A stretch of 45,026 nucleotides of DNA. Origin: Bacteroidaceae bacterium. GTDB taxonomy: Bacteria > Bacillota > Clostridia > Oscillospirales > Oscillospiraceae. The stretch covers positions 1 to 45,026 of the forward strand of contig CAVFGM010000017.1 in the NCBI GenBank assembly GCA_963621955.1, read 5' to 3'. This document shows positions 1-45,026 of the stretch, piece by piece. Position 1 is the stretch's first letter, and each line of letters opens with the position of its first letter. The position numbers were made by a program, and so were the translations under genes. The notes beneath the pieces were generated by a model, which did not search any database, had not been told where the DNA came from, and worked only from the letters and a program-made list of their open reading frames with translations.

Positions 1-268
1 GCTCTATCGCGCCGCGTGCGCCGAGGTAGGAGCCGCCTATGCCGATGACGACCAGTGCCTTTGAGCGGCTGCGTATCTTCTCCGCGGCGGCGACTATGCG
101 CTCAAGCTCAGTCTCCTTTATGCGGCGTGGCAGTTCCACCCAGCCGGTGAAGTCATTGCCGAGACCGCTTTTGTCGGCAAGCGTCTTGTGCGCGAGCGCG
201 GCAAGCTCATAATCGGGGCCTGCTGCGGTAAAGAATCCGGCAGCGCCGGTGAGATCAACTTTAACCAT
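1..268 (-). CDS. pgi: glucose-6-phosphate isomerase, N-terminal part (gene runs off the left edge)
   Basis: Absent from the ORF track because it has no stop in the window. Translation from the ATG (complement of 266-268) reads MVKVDLTGAAGFFTAAGPDYELAALAHKTLADKSGLGNDFTGWVELPRRIKETELERIVAAAEKIRSRSKALVVIGIGGSYLGARGAIE. The GW..LP and VVIGIGGSYLGAR blocks are typical of the PGI N-terminus. AGGAGG RBS at complement of 274-279. Confidence 0.8.
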   Translation of the reverse strand, partial: MVKVDLTGAAGFFTAAGPDYELAALAHKTLADKSGLGNDFTGWVELPRRIKETELERIVAAAEKIRSRSKALVVIGIGGSYLGARGAIE

Positions 269-326
269 AATAGCCTCCTGACGGTATATGTATCGTAGTG
301 GTGAAACGGTTTACCCGCAAACACTA

Positions 327-860
327 TTATATACTATCTTCCGCGGATTTCAACTGTATATTTCTCCTGCACACCCCGCGGAAAATCAACCTCGTCAGCG
401 GCCCCGCAGCGAAGAGGTTCCACAGAAGCGCCATCGGGAAGTTCTTCAGCACTGTCCCTACCCATATTGCCGGCAGCTGCGTAAACGGCGCACCGCCGAG
501 ACAGATGTTGAAGAGTATGCTGGCGACAAGGCTCATTGTCGGGCACATTATGAGCACTGTGCACCCGGATATCATCAGCGTTATAAAGAACGGATTATCT
601 TTCTCCGGGCGGATGATCCGCGACGCGAGCGCATGCCCGACGCGGTTGCCCCAGAGGTTTGAGAAGATGAAAACGAATATCCACATAAATGCTGCTTCCT
701 TGAGCGCATCGGGGAAGACGGCATTTGTCATATTGCTCAGCCCTCCGGGCATGGCGTTATAGCCCATCTTAAAGGCAACGTTGTATACCTCCATGCCAAG
801 CGCCATCAGCACTGACATGAGTATTCCGAAGAATATTTTTTCTCCCTTTGTATTCGGCAT
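327..860 (-). CDS. DUF2798-like small integral membrane protein
   Basis: 177-aa ORF with two similar hydrophobic halves (FGILMSVLMALGMEVYNV / LIMCPTMSLVASILFNI, ending LWNLFAAGPLTRLIF). It resembles DUF2798 proteins as I remember them. Its start lies 1 nt after the MFS stop. Confidence 0.55.
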   Translation of the reverse strand: MPNTKGEKIFFGILMSVLMALGMEVYNVAFKMGYNAMPGGLSNMTNAVFPDALKEAAFMWIFVFIFSNLWGNRVGHALASRIIRPEKDNPFFITLMISGCTVLIMCPTMSLVASILFNICLGGAPFTQLPAIWVGTVLKNFPMALLWNLFAAGPLTRLIFRGVCRRNIQLKSAEDSI

Positions 861-861
861 T

Positions 862-2061
862 TCACTTCACCTCATTCTGCTGCGCCTGACGCAGGGAGTA
901 TGACAGGGACGACGGGTCGTGCCTGCCCCAGAAAACGTACATCAGCACCGAGATTATGTTCGCCGCCGAGAGCACAAGGAACATGTTCTCGTATCCCGCC
1001 GCCGTGATGAGCCAACCGGCAATGCCGCCGCCGAGACCTATGCCGATGTCATATGCGCAGAGGAACGTGGAGTTAGCCGAGCCGCGCTCCGCGGGCGAGG
1101 ATGAGTGTACCGCCATCGACTGCAAGGCCGGCTCAAGCCCGCCGAAGCCGTAGCCCGCGAGGATCGCCGCGAGTATGAACGTCACATTGTTCGGCGCGAG
1201 CGAGAGCAGCAGAAAGGCCGCGAACATCGCCGCGTTGCAGGAGTAGACGAACATAGCCTCGCCCTTTCTGTCGGCGTACTTGCCGAGGGTGAAGCGGACA
1301 ATCAGCAGCATGACCGCCATTATCGCGAAGAACAGCCCACCCGAGGGGAGTGCCTTTTCGGCGGCATATTTCGCAAGGAAGTTCTCCAGCGCGCCGAAAG
1401 TCAGCATGAACACCAGTGCGATCGCCGACGCCGGTACTGCCGACTTTGAAAACAGCGCCTTGATATTCAGCGGGTGCGGCGTTGCCTCAACGGGCTTGAG
1501 CCTGAGCAGCAGGAACAGAATGACCGCAATGACTATCGAGCCCGCGGCGCAGAGGAAGAGCACCGTGTAGCTGAAGCTGTTCATCAGATAAAGGCCGAGC
1601 GCCGGAGCGCAGGAGGTCGCAAGCGCCGTCGCCATGCCGAACATCCCCATGCCCTCGGAGAAGCGGGAGCGGGGGATGACGTCGGAGGCGATCGTCGCCG
1701 TCGAGGTGTTCGACAGCGCGAGCGCCGCGCCGTGCACCATCCTGAACACGAAGGCGAGGAAGATCACCGACGCGGCCATATAGCCCAGCGGCATCAGAAT
1801 CATCCCGCACAGTCCTATCGCAAGGATCGTCCTGCGCTTTCCGTTGTCGAGCATCCAGCCGACGAACGGGCGGCAGAGCACCGCGACGAACGAAAACAGC
1901 GTCGCCGCAAGCCCAGCCAGCGCTTCGCTGCCGCCGAGGCTCTCGATGTAAAACGGGAATGTCGACAGCAGCATGATGTGGTTCATAAACACGAGAAAGT
2001 TGATAACGATGATGAGCACGAAATTCCGGCTCCAGAGCTTTTCTGATTTTTCCATTTCCAA
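862..2061 (-). CDS. MFS transporter
   Basis: 399 aa with about 12 hydrophobic spans. MFS motif-A-like GWMLDNGKRR lies between TM2 and TM3. Confidence 0.8.
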   Translation of the reverse strand: MEMEKSEKLWSRNFVLIIVINFLVFMNHIMLLSTFPFYIESLGGSEALAGLAATLFSFVAVLCRPFVGWMLDNGKRRTILAIGLCGMILMPLGYMAASVIFLAFVFRMVHGAALALSNTSTATIASDVIPRSRFSEGMGMFGMATALATSCAPALGLYLMNSFSYTVLFLCAAGSIVIAVILFLLLRLKPVEATPHPLNIKALFSKSAVPASAIALVFMLTFGALENFLAKYAAEKALPSGGLFFAIMAVMLLIVRFTLGKYADRKGEAMFVYSCNAAMFAAFLLLSLAPNNVTFILAAILAGYGFGGLEPALQSMAVHSSSPAERGSANSTFLCAYDIGIGLGGGIAGWLITAAGYENMFLVLSAANIISVLMYVFWGRHDPSSLSYSLRQAQQNEVK

Positions 2062-2213
2062 TATCTCCTGACTTAATATAAAAGGACAGCAAAAAACAAC
2101 GGGCAGCTGACAACCGGAATTACGCTGTCAGCTACTCGTTGTTGTGTTTATTGTATCAGATCATGCCGCCAAAAGTCAAAGGACAATTTGACAAAATCGC
2201 CGCGGGAACGGAA

Positions 2214-3125
2214 TCATTTTATATACCGTTTTATGAACCCGTCTAACTTCTCCGCATAGCCATCGGGGTCGACGTGCATGCTCTCCACGTGCCGCGCACC
2301 GGGGACGAACAGGCAGTCCTTCTCCGTCGGGCAGAGCTTGTACAGCTCCTCGCCCATGTAAAACGGCACCGTCCTGTCCTCCGTCCCGTGAAAGAACAGC
2401 ACCGGCTTGTCCGTGCGTTTAAGGTTCTCGCGCACGTCGGTGTCGTCCATGTCGTAGCCGGATATCACGCGGTTCAGAAGCCGGAAGAGCTGGTACGCCG
2501 CGCCGATCCTGCCTCGCAGTATCTCCGCGCCGCTGGTGTAGCCGCTGTCGGAGACGATGAACTTCACCTGCTCCGGGCAGCTGTCGCTGACCTTCAGCAC
2601 CGTCGCCCCGCCCATCGAAAAGCCGTGGAGGATGATCTGTATATCCGTGCCGAAGCGTTTCAGCAGCACATCGAGCCAGAGCTTCACATCCCTGCTCTCG
2701 AAGATGTCGTAGCCGTAGCGCCGCCCGCCGCTCTCACCGGCAGCCGTGAGGTCACAGGTGAACAGGTCAAAGCCGCGGCTCATGTAGTAGTCGTAGTACA
2801 TCCCCGCCGTCTCAAGATGCTCCGAGCGGTAGCCGTGGACGATAAAGGCGATGCGCCCGCAGGGCGCGCCGGAGCAGGGGTAGTAATAGCCCTCAAGCGT
2901 GTCGCCGCGGTCGTTTGTCAGCTCAAGGCGGATGCACCTGCACCGGCGCAGCCGCTCGGCGTCCCCGTCGCGATGGATGTAATAATCCTCCTTGTGCCCG
3001 CGCGGCTCATGCAGCCGCCCGATTATCCCGGAATTGCGGCAGAAAATATAACGGTAAACCTCGCCCGCCGCGAATGCGGCAGCGGCGGCGCCTGTGAGCG
3101 CCGCGATCCTTCCCGCGCGCCTCAT
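2214..3125 (-). CDS. membrane-anchored alpha/beta hydrolase (serine hydrolase)
   Basis: 303 aa with an N-terminal hydrophobic anchor and a nucleophile elbow HGFSMGG (GxSxG). A late Asp/His is present (GARHVES). The ATG overlaps the permease stop (ATGA at 3122-3125). Confidence 0.7.
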   Translation of the reverse strand: MRRAGRIAALTGAAAAAFAAGEVYRYIFCRNSGIIGRLHEPRGHKEDYYIHRDGDAERLRRCRCIRLELTNDRGDTLEGYYYPCSGAPCGRIAFIVHGYRSEHLETAGMYYDYYMSRGFDLFTCDLTAAGESGGRRYGYDIFESRDVKLWLDVLLKRFGTDIQIILHGFSMGGATVLKVSDSCPEQVKFIVSDSGYTSGAEILRGRIGAAYQLFRLLNRVISGYDMDDTDVRENLKRTDKPVLFFHGTEDRTVPFYMGEELYKLCPTEKDCLFVPGARHVESMHVDPDGYAEKLDGFIKRYIK

Positions 3126-4282
3126 GTCACAGGAAGCACGGCGCCGACCGTCGCAAGCAGCGAGCAGCAGGCAATGAGTATCTGGAACGGCAGCGCGCCG
3201 AAGCGCCCGAGCAGTGCCGAGGAGCCGGTGCGCTTGCGCGAGAGGTTATAGGCAAGGATGATGCCCAGCCCCGTCACGACCTGAATGATGCTCGCAAAGC
3301 GCGTGAAGCCGACAAAGCTCGAAAGTCCCATGAACGCGAGTATCAGGCAGGGCGCAGAGGCCGCAAGCCAGCTCAGGCGGGTCGACCAGCCTGTCTGCTC
3401 GCTGACGATGTCGCGCAGGTTCAGGGTGTTCGCCCAGAACGATGTCGCCAGCGCGAGCAGCGTGAACACGTAGCCGACGACGCTGACCCAGCCGCCGAGG
3501 CTTGCCGCGAGGTCGACGAGCGCGCCGTCCTCGGATATGTTTGTCCCCGCGCCGAGGAGCGTCGTTATCGTGATGAAGAGTATGAGCCCGGCATTCACGG
3601 CAAGGCCGGTCATTATCGCGGCGCGGATGCGCTTCGCGTCACCGTTCAGCCCTTTGACGACCTGCGGCGTGGACATGACCGCCGACAGCGAGAACGACAC
3701 CATGCCGAACATTGCAAGCGCGTTATTGAAGCCGCGCCAGCCCGAGGGCAGCGGGCAGGTGTCGCGCATGATCGTCGCGACGAACAGCACCCCGACGACC
3801 GCGACCATCGCACCGACGGAGAACTTCTCGCATATGCCCACAAGCTTCATCCCCACGAACACAACGCCTGCGCCGAGCACGTAGAAGATGAGTATCCCCG
3901 CCCAGTCCGGCAGGCCGAACCATGAGCGGAACACCGCCGCCGCGCCGGTCAGAAAGGCACTGACGTTCACAATGACGGACACGCCGAGCAGTGCAAACGC
4001 CGTCCATGTCAGTACTGTCTTGAGCTTGCCAGCGAAGAGCTCTGACTCAAAGCAGCTCACGAACTGCGCCCCGCCGTTGTTGAGCGAAAGCTCCGCTATC
4101 AGCAGGTGCAGCAGAATGTTGAAAAGGTAGCAGAAACCGATTATCAGCAGTATCTCCCGCAGGCTATTGTGCGCCGCGAGGTACGGCACGGAGAGTATGC
4201 CCGCGCCGACGCCGTGGCCGACGATGATGCTGGTCGCTTCAAGGAAGCTCAGCGAGGATTCGGACTTGATCTTGTTCATCAT
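3122..4282 (-). CDS. amino-acid permease-like transporter (APC superfamily, Trp_Tyr_perm/Aa_trans-like)
   Basis: 386 aa with about 11 TM segments. The N-terminal IVGHGVGAGILSVPYLAA is typical of aromatic/hydroxy amino-acid permease families. Substrate cannot be called. Confidence 0.6.
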   Translation of the reverse strand: MMNKIKSESSLSFLEATSIIVGHGVGAGILSVPYLAAHNSLREILLIIGFCYLFNILLHLLIAELSLNNGGAQFVSCFESELFAGKLKTVLTWTAFALLGVSVIVNVSAFLTGAAAVFRSWFGLPDWAGILIFYVLGAGVVFVGMKLVGICEKFSVGAMVAVVGVLFVATIMRDTCPLPSGWRGFNNALAMFGMVSFSLSAVMSTPQVVKGLNGDAKRIRAAIMTGLAVNAGLILFITITTLLGAGTNISEDGALVDLAASLGGWVSVVGYVFTLLALATSFWANTLNLRDIVSEQTGWSTRLSWLAASAPCLILAFMGLSSFVGFTRFASIIQVVTGLGIILAYNLSRKRTGSSALLGRFGALPFQILIACCSLLATVGAVLPVT

Positions 4283-4286
4283 GCGC

Positions 4287-5333
4287 CTACTTTCTGTGTT
4301 TTAGTTTTGTGAAAAAGCGGGGAGCCGCCTGCCCCGCCCACGCGACGAAGTGAAAGGCCGCGTAGTTGAGCGTAACGCTGCCGCTGCGCATCACCGCGCA
4401 CAGGAGCTTCACCGCCGCGCCGCCGAATGGCTTTCGGCTGCGCTCGCGCAGCTGCTCATTTGTGATGATGCCGCGGATGACCTCTCTCTTCTCTGCGCGG
4501 GAGAGCCTGCATCCGGGGGAAAACAGCGTCGTCAGGCAGGAAAACACGCTTTTTACGAACATATACCGGAAGTCCGCGTCGTCTGTCGCGCCGAACCTGC
4601 GGCAGAGCTGCTGCGCGCGGATATCGGCCTCAAGGCAGACCTCAAACTTCTTGTCATAGTAGCTGCTTATGAGGCTCTGGCCGGGGTGCATGATGTAGCT
4701 GTACTTGCACTCCGGCAGCACGGCGACGCTCCCTGCGCGCTCGAGGCAGTCGAAGATGAACAGCCTGTCCTCGCCCCAGCGGTAGTCTGGGAACCTGATG
4801 CACCCATCTTTTATCATCGCGGCGCTGAATAGCTTTGCCCATACCTGGTTGAGCAGGTTCGCCTTGTACAGCCGACCGAGGTTTTCACCTAAGGTCAAGG
4901 GATCGAGGTGCTGCTCCGGTTCGCGGTAGGACGCGGTGCTGCCGTCGGTGTTCTTTATCGAGAAGCCCATCAGCACAAGGTCAGCTCCACGCCCCTCAGT
5001 GAGAGCGTATTCCAGCGCGTCACTCTCCAGCAGGTCGTCAGAGTCGGCGAACATTATATACTCCGTGTCTTCGGGTATTGTGTCAAGGGCGAGGTTCCGC
5101 GCCTTGGCAGGGCCGCCGTTCGGGACGGTCATCGGTATGAGCCGCTCATCCTCTGCGCGGAGCCGCTCGAGCACCGCCGCGGTGTCGTCTGTCGACCCGT
5201 CATCCACTACGATGAGGACAAGGTTCGATACCGTCTGGTTCAGGATGCTGCGCACCGACGCCTCGATCGTCGCACCGGAATTGTAGGCCGGCATGATGAC
5301 GGCGGTTTTCGGCATAGTGTTATTCTGCTGCAT
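4287..5333 (-). CDS. family 2 glycosyltransferase
   Basis: GT-A motifs VIMPAYNSG, VVDDGSTD and FADSDD (DxD). Start moved to the ATG at 5331-5333, which has GAGGGGGA 7 nt upstream. The longer track ORF (to 5492) would run through the DUF2461 gene. Confidence 0.8.
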   Translation of the reverse strand: MQQNNTMPKTAVIMPAYNSGATIEASVRSILNQTVSNLVLIVVDDGSTDDTAAVLERLRAEDERLIPMTVPNGGPAKARNLALDTIPEDTEYIMFADSDDLLESDALEYALTEGRGADLVLMGFSIKNTDGSTASYREPEQHLDPLTLGENLGRLYKANLLNQVWAKLFSAAMIKDGCIRFPDYRWGEDRLFIFDCLERAGSVAVLPECKYSYIMHPGQSLISSYYDKKFEVCLEADIRAQQLCRRFGATDDADFRYMFVKSVFSCLTTLFSPGCRLSRAEKREVIRGIITNEQLRERSRKPFGGAAVKLLCAVMRSGSVTLNYAAFHFVAWAGQAAPRFFTKLKHRK

Positions 5334-6027
5334 TGCCTGTCCCCCTCGGCGCGGGCCGTCCGGACTCCGGGCAGGCCCTGTATATCTCCATGAAGTATTC
5401 GTACATCGGCATAAGCTCCGCATAGGCGGAGACGAGTATCTCCGGCAGCTTCTGACTGAAAGCGTCCCCGCCGAGGTCAAAGCTCTTTTCAAGGCCGATG
5501 CGCTTGCGGTTGTACCAGCTGTCTATGATTTCGTCGCCGCGCAGCTTCTTTGGCCGCTTGTATTCCTCGCCGTCGAGCTTATATCCGCGGCGCTTCACGC
5601 CCTCCGCGATGCGGCGGAAGCGCTCGGGGTTCGCGTCGATGCTGCGGCGGAACGCCTCCATCTGCGCAGGCGTGGCGCTGTAAAAGCCCATGCCGTAGCT
5701 GTAATCCGCGGCGCCGATCTCAAACCAGAACATCGGCCCCTCAAGCAGCACCTGACTTGCCTTTATCGAGAACCAGAGATGGTCCTTATACGGCCCGCGG
5801 CCGAAGAGCCGCCGGGCGTCCCGGTAGATGCGCGAGACGTGTACCCGGCAGTCAAGTGCCGGGTAGCGCTGCTCCATGAGCGCGAAGCACTCCACGGCAA
5901 GCTCCTTGAACGGAGCGTTCACATACTCCTCAAATTCATCCTTATGCGCCAGAAACCACGGGCGCTCATTATTAAAGGCAAGCTCCCAAAGAAACTCGCC
6001 GGTCTTTTTGCTGAAGCCCTGAAACAT
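5320..6027 (-). CDS. DUF2461 (TIGR02453) family protein
   Basis: 235 aa. FQGFSKKTGEFLWELAFNNERPWF ... RIYRDARRLFGRGPYKDHLW matches the DUF2461 pattern. Its 3' end overlaps the GT2 start by 14 nt. Confidence 0.7.
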   Translation of the reverse strand: MFQGFSKKTGEFLWELAFNNERPWFLAHKDEFEEYVNAPFKELAVECFALMEQRYPALDCRVHVSRIYRDARRLFGRGPYKDHLWFSIKASQVLLEGPMFWFEIGAADYSYGMGFYSATPAQMEAFRRSIDANPERFRRIAEGVKRRGYKLDGEEYKRPKKLRGDEIIDSWYNRKRIGLEKSFDLGGDAFSQKLPEILVSAYAELMPMYEYFMEIYRACPESGRPAPRGTGNAAE

Positions 6028-6106
6028 ACTGCAGATCCGTCTTTCTAAGATGATTAACTACTCTATTTTAGCACACTTTTTCGGCCATATCAACAGCGCT
6101 GATATC

Positions 6107-6135
6107 TGTACAAGTGCAGGTAAAGATGGTATAAT
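6107..6135 (+). promoter_or_regulatory. candidate sigma-70-type promoter of the trk operon
   Basis: TGTACA (6107-6112), 17-nt spacer, then TATAAT (6130-6135) preceded by TGg. It sits 39 nt upstream of the trkA ATG. GGAGG RBS at 6162-6166. Confidence 0.45.
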
Positions 6136-6174
6136 CCAATTAATTATTGGCATTTTACGGCGGAGGTAAAAGAA

Positions 6175-7536
6175 ATGAAAATTATAATTGCCGGGGCGGG
6201 CAAGATCGGCTTCTCTGTTGCGAGCATCCTTTCCGACGAGGGACACGACATCACCGTTATTGACAACAACCCCGCCGTGATAAATAACCTTTCAAATAAC
6301 CTTGACGTTATATGCGTCGAGGGCAGCGCCGCGAACCCCGAGACGCTGACCGAAGCCGGCGCCGCGGATGCCGATCTCATCATGGCCGCCATGCGCAGCG
6401 ATGAGATGAATATGGTCTGCGGCATTTCCGCGCGCAAGCTCGGCACGAAGCATGTCATCGCACGTATCCGCGATACCGGGTACCTGAAGCAGACGGAGTT
6501 TCTGCGCGAGGCGCTGGGACTCTCCGTCATCGTGAACCCCGAGCTTGAGTGCGCAAAGGAGATATCCCGCATCCTCCGATTCCCGAGCGCCATAAGGGTC
6601 GATGCCTTTTCCAAGGGCAGCGCCGAGATAATCGAGCACCGCATACTGCCGGACAGCAAGCTTGACGGGATGCAACTCAAGGACATGGTCGGCAGCTTCA
6701 GCGCTAAGGTTCTCGTCGGCGTCGTCGAGCGCGGCGGCGAGGCGATCATACCGAACGGCAACTTTACCCTCAAAGCGGGCGACCTCATCAGCGTCACCGG
6801 CGCATCGCAGGAGCTGAGGAAGTTCTTCGTTGCGGCGGGGCAGTACCGCAAGAGAGTCAAGAACACGATGATAATGGGCGGCGGCAGGATCGCCGTCCAC
6901 CTGACGCGGCTCCTGATGGAGTCCGGCATAGCCGTCACGATAGTCGAAGCGGACAGAGCCCGCTGCGAGGAACTGTGCGACCTTGTCCCCGGCGCGCGCA
7001 TCATCTGCGGTGACGCTACGCGCGGGGATATCCTGCTCGAAGAAGGCATCAAGTCCTCCGATGCGTTCGTCGCGCTCACCGGTGACGACGGCGATAATAT
7101 CATCACCTCCATCTACGCAAAGCAGAGCGGCGTCGGCAAGATCGTCGTAAAGGTGAACCGCGAATATTATTCCGATATACTTGCAAGCTCGGGGATCGAC
7201 TGCGTCGTGACGCCCAAGACCCTGATAAGCCAGCAGCTTGCCCGGTACGTGCGCGCAATGAGCAACTCCGTCGGCAGCAGCATGGAGACGCTCTACCGCC
7301 TTGCCGACGGCAAGGTCGAGGCACTGGAGTTCAAGGTGGCGGAGGGCTCGGCCTGCGTCGGCATCCCGCTGAAAACGCTGCGCCTCAAGCCAAACATAAT
7401 CATAAGCGCGCTCGTGCGCGGCAGCAATACGATCATCCCCGACGGCGAGACTGTTATAAAACCCGGCGACCACGCGGTCATCGTGACGCGCGCCGGCCGG
7501 CTCAAGGAGCTTGACTCTATCGTCGAGGGCCGCTGA
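6175..7536 (+). CDS. trkA: Trk potassium uptake system, NAD-binding regulatory subunit TrkA
   Basis: 453 aa. Two Rossmann GxGxxG starts (MKIIIAGAGKIG and MIMGGGRIAV), each followed by an RCK-C-like segment. The stop overlaps the trkH ATG (TGATG). Confidence 0.9.
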   Translation: MKIIIAGAGKIGFSVASILSDEGHDITVIDNNPAVINNLSNNLDVICVEGSAANPETLTEAGAADADLIMAAMRSDEMNMVCGISARKLGTKHVIARIRDTGYLKQTEFLREALGLSVIVNPELECAKEISRILRFPSAIRVDAFSKGSAEIIEHRILPDSKLDGMQLKDMVGSFSAKVLVGVVERGGEAIIPNGNFTLKAGDLISVTGASQELRKFFVAAGQYRKRVKNTMIMGGGRIAVHLTRLLMESGIAVTIVEADRARCEELCDLVPGARIICGDATRGDILLEEGIKSSDAFVALTGDDGDNIITSIYAKQSGVGKIVVKVNREYYSDILASSGIDCVVTPKTLISQQLARYVRAMSNSVGSSMETLYRLADGKVEALEFKVAEGSACVGIPLKTLRLKPNIIISALVRGSNTIIPDGETVIKPGDHAVIVTRAGRLKELDSIVEGR

Positions 7537-8972
7537 TGAACACAAGGATGATAGCCCGCTCGCTGGGGCTTATACTGCTGTGCCTTGCCGTGCTGCTGCT
7601 CCTGCCGCTGATCGCAGGGCTGTACTATGGCGAGAGCGTCCTCGGATTCATCGTCACGATCGGTGTCTCTGCCGCGGCGGCCTTTGTGCTCACGCGCTTT
7701 AAGCCCGAGAGCACGGACATTTCTGCGCGCGAGGGCTTTGTCATCGTCGGCATGGGCTGGATACTGCTCAGCGTCATCGGCGCGCTGCCGTTCGTGATAA
7801 GCGGGGATATCCCGAATTATATAGACGCGCTGTTTGAGACGGCCTCCGGCCTTACAACGACCGGCGCGACGATAATGACCGATGTCGAGGCCATGTCGCG
7901 CGGCGGCATGTTCTGGCGCATGTTCACGCACTGGATAGGCGGTATGGGTGTGCTGGTGTTCATCATGGCGGTCATGCCGATGAACGGCGCGCATTCTATG
8001 CACCTGATGCGTGCGGAGGTTCCGGGGCCGACAGTCGGCAAGCTCGTCCCGCGTGTGCGGCAGACGGCGAGGATACTCTACCTCATATATTTCGCGCTGA
8101 CGATAATTGAGGCGGTGCTGCTCCGCTTCGGCGGCATGAGCAATTATGACGCGCTGCTGTACGCCTTCGCGACTGCCGGCACCGGCGGCTTCTCAACGCG
8201 CGCTGCGAGCATAGCAGCCTTTGACAGCGTTTATATCGAGATGGTCATAGCCGTGTTCATGCTGATCTTCAGCGTGAACTTTAACCTCTATTACCTCATC
8301 CTGCTCGGCAGGATACGCGACGTGCTGCACGATGAGGAGCTGCGCTGCTATCTCGGCATCATCGCTTTCGCAACGGTGACGATAGGCATCAACATCGCCG
8401 ATCAGTACGGCGGCTTTATAAAGGCGCTGCGGTATTCGTTCTTCAATGTCCTGACTATATCAAGCTCCTCCGGCTTCGGTACGGCGGACTTCACGCGCTG
8501 GCCGCAGTATTCGCAGAGCATTATCGTGATCCTCATGCTGATAGGCGCGATGGCCGGCAGCACTGGCGGCGGCATCAAGCTCTCGCGCGTGATGATATTC
8601 ATAAAAACCACGGCCTGCGACTTTATGAAGATCGTGAGCCCCCGCACGGTGAAGCGCGTGGCTATAAACGGGCAGCGTATCGACCGGGACACCGTCCGCG
8701 CGGTCTACGTTTTCTGCGCGCTCTACGCGCTCATGCTCGTGACGGGGACGCTGCTCGTCTCCTTTGACGGCTACGACATGACGACGAGCTTCACGGCGGT
8801 GATCTCGTGCCTGTCGAATATCGGCCCCGGCCTGGGGCTTGTGGGCCCCACGGGGAGCTTTGCAATATTCTCGCCGGTGTCAAAGCTCATTTTCACGTTT
8901 ATCATGCTTGCGGGCAGGCTTGAGTTTTACCCGCTGCTGGCGCTTTTTGTCCCCTCGTTCTGGAAGAAATAA
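7536..8972 (+). CDS. trkH: Trk/Ktr family K+ transporter membrane subunit TrkH (copy 1)
   Basis: 478 aa polytopic protein with four P-loop-like segments: GLTTTGAT, GTGGFS, SSSGFGTAD and SNIGPGLG. Confidence 0.9.
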   Translation: MNTRMIARSLGLILLCLAVLLLLPLIAGLYYGESVLGFIVTIGVSAAAAFVLTRFKPESTDISAREGFVIVGMGWILLSVIGALPFVISGDIPNYIDALFETASGLTTTGATIMTDVEAMSRGGMFWRMFTHWIGGMGVLVFIMAVMPMNGAHSMHLMRAEVPGPTVGKLVPRVRQTARILYLIYFALTIIEAVLLRFGGMSNYDALLYAFATAGTGGFSTRAASIAAFDSVYIEMVIAVFMLIFSVNFNLYYLILLGRIRDVLHDEELRCYLGIIAFATVTIGINIADQYGGFIKALRYSFFNVLTISSSSGFGTADFTRWPQYSQSIIVILMLIGAMAGSTGGGIKLSRVMIFIKTTACDFMKIVSPRTVKRVAINGQRIDRDTVRAVYVFCALYALMLVTGTLLVSFDGYDMTTSFTAVISCLSNIGPGLGLVGPTGSFAIFSPVSKLIFTFIMLAGRLEFYPLLALFVPSFWKK

Positions 8973-8992
8973 AAACATTTCGGAGATAGAGA

Positions 8993-10435
8993 ATGAACTA
9001 CAAGATGGTTGGCCGTGTGCTGGGTATGGTGCTGCTGTGCCTGGCCGGGCTGATGCTGGTGCCGCTGCTGGCAGGCATAATATACGGGGAGAACGTGCGC
9101 CCGTTCGTGCTGTGCATCGCGCTGAGCCTTGCGCTCGGGCTGACGCTTGCCTCGATAAAGCCCGACTCGACGGAGCTGTTCGCGCGCGACGGCTTTCTTG
9201 CCGTAGGCCTTGCGTGGATGCTCATGTCGCTCCTCGGCGCGCTGCCGTATATCCTGAGCGGGGACATACCGGATTTTGTCGATGCGCTGTTTGAGTCCGT
9301 GTCCGGCTTCTCGACGACCGGCGCTACGGTGCTGACCGACGTTGAGGCGCTCAGCCGGAGCTGCATGCTGTGGAGGCTGCTGTCCCAGTGGATAGGCGGC
9401 ATGGGTGTGCTGGTGTTCATGCTGGCGGTAATGCCGATGAGCGGGGAGCATTCGATGCACATCGTGCGTGCGGAGTTCCCGGGGCCGACGGTCGGCAAGC
9501 TTGTCCCGCGCGTGCGCGAGACGGCGAAGATACTCTACCTCATTTATATCGGCATGACGCTTCTGGAGTTCGTGCTGCTGGCCTGCGGCGGGATGAGCAT
9601 ATATGAAGCGCTCGGCCACGCCTTTGCCTCTGCCGGTACCGGCGGCTTCTCGACGCGCAATGCGAGCCTCGGCGAGTTCAACAGCCTGTATATCGAGGTC
9701 GTCGCCACGGTGTTTGAGCTGCTCTTCAGCGTGAACTTCTATATTTATTACTGCATCCTCACCGGCAGAGCCAAGTCTGCGCTCAAAAATGAGGAGCTGC
9801 ACTGCTTTGTCGGCATTGTCCTCTTTGCGGTCGTGACCATTGCGATAAACCTCTATTCGCGCGGCTATTACGGCAGCATCGCAACGGCGCTGCATCAGGC
9901 CTTCTTCAATGTCTCCATGAGCATAAGCACCTCGAGCTTTGCGACCGTCGACTATACTCTCTGGCCGCAGTATTCCAAGTGGATGCTGCTCATGCTGATG
10001 CTGATAGGCGGCTGCGCGGGCAGCACCTGCGGCGGGCTCAAGCTCTCAAGGGTGATGATCCTTGTGAAAACGGCGCTCTCCGACCTGCGGCGCATGGCGC
10101 ATCCGCGCAGCGTGAACCCCGTGCAGATAGACGGCAAGCGCGTCGCACCCGAGACGGTAAAGGCCGTGCACACCTATTTTGTCCTGTACATATTCATCAT
10201 CCTCGGCTGCACGCTGCTTATCTCGCTCGACGGCTTTGACACCGCAACGAACTTTTCTGCGGCGCTGGCCTGCCTTTCAAATATCGGCCCCGGCATCGGC
10301 GTCAACGGACCGTACGGAAATTACAGCATGTTTTCCGACCTGTCAAAGCTGCTGCTGTCCTTCGTGATGCTCCTGGGCAGACTGGAGCTCTATCCGATAC
10401 TCGTCATGCTTATGCCCTCAACGTGGAGGAGATAA
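8993..10435 (+). CDS. trkH: TrkH paralogue (copy 2) with a non-canonical third P-loop
   Basis: 480 aa, colinear with copy 1 and more than half identical by eye. P-loops are GFSTTGAT, GTGGFS, STSSFATVD (Gly replaced by Ser at 9935-9937) and SNIGPGIG. Confidence 0.85.
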   Translation: MNYKMVGRVLGMVLLCLAGLMLVPLLAGIIYGENVRPFVLCIALSLALGLTLASIKPDSTELFARDGFLAVGLAWMLMSLLGALPYILSGDIPDFVDALFESVSGFSTTGATVLTDVEALSRSCMLWRLLSQWIGGMGVLVFMLAVMPMSGEHSMHIVRAEFPGPTVGKLVPRVRETAKILYLIYIGMTLLEFVLLACGGMSIYEALGHAFASAGTGGFSTRNASLGEFNSLYIEVVATVFELLFSVNFYIYYCILTGRAKSALKNEELHCFVGIVLFAVVTIAINLYSRGYYGSIATALHQAFFNVSMSISTSSFATVDYTLWPQYSKWMLLMLMLIGGCAGSTCGGLKLSRVMILVKTALSDLRRMAHPRSVNPVQIDGKRVAPETVKAVHTYFVLYIFIILGCTLLISLDGFDTATNFSAALACLSNIGPGIGVNGPYGNYSMFSDLSKLLLSFVMLLGRLELYPILVMLMPSTWRR

Positions 10436-10448
10436 GGCGCACATGAAT

Positions 10449-10486
10449 AAAAAAGACCTCGTACCCGATCGGTACGAGGTCTTTTT
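10449..10486. terminator. bidirectional intrinsic terminator between convergent trkH2 and acpP
   Basis: 12-bp perfect stem AGACCTCGTACC / GGTACGAGGTCT (10454-10465 / 10471-10482), flanked by an A-run and a T-run. Confidence 0.8.
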
Positions 10487-10507
10487 ATAGATTTAGGTCA
10501 GCTTCGA

Positions 10508-10735
10508 TTACTGGAGCTTTTCCAGATACTCAACGATGCGGCGCACAGTGTCGAGCTGGGCTGCGTCGTCGTCGGAGATGGATATGCCGAACATATCCTC
10601 AAGGGACATGATGAGCTCGACGATGTCGAGGGAGTCAGCTCCCAGATCGTCTACGATGCTGGTGTCCATGGTGATGGTCTCGGGGTCGATCTCAAACTGC
10701 TTTGCGAGGGCATCTCTTACATTTTCGAATATCAT
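10508..10735 (-). CDS. acpP: acyl carrier protein
   Basis: 75 aa. [20 protein letters not shown] contains the phosphopantetheine-Ser DSL motif. GGAGGT RBS upstream. Confidence 0.85.
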
Positions 10736-10785
10736 TTACAATTACCTCCGATGTGCCGGGCACATAAAGTTATTAAATGAAGTGA

Positions 10786-11544
10786 TCAGGCCCACTCTCT
10801 GCTCTGGGGCTTGTTGTCAGATTTGTCGGGCTTAACGTAGGACACGACCACGCGGCGGTTAGGCTCAACTCCGGTGGAGCTTGTGGTGACGCCCTCGTAA
10901 TTCTGCAGTGCGGTGTGGATGACATGGCGCTCGTAGGAGTTCATCGGCTCAAGAGCCATGCTGCGCTTGTACTTGATCGCTTTCTCAGCCATCTTCTCGG
11001 CAAGGCGTGTGAGGGATTCCTCACGCTTGCTGCGGTAGCACTCTGCGTCAACGCTGATGTGCAGGCGCTTCTCGCTCCCGCGGTTGACGACGTAGTTGGT
11101 CAGGTGCTGGATGGCGTCGAGCGTTTCGCCGCGGCGGCCGATTATCGCGCCCATGCCGCTGCCGCTGAGGTTCACGTTCACGCCGCCGTTCTCGCGGGGA
11201 CTGATCTCGATATCGGCAGTGACGCCCATGCGTTCAAGCAGACCCGTGAGGAACCTGCGGATCTCGGCGTAGTCCTCGTTCTCGTCGACGACGGCTGCGG
11301 GAGCTGCCTTTGCGGGCGCAGCGGGAACCTCCGCCTTGGGAGCGGCTGCGGGAGCTGCGGGCTCATCCTCGGCCTCGTAGCTGACGCGGATGACGGCGGG
11401 GGAGGCACCTATGCCCAGAAAACCGGACTTGGCTCTCTCCACGATCTCCACGGAAACATCGTCCCTGTCCAGACCCAGCTCAGCAAGGGCGGCGGCAATG
11501 GCCTCGTCCTCGGTGCGGGCGGACTTTTCCAAAGTTTTGATCAT
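10786..11544 (-). CDS. jag: Jag/KhpB (SpoIIIJ-associated) RNA-binding protein with Jag_N, KH and R3H domains
   Basis: 252 aa with an N-terminal EDEAIAAALAELG...VEIVE, an Ala/Pro-rich linker and a C-terminal R3H (MNSYERHVIHTAL). It sits in the canonical position downstream of yidC. Confidence 0.85.
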   Translation of the reverse strand: MIKTLEKSARTEDEAIAAALAELGLDRDDVSVEIVERAKSGFLGIGASPAVIRVSYEAEDEPAAPAAAPKAEVPAAPAKAAPAAVVDENEDYAEIRRFLTGLLERMGVTADIEISPRENGGVNVNLSGSGMGAIIGRRGETLDAIQHLTNYVVNRGSEKRLHISVDAECYRSKREESLTRLAEKMAEKAIKYKRSMALEPMNSYERHVIHTALQNYEGVTTSSTGVEPNRRVVVSYVKPDKSDNKPQSREWA

Positions 11545-11565
11545 ATTGTTAAATTCTCCTGTAAG

Positions 11566-12975
11566 TCATTCCTCGGTCTTGGCGGAGTCATCCTCCGCTG
11601 CGCCCTCGGATACCTCTTCGCCTGCGGCGTCTGTGGGTGCTTCCACGGCTTCGGCAGTCTCTTCGGCTGCGGTCTCCTCAGCTGCGGTCTCTTCGACTGC
11701 TGCGGGGATATCGTCGGGGATGGTCTCGTCTATTGCCGGGGCGAATTCGGACTCGGTAGCGGCGGCGAGCGTCTGCTCCTCGGCTGCCTCGGGATTGGAA
11801 TAACGATCGGGCACGTAGGCACGGCCGCGTGCGTAGCGGCGGTTGCCGACCTGCGATGCGGGTATCTCGGCCTCCTGAATGCCGAGACGCTCACGCCTTG
11901 CGGCGCGCTCGGCTCTCTCAAGAGCGGCCTTGCGCTCCTCGTTCTTCTGCTTCTCGCTTGCGCGAAGATTCTTCTTGCTGGTGTTGGCGTTGACCTCGGT
12001 CTTGCCCTCGGCTCTGAGGCGCTCGGTCTCAAGGCGCTTTGCCTCAAGCTCCTTCTCGCGCTCGGCACGGACAGCGGCCTTCTCGGCGTCCTCGATGTCA
12101 AGCTGCTTCTTGTACTTCATGGTGAGCACATAGTCGCGGATCATGCCGAAGACGGAGTTCGCGATCCAGTAAATGCCCATTGCGGCGGGCATGATGAAGC
12201 AGATCCAGACGGACATGAGGGGCATCATAATGTTCATGCTCTTCATGGAAGCCGCGGCCTGCGCATCGTTCACGGGGTTTGCCATGTTGCTGATTTTCAT
12301 CGAGAGCCACGAGAGACTGGCGGAGATGAACGGGATCAGGAACAGGCCGAGTGCCGGCCCCCAGACGGAGGGATCGCTCCAGTCGGTGTGGGTGAAGAAG
12401 TTCCACTCAGGCTGCTGGCCGAGATTGATGCCGAGGAAGGTAAAGTCGATGTTCATCAGGCCGTCGATCTTCCCGGCGAGTGCGGTCTGCACCTCGTCCC
12501 AATGGGTGTGGGCGATCTCGGCGAGCTTTATCTCGACATAGCCGTCGGCCTTCTCAGGGATGATGTACCAGCCCTGAGTAACAAAGAAGTCCTGCAGGGT
12601 GTCAACGACTTCCTGCGTGACGAACATCATCCTCGTCAAGGGACGGCGGATGACGCTGTAGAGTGCGATAAGGATGGGGAACGGGATCAGGGACCAGAGG
12701 CAGCCGGACATGGGGTTGACGCCCTCTTCGCTGTACAGCTTCTGCATTTCGGCATTGAGCTTCTGGGGGTTGCCCTCGTGCCGCTTCTGAAGCTCCTGGA
12801 TCCTGGGCTGCAGGCGCGTGGAACGCATCATGCTCTTCTTGCTCTTCGCCATGAAAGGCGTCATGAGGAGGTTTACAAGAAGCGCGAAGAACACGACGGC
12901 GAGGCCGTAGCTGCCGGTAAGCTCATAGAATTTGACCAGCGGCCAGGCAAAGATCTTGCAAATAAATTCGCCCAT
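11566..12975 (-). CDS. yidC: YidC/Oxa1-family membrane protein insertase with a long charged C-terminal tail
   Basis: 469 aa. Insertase core blocks are present (LQPRIQELQKRH, MQKLYSEEGVNPMSGC, MPAAMGIYWIANSVFGMIRDY). Canonical rnpA-yidD-yidC synteny. Confidence 0.9.
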   Translation of the reverse strand: MGEFICKIFAWPLVKFYELTGSYGLAVVFFALLVNLLMTPFMAKSKKSMMRSTRLQPRIQELQKRHEGNPQKLNAEMQKLYSEEGVNPMSGCLWSLIPFPILIALYSVIRRPLTRMMFVTQEVVDTLQDFFVTQGWYIIPEKADGYVEIKLAEIAHTHWDEVQTALAGKIDGLMNIDFTFLGINLGQQPEWNFFTHTDWSDPSVWGPALGLFLIPFISASLSWLSMKISNMANPVNDAQAAASMKSMNIMMPLMSVWICFIMPAAMGIYWIANSVFGMIRDYVLTMKYKKQLDIEDAEKAAVRAEREKELEAKRLETERLRAEGKTEVNANTSKKNLRASEKQKNEERKAALERAERAARRERLGIQEAEIPASQVGNRRYARGRAYVPDRYSNPEAAEEQTLAAATESEFAPAIDETIPDDIPAAVEETAAEETAAEETAEAVEAPTDAAGEEVSEGAAEDDSAKTEE

Positions 12976-13020
12976 GGGAATCTCCTTGTTGTTTCTTTAA
13001 GTGTGGCGGATATTGCGGTG

Positions 13021-13239
13021 CTATGGTACGGGGTCATAGATGCCGCGCCGCCCGTGATAAAACGGATGGCAGCAGCAGATACGCCGGAGCGCGAGCACGC
13101 CGCCCTTGAGGGCGCCGTACTTCTCAATGGCCTCCATGGCGTATTGGGAGCAGGTCGGAATAAAGCGGCAGCAGGGGGGACGGTTCGGAGATATCCTCTT
13201 CCTGTAGAAGCGGATGGCGGCAAGCATAAGCTTTTTCAT
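13021..13239 (-). CDS. yidD: membrane protein insertion efficiency factor YidD
   Basis: [42 protein letters not shown] carries the YidD signature. Start taken at the internal ATG (13237-13239), which overlaps the rnpA stop. The track ORF extends to 13323. Confidence 0.85.
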
Positions 13240-13583
13240 TCCGCCGTCTCCTTCATCAGGCCGAGCTTTTCGCACGCAGTGAGAAAGGCTCTGTCCATTT
13301 TGGCATACTCCGCGCCGACGCATCTTGTGCGCGCGACGATGATGATGTCGTAGCCCGTTTTCAGGGCAGGGGCATTGAGCCGGTAGATCTCCCGGAGCCT
13401 GCGGCGCACCCTGTTGCGGACGACGGCGTGCCCGAGCTTTGTGGACACGGTGTAGCCCGTGCGGTTGTGTGCCTCGCGGCTGCGGCGGCAGTACACCACC
13501 ATATAAGGCGTGACCGCGCTTTTGCCTTTGGAGTAGAGCCGGCGGAAATCACTGTTCTTTTTTAGCGTGCATCTGGCGTCCAA
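13236..13583 (-). CDS. rnpA: ribonuclease P protein component
   Basis: 115 aa. [11 protein letters not shown] ... [19 protein letters not shown] (RNR motif). Downstream of rpmH. Confidence 0.9.
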
Positions 13584-13689
13584 AAGTCGCTCTCCTGCCT
13601 GTCTGCCCGGTTATCCGGACAAACACCTAAAGGGCGGATCACTCCGCCCTAAAAATTATTCTCGATAAACCTGCTTCACCGGGGGTGTC

Positions 13690-13824
13690 TCAGTAGCTGA
13701 GCTTTGCTCTGCCCTTTGCTCTGCGGCGGGCAAGAACCTTACGGCCGTTAGCGGTCTTCATTCTCTTGCGGAAGCCGTGCTCCTTCTTGCGCTGGATCTT
13801 CTTGGGCTGGTAGGTACGAAGCAT
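13690..13824 (-). CDS. rpmH: 50S ribosomal protein L34
   Basis: [44 protein letters not shown] (44 aa) from the internal ATG 13822-13824. AAAGGAGTG RBS. The track ORF N-terminal extension is rejected. Confidence 0.95.
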
Positions 13825-13887
13825 GATGTGCACTCCTTTCAGGTTGATACTCAACATCGGGCGAAGCCCGAAGTAGTTGATAAAAGT

Positions 13888-13919
13888 AACCACTCGGCGG
13901 ACAGTGCCGCCGAGTGGTT
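13888..13919 (-). terminator. perfect 13-bp hairpin between thiN and rpmH (thiN terminator and/or rpmH 5' leader structure)
   Basis: AACCACTCGGCGG-6 nt-CCGCCGAGTGGTT. On the minus strand it is followed by ACTTTTAT. A TTGACA (13944-13949) / TATAAT (13920-13925) promoter-like pair lies just upstream on the minus strand. Confidence 0.5.
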
Positions 13920-13945
13920 ATTATATACTAAATTATCTCAGCCTG

Positions 13946-14593
13946 TCAACAGAAAGTTTTCGCCGCTGAGTCGCTTCCCGGCATGCGGCACAGCAGCACC
14001 GCCATTATGCCGCTCTCAAGGCTTATATGTGCTTCGCCGCGCCACTCGTTGCTTGTGCCGATGGGGAAGCGGTTTGTTATCGTCGCGTGCTCGACCGGGT
14101 ACTTGACGCCCGTGATGCTCACGCCCGTGCACCTGTCCGAGAGCGACAGCACCGACAGCGAGCAGCCCGCGCGCGCCGGGATGCGGACGCTCCCGCCGGA
14201 GAAGATGTACGCCTCGCAGCCGCGGCTGAACAGCTGCACCGGCACTCCGCGCTCCGCCGCGTAGGACGCGGCCTGGAGGTTTGCCAGCAGGTGGTCGAGC
14301 CGCCCGCCGAGTGCGCAGTAAAGGCTGATGCGCGTAAAGCCCAGCTCGAGCGCGCGGCGTACCGCGTGCATCGTGTCCGTGTCGTCCTTTTCCCGCGGCA
14401 GGCGTTCGACCGCCGCGCCCTCGGGGAGCTTGCCCGTGTAGGAGTCAAAATCGCCGAGCAGCAGGTCGGGGACAATGCCGCTGCGCTTTGCGTAGCTGTA
14501 CCCGCGGTCGCAGGCGATGATGTACTCCGCCGCCTTTATATCGTCCATCGGCGAATATTCGCCGCCGGAAATTATCGCGCACAGACCCTTCAT
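13946..14593 (-). CDS. thiN: thiamine pyrophosphokinase
   Basis: MKGLCAIISGGEY ... LLLGDFDSY ... KDDTDT ... GGRLDHLLANL. TPK catalytic and B1-binding layout. Start at 14591-14593 with an AAGGAGGGA RBS. Confidence 0.8.
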   Translation of the reverse strand: MKGLCAIISGGEYSPMDDIKAAEYIIACDRGYSYAKRSGIVPDLLLGDFDSYTGKLPEGAAVERLPREKDDTDTMHAVRRALELGFTRISLYCALGGRLDHLLANLQAASYAAERGVPVQLFSRGCEAYIFSGGSVRIPARAGCSLSVLSLSDRCTGVSITGVKYPVEHATITNRFPIGTSNEWRGEAHISLESGIMAVLLCRMPGSDSAAKTFC

Positions 14594-14619
14594 GCGGGCT
14601 CCCTCCTTGCTTTGGACAT

Positions 14620-14680
14620 AAAAATTTACCGGCCATATAATATCCATTGAGGATATTATAGCACATCACGGCCGGTAAAT
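14620..14680 (-). terminator. long hairpin + T-run after thiT (intrinsic terminator)
   Basis: 11-bp inverted repeat ATTTACCGGCC (14624-14634) / GGCCGGTAAAT (14670-14680). It encloses a second 10-bp pair TATAATATCC / GGATATTATA. On the minus strand it is followed by TTTTAT. Confidence 0.55.
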
Positions 14681-14698
14681 GTAGAGATAAGCGGTATT

Positions 14699-15271
14699 TT
14701 ATTTGCTCAGCGCTTCGATGTCCTCGCCGCGGATGTATTTGCCGATCAGCGTGTAGGCGAGCCAGCCGAGCAGCAGGCAGAAGATCATGTCGATGAGCAT
14801 GTAGCTGCCGTTATAGAGCGCGGAGTAGAACCACGGCGTTGTCATCGTCATGCCGAAGAAAGTGTCCGGCATATATTCGCCCCATACCGTTGCGCCGACG
14901 ACATAGTGCACGAGGAAGCGTGCCGCGCAGCCGACAGCGGTGCCGATAAGCAGGCCGTATTTGTTCTTGTGGAAAAGTCCTGCGAGGCCGAGCACGGAGT
15001 AGGCGATGATATAGTCGCCGAGGACGGACTGCCAGCCGATGGCAAAGCCGCCGTCGAACATCAGCTGCAGGAAGCTGTATACGATGCTTGCGAGCATGCC
15101 GGGTCCGAAGCCCCAGCGCGCGCAGTAGATGAATATCGGCAGCATGCCTATGCCGACCGAGCCGCCCTGCGGCAGCTCAAAGAGCTTGACGTAGCTGAGC
15201 ACCTGTGCCAGCGCTACCATGACTGCGCCCTCGCACAGGGCGCGGAGCTTGAGATGACTTTTGCTTTTCAT
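14699..15271 (-). CDS. thiT: thiamine transporter ThiT (ECF-type S component)
   Basis: 190-aa, 6-TM protein from ATG 15269-15271 (GGAGGAAAG RBS). Directly downstream of a TPP riboswitch. The sequence pattern (LPQGGSVGIGMLPIF...) fits ThiT. Confidence 0.8.
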   Translation of the reverse strand: MKSKSHLKLRALCEGAVMVALAQVLSYVKLFELPQGGSVGIGMLPIFIYCARWGFGPGMLASIVYSFLQLMFDGGFAIGWQSVLGDYIIAYSVLGLAGLFHKNKYGLLIGTAVGCAARFLVHYVVGATVWGEYMPDTFFGMTMTTPWFYSALYNGSYMLIDMIFCLLLGWLAYTLIGKYIRGEDIEALSK

Positions 15272-15310
15272 TTTTCTTTCCTCCAATTCTTCCATCGGAA
15301 GCAGGGACGT

Positions 15311-15455
15311 AAAAAAGCCGCGGGACATTTATCCTGCGGCTTTGGAGAGCATCTCTGTTTCCTACGCCGGCATTACCCGGATCAGGTTCATGGGTTTTGA
15401 GATTCATGTTTATCTCATCTCAGCCGGGCCTACCCAGCTCCCCGTGTTCAATTGC
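15311..15455 (-). promoter_or_regulatory. TPP (THI-box) riboswitch with terminator expression platform
   Basis: The minus strand reads cacGGGGAGCtgggtaggcccgGCTGAGAtgagataaacatgaatctcaaaACCCatGAACCTGATCCGGGTAATGCCGGCGTAGGAAAcag (aptamer, about 15358-15447). This matches the THI element consensus. It is followed by the hairpin AAAGCCGCAGG...CCCGCGGC plus T6 (15311-15343), about 40 nt before the thiT ATG. Confidence 0.9.
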
Positions 15456-15461
15456 ACGCTT

Positions 15462-15490
15462 AGAATACTACTCCGCGTGTCCTGTGTCAA
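15462..15490 (-). promoter_or_regulatory. candidate promoter driving the TPP riboswitch/thiT
   Basis: On the minus strand: TTGACA (complement of 15485-15490), 17-nt spacer, TATTCT (15462-15467). The spacer contains the stop codon of the upstream small ORF. Confidence 0.55.
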
Positions 15491-15659
15491 TAGAAAGTTT
15501 CGATGGGAGCGGTTCAATGAACCGTCGTTCCTTTCCGACATGCTCTTCTTCCTGCGCGGCAAGTTTGCTTTCTTCTTTTGATGCGTGTTCATCAACAATG
15601 CAGGAACCGAAGAGCGTCACCACGATGGTAACAATAACGACTGCCCAAAGTTTTCTCAT
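15468..15659 (-). CDS. small secreted/lipoprotein-like hypothetical protein
   Basis: 63 aa. MRKLWAVVIVTIVVTLFGSC looks like a signal peptide ending in a lipobox-like FGSC, followed by a charged tail. GGAGGTG RBS 4 nt upstream of the ATG. Located in the AT-richer patch. Confidence 0.45.
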   Translation of the reverse strand: MRKLWAVVIVTIVVTLFGSCIVDEHASKEESKLAAQEEEHVGKERRFIEPLPSKLSIDTGHAE

Positions 15660-15769
15660 GCCGCACCTCCGACTTGACTATATAAAAATAGTTAATAATT
15701 AACTACATAATCCTAATATATTAAAGCCTAAAATGTCAAGCTAAAATGGCATTAAAGGAAGTGAGCGAT

Positions 15770-15964
15770 ATGGCAGATGAGATCAAAATAACGAAGAAAG
15801 CCCATAAACGGGGCGATGATGGATATAAGATAGTGTCCGTGCGGATGAAAGAAGAACTGTTGGGCAAGCTGGATGAGCTGTCGGCAAAGACCAATCGCTC
15901 AAGAAATGAGCTGATAAATATTCTTCTCAACTCGGCTATCGACAATGTCAAGGTCGAGGACTGA
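15770..15964 (+). CDS. ribbon-helix-helix (CopG/Arc/MetJ-type) DNA-binding protein, orphan
   Basis: KIVSVRMKEELLGKLDELSAKTNRSRNELINILLNSAI is a beta-strand plus two-helix RHH pattern. Start taken at ATG 15770 (AAAGGAAG RBS at 15754-15761); the track ORF starts at 15746. Confidence 0.65.
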   Translation: MADEIKITKKAHKRGDDGYKIVSVRMKEELLGKLDELSAKTNRSRNELINILLNSAIDNVKVED

Positions 15965-16054
15965 ATAACGGACAAAGCTGTTCTTTATGAGGGCTTTCAG
16001 AAGTGCTCAACTGCTGGTCACTCCGTGGGCATACTTTCTGTGTGAACAGAAACG

Positions 16055-16330
16055 GCCATCAGTAAACAAGGGAGAACACGCCTGACAGCACGTCTTTGCG
16101 GTGCTTTTTGCCCTTTTCGCCTTGGCGGGCGTCAGCCCGCCTGCGTCTCAAAAAGCAAAAAGCACTCGAAAATCCATTGCTGTCAGGTGCGCAGCAGTTT
16201 TGCCGGAACAGAAATGCGTTCAGACAATGAAAAGTCCGCAGGCAATACTTTGTGTATTGGCAAGGCCTTTGAAGAAGTATAGGCGCATTTCTGCCCGTCA
16301 AAACCGTGTTTTCCCTTGTCTACTGATGGC
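16055..16330 (+). repeat. 276-nt nested inverted-repeat element (MITE-like or structured ncRNA, three-way-junction shape)
   Basis: Outer 25-nt arms 16056-16080 / 16305-16329 pair with 1 mismatch and 1 G-U. Inner hairpin A: 16081-16090/16178-16187, 16101-16111/16155-16165 and 16124-16130/16135-16141. Inner hairpin B: 16209-16218/16284-16293 and 16243-16248/16254-16259. No credible ORF. Confidence 0.5.
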
Positions 16331-16344
16331 GTGCAAAGAATCAC

Positions 16345-16380
16345 AAAAGGGGCGGGGATTGCGATTTCCCCGCCCCTTTT
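16345..16380. terminator. GC-rich bidirectional terminator hairpin
   Basis: AAAA-GGGGCGGGGA (16349-16358), 8-nt loop, TCCCCGCCCC (16367-16376), then TTTT. Confidence 0.7.
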
Positions 16381-16641
16381 GAAACCCCACCCTTGAACCG
16401 CCCAAGAGAAACCATTGCGATGGTTTCCCTTGGATTCTTTCCAAGGGATGACAAAGCTTAGGCTAACCAGCGTCGTTTTTTACGCTTCACTCAACATCAG
16501 CAGAAAAAAGTATCGGTAATGTCAAACACCGCACCAACTCCAGGGGGTATCAAAAGGGGGCCGGGGCCCACTTTTGTCGTTGTGGGTGAGGGTTCACAGG
16601 GAGAGGGGGAGTCGAAACACCCTCTCCCTGTGCGATTCTTT

Positions 16642-16671
16642 GGTGACTTTCTGTTCGTACAGAAAGTCACC
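16642..16671. repeat. perfect 13-bp-arm palindrome upstream of the giant gene (operator or hairpin)
   Basis: GGTGACTTTCTGT-TCGT-ACAGAAAGTCACC. The core TTTCTGT-N4-ACAGAAA recurs at 16035-16052. Confidence 0.5.
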
Positions 16672-16890
16672 CCGCGGAGCATACCGGCAGTTGGTTTCTG
16701 CAAAAAATCTCACATATAGAACGGCATCTCCCCACTGAGCGCCCCGCAGTTCGATTCTGCAAAAATCATATTCAAAATACCCGCTCTCCGCGTTTCATGA
16801 ATATATTCCCCACGCTGGGAAAAACTGTTCCGTATAAGGCTTTGCCGCGTTTTACGGCCTTGCCATGACTGCTTTTCATGGGAGAATATC

Positions 16891-19800
16891 ATGGACAGTA
16901 TGAACCTCGCACCCTATATAGATAATGAAAGGCTCGCCGATTACGCCGTGTCCTGCGCGCGGCTCCTCAAAAGCACCGGTACGCAGTCCGGCACCGAGGC
17001 CGCGCTGCGCCTGCATGAGAGCGTCCGCGAGCTGCGCCGCTGCCGGGACACGCTCCACCGCCGATATACAGGCGCCCCTGCCGTCCCCTCCGGCTGCGAG
17101 TGGCTTCTTGATAACTGGTATATGGTCCAGCGCGAAGGCCCCGCTGCCGAGGATGAGCTGCGCCGTGCGCGCTCCCTGCGCCGCTGCCGCGATGGGCTCA
17201 TCATCACCGAGCTTTGCCGCACACTGCTGCAATCGGGGCACGGGAGACTCACCGAGCAGCGCTGCCGTGTCTTTCTCGAAGCTTTCCAGAGTGTTACGGT
17301 GCTGCGCCGCTGCGAGCTGTATCTTTTCCCTGCTGCCATGCGCGCCGCGGTGATCCAGGCTCTTGCCGCTGCCTGCCGGGATATGCTCAATTCCTCGGAC
17401 GCCGAAGCCTACGCGCAGGAGCTTGAGGCGCTGTTTTCATCCCTGCGCCTGCTCTCATCCATGGACATGGAGCGTCTGCTCGATTCTGTCGATGTGTGCA
17501 GCGCTATCCTTTCCCGCGACCCCACCGGGGATTATCCCAGAATGGATCGCGAGACAAAGGCCGAGTATCTCCGCCGCCTTGAAATAATGGCCGCGCAGCG
17601 CGATGTTGAGGAGCACACCCTTGCGTCCAATCTCATCGAAAAGGCTCAGGCGGAGAACCGCCATGTCGGTTTCCTGCTGCTGCGTGAGCCCGGCAGGTGG
17701 GGCGCGGCGCTCTATATCGCTGCGAATGTCCTGTTCACTTTATTTATAAGTCTCTGCATTTCCTTTTCCCTAGGCAGCCTTTGGCTTGCGGCGCTGCTGC
17801 TTCTGCCGGTGTCGGAGCTCGTGAAGGCCGCGGTGGACTTCCTCCTCATGCGCGTGGTGCGCCCGCGGCCCATGCCGCGTCTCGATCTGAGCGATGGCGT
17901 ACCCGAAGAGGGAAAGAGCATCTGCGTCATCTCTGTCATCCTCGGCAGCTGCGATGCGCAGCGCCTTGAGTCCCTGCGCCTTGCCAGCCGCCGCGAGGGA
18001 AAGAATCTCAGCTTCGGTCTGCTTGCCGACCTGCCCGGAGCGGCGACCGCCGAAACGCCGCGCGATGCGGAACTGCTGCGCAATGCGCAGAGCGCCATCA
18101 ACGCGCTGAATGAAAAATACAGCGGCGGCTTTTACCTCTTCACCCGCCGGAGAAGCTATAACGGCGAGAGCTACAGCGGACATGAGAGAAAGCGCGGCGC
18201 ACTCATCGAGCTTGCAAAGCTCCTCTGCGGTGAGAACAGCGAGCTCTCCGTCACCGGGGACGAAGCCGCCCTGATCGGAACACGCTACATCATCACCCTC
18301 GATGCCGATACCCGCATATACCCCGGCTCGCTTTCGCTGCTGATCGGCGCGGCGATGCACCCGCTCTGCACGCCGGTGATCGATGAGGGGTCAAATGTGG
18401 TCGTTTCGGGTCACGCGATCATCCACCCGCGGATAGAAACGGAGCTTGAGAGCGCGAACTCCACGGACTTTTCCCTTATCTTTGCCGGTGCCGGCGGCTG
18501 CGACCCGTATTGCAGCCTCTGCGGTGAACTATATATGGACGCTTTCGGCAGCGGCGGCTTTGCCGGCAAGGGGCTCATCGACCCCAAGGCGCTGCTGCGC
18601 TGCACGTCAGAGCGCTTCCCGAATGGGCGCATCCTCTCCCATGACGCGCTTGAGGGAGCCTATCTGCGCGGCGCATACATGAGCGACGCTGAGTTTTCCG
18701 ACGCCTTTCCCGATAAGCCCCTTGCTTATTTCAAGCGCCAGAACCGCTGGATCCGCGGCGATTGGCAGAACGCCCGCTGGATATTTGCCCGCGAGCTTTC
18801 GGATATCGACCGCTTCCGCCTGTTCGATTCGCTGCGCCGATCACTTGTCGCGCCGCTGACCTTCATCGCGATCCTCTGCGGCTTTTTCATGCCCGCGCCG
18901 GGGCTTGCCCTCGCGGCGTGGGCGGCGCTGCTGGCATTACTGAGCAGCCTCTTCCTATCGTTTATTGACCGCAGCCTTTCCCGGCGCGAGCATGTCCGCT
19001 TGAAGCGGCACACAAGGCTCCTGACCGGAGCGGGCGGCGCTATCGTGCGCACCTTCATGCGCCTGTGGCTGCTGCCGTTCGAGGCGTGGGTCTCAGCCGC
19101 GGCAATACTCACGGCACTATGGAGGATGCTCATAAGCCACCGGAAGCTTCTCCAGTGGCAGACCTTTGCGCAGACCTCCGGAGGAGAGCAGCTCGGCGAA
19201 AACGTCCGTGCAATGTGGGTATCCGTCGTGACGGGCGTGCTGCTCATGGCCTTTTCCCCGGCGATAATCGGAAAATCCGCTGGCTTCATGTGGCTGCTGT
19301 CCCCGGCTGCCTCGGCGGCGTTGGCGCTGCCGGCCTATAAGGGCGCGGAGCTTGCCGCGCGTGACCGCGAGCTGCTGCGCTCCGCAATGGCCGCCTGCTG
19401 GCGCTACCTCAAGGACTTTTCCGCAGAGGAGGATAACTTTCTGCCGCCCGATAACTTTCAGGAGCAGCCGCCGACAGGCACCGCGCACAGGACATCGCCG
19501 ACAAACATCGGTCTTGCGCTCGCCGCGGCGGCAGTCTCGGCCGAGTGCGGGATAGTCCCGCGCAAGGAAGCGGCGGGCTATATCTCCCGCGCCGCGGCGG
19601 CGCTTGAAAAAATGCCGCGCTGCATGGGACACTATTATAACTGGTACGATACGCGCACTCTCGCGCCGCTCTCCCCGCCGTATATCTCCACTGTCGACAG
19701 CGGAAACATGTACGCAGGGCTCCTCTGCGCGGCAAACGCGCTCGACACTTGGGGCGAGGCGGAGCTTTCCTCAAGGCTGCGCGCGATAATGGCGGGGATG

Positions 19801-22800
19801 GACTTTTCGCCGCTCTATGACAAGGTGCGCGGCCTGTTCTATATCTGCTATGACACTATAAACAATGCCGGCAGCGGCGGCTGGTACGACCTCATGGCGA
19901 GCGAAGCGGTGCTGACAAGCTACATTGCCGTCGCGAAAGGGGATGTGCCGATGCGGCACTGGCGTGCCCTGAGCCGCGCGCAGCTGCAGAAGGACGGGTA
20001 CCGCGGCCTTGCGAGCTGGACGGGGACGATGTTTGAATACCTCATGCCGGCGCTGTTCCTGCCGCTCTACCGGGCGAGCCTGCTCTTCGAGAGCAGCCGC
20101 TTCTGCCTGTATGTGCAGAAGCGCCGCCATTTTGCGGGAAAACCCTGGGGCATATCCGAGAGCGCGTTCTATTCGCTTGACGCCTCCTTATGCTACCGCT
20201 ATAAGGCGCACGGCTGCCCTGACCTCGCTCTCAAGCGCGGGCAGGAAAACGACATGGTCATCTCTCCCTACAGCAGCTTTCTTGCCCTTGCGGTCGACCC
20301 TATCGCCGCGGTGCGCAATCTGCGCCGCCTGCGCGATATCGGGGCTTACGGGCGCTGGGGCTATATAGAGGCGCTGGACTTTACTCCCGGGCGCTGCCGC
20401 CGTGCGGACGGAGAGCAGGTGCGCTGCTACATGGCGCACCATGTCAGCATGAGCCTGCTCGCCGCGGCGAATGCGGCGGACGGCGGCTGTGTGCAGAAGC
20501 TGTTTATGGCGGATGCGTCAATGGCGGCGTACACGCTGCTGCTTCAGGAGAAGCTGCCGGACTCCGGCGTCGTGATGCGGCGGGACAGATCTCCCGTACC
20601 GGAGCGCCCGCGCCAGTACGATAAAAGCCGCTGGGAGCTTCGCGGGAGCGAAGCGGACGCCGGGGCTCACGCCTGCCTGCTCTCAAACGGCGCGTACAGC
20701 ATCCGCGTCACGGACGACGGGCAAAGCGCCGCGTTCCTGGGCGGCTGCTGTGTCTACGACTGCAGGCGCCCGGAGGACACGCTCAGTCTCAGCCTCAACG
20801 GAAAAAGGCTGCTGCCCGCTGCCGGAAAATACGCATGGACACTGAGCGAGGATCACGCCGCATGGAGCTTTGAATCGGACGGCGCGCAGTGCACCGTGAC
20901 GCTTGCAGCCATCGACGGTGAGCTTGGAGAGCTTACCGAGGTGCAGCTGCGCGGGGCGGGGCGCGCGGAGCTTGAACTCGGCTTTCGCCCGATCCTCGCC
21001 GCGCTGCGCGACGCAGAGAGCCACAGCGCATACTGGAAGCTCGGCATGACGGCGCAGGAGGGTGAAAACTTCATCCTGCTGCACCGGCTGCCGAAAGGCG
21101 ATAAGCCGGGGATATGGCTGTGCCTTGCATGTGATCACCCGGCCCATTTCACGGCGGACGAGCAGGGCGGCGCGGAAGCACTCATTTCCCCGCAACTGCG
21201 CGCGGCGGTGACGGTAACTCAGCCGCGAGCGGGTCAGGCGGCCACGCTGCGTTTTGCCCTCTGCATCGGGACGGACGCGCAGTCGGCCCGAGACGGCGCG
21301 GCGCGCATATTATCTTCCGGAGACTGCGGCGGGAGCATGCCGGACGCAGCGGCGATACACCTCGGCATGAACGCGGCGGAGCTTGGCGCGGCGATGGAGC
21401 TGGTGCTGCCGCTGTGGAGAAACGCGCTCTCAAACGCCGCGCCGCAGAGCGAGCTGTGGCGCTGCGGTATCTCCGGTGACCTGCCGGTGATATGCTGCGA
21501 CGGCGGTGCGGTGGAGACGGAAAAGCTATTGCGGCGCTTCTGCCTGCTCAAAAGCTGCGGGCTCGACGCGGAGCTTGTTTACCTCACACGCGAGCAGGGC
21601 GAATACCTCCAGCCGCTGCTGCGGCACATCGGGCAGGTGCTCGCGCCGGTCGGGCTGGAAGCACTGATCGGGAGCCCCGGCGGCGTGTTCACGGCGCCGC
21701 TCGAGGCCGCCGAAACAGTGAAGAGCCGCGCCGCTGTCGTCATAGGTGAAGCGCAGAAGCAGTATCACCCGCTGCATGAACCGGAGCTGAGCGCCCGCCG
21801 TGCTGTAGATTCTGCCCCGGAGCACAGCTGGGACAGCGCAGGATTCACATTTGAAGTAAACGACACTCTCCCTGCGCGGATATGGCAGCACATCATCACA
21901 AACGGCTGTCTCGGAGCGATAGCCGCAGATATCGGCCCGGCGGGGCTGTGGTACAAAAACGCGCGGGAGATGCCGCTCATCGCACCGCCGGTGGATATAT
22001 ATGATGTACGCAGCCCGGAGCGTTTGTACGTCATGTATGGCGGCAAGCCTGTCAGCCTCTTTGCCGCGAACGACGGCTTCACTTGCCGCGTTAGCTTCGC
22101 GCCGGGATGCGCGGAGTGGGAAAAGGAGATCGGCAAGAACAGGATCAGGACGCGCCTGTTCATCCCGCAGGGGCTGGACACACGCGTGCTGCTTATCGAC
22201 GGGGCAGACGGACTGCCGCTCGTCTGGGAGCTTGAGCCAGCCCTCGGCGGGAAGAACGGAGCCTGCCTGCGCATCGAGGAGGAGCCGGGGCTTATCCGCC
22301 TCTCAAGCCCGGATTCGTATTATCCCGGCCTGCAGATGCTCATCGGGAGCAGCGCAGAGTTTGACGCGGAGACGGACTTTTTCCCCGCCGCGCTGCGCAT
22401 AAAGATGAACTCCGATGCAAAGACTGTGCTCTGCTGCGGCTGCTGCACGGAGACGGAGCTGCGCGAGCTGTGCACACCGGACACTGCTTCATCGCTCCTG
22501 AGCGCGGTATCCGCACGCTGGGCGAGACTGCTCGGAGCGTTTTCGTTGCGCTGCGGAAACAGTGCGCTGGAGCACTATATGAACGGCTGGGCGGTCTATC
22601 AGACCGTCGCCTGCCGCCTTGAGGGGCGCAGCAGCATATACCAGAGCGGCGGCGCGCTCGGCTTCCGCGATCAGCTTCAGGACAGCATAAACCTGCTGCT
22701 CATAAACCGCGGTTGCGCAAGGGAGCGCATACTCGACTGCTGCCGCCATCAGTATGCCGAGGGCGACGTGCTGCACTGGTGGCACCCGCACCCGGACGGC

Positions 22801-23916
22801 GACCGCGGCGTGCGCACGCGCTGCTCGGATGACCTGCTGTGGCTCGTATGGGCGCTGTGCGAATATGTCGAGGCCACGGGAGAGGAGGAACTGTGCTCCA
22901 TTGAGGAGCCGTATATTTTCTCCCTGCCGTTAAAAGCTGAGGAACACGACCGCTATGAGCGCCCTGAGAAGTCCGCAAAGAGCGCAGCGGTGCTCGAGCA
23001 CGCCCGCGCGGCGCTTGAATGCTGCATACGCCGCGGCTTCGGAAAGCACGGTCTGCCATACATCGGCAGCGGCGACTGGAACGACGCGCTTGACAGAACC
23101 GGCGGCGAGAGCGTGTGGCTGGGCTGGTTCTTTGCCCACTGCGCCGCGCGCTTTGCGGAGCTGTTAGAAAGGCTCGAAGCCGATGGCGCGGAGCGGTACA
23201 GAAAGTACGCCGCCGAGGCCGGGGGCGCGGCGGATGCGGCCTTCAACGGGAAATGGTACCTGCGCGCGTTCTATGCCGATGGGGAAGCGCTCGGCGGCGG
23301 GGAGCGCATAGACTCCGTGGCGCAGAGCTGGGCAGTGCTCTCGGGCTTCGGCTCTTCGATGCGCGCCGCCTCGGCGATGGATTCGGCGCTGTTCCGGCTC
23401 TGGGACAGGGAGCACAGGCTCATAAGACTGCTCGACCCGCCGTATTCCGACCGGGAGCGCAGCCCCGGCTATATCACCGGCTACGGCGAGGGCTTCCGCG
23501 AAAACGGCGGGCAGTACACCCACGGGGCGATATGGCTCGCCATCGCAGCGCTGCGCCTCGGGAAATATGCCGAGGGGACGGCAATGCTCGAAACACTGCT
23601 GCCGGAGACGCACGATGTATGCCGCTATCAGGCGGAGCCCTTTGTGCTCCCGGCGGATATAAGCACGGCGAGGGGGCATGAGGGGCTTGCGGGCTGGACA
23701 TGGTACACGGGTTCCGCGGGCTGGTACTTCCGCGCGGTGACGCGGGAACTGCTGGGTCTGCGCATGAGAGACGGGAGACTTTATATAGACCATCCCGTGC
23801 TGCCGGAGTTTTCCGTGAAATGGACGGACGACGCGGGGAGCGTGCACACAATAGAGCGCAGCCCCGGCGGGATAACCGTTGACGGCAAGAGCTATGACGG
23901 CAAAGGGACGCCTTAA
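16891..23916 (+). CDS. cyclic beta-1,2-glucan synthase-like giant protein (GT84-like transferase + glucoamylase-like middle region + GH94 phosphorylase-like C-terminus)
   Basis: 2341 aa. TM segments flank a GT-A domain with ITLDADT (D-A-D at 18301-18309) and RWIRGDWQ. The middle region has PPDNFQEQPPTGTAHRTSPTNIG, NWYDT, STVDSGN and FEYLMP. The C-terminal region has GALGFRDQLQDS, HWWHP, GSGDWNDALD (23071-23085) and ENGGQYTHGAIW, as in GH94/ChvB-NdvB proteins. Confidence 0.8.
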   Translation: MDSMNLAPYIDNERLADYAVSCARLLKSTGTQSGTEAALRLHESVRELRRCRDTLHRRYTGAPAVPSGCEWLLDNWYMVQREGPAAEDELRRARSLRRCRDGLIITELCRTLLQSGHGRLTEQRCRVFLEAFQSVTVLRRCELYLFPAAMRAAVIQALAAACRDMLNSSDAEAYAQELEALFSSLRLLSSMDMERLLDSVDVCSAILSRDPTGDYPRMDRETKAEYLRRLEIMAAQRDVEEHTLASNLIEKAQAENRHVGFLLLREPGRWGAALYIAANVLFTLFISLCISFSLGSLWLAALLLLPVSELVKAAVDFLLMRVVRPRPMPRLDLSDGVPEEGKSICVISVILGSCDAQRLESLRLASRREGKNLSFGLLADLPGAATAETPRDAELLRNAQSAINALNEKYSGGFYLFTRRRSYNGESYSGHERKRGALIELAKLLCGENSELSVTGDEAALIGTRYIITLDADTRIYPGSLSLLIGAAMHPLCTPVIDEGSNVVVSGHAIIHPRIETELESANSTDFSLIFAGAGGCDPYCSLCGELYMDAFGSGGFAGKGLIDPKALLRCTSERFPNGRILSHDALEGAYLRGAYMSDAEFSDAFPDKPLAYFKRQNRWIRGDWQNARWIFARELSDIDRFRLFDSLRRSLVAPLTFIAILCGFFMPAPGLALAAWAALLALLSSLFLSFIDRSLSRREHVRLKRHTRLLTGAGGAIVRTFMRLWLLPFEAWVSAAAILTALWRMLISHRKLLQWQTFAQTSGGEQLGENVRAMWVSVVTGVLLMAFSPAIIGKSAGFMWLLSPAASAALALPAYKGAELAARDRELLRSAMAACWRYLKDFSAEEDNFLPPDNFQEQPPTGTAHRTSPTNIGLALAAAAVSAECGIVPRKEAAGYISRAAAALEKMPRCMGHYYNWYDTRTLAPLSPPYISTVDSGNMYAGLLCAANALDTWGEAELSSRLRAIMAGMDFSPLYDKVRGLFYICYDTINNAGSGGWYDLMASEAVLTSYIAVAKGDVPMRHWRALSRAQLQKDGYRGLASWTGTMFEYLMPALFLPLYRASLLFESSRFCLYVQKRRHFAGKPWGISESAFYSLDASLCYRYKAHGCPDLALKRGQENDMVISPYSSFLALAVDPIAAVRNLRRLRDIGAYGRWGYIEALDFTPGRCRRADGEQVRCYMAHHVSMSLLAAANAADGGCVQKLFMADASMAAYTLLLQEKLPDSGVVMRRDRSPVPERPRQYDKSRWELRGSEADAGAHACLLSNGAYSIRVTDDGQSAAFLGGCCVYDCRRPEDTLSLSLNGKRLLPAAGKYAWTLSEDHAAWSFESDGAQCTVTLAAIDGELGELTEVQLRGAGRAELELGFRPILAALRDAESHSAYWKLGMTAQEGENFILLHRLPKGDKPGIWLCLACDHPAHFTADEQGGAEALISPQLRAAVTVTQPRAGQAATLRFALCIGTDAQSARDGAARILSSGDCGGSMPDAAAIHLGMNAAELGAAMELVLPLWRNALSNAAPQSELWRCGISGDLPVICCDGGAVETEKLLRRFCLLKSCGLDAELVYLTREQGEYLQPLLRHIGQVLAPVGLEALIGSPGGVFTAPLEAAETVKSRAAVVIGEAQKQYHPLHEPELSARRAVDSAPEHSWDSAGFTFEVNDTLPARIWQHIITNGCLGAIAADIGPAGLWYKNAREMPLIAPPVDIYDVRSPERLYVMYGGKPVSLFAANDGFTCRVSFAPGCAEWEKEIGKNRIRTRLFIPQGLDTRVLLIDGADGLPLVWELEPALGGKNGACLRIEEEPGLIRLSSPDSYYPGLQMLIGSSAEFDAETDFFPAALRIKMNSDAKTVLCCGCCTETELRELCTPDTASSLLSAVSARWARLLGAFSLRCGNSALEHYMNGWAVYQTVACRLEGRSSIYQSGGALGFRDQLQDSINLLLINRGCARERILDCCRHQYAEGDVLHWWHPHPDGDRGVRTRCSDDLLWLVWALCEYVEATGEEELCSIEEPYIFSLPLKAEEHDRYERPEKSAKSAAVLEHARAALECCIRRGFGKHGLPYIGSGDWNDALDRTGGESVWLGWFFAHCAARFAELLERLEADGAERYRKYAAEAGGAADAAFNGKWYLRAFYADGEALGGGERIDSVAQSWAVLSGFGSSMRAASAMDSALFRLWDREHRLIRLLDPPYSDRERSPGYITGYGEGFRENGGQYTHGAIWLAIAALRLGKYAEGTAMLETLLPETHDVCRYQAEPFVLPADISTARGHEGLAGWTWYTGSAGWYFRAVTRELLGLRMRDGRLYIDHPVLPEFSVKWTDDAGSVHTIERSPGGITVDGKSYDGKGTP

Positions 23917-24000
23917 ATTTCCTGTAATTAACAAATAGTTCTACCATTTCAAGGCTGCGGGTGGTATAATTATAAGAAAGAAAAATCGCGGAGGTGCCAC

Positions 24001-25308
24001 ATGGAATTTAACAGAACCGAGCTTATGCCCGGCGTGTTTCTGAGTCATCTGCGTTCCGACAAATTCAAGACTGCCTGCATGAGCGTCACGCTGCTCACGC
24101 AGCTGCGGCGCGAGACCGCGGCGATGAATGCGGTCATCCCCTTTGTGCTGCGCCGCGGCACTACGCGCTATGGCGACATGGAGCAGCTGTCGCGCAGGAT
24201 GGATGAGCTTTACGGCGCGGCGGTGGAGCCGGTCGTGCGGCGCATCGGCGAAATACAGTGCATAGGCTTTTACGGAAGCTTCCCGGAGCCGGACTATCTG
24301 CCCGGAGGCGAGGCGCTGCTCGGCGACACCTGTGCTCTCATGGCGCAGCTGCTGCTCGACCCCGTCACGCGCGGCGGCCTGCTGCTGCCGCAGTATGTGG
24401 ACAGCGAGCGCGAGAAGCTCCTTGACATCATCCGCAGCCGCATGAACGACAAGCGCAGCTACGCCCTCACGCGCTGCATCGAAGAGATGTGCTGCTATGA
24501 GGATTTCGCCGTCAGCCGCTTCGGCAGCGAGAGCGAGGCCGAGAACATCCATTATAAAAAGCTGACCCGGCACTACCGCGAGCTTATCCAGACCTGCCCG
24601 GTCGAGATATTCTACTGCGGCAAGACCGACTTCAGGGCCGTGTCCGCCGCGATGCGCGATGCGTTCTCCGCGATGCCGCGCGGCGAAATAGATTACGATA
24701 TCGGCACCGACCTGCGCATGAATGCGGTGGAGGATCATGTCCGCTTCGTGGAAGAGGAGATGGACGTGACGCAGGGCAAGCTCGTCCTCGGCTTCCGCCT
24801 GGGTGAGTGCATGGAGGAGCCGGACATCCCGGCGCTCTATGTCTTCAACGCCGTCTACGGCAGCGGCGCGACGAGCAAGCTCTTCATGAACGTGCGCGAA
24901 AAGCTGTCACTGTGCTACTATGCAAGCTCGGCAGTGTATCTGCACAAGGGGATAATGCTCGTCTCCTCGGGCATTGAGTTTGACAAGCTGGACGCTGCGC
25001 GCGATGAGATACTTGCGCAGCTCGACAGCGTCCGCCGGGGCGAGATCACCGACGATGAGCTGCGTTCGGCGAAAAAGAGCGTCGCCTCCGACCTGCGCGC
25101 GGTGCAGGACAGCATCGGCGAGCTTGAGGGCTTCTACCTCTCGCAGGCGCTCGACGGGCTTGACTACGGCCCGGCGGAGCTTGCGGCGCTGGCGGAGGAC
25201 GTCACGAAGGAGGACGTTCAGGCTATTGCAGAGTCGATAGAGTGCGACCTTATATACTTCCTCAAGGGAAGCGGAGAGGAGGACGGCAGCGATGATGAAA
25301 CTGCATGA
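24001..25308 (+). CDS. M16 (pitrilysin/insulinase) family protein, non-catalytic-type subunit
   Basis: 435 aa. M16-like size and layout, but no HxxEH motif is visible. The gene overlaps the next M16 gene by 17 nt. A TGgTATAAT extended -10 lies at 23962-23970. Confidence 0.65.
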   Translation: MEFNRTELMPGVFLSHLRSDKFKTACMSVTLLTQLRRETAAMNAVIPFVLRRGTTRYGDMEQLSRRMDELYGAAVEPVVRRIGEIQCIGFYGSFPEPDYLPGGEALLGDTCALMAQLLLDPVTRGGLLLPQYVDSEREKLLDIIRSRMNDKRSYALTRCIEEMCCYEDFAVSRFGSESEAENIHYKKLTRHYRELIQTCPVEIFYCGKTDFRAVSAAMRDAFSAMPRGEIDYDIGTDLRMNAVEDHVRFVEEEMDVTQGKLVLGFRLGECMEEPDIPALYVFNAVYGSGATSKLFMNVREKLSLCYYASSAVYLHKGIMLVSSGIEFDKLDAARDEILAQLDSVRRGEITDDELRSAKKSVASDLRAVQDSIGELEGFYLSQALDGLDYGPAELAALAEDVTKEDVQAIAESIECDLIYFLKGSGEEDGSDDETA

Positions 25309-26590
25309 ATACCCCGAGATCGGCGAAAAGCTTTACAGCACGGTGCTCCCTAACGGGCTTGAGATAAGGGTGATACCGAAGAAGGACTTCTCCACCTGCT
25401 ATGCCGCGTTCATGACAAATTACGGCGGGGCGCACCGCCGCTTCACGATAGACGGGCGCACGATCGATACCCCCGCGGGCGTCGCGCACTACCTCGAGCA
25501 TAAGATGTTCGATCTGCCGAACGGGGATAACGCGCTGAGCATACTCTCGGCAAACGGAGCCGACCCCAACGCCTTTACCTCAAGCGGCGTGACCTGCTAT
25601 TACTTCCAGTGCACCGAGGGCTTTGAAGAGAACCTGCGGATGCTGCTGCACTTTGTATCGACCCCGTACTTCACGGATGAGACGGTCGCAAAGGAGCAGG
25701 GGATAATCGCGCAGGAGATACGCATGGGTGAGGATAACCCCGGCATGGTCGTCTACTATAACCTGCTTGGGCTGCTCTATGACCACCACCCGATACGCGA
25801 CCGCGTCGCCGGGACGGTGGAGAGCATTTCTCATATCACTGCGCAGACGCTTTACGACTGCCACCGTGTTTTCTATGCACCGTCGAACATGGTCCTCTGC
25901 GTGGAGGGCTGCGTCGACCCGGAGACCGTCGCGCGCATCGCGGAGGAGGAGCTGCCGAAGGAGCGCGCCGAGATCCCCACGGCGGACTTCGGCGAGAAAG
26001 AATCCATGCTGCCGCGCGAAAGGCTCTGCCGCGTGCAGGGCGAGGTCTCAGCGCCGCAGTTTTTCATTGGCGCGAAGCTCGACTGCGCCGGGCGCGGCGA
26101 AGCCGCGCTCCGGCAGCACCTTGTTGCCGCGCTGTGCCTGAGAATGCTCTGCGGCTCGTCCTCACCGTTTTACACGAGGCTCTACGCCGACGGGCTTCTC
26201 AGCGTGGACTTTGACTATGAGACGGACTTCTCCGCCGGTACGGGAACGGTCATTATCGGCGGCGAGAGCCGCGAACCGGAAAAAATACTCGAGGAGTTCT
26301 CCCGCGAGGTCGAGCGCATCGCAGCCGAGGGCTTTGATGCCGGGAGCTTCGAGCGCGCAAAGCGCGCCTCACTCGGCGCGAGACTGCGCGGGCTTGAGGA
26401 TTTTGACAATGTCTGCGTCTCGATGGCAATGGGGCTCCTCGACGGCTACTGCGCGCTCGACGCTTTCCGTCTGCTCGAATCGGTAACGGCAGAGGAGTGC
26501 CGCCGCTTTGCCGCGGAAAGCCTCTGCCGCGAGAGACTGGCGATGTCGATCATTGAGCCTAAAAGTACAAACACAACAGAAACAGAATAA
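25292..26590 (+). CDS. M16 family zinc peptidase (catalytic-type subunit)
   Basis: 432 aa. The inverted zinc motif HYLEH (HxxEH) lies near the N-terminus, with a downstream EQGIIAQEIRMGED block. Confidence 0.8.
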   Translation: MMKLHEYPEIGEKLYSTVLPNGLEIRVIPKKDFSTCYAAFMTNYGGAHRRFTIDGRTIDTPAGVAHYLEHKMFDLPNGDNALSILSANGADPNAFTSSGVTCYYFQCTEGFEENLRMLLHFVSTPYFTDETVAKEQGIIAQEIRMGEDNPGMVVYYNLLGLLYDHHPIRDRVAGTVESISHITAQTLYDCHRVFYAPSNMVLCVEGCVDPETVARIAEEELPKERAEIPTADFGEKESMLPRERLCRVQGEVSAPQFFIGAKLDCAGRGEAALRQHLVAALCLRMLCGSSSPFYTRLYADGLLSVDFDYETDFSAGTGTVIIGGESREPEKILEEFSREVERIAAEGFDAGSFERAKRASLGARLRGLEDFDNVCVSMAMGLLDGYCALDAFRLLESVTAEECRRFAAESLCRERLAMSIIEPKSTNTTETE

Positions 26591-26604
26591 GAAGGTAAAA
26601 AACT

Positions 26605-27534
26605 ATGCAGCCCCTTGTGCAGACCATCCAGCGTGATTCCGCGATAACTTTCCCGATGCTCGGGAACCTCACGATAAACCCGCCGTCCTACTTCACGGTG
26701 TTCGGCATGGATATATACTTCTACGGCGTCATCATCGGCCTCGGCTTCATCCTCGGTATACTCTACTGCTCGCACAACAGCCGCCGCTTCGGCATAGAGC
26801 AGGACAGCGTGTACGATGTGGTGATCTGGCTCATCCCGACGGCCATCATCGGCGCGCGGCTATACTATGTGCTCTTCCGGCTGGATTACTACGTCCAGCA
26901 CCCGAACGAGATATTCGCCATCCATAACGGCGGTCTTGCCATTTACGGCGGAGTCATCGCCGGGATCATCGCGATATGGCTCGTGTGCCGCAGGAAGAAG
27001 ATACCGCTCGGCGCGATGCTCGACCTGCTGTGCTACGGCCTGCTGATCGGCCAGATACTCGGCCGCTGGGGCAACTTTATGAACCGCGAGGCTTTTGGCG
27101 CGGAGACTGATATCTTCTGCCGCATGGGGCTTATCGCGCCTGATGGCAGCACGATATACGTTCACCCGACATTTCTTTACGAGAGCCTGTGGAACCTGTG
27201 CGTTCTGATCTTCCTCATCATTTTTGAGAGAAAGGGCAAGCGCAGGTACGACGGGCAGTGCATTACGCTCTATTTCCTGCTCTACGGCATAGGCCGCACG
27301 TGGATAGAGGGGCTGCGCACCGACAGCCTATATATCGGCGCAACTAACATACGTGTTTCGCAGGTGCTTTCAATAGCGCTTGTGATAATAGCTCTGGTGT
27401 ACCTCATCATTCAGGGACGCCGCGAGCACCCGCCGGAGAAGCTCTATGTCAATATGCGCGCGGCGCAGGAGACAACGGAACCGAATGGCGGCGAGGAACA
27501 GACAGAAGCAGACAACGAAACGGAGGAAAAATAA
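26605..27534 (+). CDS. lgt: prolipoprotein diacylglyceryl transferase
   Basis: 309 aa. GARLYYVLF, IHNGGLAIYGGVIAG and GRWGNFMNREAFG are Lgt signature blocks. There is an acidic C-terminal extension. Confidence 0.9.
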   Translation: MQPLVQTIQRDSAITFPMLGNLTINPPSYFTVFGMDIYFYGVIIGLGFILGILYCSHNSRRFGIEQDSVYDVVIWLIPTAIIGARLYYVLFRLDYYVQHPNEIFAIHNGGLAIYGGVIAGIIAIWLVCRRKKIPLGAMLDLLCYGLLIGQILGRWGNFMNREAFGAETDIFCRMGLIAPDGSTIYVHPTFLYESLWNLCVLIFLIIFERKGKRRYDGQCITLYFLLYGIGRTWIEGLRTDSLYIGATNIRVSQVLSIALVIIALVYLIIQGRREHPPEKLYVNMRAAQETTEPNGGEEQTEADNETEEK

Positions 27535-27535
27535 C

Positions 27536-28009
27536 ATGGCAGATTATAAGGACATCATCACCGGCACTCTCAGCAATATCGTCGGCAAGGTCAAGGAAGT
27601 CGCGGACAGCGGCGCTATCAAGGACATATACGAGCACGGCGCGAACCGCGCAAAGTCCTATGGCCAGATGGCAAAGCTCTCTCTCGAGATAAACGGCGAC
27701 TCCGAGGAGCTCAAGCGCGTCTACGCCGAGATCGGCCGCCTGTACTATGACCAGGCGAAGGACGCTCCCGAGGGCTTCTTTGCGCCCCTGTTCGAGCAGG
27801 CCGCCGCGCTCATCGAGAGCATCAACTCAAAGCAGGCGCAGATCCAGACAATGAAGGACGAGTTCGCCGCCGAGACCGCTCCCGCAGAGGATGCGGACTT
27901 TGAGTCCGTCGTCGACGCCACCGAGGACGACGGCACCGCAGCCGACGACGAGGACGGCATCGAGATAGAGATCACCGTCGAGAAAGACGACGACAACAAG
28001 GAAGAATAA
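27536..28009 (+). CDS. hypothetical acidic protein
   Basis: 157 aa from ATG 27536 (GGAGGAAAA RBS), starting 1 nt after the lgt stop. Predicted helical N-half and a D/E-rich tail. No family recognised. Confidence 0.55.
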   Translation: MADYKDIITGTLSNIVGKVKEVADSGAIKDIYEHGANRAKSYGQMAKLSLEINGDSEELKRVYAEIGRLYYDQAKDAPEGFFAPLFEQAAALIESINSKQAQIQTMKDEFAAETAPAEDADFESVVDATEDDGTAADDEDGIEIEITVEKDDDNKEE

Positions 28010-28023
28010 TCGATAATTTAGCT

Positions 28024-28049
28024 AAAGGGCACGCCGCGGCGTGCCCTTT
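28024..28049 (+). terminator. intrinsic terminator (copy 1 of a near-identical hairpin pair)
   Basis: AAAGGGCACGCCGCGGCGTGCCCTTT. It matches 34802-34827 at 25 of 26 positions. Confidence 0.75.
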
Positions 28050-28172
28050 AGCTTTGCATATACTGAATGCAGCATTCATATTTTGCATGATTCATACTTG
28101 AAATCAGGCTGAGAATGTGGTTTAATATATAGGCAGAGAGAACCAGAATATATATCGTAAGGAGTAATAGCA

Positions 28173-28628
28173 ATGGTAATAGACACGTTAGCTCAGCTTG
28201 AAAGCTATGCGGCGCTTGACGCGCGTTTTGGCGAAACGGCAAAGTTCATTGAAAAATGCCGCACCGAAAATCTTCCCGCCGGGAGATACGAACTGGACGG
28301 AGACAGGCTTTATGCAATGGTCATGGACTATGTTCCCGAAGAAAAGGCCGAACCGCTCTACGAAACGCACGATAAGTACGTGGACATTCAGTGCATGCTT
28401 GAGGGCAGCGAATACCAGTGGTATGCTCCGCGCGGAGAGCTTAAAGAGAAAATCGCCTACAATACCGAAAAGGACATCAGCTTCTATGAATTCAGCGGCA
28501 GCGGCAGCAGGCTGCATCTCACAGAGGGGAGCTTTGCGGTCTACTTCCCGCAGGACGGGCATCTTCCCGGTATGGCCGACGGCAGCTGCGGGAAATGCAG
28601 AAGGATCGTGGTGAAATTGAAATGGTAA
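28173..28628 (+). CDS. YhcH/YjgK/YiaL (DUF386) family protein
   Basis: 151 aa. GRYELDGDRLYAMV ... HDKYVDIQCMLEGSE ... FAVYFPQDGHLPG ... RRIVVKL is the cupin-like YhcH pattern. This family is commonly found in sugar-acid clusters. Confidence 0.75.
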   Translation: MVIDTLAQLESYAALDARFGETAKFIEKCRTENLPAGRYELDGDRLYAMVMDYVPEEKAEPLYETHDKYVDIQCMLEGSEYQWYAPRGELKEKIAYNTEKDISFYEFSGSGSRLHLTEGSFAVYFPQDGHLPGMADGSCGKCRRIVVKLKW

Positions 28629-29407
28629 GCTCTGCCGCAAAGGAAACGACCGGCCTTACCCTGAGCCTGTGCAAGGCTTTTGATATACTGAGCTGCTTTA
28701 CGCCGGAAACGCCAGCGCTGCGCGTGACCGACATTACCAAAAGGATCGACATGACGCAGAGCAATGTCTCCAGGCTCGTCGCAACGATGACGGCCTACGG
28801 CTACCTGGAGAAGGATGAGGATTCGGGCTACTATCAGCTCGGCAAGCAGATCATAACGCTCTCGTCGGTCGCGCTGAACCACAGCGAGCTGCGCAAGCAG
28901 GCGCTGCCGGAGCTGTTCCTGCTCGAACAGCAGTTCGGCGTCGGGGCAAACCTCGCCGTGCTGTATGATGACAGCATGTACTATCTTGCCCATGTTGACA
29001 GCCGGACCTCGCCGAGAATGTACACCATGGTCGGATATTCAAATCCGCTGCACTGCACGGCGATAGGCAAGGTGCTCCTTGCTGCGATGACCAATGATGA
29101 GATCATGGACATCATCGGCAGAAAGGGAATGAAAGCCTATACATACAACACAGTCACGTCCCCGGAGGTCCTGATGGAGCAGATCGACAGGTGCCGCCGC
29201 CTCGGATACAGCACGGAGTACGGCGAGCACGCCTTGGGCAGCGCCTGTGTCGCCGCGCCGATACGCGACCGCACCGGCAAGGTGATCGCCGGGCTGAGCC
29301 TTTCAGGAAAGTTCCGCGGCAGCAGCATCCAGGAACACGAGGAGGAAGTCTCATCTATCGCGATGGAATCCGCCGCGCTCATTTCCAACAAGCTGGGCTG
29401 CCTTTGA
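28622..29407 (+). CDS. IclR family transcriptional regulator
   Basis: N-terminal wHTH (LCKAFDILSCF...LRVTDITKRIDMTQSNVSRLV) and a C-terminal IclR effector domain. The ATG at 28622 overlaps the yhcH stop. Confidence 0.85.
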   Translation: MVSSAAKETTGLTLSLCKAFDILSCFTPETPALRVTDITKRIDMTQSNVSRLVATMTAYGYLEKDEDSGYYQLGKQIITLSSVALNHSELRKQALPELFLLEQQFGVGANLAVLYDDSMYYLAHVDSRTSPRMYTMVGYSNPLHCTAIGKVLLAAMTNDEIMDIIGRKGMKAYTYNTVTSPEVLMEQIDRCRRLGYSTEYGEHALGSACVAAPIRDRTGKVIAGLSLSGKFRGSSIQEHEEEVSSIAMESAALISNKLGCL

Positions 29408-29418
29408 TTTTAATATGT

Positions 29419-29455
29419 ACAGGGAGCTGCCGGACAGGCAGCTCCCTGTTTCTTT
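29419..29455 (+). terminator. intrinsic terminator after iclR
   Basis: 13-bp stem ACAGGGAGCTGCC / GGCAGCTCCCTGT (29419-29431 / 29437-29449), followed by TTCTTT. Confidence 0.75.
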
Positions 29456-29559
29456 GCATGAAATTTGCGGCGCGACGATCAAGTTGCACAAAATTCCACG
29501 TCCGTCTTTTATACTTCATCTAATTATTTCGGGTTTCTCATCTATTTTCTAAATGAGTA

Positions 29560-29601
29560 TTGCAAAATATGAATCACAGGCCTATAATGCAGATACTGAA
29601 T
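29560..29601 (+). promoter_or_regulatory. candidate promoter of the TAXI-TRAP operon overlapped by two copies of a 14-nt operator-like motif
   Basis: TTGCAA (29560-29565), 17-nt spacer, TATAAT (29583-29588). TGCAAAATATGAAT (29561-29574) covers the -35. TGCAGATACTGAAT (29588-29601) covers the -10/+1. Confidence 0.5.
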
Positions 29602-29633
29602 TCGCTTCAGATAAAATCCATAGGAGGATCCAA

Positions 29634-30686
29634 ATGAAAAAAACATTAGCAGTAATTCTTTGCGTATGCATGATGCTGGCGCTCTTCGCCGGATGCGGCG
29701 AGTCGGCAAGCACCCAGCAGCCGGCCGCAGCTCAGACCGAAGCTCCCGCGGAGCCGGCCGATGAGAATGCACTTCCCGAACAGTACGACCTGATAATGAC
29801 CTTCGGCGCCGAGACCGGCTCCGTCTATGCAATGGGCATTCAGATCGGCGAGTACATCAACTCCATCGCTCCCGACATCACCTGCACTGTCAAGGTCGGC
29901 GCGGCGGCATCGAACCTCGCACTGCTCAGCACCGGCGAGACCGTCATTGCCCACTCCCAGTCCGACACCATCCATGAAGCCATCGTCGGCGAAGGCAACT
30001 TCACTGAGCCCGTCACCGGCATTTACGGCGTCGCTTCCGTTATGGAATCTGTTCTCCACGTCGCAGTCCCCGCGGATGCTCCCATCAACTCCTTCAAGGA
30101 TATCGTTGACCAGAAGTACCCCATCAAGGTCTCTGTCGGTGCTCAGGGCAGCGGCATTGAGTCCCTGTTCCGCAAGGTCCTCGCATACTACGGCGCAAGC
30201 TATGATGATATCGCTGCATGGGGCGGCAAGGTAGAGTACCTCAACATCGGCGATGCGTCCACACTCTTCACCGACGGCCAGCTCAACGCGGTTTCCGTTC
30301 TCGCCGGTATGCCTTATTCCGGCATCTCCGAGATCGCAGCCTCTAAGGACATCAAGCTCCTCAACCTTGAGCAGGAGGCAGTCGACGCTCTCTCGAGCCA
30401 GGGCTACCTCGCAAAGACCATCCCCGCCGGTACCTACACCGGTCAGGATTCTGACGTGAGCACGGTCGGCGTTGTGATCACCGTCTGCGCAAGCGCGGAT
30501 GCAAACGAGGCAGTTGTGTATGAGATCACCAAGTTCCTCAATTCCGAAGAGGGCATCTCTATTCTCGGCAATGTCAACTCCGGTTTTGCAAACTACATGA
30601 CCGGCCCCGAGAGCGGCATTGCAGGCATCGAACTTGAGCTCCACCCCGGCGCGGCACGCTACTACAAGGAAGCCGGCGTCGCCTGA
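29634..30686 (+). CDS. TAXI-family TRAP transporter solute-binding lipoprotein
   Basis: MKKTLAVILCVCMMLALFAGCGES gives a signal peptide plus lipobox. The C-terminal LHPGAARYYKEAG is the typical TAXI ending. AGGAGG RBS. The track ORF start (29553) is rejected. Confidence 0.8.
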   Translation: MKKTLAVILCVCMMLALFAGCGESASTQQPAAAQTEAPAEPADENALPEQYDLIMTFGAETGSVYAMGIQIGEYINSIAPDITCTVKVGAAASNLALLSTGETVIAHSQSDTIHEAIVGEGNFTEPVTGIYGVASVMESVLHVAVPADAPINSFKDIVDQKYPIKVSVGAQGSGIESLFRKVLAYYGASYDDIAAWGGKVEYLNIGDASTLFTDGQLNAVSVLAGMPYSGISEIAASKDIKLLNLEQEAVDALSSQGYLAKTIPAGTYTGQDSDVSTVGVVITVCASADANEAVVYEITKFLNSEEGISILGNVNSGFANYMTGPESGIAGIELELHPGAARYYKEAGVA

Positions 30687-30707
30687 TAGCAAGAGCAGAC
30701 TAACGGC

Positions 30708-30738
30708 GCGGAGCTGCATATTATTTATGCAGCTCCGC
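30708..30738 (+). promoter_or_regulatory. intercistronic stem-loop between the binding-protein and permease genes
   Basis: 12-bp perfect stem GCGGAGCTGCAT / ATGCAGCTCCGC with a 7-nt loop and no T-run. This is the usual position for an mRNA-stabilising or partial-termination hairpin that raises SBP:permease stoichiometry. Confidence 0.55.
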
Positions 30739-30762
30739 ACATGCTTATGAAAGGAATTGCCA

Positions 30763-32685
30763 ATGTCAAAGTCTACAAAGCTCGATAATAAGAAGTCGCT
30801 GGCCGATATCACCGCAAAGATAATATTCGTTATCGGCCTTGTCGCTTCCTGCTTCCATCTCTATGTTTCTGCGACCGGTATTCTGGAAGCCTATAAAATG
30901 CGCACCACGCATCTGATGTTCCTGCTCCCGCTGGCTTTTCTCATATACCCGATGCGCAAAAAGGGACGTTTTTCAAAGATAGGCGTTATCGATTATATCT
31001 GGTTCGTCCTCACGCTGGCTGCAATGATATACATCAGCCAGGTATCCTACTCGCGCCTTATCGCGCGCATACCCTTTGTGTCACCGCTCACCACGCTTGA
31101 CTATGTTGTCGCGGTGTTTATAGTTATCGCCGTTCTGGAGGCGACGCGGCGTGTCGCCGGTATGGGCATGGTCATCGTCTGCCTTGTCGCCATTGCGTAT
31201 GCGTTCTTCGGCAAATACCTGCACGGCAAGATCCGCCACACCGGAACGACCGTAAAGCGCATGGCCGAGCAGATGAGCCTGAGCACCAACGGCATTTTCG
31301 GCTCAACCGTTGCGGCGTCCGCAACATTCATTTTCATGTTCACGCTCTTCGGAGAATTCCTTGAGTATTCCGGCGCGGGACAGTTCTTCATCGATCTTGC
31401 CTTTTCGCTCACCGGCAAGGCAAGGGGCGGTCCGGCAAAGATGGCGGTCATCGCCAGCGGCCTTATGGGCATGATCTCCGGCAGTTCGACCGCGAACGTC
31501 ACCTCCACCGGCGTGTACACCATCCCGCTTATGAAAAAGACCGGCTACCGTTCCGAGTTTGCCGGTGCGGTCGAGGCCTCCGCATCCACCGGCGGGCAGA
31601 TAATGCCGCCTGTCATGGGAGCCGCCTCGTTCCTGCTTGCGGAATACGTCGGCATTCCGTACATAGAGCTCTGCGCCGCGGCTGCGATACCTGCGATCCT
31701 CTACTATGTCGCGATCTTTACTGCGGTGCATTTTGAAGCGGTGCGCACCGGACTCAAGGGCGCGGCTCCGGATGAGAACGCAAAGTCCTGGCAGTGGCTC
31801 CTGCTGCATAAGGGCTATCTCTCCGCGCCTATATTTGTGATACTCATCACGATGATCCTCGGCTTCTCGGCATACAAAGCGGCGCTCTACGGCATCCTCT
31901 CGATCGTCATCATCATGTTCGCGGAAAAGCGCGGGAGGATCGACTGGCGTGCGCTCGTCAGAACGCTTGCCCGCGGCGGCCGGAATGCTGTTCTTATCGC
32001 AGTCACCTGCGCGGCGGCCGGCATCGTCATAGGCGTTTCCAACGAGACGGGCATAGGCGTCAAGTTTGCCAGCATCATAATAAGCCTCGGCCACAATAAT
32101 CTGTACCTGATACTCCCGATGGTAATGTTGGCCTCCATCGTGCTCGGCATGGGGCTTCCGACAAGTGCATGCTATATCATGGTTGCGGCGATCGCCGTAC
32201 CGGCGCTTATAAAAATGGGCTGCAACACGATGGCCAGCCACATGTTCGCGCTGTATTTCGGCGTGTTCTCCGGAATTACGCCGCCTGTCGCGATCTCCGC
32301 ATATGCGGCGGCAGGACTTGCAAAGTCACCTCCGATGAAGACCGGATGGCTCGCGGTCGGACTTTCACTGCCCGCGTTCATCATCCCGTATTCGTTTATC
32401 TTCAACCCCTCGCTGATCCTTGAGGGAACCATCGCCGGCACGGTATGGGTGATCTTCCAGTGCATAGTGGGTATCTTCGGCATGGCTTCCGGCGTTATCG
32501 GCTGCGCGTTCAGACCGGTCGCCGTATGGGAGCGCATAGTGCTCGTTGTGCTCTCCGCGTTCATGGTTGTATCCCCGAACGTCATCGCCTCCGTGGTCTG
32601 CATGGTCATTGTCGGCGGCCTGCTCATCACGAACAGGATCCGCGCCAAGGATTGGACGGCACCTGAGAAAGGAGCGGTAGTCTGA
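30763..32685 (+). CDS. TRAP transporter fused (small+large) permease, TAXI-associated type
   Basis: About 640 aa and highly polytopic. It follows the TAXI SBP. ATG 30763 has AAAGGAA upstream; the track start at 30757 is a TTG. Confidence 0.8.
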   Translation: MSKSTKLDNKKSLADITAKIIFVIGLVASCFHLYVSATGILEAYKMRTTHLMFLLPLAFLIYPMRKKGRFSKIGVIDYIWFVLTLAAMIYISQVSYSRLIARIPFVSPLTTLDYVVAVFIVIAVLEATRRVAGMGMVIVCLVAIAYAFFGKYLHGKIRHTGTTVKRMAEQMSLSTNGIFGSTVAASATFIFMFTLFGEFLEYSGAGQFFIDLAFSLTGKARGGPAKMAVIASGLMGMISGSSTANVTSTGVYTIPLMKKTGYRSEFAGAVEASASTGGQIMPPVMGAASFLLAEYVGIPYIELCAAAAIPAILYYVAIFTAVHFEAVRTGLKGAAPDENAKSWQWLLLHKGYLSAPIFVILITMILGFSAYKAALYGILSIVIIMFAEKRGRIDWRALVRTLARGGRNAVLIAVTCAAAGIVIGVSNETGIGVKFASIIISLGHNNLYLILPMVMLASIVLGMGLPTSACYIMVAAIAVPALIKMGCNTMASHMFALYFGVFSGITPPVAISAYAAAGLAKSPPMKTGWLAVGLSLPAFIIPYSFIFNPSLILEGTIAGTVWVIFQCIVGIFGMASGVIGCAFRPVAVWERIVLVVLSAFMVVSPNVIASVVCMVIVGGLLITNRIRAKDWTAPEKGAVV

Positions 32686-33851
32686 TGCAGATAGAGAAAA
32701 TAGAAGTATTCCCGATAAAGATAAAGAAGGATCATGTATATCTCGGCAGCAGCTCCGGTCTGGATACGGACTATGATTATTACTTGCGCCCGGAGTACAG
32801 GTGCCCGTATTCCAAAAATATGGAGACGCTGCTTGTCAAGGTGACGTGCAGCGGCGGCATAAGCGGCTGGGGCGAAGCCCTCGCGCCGGTACTGCCGGAT
32901 GTGGCCGGGCGCATAATCAGCGAGCTGTTCACGCCCGTCCTGCTCGGGCGCGACCCGCTCGACCGCGGCGTCATATGGAACATGCTCTACGGGCTCATGC
33001 GCGACCGCGGCTATTACAGCGGCTTCATGGTGGACGCCATATCGGCGGTGGACTGTGCCCTGTGGGACATCGCGGGAAAGCATTTCGGCGTGCCGGTGTA
33101 TAAGCTCTTGGGCGGCGCGTACCGCACGGAGATACCGGCCTATATATCCGGTCTTCCGGTAGCGGGGCTTGATGAAAAGGTCGCGCTTGCGCTGAGCTGG
33201 AAAGAGAAGGGCTTCAAGGCCATAAAGCTCCAGATAGGCTACGGAATGGACGAGGACATCAGGATAATGCGCGCGCTGCGCGAGGCGCTGGGTGCGGACT
33301 TCAAGCTGATGATAGATGCGCACTGGAACTACACGGTGGCTCAGGCTGTCAAGCTTGCGCACAGGCTCGAAGAGCTGGACGTGGAATTTCTCGAATGCCC
33401 GCTCGATCCGGAAAACCTTGCCGGTTACAGCGAGCTTGCTGCAGCTGTCAGCATCCCCGTCACCCTCGGCGAGGCGGACAGAACGCACTGGCGCTACAAG
33501 GATATTCTCGACCGGAACAGCTGCGACATTGTCCAGCCCGATGTGGGGCGCTGCGGCATAAGCGAGCTTATGCGCATATCGGAGCTTGCCGAGCTTTACG
33601 GCAAGCCTGTCGCTCCGCATCTGAGCGTCGGTCAGGCAGGATGCATTGCGGCTACTCTGCACTGTGACGCGGCTATATACAACTTCTATGGGATGCAGGA
33701 ATACCAGCCCAGCATCCTCCCGGTAGCAAACGAATTCCTTGTCGATCCGATAAAGTGCGAAAACGGCGCGTTCTCTATCCCGGAGGGCGCAGGCCTCGGC
33801 ATAGAATTCGACGAAGACAAAGTCAGGTATTATTCATCTGAGAACAAGTGA
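32685..33851 (+). CDS. enolase-superfamily (mandelate racemase/muconate lactonizing enzyme family) acid-sugar dehydratase-like enzyme
   Basis: 388 aa. N-terminal capping domain. Barrel motifs: KAIKLQIG, metal-ligand-like MIDAHW / FLECP / LGEAD, then DIVQPDVGRCGI and APH. The ATG overlaps the permease stop (TGATG). Confidence 0.75.
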   Translation: MQIEKIEVFPIKIKKDHVYLGSSSGLDTDYDYYLRPEYRCPYSKNMETLLVKVTCSGGISGWGEALAPVLPDVAGRIISELFTPVLLGRDPLDRGVIWNMLYGLMRDRGYYSGFMVDAISAVDCALWDIAGKHFGVPVYKLLGGAYRTEIPAYISGLPVAGLDEKVALALSWKEKGFKAIKLQIGYGMDEDIRIMRALREALGADFKLMIDAHWNYTVAQAVKLAHRLEELDVEFLECPLDPENLAGYSELAAAVSIPVTLGEADRTHWRYKDILDRNSCDIVQPDVGRCGISELMRISELAELYGKPVAPHLSVGQAGCIAATLHCDAAIYNFYGMQEYQPSILPVANEFLVDPIKCENGAFSIPEGAGLGIEFDEDKVRYYSSENK

Positions 33852-33862
33852 AAGGCAAAAAA

Positions 33863-34789
33863 ATGCAGAATATAAATGAGCGGCTGTCCGGCGTATGCCC
33901 GATCCTCCCGACCCCGTTTTGCGAGGACGACACCATCGACTGCGGCAGCCTGGAGCGTGAAGTAAACTTTCTCCTCGATTCCGGGGTCAGCGGCATTGCT
34001 CTCTTCGGCAACGCAAGCGAAGCTTTTGCCCTCACCGCGGCTGAAAAGCAGCAGATCGCAGAGCTTGTCGTGCGCGTAAACAACGGACGCGTACCGCTGG
34101 TTTTCGGCGCGGGCGGCACGGGCATAGAGCCTGCGATCGACAGCGCACAGTGGGCTTACAAAAACGGCGCGGATGTGCTCATGATGATGCCGCCGTACAT
34201 GATAAAGCCCGACGCACAGCGCATATATGATTATTACGCCGCTGTCGCAAAGGCTGTGCCGCTGCCGATAATGATCCAGGATGCGCCCGGTGCCTGCGGC
34301 GTCAATATCCCGATAGACACCATCGTGCGTCTTGTGAACGACTATGACAATATCCGCTTTGTGAAGGCCGAAGCCCCTCCCACTTTCCAGAAAGCAAAGA
34401 AAATAATCGAGGCGACGGGCGGAAAGGTCACCGTATTCGGCGGACTGAACGCGACCTTCTTCTATGAGGAGCTGTGCTCCGGCGTTGTCGGTACGATGCC
34501 GGCCGGTGAGTTCCCGGATGTGCTTGTCAGGGTATATGAGCTGTATACCTCCGGCCGGCACGAGCAGGCGCGCGAGGAGTTCTACCGGTATCTGCCGTTC
34601 ATACGTCTGGGCTCTGTGCCGGGCGGAATGGCGATGGCCGTGCATAAGGAGGTCCTGGTAAAGGGCGGCATATTCCGCACCGCCAAGGTGCGCAACCCCT
34701 ATGTCCCCGCCTCTCCTGAGCTTCTGGAGCTGGTCTGGCAGGCACTCGAAACGCGCCCGCTCAAGGCGCTTGAATACGCAAAAGCATAA
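33863..34789 (+). CDS. dihydrodipicolinate synthase/N-acetylneuraminate lyase family aldolase
   Basis: PILPTPF ... GIALFGNASE ... a Schiff-base-Lys context FVKAEA. Start chosen at ATG 33863 (GAAAGG RBS). The track GTG at 33848 overlaps the upstream stop. Confidence 0.75.
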   Translation: MQNINERLSGVCPILPTPFCEDDTIDCGSLEREVNFLLDSGVSGIALFGNASEAFALTAAEKQQIAELVVRVNNGRVPLVFGAGGTGIEPAIDSAQWAYKNGADVLMMMPPYMIKPDAQRIYDYYAAVAKAVPLPIMIQDAPGACGVNIPIDTIVRLVNDYDNIRFVKAEAPPTFQKAKKIIEATGGKVTVFGGLNATFFYEELCSGVVGTMPAGEFPDVLVRVYELYTSGRHEQAREEFYRYLPFIRLGSVPGGMAMAVHKEVLVKGGIFRTAKVRNPYVPASPELLELVWQALETRPLKALEYAKA

Positions 34790-34800
34790 ATGAACACATT

Positions 34801-34834
34801 AAAAGGGCACGCTGCGGCGTGCCCTTTTGTTTTC
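34801..34834 (+). terminator. intrinsic terminator (copy 2 of the near-identical hairpin pair)
   Basis: AAAAGGGCACGCTGCGGCGTGCCCTTTTGTTTTC. Confidence 0.8.
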
Positions 34835-34854
34835 TTTATATTGAACCAAAACTG

Positions 34855-34883
34855 TTGCGAAACGGCGGGAAATGGATTATACT
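34855..34883 (+). promoter_or_regulatory. candidate promoter of the glycosylation operon
   Basis: TTGCGA (34855-34860), 17-nt spacer, TATACT (34878-34883), 41 nt upstream of the ATG at 34925. Confidence 0.35.
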
Positions 34884-34924
34884 GTTAATCTGTATTATAA
34901 TGTGATAAACTCAGGAGAGTTCTG

Positions 34925-36505
34925 ATGAAAGAAAAATTCCGCCGCTGCTGGGCGCTGGTGCTTGTTTTTGTGATCGTCACGGGAGTGTGCTTCCTGTTTG
35001 CCGGGCGCAAATCCGGAATGTTCATTGACGAGATATATGCCTACGGCCTGTCGAACAGCCACTATGCCCCGTTCCTGACAGACATAAAGGACGGGGAGAT
35101 GGTCGGCAAGACCTTTACCCGGCAGGAGCTTTTCGACTATGTCGCCGTAACGGACGGGGAGCGCTTCGATGCCGGCTCCGTCTATTATAATCAGGTGCAT
35201 GATGTTCACCCGCCGCTGCACTACTGGCTGCTGAACGCTGTCTGCTCGCTGTTCCCGGACACTTTCAGCAAATGGACGGGGCTTGCGCTCAACTACGTGC
35301 TGTATATGCTCACGATGTTCGTGCTGTATAAGACCGTGCGCAGGCTCGGCTGGAGCCGCGGCTGCGGCACTGCTGCGGCTGTGCTCTACGGGCTGAGCGT
35401 GATAGGCCTGTCGACCTTTGTGATGATCCGCATGTACATGCTCCTGACGCTCCTCACGGTCGTGCTGATGTACCTGATCGTCTGCCTGATGCAGGAGTTC
35501 AGACCGAAGTACTGCATCCTGACCGGCCTTGTGCTGCTGGCGGGGCTGATAACGCAGTATTATTTTGTGTTCTACGCTTTCTTCCTCTGCGCGGCGTATG
35601 TGATATACGCGCTTGTGAAGAGAGAATACAAGGCGCTGGCGTGGTTTGTTCCCTGCGCACTCGTCGGGGCGCTGAGCCTGCTGCTCGTGTTCCCCGCGTG
35701 CATGAACCATCTTTTTGCCGACAACATCGTCTCCGGCGGGAACGCGATGGAGAACCTGCGCAACTTCGCGCAGTACCCCGTCAGGCTCAAGACCTTTATA
35801 AGCTTTATAACGCACGGGCTCAAGGCGGCGATTATCATTGCGCTGCTGGCCATCATCGCGCTCGGCGTATATTTCAAGAAGTTCAAAGCGGCGGCAAAGG
35901 ACAAAAGGCTCGACCTGCGCGCGCTGGTGCTGATAGTCCCGGCGTTTGTCGTGCTCGTGATCGTCGCGCTCATCTCCCCGGTGGACGAGCCGCGGTATAT
36001 CTATAACCTTGTTCCGGCCTTTGTGCTGGCGGCGTGCCTGCTGCTGTACCTGCTGGAGCAGAGCCTTGGCAGCTTTGAGCGGGAGGGGCTTATCAAGACG
36101 GCGGCGCTGCTGTGCATCATGGGTCTGGCGCTCTGGCAGGCGCGCTGCGCCCCGCCGGATTATCTCTACCCGGAGTACGCGGAGTATGACGCGATAGTCG
36201 CGGAACATGCGGAAGATAAGTGCGTCTACTTCTCCGACAACAGGTTCGAGGCCATCACGCAGGATCTGCTTCAGCTCATGGCCTTTGACGATTTCTATGT
36301 GAGCGATGATACCGAGCTCACCGGCGCGCTCGACTATGTCGGCGGTGTGGACGAGTTCGTCGTCTACGTGGACATAAGCGAGTTCTGGTCGAGCGGCTAT
36401 GATCCCGATAAAATTATCTCCGCGCTCGCTGACTCCTCCGATTATGACAAGGCGGAGCTGCTGTACCAGAACGGCCTGAGCGCGACATATCTGATTTCCA
36501 AGTGA
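34925..36505 (+). CDS. GT-C fold membrane glycosyltransferase (GT39/GT83, ArnT/PMT-like)
   Basis: 526 aa with more than 10 TM segments. The first extracytoplasmic loop carries the acidic motif FIDEIYAYG. A C-terminal soluble domain is present. Followed by GtrB- and GtrA-like genes. Confidence 0.6.
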   Translation: MKEKFRRCWALVLVFVIVTGVCFLFAGRKSGMFIDEIYAYGLSNSHYAPFLTDIKDGEMVGKTFTRQELFDYVAVTDGERFDAGSVYYNQVHDVHPPLHYWLLNAVCSLFPDTFSKWTGLALNYVLYMLTMFVLYKTVRRLGWSRGCGTAAAVLYGLSVIGLSTFVMIRMYMLLTLLTVVLMYLIVCLMQEFRPKYCILTGLVLLAGLITQYYFVFYAFFLCAAYVIYALVKREYKALAWFVPCALVGALSLLLVFPACMNHLFADNIVSGGNAMENLRNFAQYPVRLKTFISFITHGLKAAIIIALLAIIALGVYFKKFKAAAKDKRLDLRALVLIVPAFVVLVIVALISPVDEPRYIYNLVPAFVLAACLLLYLLEQSLGSFEREGLIKTAALLCIMGLALWQARCAPPDYLYPEYAEYDAIVAEHAEDKCVYFSDNRFEAITQDLLQLMAFDDFYVSDDTELTGALDYVGGVDEFVVYVDISEFWSSGYDPDKIISALADSSDYDKAELLYQNGLSATYLISK

Positions 36506-36516
36506 GGTGCAAAAAA

Positions 36517-37440
36517 ATGCTTTCCGTGATCCTGCCTTCCTATAATGAAGAAAAAATGATCGCCAAGGCGACAGAGCGCATGGCGGAGATCCTCCAGCCG
36601 GAGAAGATCGACTATGAGCTGCTGTTCATTGACGACGGCTCCCGTGACAGCACATGGGCGCAGATAAACGAGGCCGCCGAAAAGGACAGCCACGTCGTCG
36701 GCGTACACTTCAGCCGCAACTTCGGCAAGGAGGCCGCGATGTTCGCGGGGCTGGAGCAGGCGAGGGGCGACTGCTGCGTCGTCATCGACTGCGACTTGCA
36801 GCACCCGCCGGAGAAGATAGTCGAGATGTACCGGCTCTGGGAGCAGGGCTATGAGGTCGTCGAGGGCATCAAGGAAGACCGCGGCGAGGAGAGCGGGCTG
36901 CACAAGTTCGCTGCCAACAGCTTCTATGGGCTCATCAGCAAGGCCACGGGGATGGACATGTCCTCCTCGTCGGATTTCAAGCTCCTTGACCGCAAGGTCG
37001 TTGACACGCTCAACAGTCTGCCAGAGCGCAACGTGTTCTTCCGCGCGCTCTCGTTCTGGGTCGGCTATAAGAAGACCAGCGTCAGCTACTGCGTGCAGGA
37101 GCGCACCGAGGGCGTGAGCAAGTGGTCGACAAAGTCGCTCATCAAATACGCGCTGACGAATATCAGCTCGTTCTCCTCCGCGCCGCTGCATATCGTGACG
37201 GTGCTCGGCTTTATCATGCTCGCGGTATCGGTCGTGCTCGGGATCATCGCGCTGGTGCAGAAGATATCCGGCGTCGCCCTCGGCGGGTTCACGACGGTCA
37301 TACTTCTCCTGCTGTTCTCAGCGAGCATAATTATGATAAGCCTCGGCATAATCGGCTACTACATCGCCCGCATCTATGACGAGATAAAGGGCAGGCCGAG
37401 ATATATCATTTCCCGTATCTGCGGCAGGGAGGACAAATAA
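36517..37440 (+). CDS. polyprenyl-phosphate glycosyltransferase (GT2, GtrB/ArnC/CsbB-like)
   Basis: MLSVILPSYNEE ... FIDDGSRDST ... VIDCDLQHPP. Two C-terminal TM helices. ATG 36517; the track start at 36502 is a GTG inside the upstream stop region. Confidence 0.85.
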   Translation: MLSVILPSYNEEKMIAKATERMAEILQPEKIDYELLFIDDGSRDSTWAQINEAAEKDSHVVGVHFSRNFGKEAAMFAGLEQARGDCCVVIDCDLQHPPEKIVEMYRLWEQGYEVVEGIKEDRGEESGLHKFAANSFYGLISKATGMDMSSSSDFKLLDRKVVDTLNSLPERNVFFRALSFWVGYKKTSVSYCVQERTEGVSKWSTKSLIKYALTNISSFSSAPLHIVTVLGFIMLAVSVVLGIIALVQKISGVALGGFTTVILLLLFSASIIMISLGIIGYYIARIYDEIKGRPRYIISRICGREDK

Positions 37441-37442
37441 GG

Positions 37443-37883
37443 ATGATCGAGAAAATAAAGGCGTTGTGCGTCAAGTACCGCGAGTTTCTTGTGTATTTCA
37501 TCGTCGGCTGCCTTACGACGCTTGTCGCCGCCGCTGCGCGCTTCGGCTTCAACTTCCTGTTTTTCGGCGGGACGCTGCACCCGACCTTCGCGCAGAACAC
37601 GGCCCTTGCGATAGTCGACTGGGTCGCGGGCGTCGCCTTTGCATACCCCACGAACCGCAAATGGGTCTTCCAGAGCAAGAACCCGAACATCCTTGCCGAA
37701 GCGGGCGGTTTTGTCGCCTCGCGCCTTGCGACGCTCGGGATGGACTGGGCGGTCACGCAGCTGCTCGGCACGGTGCTGGGCATAAACGTATATGTGACGT
37801 GGTTCATAAAGTCTGTGCTCGTGTTCCTCGGCAACTACATCCTCAGCAAGCTTTTTGTTTTCAAGAAGAAAAAAGAAGAATAA
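37443..37883 (+). CDS. GtrA family membrane protein (putative lipid-linked sugar flippase)
   Basis: 146 aa with 4 TM segments. REFLVYFIVGCLTTLV ... YPTNRKWVF ... NYILSKLFVF is the GtrA-like pattern. Confidence 0.8.
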   Translation: MIEKIKALCVKYREFLVYFIVGCLTTLVAAAARFGFNFLFFGGTLHPTFAQNTALAIVDWVAGVAFAYPTNRKWVFQSKNPNILAEAGGFVASRLATLGMDWAVTQLLGTVLGINVYVTWFIKSVLVFLGNYILSKLFVFKKKKEE

Positions 37884-37890
37884 AAATTTG

Positions 37891-37920
37891 AAGGCTTCCC
37901 CATCAAGGGGAAGCCTTTTT
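37891..37920 (+). terminator. intrinsic terminator after gtrA-like gene
   Basis: 9-bp stem GGCTTCCCC (37893-37901) / GGGGAAGCC (37907-37915), followed by TTTTT. Confidence 0.8.
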
Positions 37921-38020
37921 CAAATCATTTATTCTCTCCGCGGCTTTTTTCTTGTACTCGGGACGCAGTTGTGGTATCCTACTAAAGATATCTATTTCTC
38001 TTTGAAAGGAAGAATCATCC

Positions 38021-39085
38021 TTGAAAATCGTTGTTTTAGGCGGCGGGATAAGCACCGAGCGCGAGGTCGCTCTCGTCACGAGCACCTCCGTGTGCAGGGC
38101 TCTGCGCAGCCTCGGCCATAAGGCTATATTCGTCGATATGTTCATGGGGCTTGAAAATTATGACGGCGCGCTTGAGGACGCCTTTGATGTCCCCGACGGC
38201 TTCTGCGGCAGCGTCGCCGTGGAAAGAAAAGCGCCCGACCTTGAGGCGGTCAAGGCCTCGCGCAGGCTCAGGAGCCCGAGCCGTCTCGGCAAGAACGTGC
38301 TCGAGATATGCTCCCTTGCAGACTGCGTCTTTCTCGGCCTGCACGGCGCCGACGGCGAGGACGGCAAAATTCAGGCCGCGCTCGATCTGCTCGGCGTTCC
38401 CTATACCGGCTCCGGTCCGCTCAGCAGCGCGATGGCAATGGATAAGGCCGTTGCCAAGCGCGTCATGGACAGCTACGGCATCCGCACCGCGCCGTGGCGC
38501 GAGGTCGTCTACGGTGAGGACGATATCCCCGGCCTGCTCGATACGCTGCCGCTGCCCTGCGCGGTGAAGGTCGTGAACGGCGGCTCGTCCATCGGCGTGG
38601 AGCTGCCCGATACGCGCGAGGAGCTGGAGGCCGCCCTGCGCAATATCCTTAAGTACGGCGACCGCATCGTCGTCGAGGAGAAGATACACGGCACCGAGGT
38701 CACGGTCCCGGTTCTCGGCGGCCGCTGCCTGAGCCCGATCGAGATCGTCCCGCCAGAGGGCTCGACCTTTGACTATGTCGCCAAGTACCAGAGCGGCGAC
38801 GAGGGCGCGCGGGAGATATGCCCCGCCCGCATAAGCGAGAAGGACAGACAGACTGTCTGCGAAGCGGCGCTGAAGTTCCATAACGCCCTTGGACTTTCGG
38901 TCTATTCCCGCAGCGATTTCATCATCGACAGCGAAGGCCGCGCATGGTGCCTTGAGGTCAACACCCTGCCCGGAATGACCCCGAACAGCCTCATTCCCAA
39001 GGCCGCGAAGCTTGAGGGGATTGAATATCCGCAGCTGTGCGAGGAGATAATACGCCTGTCGCTTGAGTGCAAGAGCAAAAAATAA
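38021..39085 (+). CDS. ddl: D-alanine--D-alanine ligase
   Basis: 354 aa, TTG start with GAAAGGAAG RBS (38004-12). KIVVLGGGISTEREVAL, LHGADGEDGKIQ, MDKAVAKR and EVNTLPGMT are ATP-grasp Ddl blocks. Candidate promoter: TTGTAC (37952-57), 17 nt, TATCCT (37975-80). Confidence 0.9.
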   Translation: MKIVVLGGGISTEREVALVTSTSVCRALRSLGHKAIFVDMFMGLENYDGALEDAFDVPDGFCGSVAVERKAPDLEAVKASRRLRSPSRLGKNVLEICSLADCVFLGLHGADGEDGKIQAALDLLGVPYTGSGPLSSAMAMDKAVAKRVMDSYGIRTAPWREVVYGEDDIPGLLDTLPLPCAVKVVNGGSSIGVELPDTREELEAALRNILKYGDRIVVEEKIHGTEVTVPVLGGRCLSPIEIVPPEGSTFDYVAKYQSGDEGAREICPARISEKDRQTVCEAALKFHNALGLSVYSRSDFIIDSEGRAWCLEVNTLPGMTPNSLIPKAAKLEGIEYPQLCEEIIRLSLECKSKK

Positions 39086-39219
39086 TCGGAAATATCAAAT
39101 TCTTAACCGAAGTTAACACTTTCTTGATGTTTTACATAGGCATTGTGGTAAAATGCTCTCTTAGAAAAAAGACAGACAATGCTGCAAGAATGCATATCGC
39201 AAATCATCGAGGATGGACT

Positions 39220-39624
39220 ATGAGAGAAAAAATGGCGCGCTTCATGGCCGGGCGCAACGGCAACGACCAGTTAAATCGTTTTCTGCTGCTCGTCGATATC
39301 GTGCTGCTTCTGATCGCGGCGATATTCAAGGACGGGATAGGCAGATATGTATATCCGCTTGTATTCGTGCTGCTGGCATACGCATACTTCCGCATGCTCT
39401 CCCGCAATGTTTACAAGCGCCGCGAGGAAAACGGAAAGTATATCCGCGCAAAGTACAAGGTCTCCGCCGCGCTCAGGGTGCGGCACGAGCGCTGGGTGCA
39501 GCGCAAGGACTATAAGTTCTTCACCTGCCCCAACTGCAAGACGGCGCTGCGCGTTCCGAGAGGGCACGGCAAGGTCAATATAGTCTGCCGCAAGTGCGGT
39601 ACGTCCTTCACGGGGAAGACCTGA
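39220..39624 (+). CDS. membrane protein with C-terminal zinc ribbon
   Basis: 134 aa from ATG 39220 (GAGGATGG RBS). Two TM helices, then FTCPNCKTALRVPRGHGKVNIVCRKCG (CxxC...CxxC). The track ORF extension from 39067 is rejected. Confidence 0.6.
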   Translation: MREKMARFMAGRNGNDQLNRFLLLVDIVLLLIAAIFKDGIGRYVYPLVFVLLAYAYFRMLSRNVYKRREENGKYIRAKYKVSAALRVRHERWVQRKDYKFFTCPNCKTALRVPRGHGKVNIVCRKCGTSFTGKT

Positions 39625-39625
39625 T

Positions 39626-40450
39626 ATGTTCGGGTATCTTGTTGCAGCATCGGAGCTGCTTGAAGAGGAACAGCAGCAGCGCTATAAGGAGTGCTACTGC
39701 GGGCTGTGCCGCAGCCTTGACCGCTGCTTCGGCTCCGCTGCAAGGCTTACGCTCAATTATGACCTGACCTTTCTTGTGCTGCTGCTCTCCTCACTCTATG
39801 AACCGGAGGAGGAGCACGGAGAGAGCGTCTGTCCGCGCCACCCGGCCAAGCGGCAGCAGTGGATGACGAACGGGATAAGCGGCTATGCCGCGAACATGAA
39901 CGTCGCACTGGCTTATCTCAAATGTCTGGACGACTGGCATGACGACCGCAGCCTCACGGCCTACGCCGAGGCGAGGACGCTCAAGCACTGGTATGAGGAG
40001 ATCTCCGAGCGCTATCCGCGGCAGTGCGGAGCGATGCAGCGCTCTATCGAAAAGCTCGGAGAGATAGAGAAATCGGGGCTATGCGAGCCTGATGCCGCCG
40101 CCGACACTTTCGGCGAGCTTATGGAGCAGCTCTTTATCTATAAGGACGACCGCTGGTCGGATACGCTTGGCCGGATGGCTCACGCACTGGGGCGCTTTAT
40201 CTACCTCTGCGACGCGATCATCGACCTTGAGGACGACGCCGCCTCCGGAAGCTATAACCCGTTCAGGGACTATGCCGGGCGGGAGGATAACGAGCAGCGC
40301 TTCAGGGACATACTGAAGATGCAGCTCGGCGAATGTGTGTTCTATTTCGATAAGCTCCCGCTGGTACAGGACGCGGGACTGATGCAAAATATACTGTGTG
40401 TAGGGCTGTGGGCACAATTCAATAAGAAATACAGCAGAAAGGACCTGTAA
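39626..40450 (+). CDS. DUF5685-like protein
   Basis: 274 aa. MFGYLVAASELL...YKECYCGLCRSL...LTLNYDLTFLVLLLSSL matches my memory of the Firmicute DUF5685 N-terminus. Starts 1 nt after the previous stop. Confidence 0.5.
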   Translation: MFGYLVAASELLEEEQQQRYKECYCGLCRSLDRCFGSAARLTLNYDLTFLVLLLSSLYEPEEEHGESVCPRHPAKRQQWMTNGISGYAANMNVALAYLKCLDDWHDDRSLTAYAEARTLKHWYEEISERYPRQCGAMQRSIEKLGEIEKSGLCEPDAAADTFGELMEQLFIYKDDRWSDTLGRMAHALGRFIYLCDAIIDLEDDAASGSYNPFRDYAGREDNEQRFRDILKMQLGECVFYFDKLPLVQDAGLMQNILCVGLWAQFNKKYSRKDL

Positions 40451-41146
40451 ATGTATCAGGATCCATACAAGGTTCTGGGCGTCTCCCCCGACGCATCGGA
40501 CGAAGAAATAAAAAAAGCGTACCGCGAGCTTACGAAAAAATACCACCCCGACCTCAACCCCGGTGACGAAGAGGCCGCGCGGAAGATGAACGACATCAAC
40601 ACTGCCTACGACCAGATAAAGAACGGCACCGCCAAGGCAGGGGCTTATGGTCAGCAGGCCAATAACGGCTACGGCGGGGCTCAGTACGGCCAGTATGAGC
40701 AGTACGGCTGGAACCCGTGGACGAGCTGGAGCGATTTTACCGGCTGGTCGAATGCGCAGCAGAACCGTCAGACCGAACGCAGCGAATACACCGCCGCAAA
40801 AAATTACATCCGCAACGGCATGTACCGCGAGGCGCTCAACGCACTGTCCGGAGTTCCGATGTCGGAGCGCGACGGCAAGTGGTACTACCTCTCCGCCGGG
40901 GCGAACATGTACATGGGCAACAAGGTAACGGCGCTGGAGCATGCCAAGCGCGCGGTCGAAATAGAGCCGGGCAACGAGGAGTACCGCCGCCTGCTCGAAC
41001 AGCTGCAGAGCGGACGCGATTTCTATGACAGCTACTCCACCGGCTACGGCCACCGCGTGAATCTCAGCCCGCTGTGGCTGGCGCTGTGCGGCTCTCAGCT
41101 GCTGTGCGGCCAGACCTGCGGCTGCCCTATGATCTACTGCTTCTGA
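40451..41146 (+). CDS. J-domain protein with Q/G/Y-rich linker, TPR-like region and Cys-rich hydrophobic C-terminal tail
   Basis: [33 protein letters not shown] carries the HPD motif. The C-terminus is [24 protein letters not shown]. Starts immediately after the DUF5685 stop. Confidence 0.8.
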
Positions 41147-41180
41147 ATATTATAAAATCACATCGCCGCTCATTAGATAG

Positions 41181-41250
41181 GTGTTCGTAAAACAGGTTTA
41201 GACCGAAATTACGAAATGAGCATCTGTCAGGCAGGGTTGGGAAACAAAAA
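41181..41250 (+). repeat. left copy of a 70-nt direct repeat flanking the AT-rich islet
   Basis: GTGTTCGTAAAACAGGTTTAGACCGAAATTACGAAATGAGCATCTGTCAGG is identical (51 nt) to 43699-43749. The next 19 nt match at 16/19 positions. Confidence 0.9.
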
Positions 41251-41252
41251 TG

Positions 41253-41298
41253 AAAAATGAGTGATGCCAAGTTGAACGACTGAACATCACTCATTTTT
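41253..41298 (+). terminator. hairpin + T-run after the J-domain gene / left repeat
   Basis: AAAAATGAGTGATG (41253-41266) pairs with CATCACTCATTTTT (41285-41298), with an 18-nt loop. Confidence 0.6.
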
Positions 41299-41419
41299 TA
41301 TTTCATCGACACTTATTACGAAATCACGGAGAAATTTCTATTATGAAGAGTAATTTGACTTATACCTTCTGCGGAGATTCCTACTACATTCCTAATGCTC
41401 AAGATGTGTCGAATGTTGG

Positions 41420-41448
41420 TTGATAATTTTTCGGTAAAGATGTATACT
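41420..41448 (+). promoter_or_regulatory. candidate promoter of the ATPase-HNH operon
   Basis: TTGATA (41420-41425), 17-nt spacer, TATACT (41443-41448), 71 nt upstream of the ATG. AAAAGAGG RBS before 41520. Confidence 0.55.
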
Positions 41449-41519
41449 TTAACAAACGAAACCGTTCACGGAAAAACGTACTCTTCATAATATAACTCGC
41501 AAAACGAAAAGAGGCTAAG

Positions 41520-42770
41520 ATGGATAACTATATCACTCATTTACACGCACAAAACACAGGCATTTTTGAAGAACTAGACATCTCCTTCAATAAGAAGTTT
41601 AATTTTATTGTTGGTCCCAACGGATGTGGTAAGACTTCCATACTAAAATGCATAGCTTTATCTTTAGCTCCAAGTGATTCCAGAGGATTTAGATATGGCA
41701 ATAATTCTGCTGTTTGGTTTGATGCTACATATGACAATAAAAACTACAGAGTAGGATTAGGTGAAGGATGGGTTTCCAATATTGATGAGTATAGGCAAGC
41801 AAGTCATAGTTCATGGAATAAGCCACCTCAGCAAGAAGGTATGCTATCATATACCGTTAACAAGCTTGAGGTAGAAAACATCAATATTACTCCATTAATT
41901 TTGGGGGCATATCGAAGAATTGCATATCAAAGAATTGAAGGTATGCATCGAGAACCGTCATTTGCAGAACAAAGAAAGAATTATCATTCCTCTGGATTTA
42001 AGAATATCGAAGGAGGATCGCTTCCTAATGTAAAGCAGTGGATGATTAATCGATATTTTGAAATCGAGAAAGACTGGGCGACTGTATATAAACGAAACTG
42101 GGACTGGATTATTGATAATCTTGAAAATCTTGGTCCATCAAATTGCAAACTCCAATTCAAAGAGATTAAACGAGATTTGGAGCCTATGTTTACGCTCCAA
42201 AACATAGATTGTTATCTGGAAGAAGTTTCCGCAGGCTTTCAAGCCGTTTTATCATTAGTTTTTGCAATTGTGGAATGGATTGAGGGAACTAACGATGAGC
42301 AATATGCATACATTCCCGAGGCTACCGGAACAGTCATAATTGATGAATTGGATGTTCATCTACATCCTGAATGGCAGTTGACTATTCGTAAATCATTAGC
42401 TACCCTTTTCCCAAATCTTCAATTTATAATAACTACACATTCGCCACATTTGATAACTTCCGCTGAGGCAGGTGAACTTATTGTACTTCCTGAATTGAGT
42501 AGAAGGGTATGCGTAGCGCCGACAGCGCAAAAGTATTCTGGATGGAATACCGATGAAGTATTGGAAGAGATTATGGGGGTTTCTAATCTTGAGAACAAGG
42601 AGTACTTGATTCTCTTAAACCAAGCAATGGACTATGTCGAAACACGAGATATTGATGCTCTTAAGGAAGCTATTATAAAGCTGAAAGACATAGTTCATCC
42701 TTCAAACACCATTCTTCACGTTCTGAAGGTGAAGCTTGCCCAATTAGAATTGGGGGATGAAAATGATTAA
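41520..42770 (+). CDS. ABC/SMC-type (AAA_15/AAA_21-like) ATPase, PtuA-like (Septu)
   Basis: 416 aa. Walker A GPNGCGKTS (41613-41639), signature-like VSAGFQ, Walker B VIIDELDVHLHPEW and H-loop TTHSP. No TM segments. Overlaps the downstream HNH gene. Confidence 0.7.
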   Translation: MDNYITHLHAQNTGIFEELDISFNKKFNFIVGPNGCGKTSILKCIALSLAPSDSRGFRYGNNSAVWFDATYDNKNYRVGLGEGWVSNIDEYRQASHSSWNKPPQQEGMLSYTVNKLEVENINITPLILGAYRRIAYQRIEGMHREPSFAEQRKNYHSSGFKNIEGGSLPNVKQWMINRYFEIEKDWATVYKRNWDWIIDNLENLGPSNCKLQFKEIKRDLEPMFTLQNIDCYLEEVSAGFQAVLSLVFAIVEWIEGTNDEQYAYIPEATGTVIIDELDVHLHPEWQLTIRKSLATLFPNLQFIITTHSPHLITSAEAGELIVLPELSRRVCVAPTAQKYSGWNTDEVLEEIMGVSNLENKEYLILLNQAMDYVETRDIDALKEAIIKLKDIVHPSNTILHVLKVKLAQLELGDEND

Positions 42771-43509
42771 AATACAAAAGCCGACTGCGCCACAAGTTTT
42801 GTTGGATAATAAAGCTACCTGGACCCAAAACTTGTTAGATGCAATAAATACCTATGGTGGATATAGCAAAATCCCAGAATCCGAAAAGAATAGTTTACTA
42901 TCTCATTATAGACACAAAGATATCCAGACTGCTTTATTTGCAAGCAGTCACTATAAATGTGCATTTTGCGAATGTATTCCCGGAGAAAGCAGTCATATTG
43001 AGGTCGAACATTTTGAACCCAAGTCACTGTATCCTGATTTAGCATTTGAGTGGGATAATCTCTTGCCATCATGCCGAATATGCAATGAAGAAAAATCAGA
43101 TGCCGATACACAAACAAACCCAATAATTAACCCTGCAATTGAAGATCCTGAACAATTTTTGACTTATTCGTTTTTGCGGATTAAACCTCTCGCCGGATCT
43201 GGCCAAGAACAGAAAGCGCAACAGACAATTGAGGTGTGTAATCTTAATTGTGAGCGCCTTTATAGTGCAAGGTCAGCATTAATGAAATCCTTAACAGAAT
43301 ATATCGACGAATTAAAAGACAAAATCAATTGGATTTCCGAAGCAGATACTGATCAAAAAAGGAAGGTTCGCATTACTAAACTAAAGAATTCTTTGGCAGT
43401 TATTGATTCTCTGACAACTGCTGAAAGTGCCTTTTCTGGATATGCCAAGTGGTTTATTCGGGAATGTCCTGAATACCAGGAGGCAAAACGAATTGTAGCG
43501 AGTAGATGA
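42763..43509 (+). CDS. HNH nuclease of the TIGR02646 type, PtuB-like (Septu)
   Basis: HYKCAFCECIPGESSHIEVEHFEPKSLYPDLAFEWDNLLPSCRICNEEKSD gives CxxC...H...N...CxxCN (42958-43092). ATG 42763 lies 6 nt after GGGGGA; an alternative ATG at 42757 is the track start. Confidence 0.75.
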   Translation: MIKIQKPTAPQVLLDNKATWTQNLLDAINTYGGYSKIPESEKNSLLSHYRHKDIQTALFASSHYKCAFCECIPGESSHIEVEHFEPKSLYPDLAFEWDNLLPSCRICNEEKSDADTQTNPIINPAIEDPEQFLTYSFLRIKPLAGSGQEQKAQQTIEVCNLNCERLYSARSALMKSLTEYIDELKDKINWISEADTDQKRKVRITKLKNSLAVIDSLTTAESAFSGYAKWFIRECPEYQEAKRIVASR

Positions 43510-43698
43510 ATGGCTGCTATATTTAATAATCACACTGATACTTGAAGAGCCGAAAAGGTTCCGGGCATCGTTCACATGAGTGACAGCGCCATACATATCA
43601 GAAAAGAAAACGGGGTGACTTCAGTCGCGCCGCCCTTTGAAAACACAAGGCTTCACTTTTGTGGTTTTAGCTGTTTTGCGACCATCCGGCATTGATGA

Positions 43699-43768
43699 GT
43701 GTTCGTAAAACAGGTTTAGACCGAAATTACGAAATGAGCATCTGTCAGGAAGGATTGGGTAACAAAAA
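43699..43768 (+). repeat. right copy of the 70-nt direct repeat
   Basis: See the left copy: 67/70 identity, same orientation. Confidence 0.9.
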
Positions 43769-43807
43769 GCCGCTATATTCAGGTTTTTACTGGATATAGC
43801 GGCTTTT
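43765..43807 (-). terminator. intrinsic terminator of the XRE gene (usable in both directions)
   Basis: AAAAGCCGCTATAT (43765-43778) pairs with ATATAGCGGCTTTT (43794-43807). On the minus strand it follows the XRE stop (43810-43812) and ends in a T-run. Confidence 0.7.
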
Positions 43808-43809
43808 GC

Positions 43810-44658
43810 TTATTTATGCTTTCTTTTGCTTTTTCCGTGCGGTAACTGTGATCTTGCTTTTCCACGCTGACTGATAGGATTTTTCATATACTTGGACTTT
43901 TTAAGAATACCAATCAGCGAAACAAATTCTTCCTTCGTGAGCGCATCGCAGTCGAGTCCGATAGTCGCAAGGTATGCGCGAATCTTCTTTTCCTCAGAGC
44001 TGCCCTCGAAGTTTATAGCTTCTTGCATCTGCACCTGCACGGCTGCTGCGAGAGAGCTTTCATCCGCAGTCATGGTGTCGGGGCGATGGTCGTTCCGAAT
44101 GTCGCGGAGGATGCCTTTCAGATCATCCGCAATCAGGCTTCCAAAATACTCGTCCTCTCTGATCTGCGCGACTTCCAGCGTCCGCAAGTACAGGTCATTT
44201 GCATCGCCGCCGTTCTTCATCAATGCCATCTGCCGGACAGCTTCCAGCACGGTGTTCATGTCGTTGACCCGCATATCTGCGATCCGGTCAACGTAAATCT
44301 CGGCATCCAGCATGAACCACTGGAAATCCTTGTGGCAGATCAGCTCCGACAGCAGCCGGTGGTTGAATTTGCCTGTCCGCAATACTTCGATTGCATCATC
44401 ACCCAAATGCAGAGCGTCCAGCTCTGTGTTTGGGTGATTTTTTTGTTCTGTCAGCCCCAGCAGGTAATCGGTGGACACGCCGTAGAACTTTGCCAGCTCC
44501 ACCATGCTGAACGGGCTGATGTCCTTGAAATCGTCGGCTTCGTATTTTCCCAGCGCGGACTTTGAAATGCCTGTTTCCGCAGAAAGCTGTTCCAGCGTCA
44601 GACCGCGCTCCACGCGCAGGTCTTTGAGCCGTTCCTGAATGGTGAGTTTTGGCTGCAT
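43810..44658 (-). CDS. XRE-family helix-turn-helix regulator with extended C-terminal domain
   Basis: 282 aa. IQERLKDLRVERGLTLEQLSAETGISKSALGKYE is an HTH_3 motif. About 200 aa of helical C-terminal region and a basic tail follow. GGGAGGA RBS. Confidence 0.8.
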   Translation of the reverse strand: MQPKLTIQERLKDLRVERGLTLEQLSAETGISKSALGKYEADDFKDISPFSMVELAKFYGVSTDYLLGLTEQKNHPNTELDALHLGDDAIEVLRTGKFNHRLLSELICHKDFQWFMLDAEIYVDRIADMRVNDMNTVLEAVRQMALMKNGGDANDLYLRTLEVAQIREDEYFGSLIADDLKGILRDIRNDHRPDTMTADESSLAAAVQVQMQEAINFEGSSEEKKIRAYLATIGLDCDALTKEEFVSLIGILKKSKYMKNPISQRGKARSQLPHGKSKRKHK

Positions 44659-45026
44659 AGCGGTGTCCTCCCTTCAAATTTCTGCCCTTTTCCGGTCTTG
44701 TCCATAAGCGTGGAAATCTGCGTTTTTCGGCGCGTTTTCCTACCTCTTGGATATACGGGAGAGGGCTATATTTTTCGCTAAAATGGTCTTGCAATCGCAC
44801 CTGAACCTTGAAAATTGCATGACCGTCCGAACGGGATATGTCCCCCAGCGAAGTAACCGCCATGACCGCGAAAGCGTGAGCGTACCAACGGGGACAAAAC
44901 GCCGGGAGCGATCCTCCGGGCAGGAACGACGTTCGGAAAGAGCGGCAAAATCGAATGTAAAAATCAAAGCAAGTGAAAGCGGCGAAATAGTTTTCTGCTC
45001 TGTGCGGTTATCTGCATGGAACAGAG

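Follow-up and report, generated by a model that had tools for sequence, protein, structure and literature searches.

A predicted stand-alone Septu operon on a recombinase-less, CIME-like element in the terminator of a DnaJ-like gene

Introduction

The family described by Doron et al. 2018 is reportedly the stand-alone Septu type I, consisting of the proteins PtuA and PtuB. The stand-alone PtuAB assembles into an inflammasome-like complex that senses a phage tail fibre and whose nicking activity ATP inhibits (PMC12819146). Upon infection Septu cleaves tRNA-Tyr in its variable loop; it requires the Walker A, Walker B and HNH residues and has an Abi-like phenotype (PMC13096335). The retron PtuA is defined by an N-terminal extension and a helical flap (PMC12819146).

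Two kinds of mobile DNA bear on the locus described here. The DUF4368 large serine recombinases (LSRs) form a multi-targeting clade, one example of which has a TT core (PMC10083194). CIMEs and their accretion in tandem have also been described (PMC5704250, PMC12084326).

The window, that is the whole stretch of 45,026 nucleotides that was analysed, carries a two-gene ATPase and HNH nuclease operon near its right end. The reading preferred here, with a probability of about 0.85, is that this is a stand-alone type I Septu operon on a recombinase-less, CIME-like remnant, lying in tandem with a second element in the terminator of a DnaJ-like gene.

The ptuA and ptuB genes

41420..41448, plus strand: promoter-like site TTGATA-17-TATACT upstream of ptuA (10/12 in a consensus scan; prediction only)
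41520..42770, plus strand: ptuA, predicted Septu ABC/SMC-type ATPase, 416 aa (PADLOC, Pfam and PDB matches)
42763..43509, plus strand: ptuB, predicted Septu HNH nuclease, 248 aa, or 250 aa from 42757 (PADLOC, Pfam, TIGR02646 and PDB matches)

The ORF call recovered the two overlapping plus-strand genes of the original prediction, at 41520-42770 and 42757/42763-43509, with the ptuA stop at 42768-42770. The ptuB start at 42763 is more likely than that at 42757, because a Shine-Dalgarno-like GGGGGA lies 5 nt upstream of it, whereas the same run directly abuts 42757, and because the PADLOC profile begins at residue 3 and the gene calls in metagenomes give 248 aa. With this start the two genes overlap by 8 nt (ATGATTAA), which suggests translational coupling.

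All the motifs quoted earlier for the two proteins are present, and the catalytic ones are intact. PtuA has GPNGCGKTS at residues 32-40 (K38), VSAGFQ at 236-241, VIIDELDVHLHPEW at 272-285, which includes VIIDE at 272-276 (D275/E276), and TTHSP at 305-309. PtuB has CAFCE at 68-72, HIEVEHFEPK at 80-89 (H85) and WDNLLPSCRICNEEK at 99-113; its HNH core is intact, and H85, N101, N110 and two CxxC pairs are present.

The block had been described as strikingly AT-rich between flanks of about two thirds G+C. The contrast is real, with a G+C fraction of 0.38 for the unit at 41172-43693 (0.375 for ptuA and 0.377 for ptuB), but the flanks are less GC-rich than was estimated by eye, about 0.59 on the left (0.587 for window 1-41146) and about 0.50 on the right (0.503 for 43694-45026). 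The right flank at 43694-45026 is itself mobile DNA and not host chromosome. The only ORFs between 41173 and 43693 are ptuA and ptuB; the unit contains no recombinase, relaxase or transfer genes, and no tRNA was found in or beside the block.

Assignment to Septu

PtuA matches the PADLOC profile PDLC00279 with E=1.8e-163 (residues 2-413 on profile positions 3-414 of 416), and PtuB matches PDLC00336 with E=4.9e-97 (residues 3-248 on positions 1-245 of 250), both matches reaching the C-termini of the proteins. Pfam assigned AAA_15, AAA_21 and SMC_N to PtuA and, above the cut-off, HNH to PtuB, which also scored 69.9 bits against TIGR02646 (cut-off 52.15). The best PDB match of PtuA is the stand-alone Septu PtuA, 8ee4 (E=3e-20), with the Walker A, Walker B, signature and TTHSP (H-loop) motifs aligned. 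PtuB matched a retron I-A PtuB (E=3e-10) in an alignment that spans the CxxC and HNH core and the C-terminal helices; the Septu PtuB chain 8ee7 gave no match to it at E<=0.01 in the PDB search.

The two genes also stay together elsewhere. Next to PtuA homologues with 75%, 65% and 52% identity, in unrelated contexts, there is in each case an overlapping gene for a partner protein of 202-249 aa, and these partners are 70%, 58% and 49% identical to the window PtuB. A Bacillus mycoides plasmid likewise has the pair as annotated genes. Co-occurrence of the pair in other genomes thus holds, and with the end-to-end PADLOC matches, the 8ee4 top hit and the TIGR02646 score it upholds the original prediction of a Septu-type ATPase and HNH nuclease. 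The PADLOC, Pfam and TIGR02646 searches which that prediction had proposed as a check gave Septu as the best match, not OLD/Gabija, PARIS or AbiL.

PtuA does match other systems at a lower level. Matches to PADLOC AriA (E=1.3e-25) and to Pfam AAA_21 ("putative AbiEii toxin"), and a weak match of its N-terminus to the OLD-family structure 6p74, would fit a different ATPase and nuclease system (Gabija/OLD-like, PARIS AriA/AriB or AbiL/AbiEii-like) or a new subtype outside canonical Septu. However, these matches are partial, the full-length match to PtuA is stronger by more than 100 orders of magnitude, Pfam found no Toprim, DUF4435 or AriB-like domains, and the partner is an HNH protein that fits the PtuB profile end to end. 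The subfamily already has its own PADLOC profiles, whose lengths of 416 and 250 fit the window proteins, and an assignment to another system is very improbable. Two earlier suggestions fall here. The pair is not a divergent subtype, because its subfamily is already catalogued and has relatives on Bacillus mycoides and B. thuringiensis megaplasmids. Nor is the ATPase compact: 416 aa is the length of the PADLOC profile, and 823 PtuA homologues were found at E<=1e-10, most among the 120 listed having 413-420 aa.

The names attached to the nearest models raise a second alternative, that the two proteins are the effector part of a type I-A (Ec78/Eco7-like) retron whose reverse transcriptase (RT) and msr/msd RNA were lost or separated. 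In NCBIfam the closest equivalogs bear the name "retron Ec78 effector PtuA/PtuB", the label of TIGR02646 is that of an HNH from retron systems, and several of the PDB matches are retron PtuA or PtuB chains. The Ec78 models are nevertheless far below their cut-offs (144.1 against 500 bits for PtuA with NF041760, 83.8 against 150 for PtuB with NF041761), and the best PADLOC and PDB matches of the pair are to stand-alone Septu. With 416 aa the window PtuA falls short of the about 550 aa of retron PtuA. Its alignments to the retron PtuA chains are limited to residues ~205-356, and the retron N-terminal extension and helical flap are therefore unmatched. As the original prediction had stated, no retron partner accompanies the genes: the ORF call and Rfam found no RT ORF, Rfam hit or structured RNA in or beside the block. 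Likewise no RT was found near the PtuA homologues in four loci, those of the 75%, 65% and 52% homologues and of the B. mycoides plasmid. A retron origin of the window pair is accordingly most improbable, and stand-alone Septu is the preferred assignment.

A unit with two conserved termini

41173..43693: Septu unit, 2.52 kb, with the ptuA/ptuB operon as its only cargo, bracketed by LE1 and RE1
41173..41250, plus strand: LE1, left end of the Septu unit, the conserved ~75-nt terminus of a serine-recombinase element family
41248..41303, plus strand: terminator-like hairpin and T-run after LE1 (inverted repeat I2, 19-nt arms, 95% complementary)
43606..43693, plus strand: RE1, right end of the Septu unit, assigned by homology, comprising the last codons of a recombinase gene and ~90 nt to the junction
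43678..43712, no strand: joint of RE1 and LE2, an attP-like imperfect palindrome at the border of two tandem units

The genes are bracketed by a direct repeat, D1, with copies of 75 nt at 41176-41250 and 43694-43768 that are 93% identical and share a 49-nt perfect core. Shuffled sequence gave 0 matches in the same search. The repeat was absent from the original prediction.

The first ~19 nt of LE1 are the P' arm of an attP-like inverted repeat and are the inverted repeat of the RE end. A 24-mer from the LE core was found in 24 species-representative genomes, with a different left flank in each, and in these genomes LE lies where unique host DNA gives way to conserved element DNA. Homology of the window to other Septu loci begins at 41170. 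Every LE copy elsewhere is then followed by a hairpin whose sequence differs between copies. In the window the DNA fold of 41165-41310 has z = -5.35, and the hairpin at 41248-41303 would stand in for the host terminator split by the insertion.

The right end carries the P arm at 43678-43693, and RE1 is 86% identical over its core to the right end of locus L012. The RE core motif has at least 120 matches in gut metagenomes. An ORF of 450 aa or more terminates at the motif in 33 loci, and one representative of these 33 ORFs has the Resolvase, Recombinase, Zn_ribbon_recom and DUF4368 domains of a large serine recombinase. A MobA_MobL relaxase is encoded in locus L126. RE typically ends in TTTTACGACCACCCGG, which agrees with the reverse complement of TTTTACGAACACCTGT, the sequence with which LE typically starts, and at the joint in the window GCGACCATCCGGCATT of RE1 meets GATGAGTGTTCGTAAAACA of LE2. 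The unit has lost recombinase and transfer genes and kept the conserved termini, which are those of integrative mobilizable elements of gut Clostridia with a DUF4368-type LSR; it is therefore a CIME-like remnant.

The 75-nt repeats have features that would also suit a structured RNA by which Septu is regulated (a riboswitch or sRNA), or hairpin ends of the integron attC or IS200/IS605 type. They contain nested inverted repeats (GACAGGTG...CATCTGTC and TTCGTAA...TTACGAA), a terminator hairpin of variable sequence always follows, several substitutions keep G-U-type pairing, and 75 nt exceeds what a serine-recombinase half-site needs. Against an RNA, pair-breaking substitutions are about as many as pair-keeping ones, by eye over 24 copies (about four against about five wobble changes), and several loci have the gene downstream of LE in the opposite orientation. 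Rfam gave chance-level matches only for 41100-43900 at E<=10; at gathering score its sole match was a distant TPP riboswitch. The reverse-complementary ends, the large serine recombinase gene adjoining RE and the empty site described below, which shows the repeat to be inserted DNA, all point to an element terminus, and this explanation superseded that of a structured RNA by covariation. IS200/IS605-like, integron attC-like and group II intron-like ends had been considered for the hairpins and terminator targets. They were dropped once the ORF that terminates at RE had been recognised as a large serine recombinase. Neither an integron integrase nor an HUH transposase was seen, and IntI was found in none of the loci examined. 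A regulatory RNA or hairpin-type end is therefore improbable, and the repeats are best read as termini of serine-recombinase elements.

The second element

43694..43768, plus strand: LE2 (D1 copy 2), left end of a second unit, an L126-like integrative mobilizable element
43760..43812, no strand: terminator-like bidirectional hairpin after LE2 and the XRE gene stop (inverted repeat I1 and terminator scan)
43810..44658, minus strand: XRE/Cro-CI-type HTH regulator gene, 282 aa (Pfam HTH_3, E=7e-13), not part of Septu

The window from 43699 to 45026 aligns to positions 4-1300 of L126 with 79% identity. The hairpin at 43760-43812 has a fold z of -5.69, and the cassette common to other loci ends there. 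The XRE gene is the first gene of the second unit, which runs past the window end, and it also adjoins LE in L015, L028 and L126. An exact look-up of the XRE protein returned no record.

Insertion in a terminator loop

41154..41172, plus strand: left half of the intrinsic terminator of the DnaJ-like gene, an A-tract and half-stem ACATCGCCGCTCA, forming the left arm of the split attB

An unoccupied site is present in a close relative. Locus L156, 90.5% identical and syntenic, aligns to the window up to position 41172, and the alignment stops inside an intact hairpin, ACCGCCGCTCAG-att-CTGAGCGGCGGT, which is followed by a T-run. This empty attB bears out the earlier view of horizontal acquisition, and the comparison shows the composite to be inserted in the predicted intrinsic terminator loop of a DnaJ-like gene on an Oscillospiraceae-type chromosome. 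The right half-terminator (CTGAGCGGCG...T-run) would sit at the far end of the island, beyond 45026. A search inside the window for the complement of the left half-stem gave nothing meaningful; the right junction lies beyond 45026, as would any recombinase of the composite. The exact look-up of the DnaJ-like protein found only a 1.7-kb contig that is broken inside LE.

The same kind of target is seen across the family, which overwhelmingly inserts into loops of intrinsic terminator hairpins. In L012, L053, L067 and L082 the flanks are the halves of a split terminator hairpin, and of 62 distinct right flanks 50 have a T-run, where the control mean is 10.7. No statement of a terminator-loop preference of such elements was found in the cited literature.

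Two further candidates were discarded. The locus P0010/L157 has no empty site but a hybrid ORF next to a MobL gene. Complementarity of the variable GGCrGG part of LE with the left flank fails in L012 and looks like chance pairing with a GC-rich half-stem.

Spread and mobilisation

The cassette at 41170-43812 (unit, LE2 and hairpin; 2,643 bp) occurs with 99.5% identity (12 mismatches) in other gut metagenome contexts, and 66 blocks of the collection searched index the exact PtuA protein. The LE1 of the cassette is joined to two different left flanks: in the window this is the DnaJ terminator, in L001-L010 that of an HTH_3 gene. None of the loci examined has a Septu unit on its own with a clean junction of RE and terminator; in L006 the RE is truncated. 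The LE core had 0 hits in IMG/VR viral contigs and the cassette matched no phage records, and the cassette is therefore not phage-borne in those collections. No LE or RE was found around the more divergent PtuA homologues, so that the packaging in an element is specific to the window allele.

The unit is probably mobilised either in cis, along with its neighbour, or by a related recombinase acting in trans. A broader proposal, tentative and on balance doubtful, is that it represents a minimal, recombinase-less "defence cassette" with no more than the two termini of a DUF4368 multi-targeting element, spread in gut Clostridia by borrowed recombinases and relaxases. The attB of the family would be terminator loops, for which a replacement terminator is supplied, and the extra ~50 nt of LE would have a further function. 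Within such a proposal the candidates for the extra ~50 nt, which are conserved, are the initiation of single-strand replication, an accessory site for the recombinase or a small RNA.

Predicted function

The biochemistry given here is borrowed from distantly related Septu and retron PtuAB and would apply to the window pair by analogy. [quoted passage not shown] Phage infection would then release the nuclease, for which DNA nicking and cleavage of the tRNA-Tyr variable loop have been reported. Release would halt phage replication at the expense of growth of the infected cell. What the effector cuts is uncertain because the reported substrates differ between studies, DNA nicking in one and tRNA-Tyr in the other.

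The persistence of the pair as the sole cargo of a decayed element, at 99.5% identity over many gut samples and contexts, could also mean that it is mainly an addiction/stabilisation module of the carrier element, or one for conflict between elements, with phage defence secondary or absent. Released PtuAB is toxic to the host and Septu resembles abortive infection (PMC12819146, PMC13096335), and neighbouring elements of the family have other defence-like cargo, a DUF4011 helicase and a UvrD-like helicase. The characterised stand-alone Septu, however, protects against phages and needs an infection trigger, no labile antitoxin-like partner is evident, and defence genes on mobile elements are the norm and do not imply addiction. 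Such a role as the main function is unlikely. It is compatible with the main reading of the pair as Septu.

Significance

The Septu system itself is known; what is new is that the Septu pair rides on a 2.5-kb recombinase-less remnant of a serine-recombinase element in a host gene terminator. Little is added on Septu, the pair being a member of a catalogued family, now in an uncultured high-GC Oscillospiraceae, where defence is little studied experimentally. The context is more informative. Here a whole defence operon travels through the human gut as a unit of 2.5 kb, ~99.5% identical between samples and between contexts, and is attached to mobilizable elements of the serine-recombinase type that insert into transcription terminators. 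Should the terminator preference and the mobilisation in trans or in cis be true, this would be one route for small defence modules that have no mobility genes of their own, and the family would be a multi-targeting serine integrase family with a structured, predictable target class.

Comparison with known systems

Integron defence cassettes are similar in combining a small promoter and defence module with repeated recombination sites, head to tail with the next unit. The window unit is not a member of that class: its ends are serine-recombinase termini and not attC, and its target is a terminator and not attI.

The closest mobile relatives are a CIME in tandem with an IME and the Tn4451/TndX-like DUF4368 LSR elements. 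As in a CIME, the window unit keeps both termini without recombinase or transfer genes, and as in CIME/IME accretion it abuts a related element, creating an internal attP-like joint. As in the DUF4368 LSR elements, related full-size units have a DUF4368 LSR and a MobA/MobL relaxase and use many insertion sites, and a TT central dinucleotide is compatible with the junctions. Unlike these elements, the window unit has a complete defence operon as cargo in place of resistance or unknown genes, and each element of the family brings a replacement terminator just inside LE.

The type I-A retron (Ec78/Retron-Eco7) shares homologous ATPase and HNH folds and the TIGR02646 match, and its PtuB aligns over the catalytic core and the C-terminal domain. 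It differs in its RT and msr/msd, which the window locus lacks, and in the N-terminal extension and helical flap, which are missing from the window PtuA.

The stand-alone Septu type I (8ee4/8ee7; Septu EcB88) has the same organization, two genes in an operon, one for an ABC-type ATPase and one for an HNH nuclease, without RT or RNA. The window proteins resemble its studied members remotely (PDB E ~1e-20, over partial stretches), and the window PtuA, at 416 aa, is shorter than the 465-aa 8ee4 PtuA. Set apart from those members, the window pair belongs to an uncultured high-GC Oscillospiraceae-type gut bacterium and is the sole cargo of a recombinase-less mobile unit.

The Septu genes and their identity

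The two plus-strand ORFs lie exactly where the original prediction placed them, and every motif it quoted is present. PtuA, the ATPase, has Walker A at residues 32-40 (K38), a signature-like VSAGFQ at 236-241, Walker B at 272-276 (D275/E276) and TTHSP at 305-309. The HNH elements of the nuclease PtuB are at 68-72, 80-89 (H85) and 99-113, counted from the 42757 start (H85 is H83 from 42763). The most likely ptuB start, judged from sequence, is 42763, since a GGGGGA run lies 5 nt 5' of this ATG and directly touches the 42757 ATG, the PtuB profile match begins at residue 3, and metagenome gene calls give 248 aa. With this start the genes overlap by 8 nt (ATGATTAA). The predicted AT-rich contrast is real, with a G+C of 0.38 at 41172-43693 against 0.587 at 1-41146 and 0.503 at 43694-45026, but the flanks are below the two-thirds G+C estimated by eye.

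Features of the Septu unit and the adjoining second unit
41154-41172, host half-terminator
41173-41250, LE1, left end of the Septu unit
41248-41303, replacement terminator hairpin
41420-41448, predicted promoter-like site upstream of ptuA
41520-42770, plus strand, ptuA, 416-aa ORF
42757-43509, plus strand, ptuB, 250-aa ORF (248 aa from the 42763 start)
43606-43693, RE1, right end of the Septu unit
43694-43768, LE2, left end of the second unit, directly touching RE1
43760-43812, bidirectional hairpin
43810-44658, minus strand, XRE gene

The Septu (PtuA/PtuB) reading of the original prediction is supported: by sequence the pair falls in the canonical, stand-alone type I. PtuA matches the PADLOC profile PDLC00279 (416 positions) over residues 2-413 (E=1.8e-163), and PtuB matches PDLC00336 (250 positions) over residues 3-248 (E=4.9e-97). 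Pfam assigns AAA_15, AAA_21 and SMC_N to PtuA and HNH to PtuB; NCBIfam TIGR02646 scores above cut-off for PtuB. Among solved structures 8ee4, a stand-alone Septu PtuA, is the top match of PtuA, and the alignment brings Walker A, Walker B and the H-loop into register. PtuB aligns with solved PtuB chains over the catalytic core and C-terminal helices. Every defining feature of Septu that sequence can test is present in the pair; those that define retron I-A, OLD/Gabija, PARIS and integron cassettes were looked for at the window locus and not found.

Two other assignments were considered and rejected. The first, a retron effector, would call for a match to the NCBIfam Ec78 equivalogs, and these fall below cut-off (144 vs 500 bits; 84 vs 150 bits). 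Neither a reverse transcriptase, whose absence from the window had been pointed out, nor a structured RNA was found at the window locus, at three divergent homologue loci or at a Bacillus mycoides locus. The second, a divergent Septu subtype, had been suggested partly from the compact look of the ATPase. PtuA has 823 homologues at E<=1e-10; of the 120 listed, most fall at 413-420 aa, so compact size is the norm for the clade and 416 aa is typical. This populous subfamily, together with the end-to-end PADLOC matches, argues for the canonical type.

Identity to PtuA forms a continuum from 95% to 52% among the matches listed. Homologues at 75%, 65% and 52%, in three unrelated contexts, keep an overlapping downstream gene of 202-249 aa whose product is 70%, 58% and 49% identical to PtuB, respectively. 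The pair thus co-occurs in other genomes, the main point on which the original prediction had been made to depend. A Bacillus mycoides megaplasmid also has an annotated PtuA/PtuB pair at ~66% nucleotide identity. In L161 (2379-6865) the 52%/49% pair lies directly 3' of two tandem tyrosine integrases with Arm-DNA-bind_5, Phage_int_SAM_5 and Phage_integrase domains; here the Septu subfamily has another kind of mobile vehicle.

The ends of the element family

A 75-nt direct repeat (41176-41250 and 43694-43768) is 93% identical with a 49-nt perfect core; shuffled sequences gave 0 matches. A single copy of this left-end (LE) core is found in each of 24 species-representative gut Clostridia genomes (Oscillospiraceae, Dysosmobacter, Hominicoprocola, Ruminococcus, Coprococcus, Christensenellaceae and Anaeromassilibacillus). 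Its left flank is always different and housekeeping-looking, ending 10-35 nt past the stop codon of a co-directional gene in the loci inspected, and a terminator hairpin of varying sequence always follows LE. About 75 nt of LE (41173-41250, 43694-43768 and L012-L035, the fetched LE loci) are nearly invariant over these 24 species of several bacterial families. A serine-recombinase half-site needs only ~25 nt. The inverted repeats GACAGGTG...CATCTGTC and TTCGTAA...TTACGAA are nested in LE, which also has two copies of a TTAGAC motif. Candidate roles for the extra length are an accessory recombinase site, a small RNA, or single-strand initiation once conjugative transfer has taken place.

The conserved right end (RE), 43606-43693 in the window, has a core with at least 120 matches in human-gut metagenomes. 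In 33 of these loci RE marks the end of an ORF of 450 aa or longer, and many others keep only C-terminal remnants of this ORF. One representative has Resolvase, Recombinase, Zn_ribbon_recom and DUF4368 domains. Large serine recombinases (LSRs) with DUF4368 are a multi-targeting, TndX-like clade, and one that was analysed uses a TT core (PMC10083194). The end of RE and the start of LE form an imperfect inverted repeat (TTTTACGACCACCCGG vs TTTTACGAACACCTGT), the pattern expected of a serine-recombinase attP with its two arms. One RE locus, L126, is a complete 9.1-kb unit that also carries a MobA/MobL relaxase. Window 43699-45026 is colinear with its start (79%), so the second unit is an L126-like mobilizable element.

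Terminator target and empty site

Complete units in four loci (L012, L053 and L067/L082) lie between complementary half-stems of 12-15 nt, with an A-tract before and a T-tract after. A T-run stands just past the junction in 50 of 62 distinct right flanks; random positions in the same loci averaged 10.7 and reached 18 at most. Each element of the family has its own terminator hairpin just inside LE. Together the junction sequences point to a strong preference, the family inserting overwhelmingly in the hairpin loop of an intrinsic terminator that lies downstream of a host gene.

An empty site is found in a relative (L156) syntenic with the window through PMT_2, GT2, GtrA, Ddl, DUF5685 and the DnaJ-like gene. 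It aligns to 34848-41172 at 90.5%, and homology ends at 41172, within an intact hairpin, ACCGCCGCTCAG-att-CTGAGCGGCGGT, followed by a T-run; a GntR/ABC operon begins 100 nt after the hairpin. From this stop, the island sits in the terminator of the DnaJ-like gene, with its right junction past the window end. The second unit would end with a DUF4368 serine recombinase gene, RE2 (its expected right end), CTGAGCGGCG(A/G)TG..TTTT and the GntR/ABC operon. The empty site and the mobile-element ends bounding the unit bear out the predicted horizontal acquisition. In another locus (L157, 6171-6908), a 245-aa ORF 99% identical to the DnaJ-like protein over 69% of its length directly follows a MobL relaxase gene at a JGI contig end; this possibly marks a further mobile-element junction, at or within the DnaJ-like gene of a related strain.

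The 41 kb upstream of the island are ordinary chromosome, with genes for a GH94 giant protein, M16 peptidases, a TRAP transporter, Ddl, DUF5685 and a J-domain protein. The giant ORF (16891-23916, plus strand, 2341 aa) combines a glucoamylase-like domain with a GH94 catalytic domain at its C-terminus and is probably a cyclic/linear beta-glucan synthase/phosphorylase-type protein. Two plus-strand ORFs have no Pfam match at E<=1e-5: 39067-39624 (185 aa), with C-terminal CxxC pairs, and 10915-13353 (812 aa), which shares its GC-rich DNA with long antisense ORFs and could be a spurious call. The window contains no tRNA. Its sole Rfam match is a TPP riboswitch (15342-15452, minus strand, RF00059, 54.7 bits, barely over the gathering score) upstream of the minus-strand ORF 14699-15328.

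The Septu unit as a probable mobile cassette

The Septu unit has no recombinase and no relaxase. An identical PtuA protein is found in 66 indexed blocks of the metagenome collection, and window 41170-43812 (2,643 bp) is common to 10 fetched loci at ~99.5% (12 mismatches to L001). The left context of these ten is unlike that of the window, and they show at least 5 different right-hand breakpoints. LE1 is joined to the half-terminator of the DnaJ-like gene in the window and to that of an HTH_3 gene inside another element in L001-L010, where one locus, L006, shows the matching right half GGGAAGCGTTTTT past a deletion. From these two joints, the cassette, or a composite carrying it, integrated at least twice. 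Among the loci compared no solitary Septu unit has a clean RE-terminator junction, so that we only infer independent mobility of the 2.5-kb unit.

Other units also lack a recombinase: L012 1626-3731, with MarR and a TauE/SafE exporter as cargo, and ~2.1-kb units in L067, L082 and L112, the first two of which keep nothing of the recombinase but out-of-frame remnants. Decay into small units that are not autonomous is thus common in the family rather than Septu-specific. Other members carry defence-like or nucleic-acid-acting cargo beside LE, and a hotspot for cargo seems to lie just inside LE. L028 has XRE, small resolvase, SIR2-like, GIY-YIG-like and methylase-like ORFs (read by eye), L017 and L035 a UvrD-like helicase, L022 a DUF4011/AAA_11 helicase, and L126 an MBL-fold protein and an RNase_T exonuclease.

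A 17-nt inverted repeat (41336-41352 and 41479-41495, 94% complementary, 126 nt apart) flanks the predicted ptuA promoter. An operator pair is one possible reading, an invertible-promoter-like arrangement another; the segment between the repeats is inverted in none of 10 related loci.

Proposed mechanism and comparison with known systems

Stand-alone PtuAB forms an inflammasome-like assembly whose nicking activity drops with rising ATP, and it reportedly senses a phage tail fibre (PMC12819146). A Septu from clinical E. coli cuts tRNA-Tyr in its variable loop on infection only, depends on Walker A/B and HNH residues, and shows abortive-infection-like behaviour (PMC13096335). The mechanism proposed here is drawn from these published behaviours. 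Before infection PtuA would keep PtuB inactive. Upon infection PtuB would cut nucleic acid, tRNA-Tyr and/or DNA, and this cutting would arrest phage production. An N-terminal extension and a helical flap set retron-associated PtuA apart (PMC12819146), whereas the window PtuA has no match to either.

The defence system is, by these comparisons, of the already-known Septu kind. The mobile context fits known categories too, namely multi-targeting DUF4368 LSR elements, cis-mobilizable elements (CIMEs) and tandems. A CIME is a decayed element that keeps attL and attR, and its tandem accretion with an integrative mobilizable element (IME) has been published (PMC5704250, PMC12084326). The Septu unit likewise keeps both ends without mobility genes and fits this definition, in tandem accretion with an IME. 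Neither the terminator-loop preference, with the replacement terminator inside LE, nor an element reduced to a bare defence cassette was found stated in the cited literature on DUF4368 LSRs, CIMEs and tandems; the two together are a modest, testable novelty.
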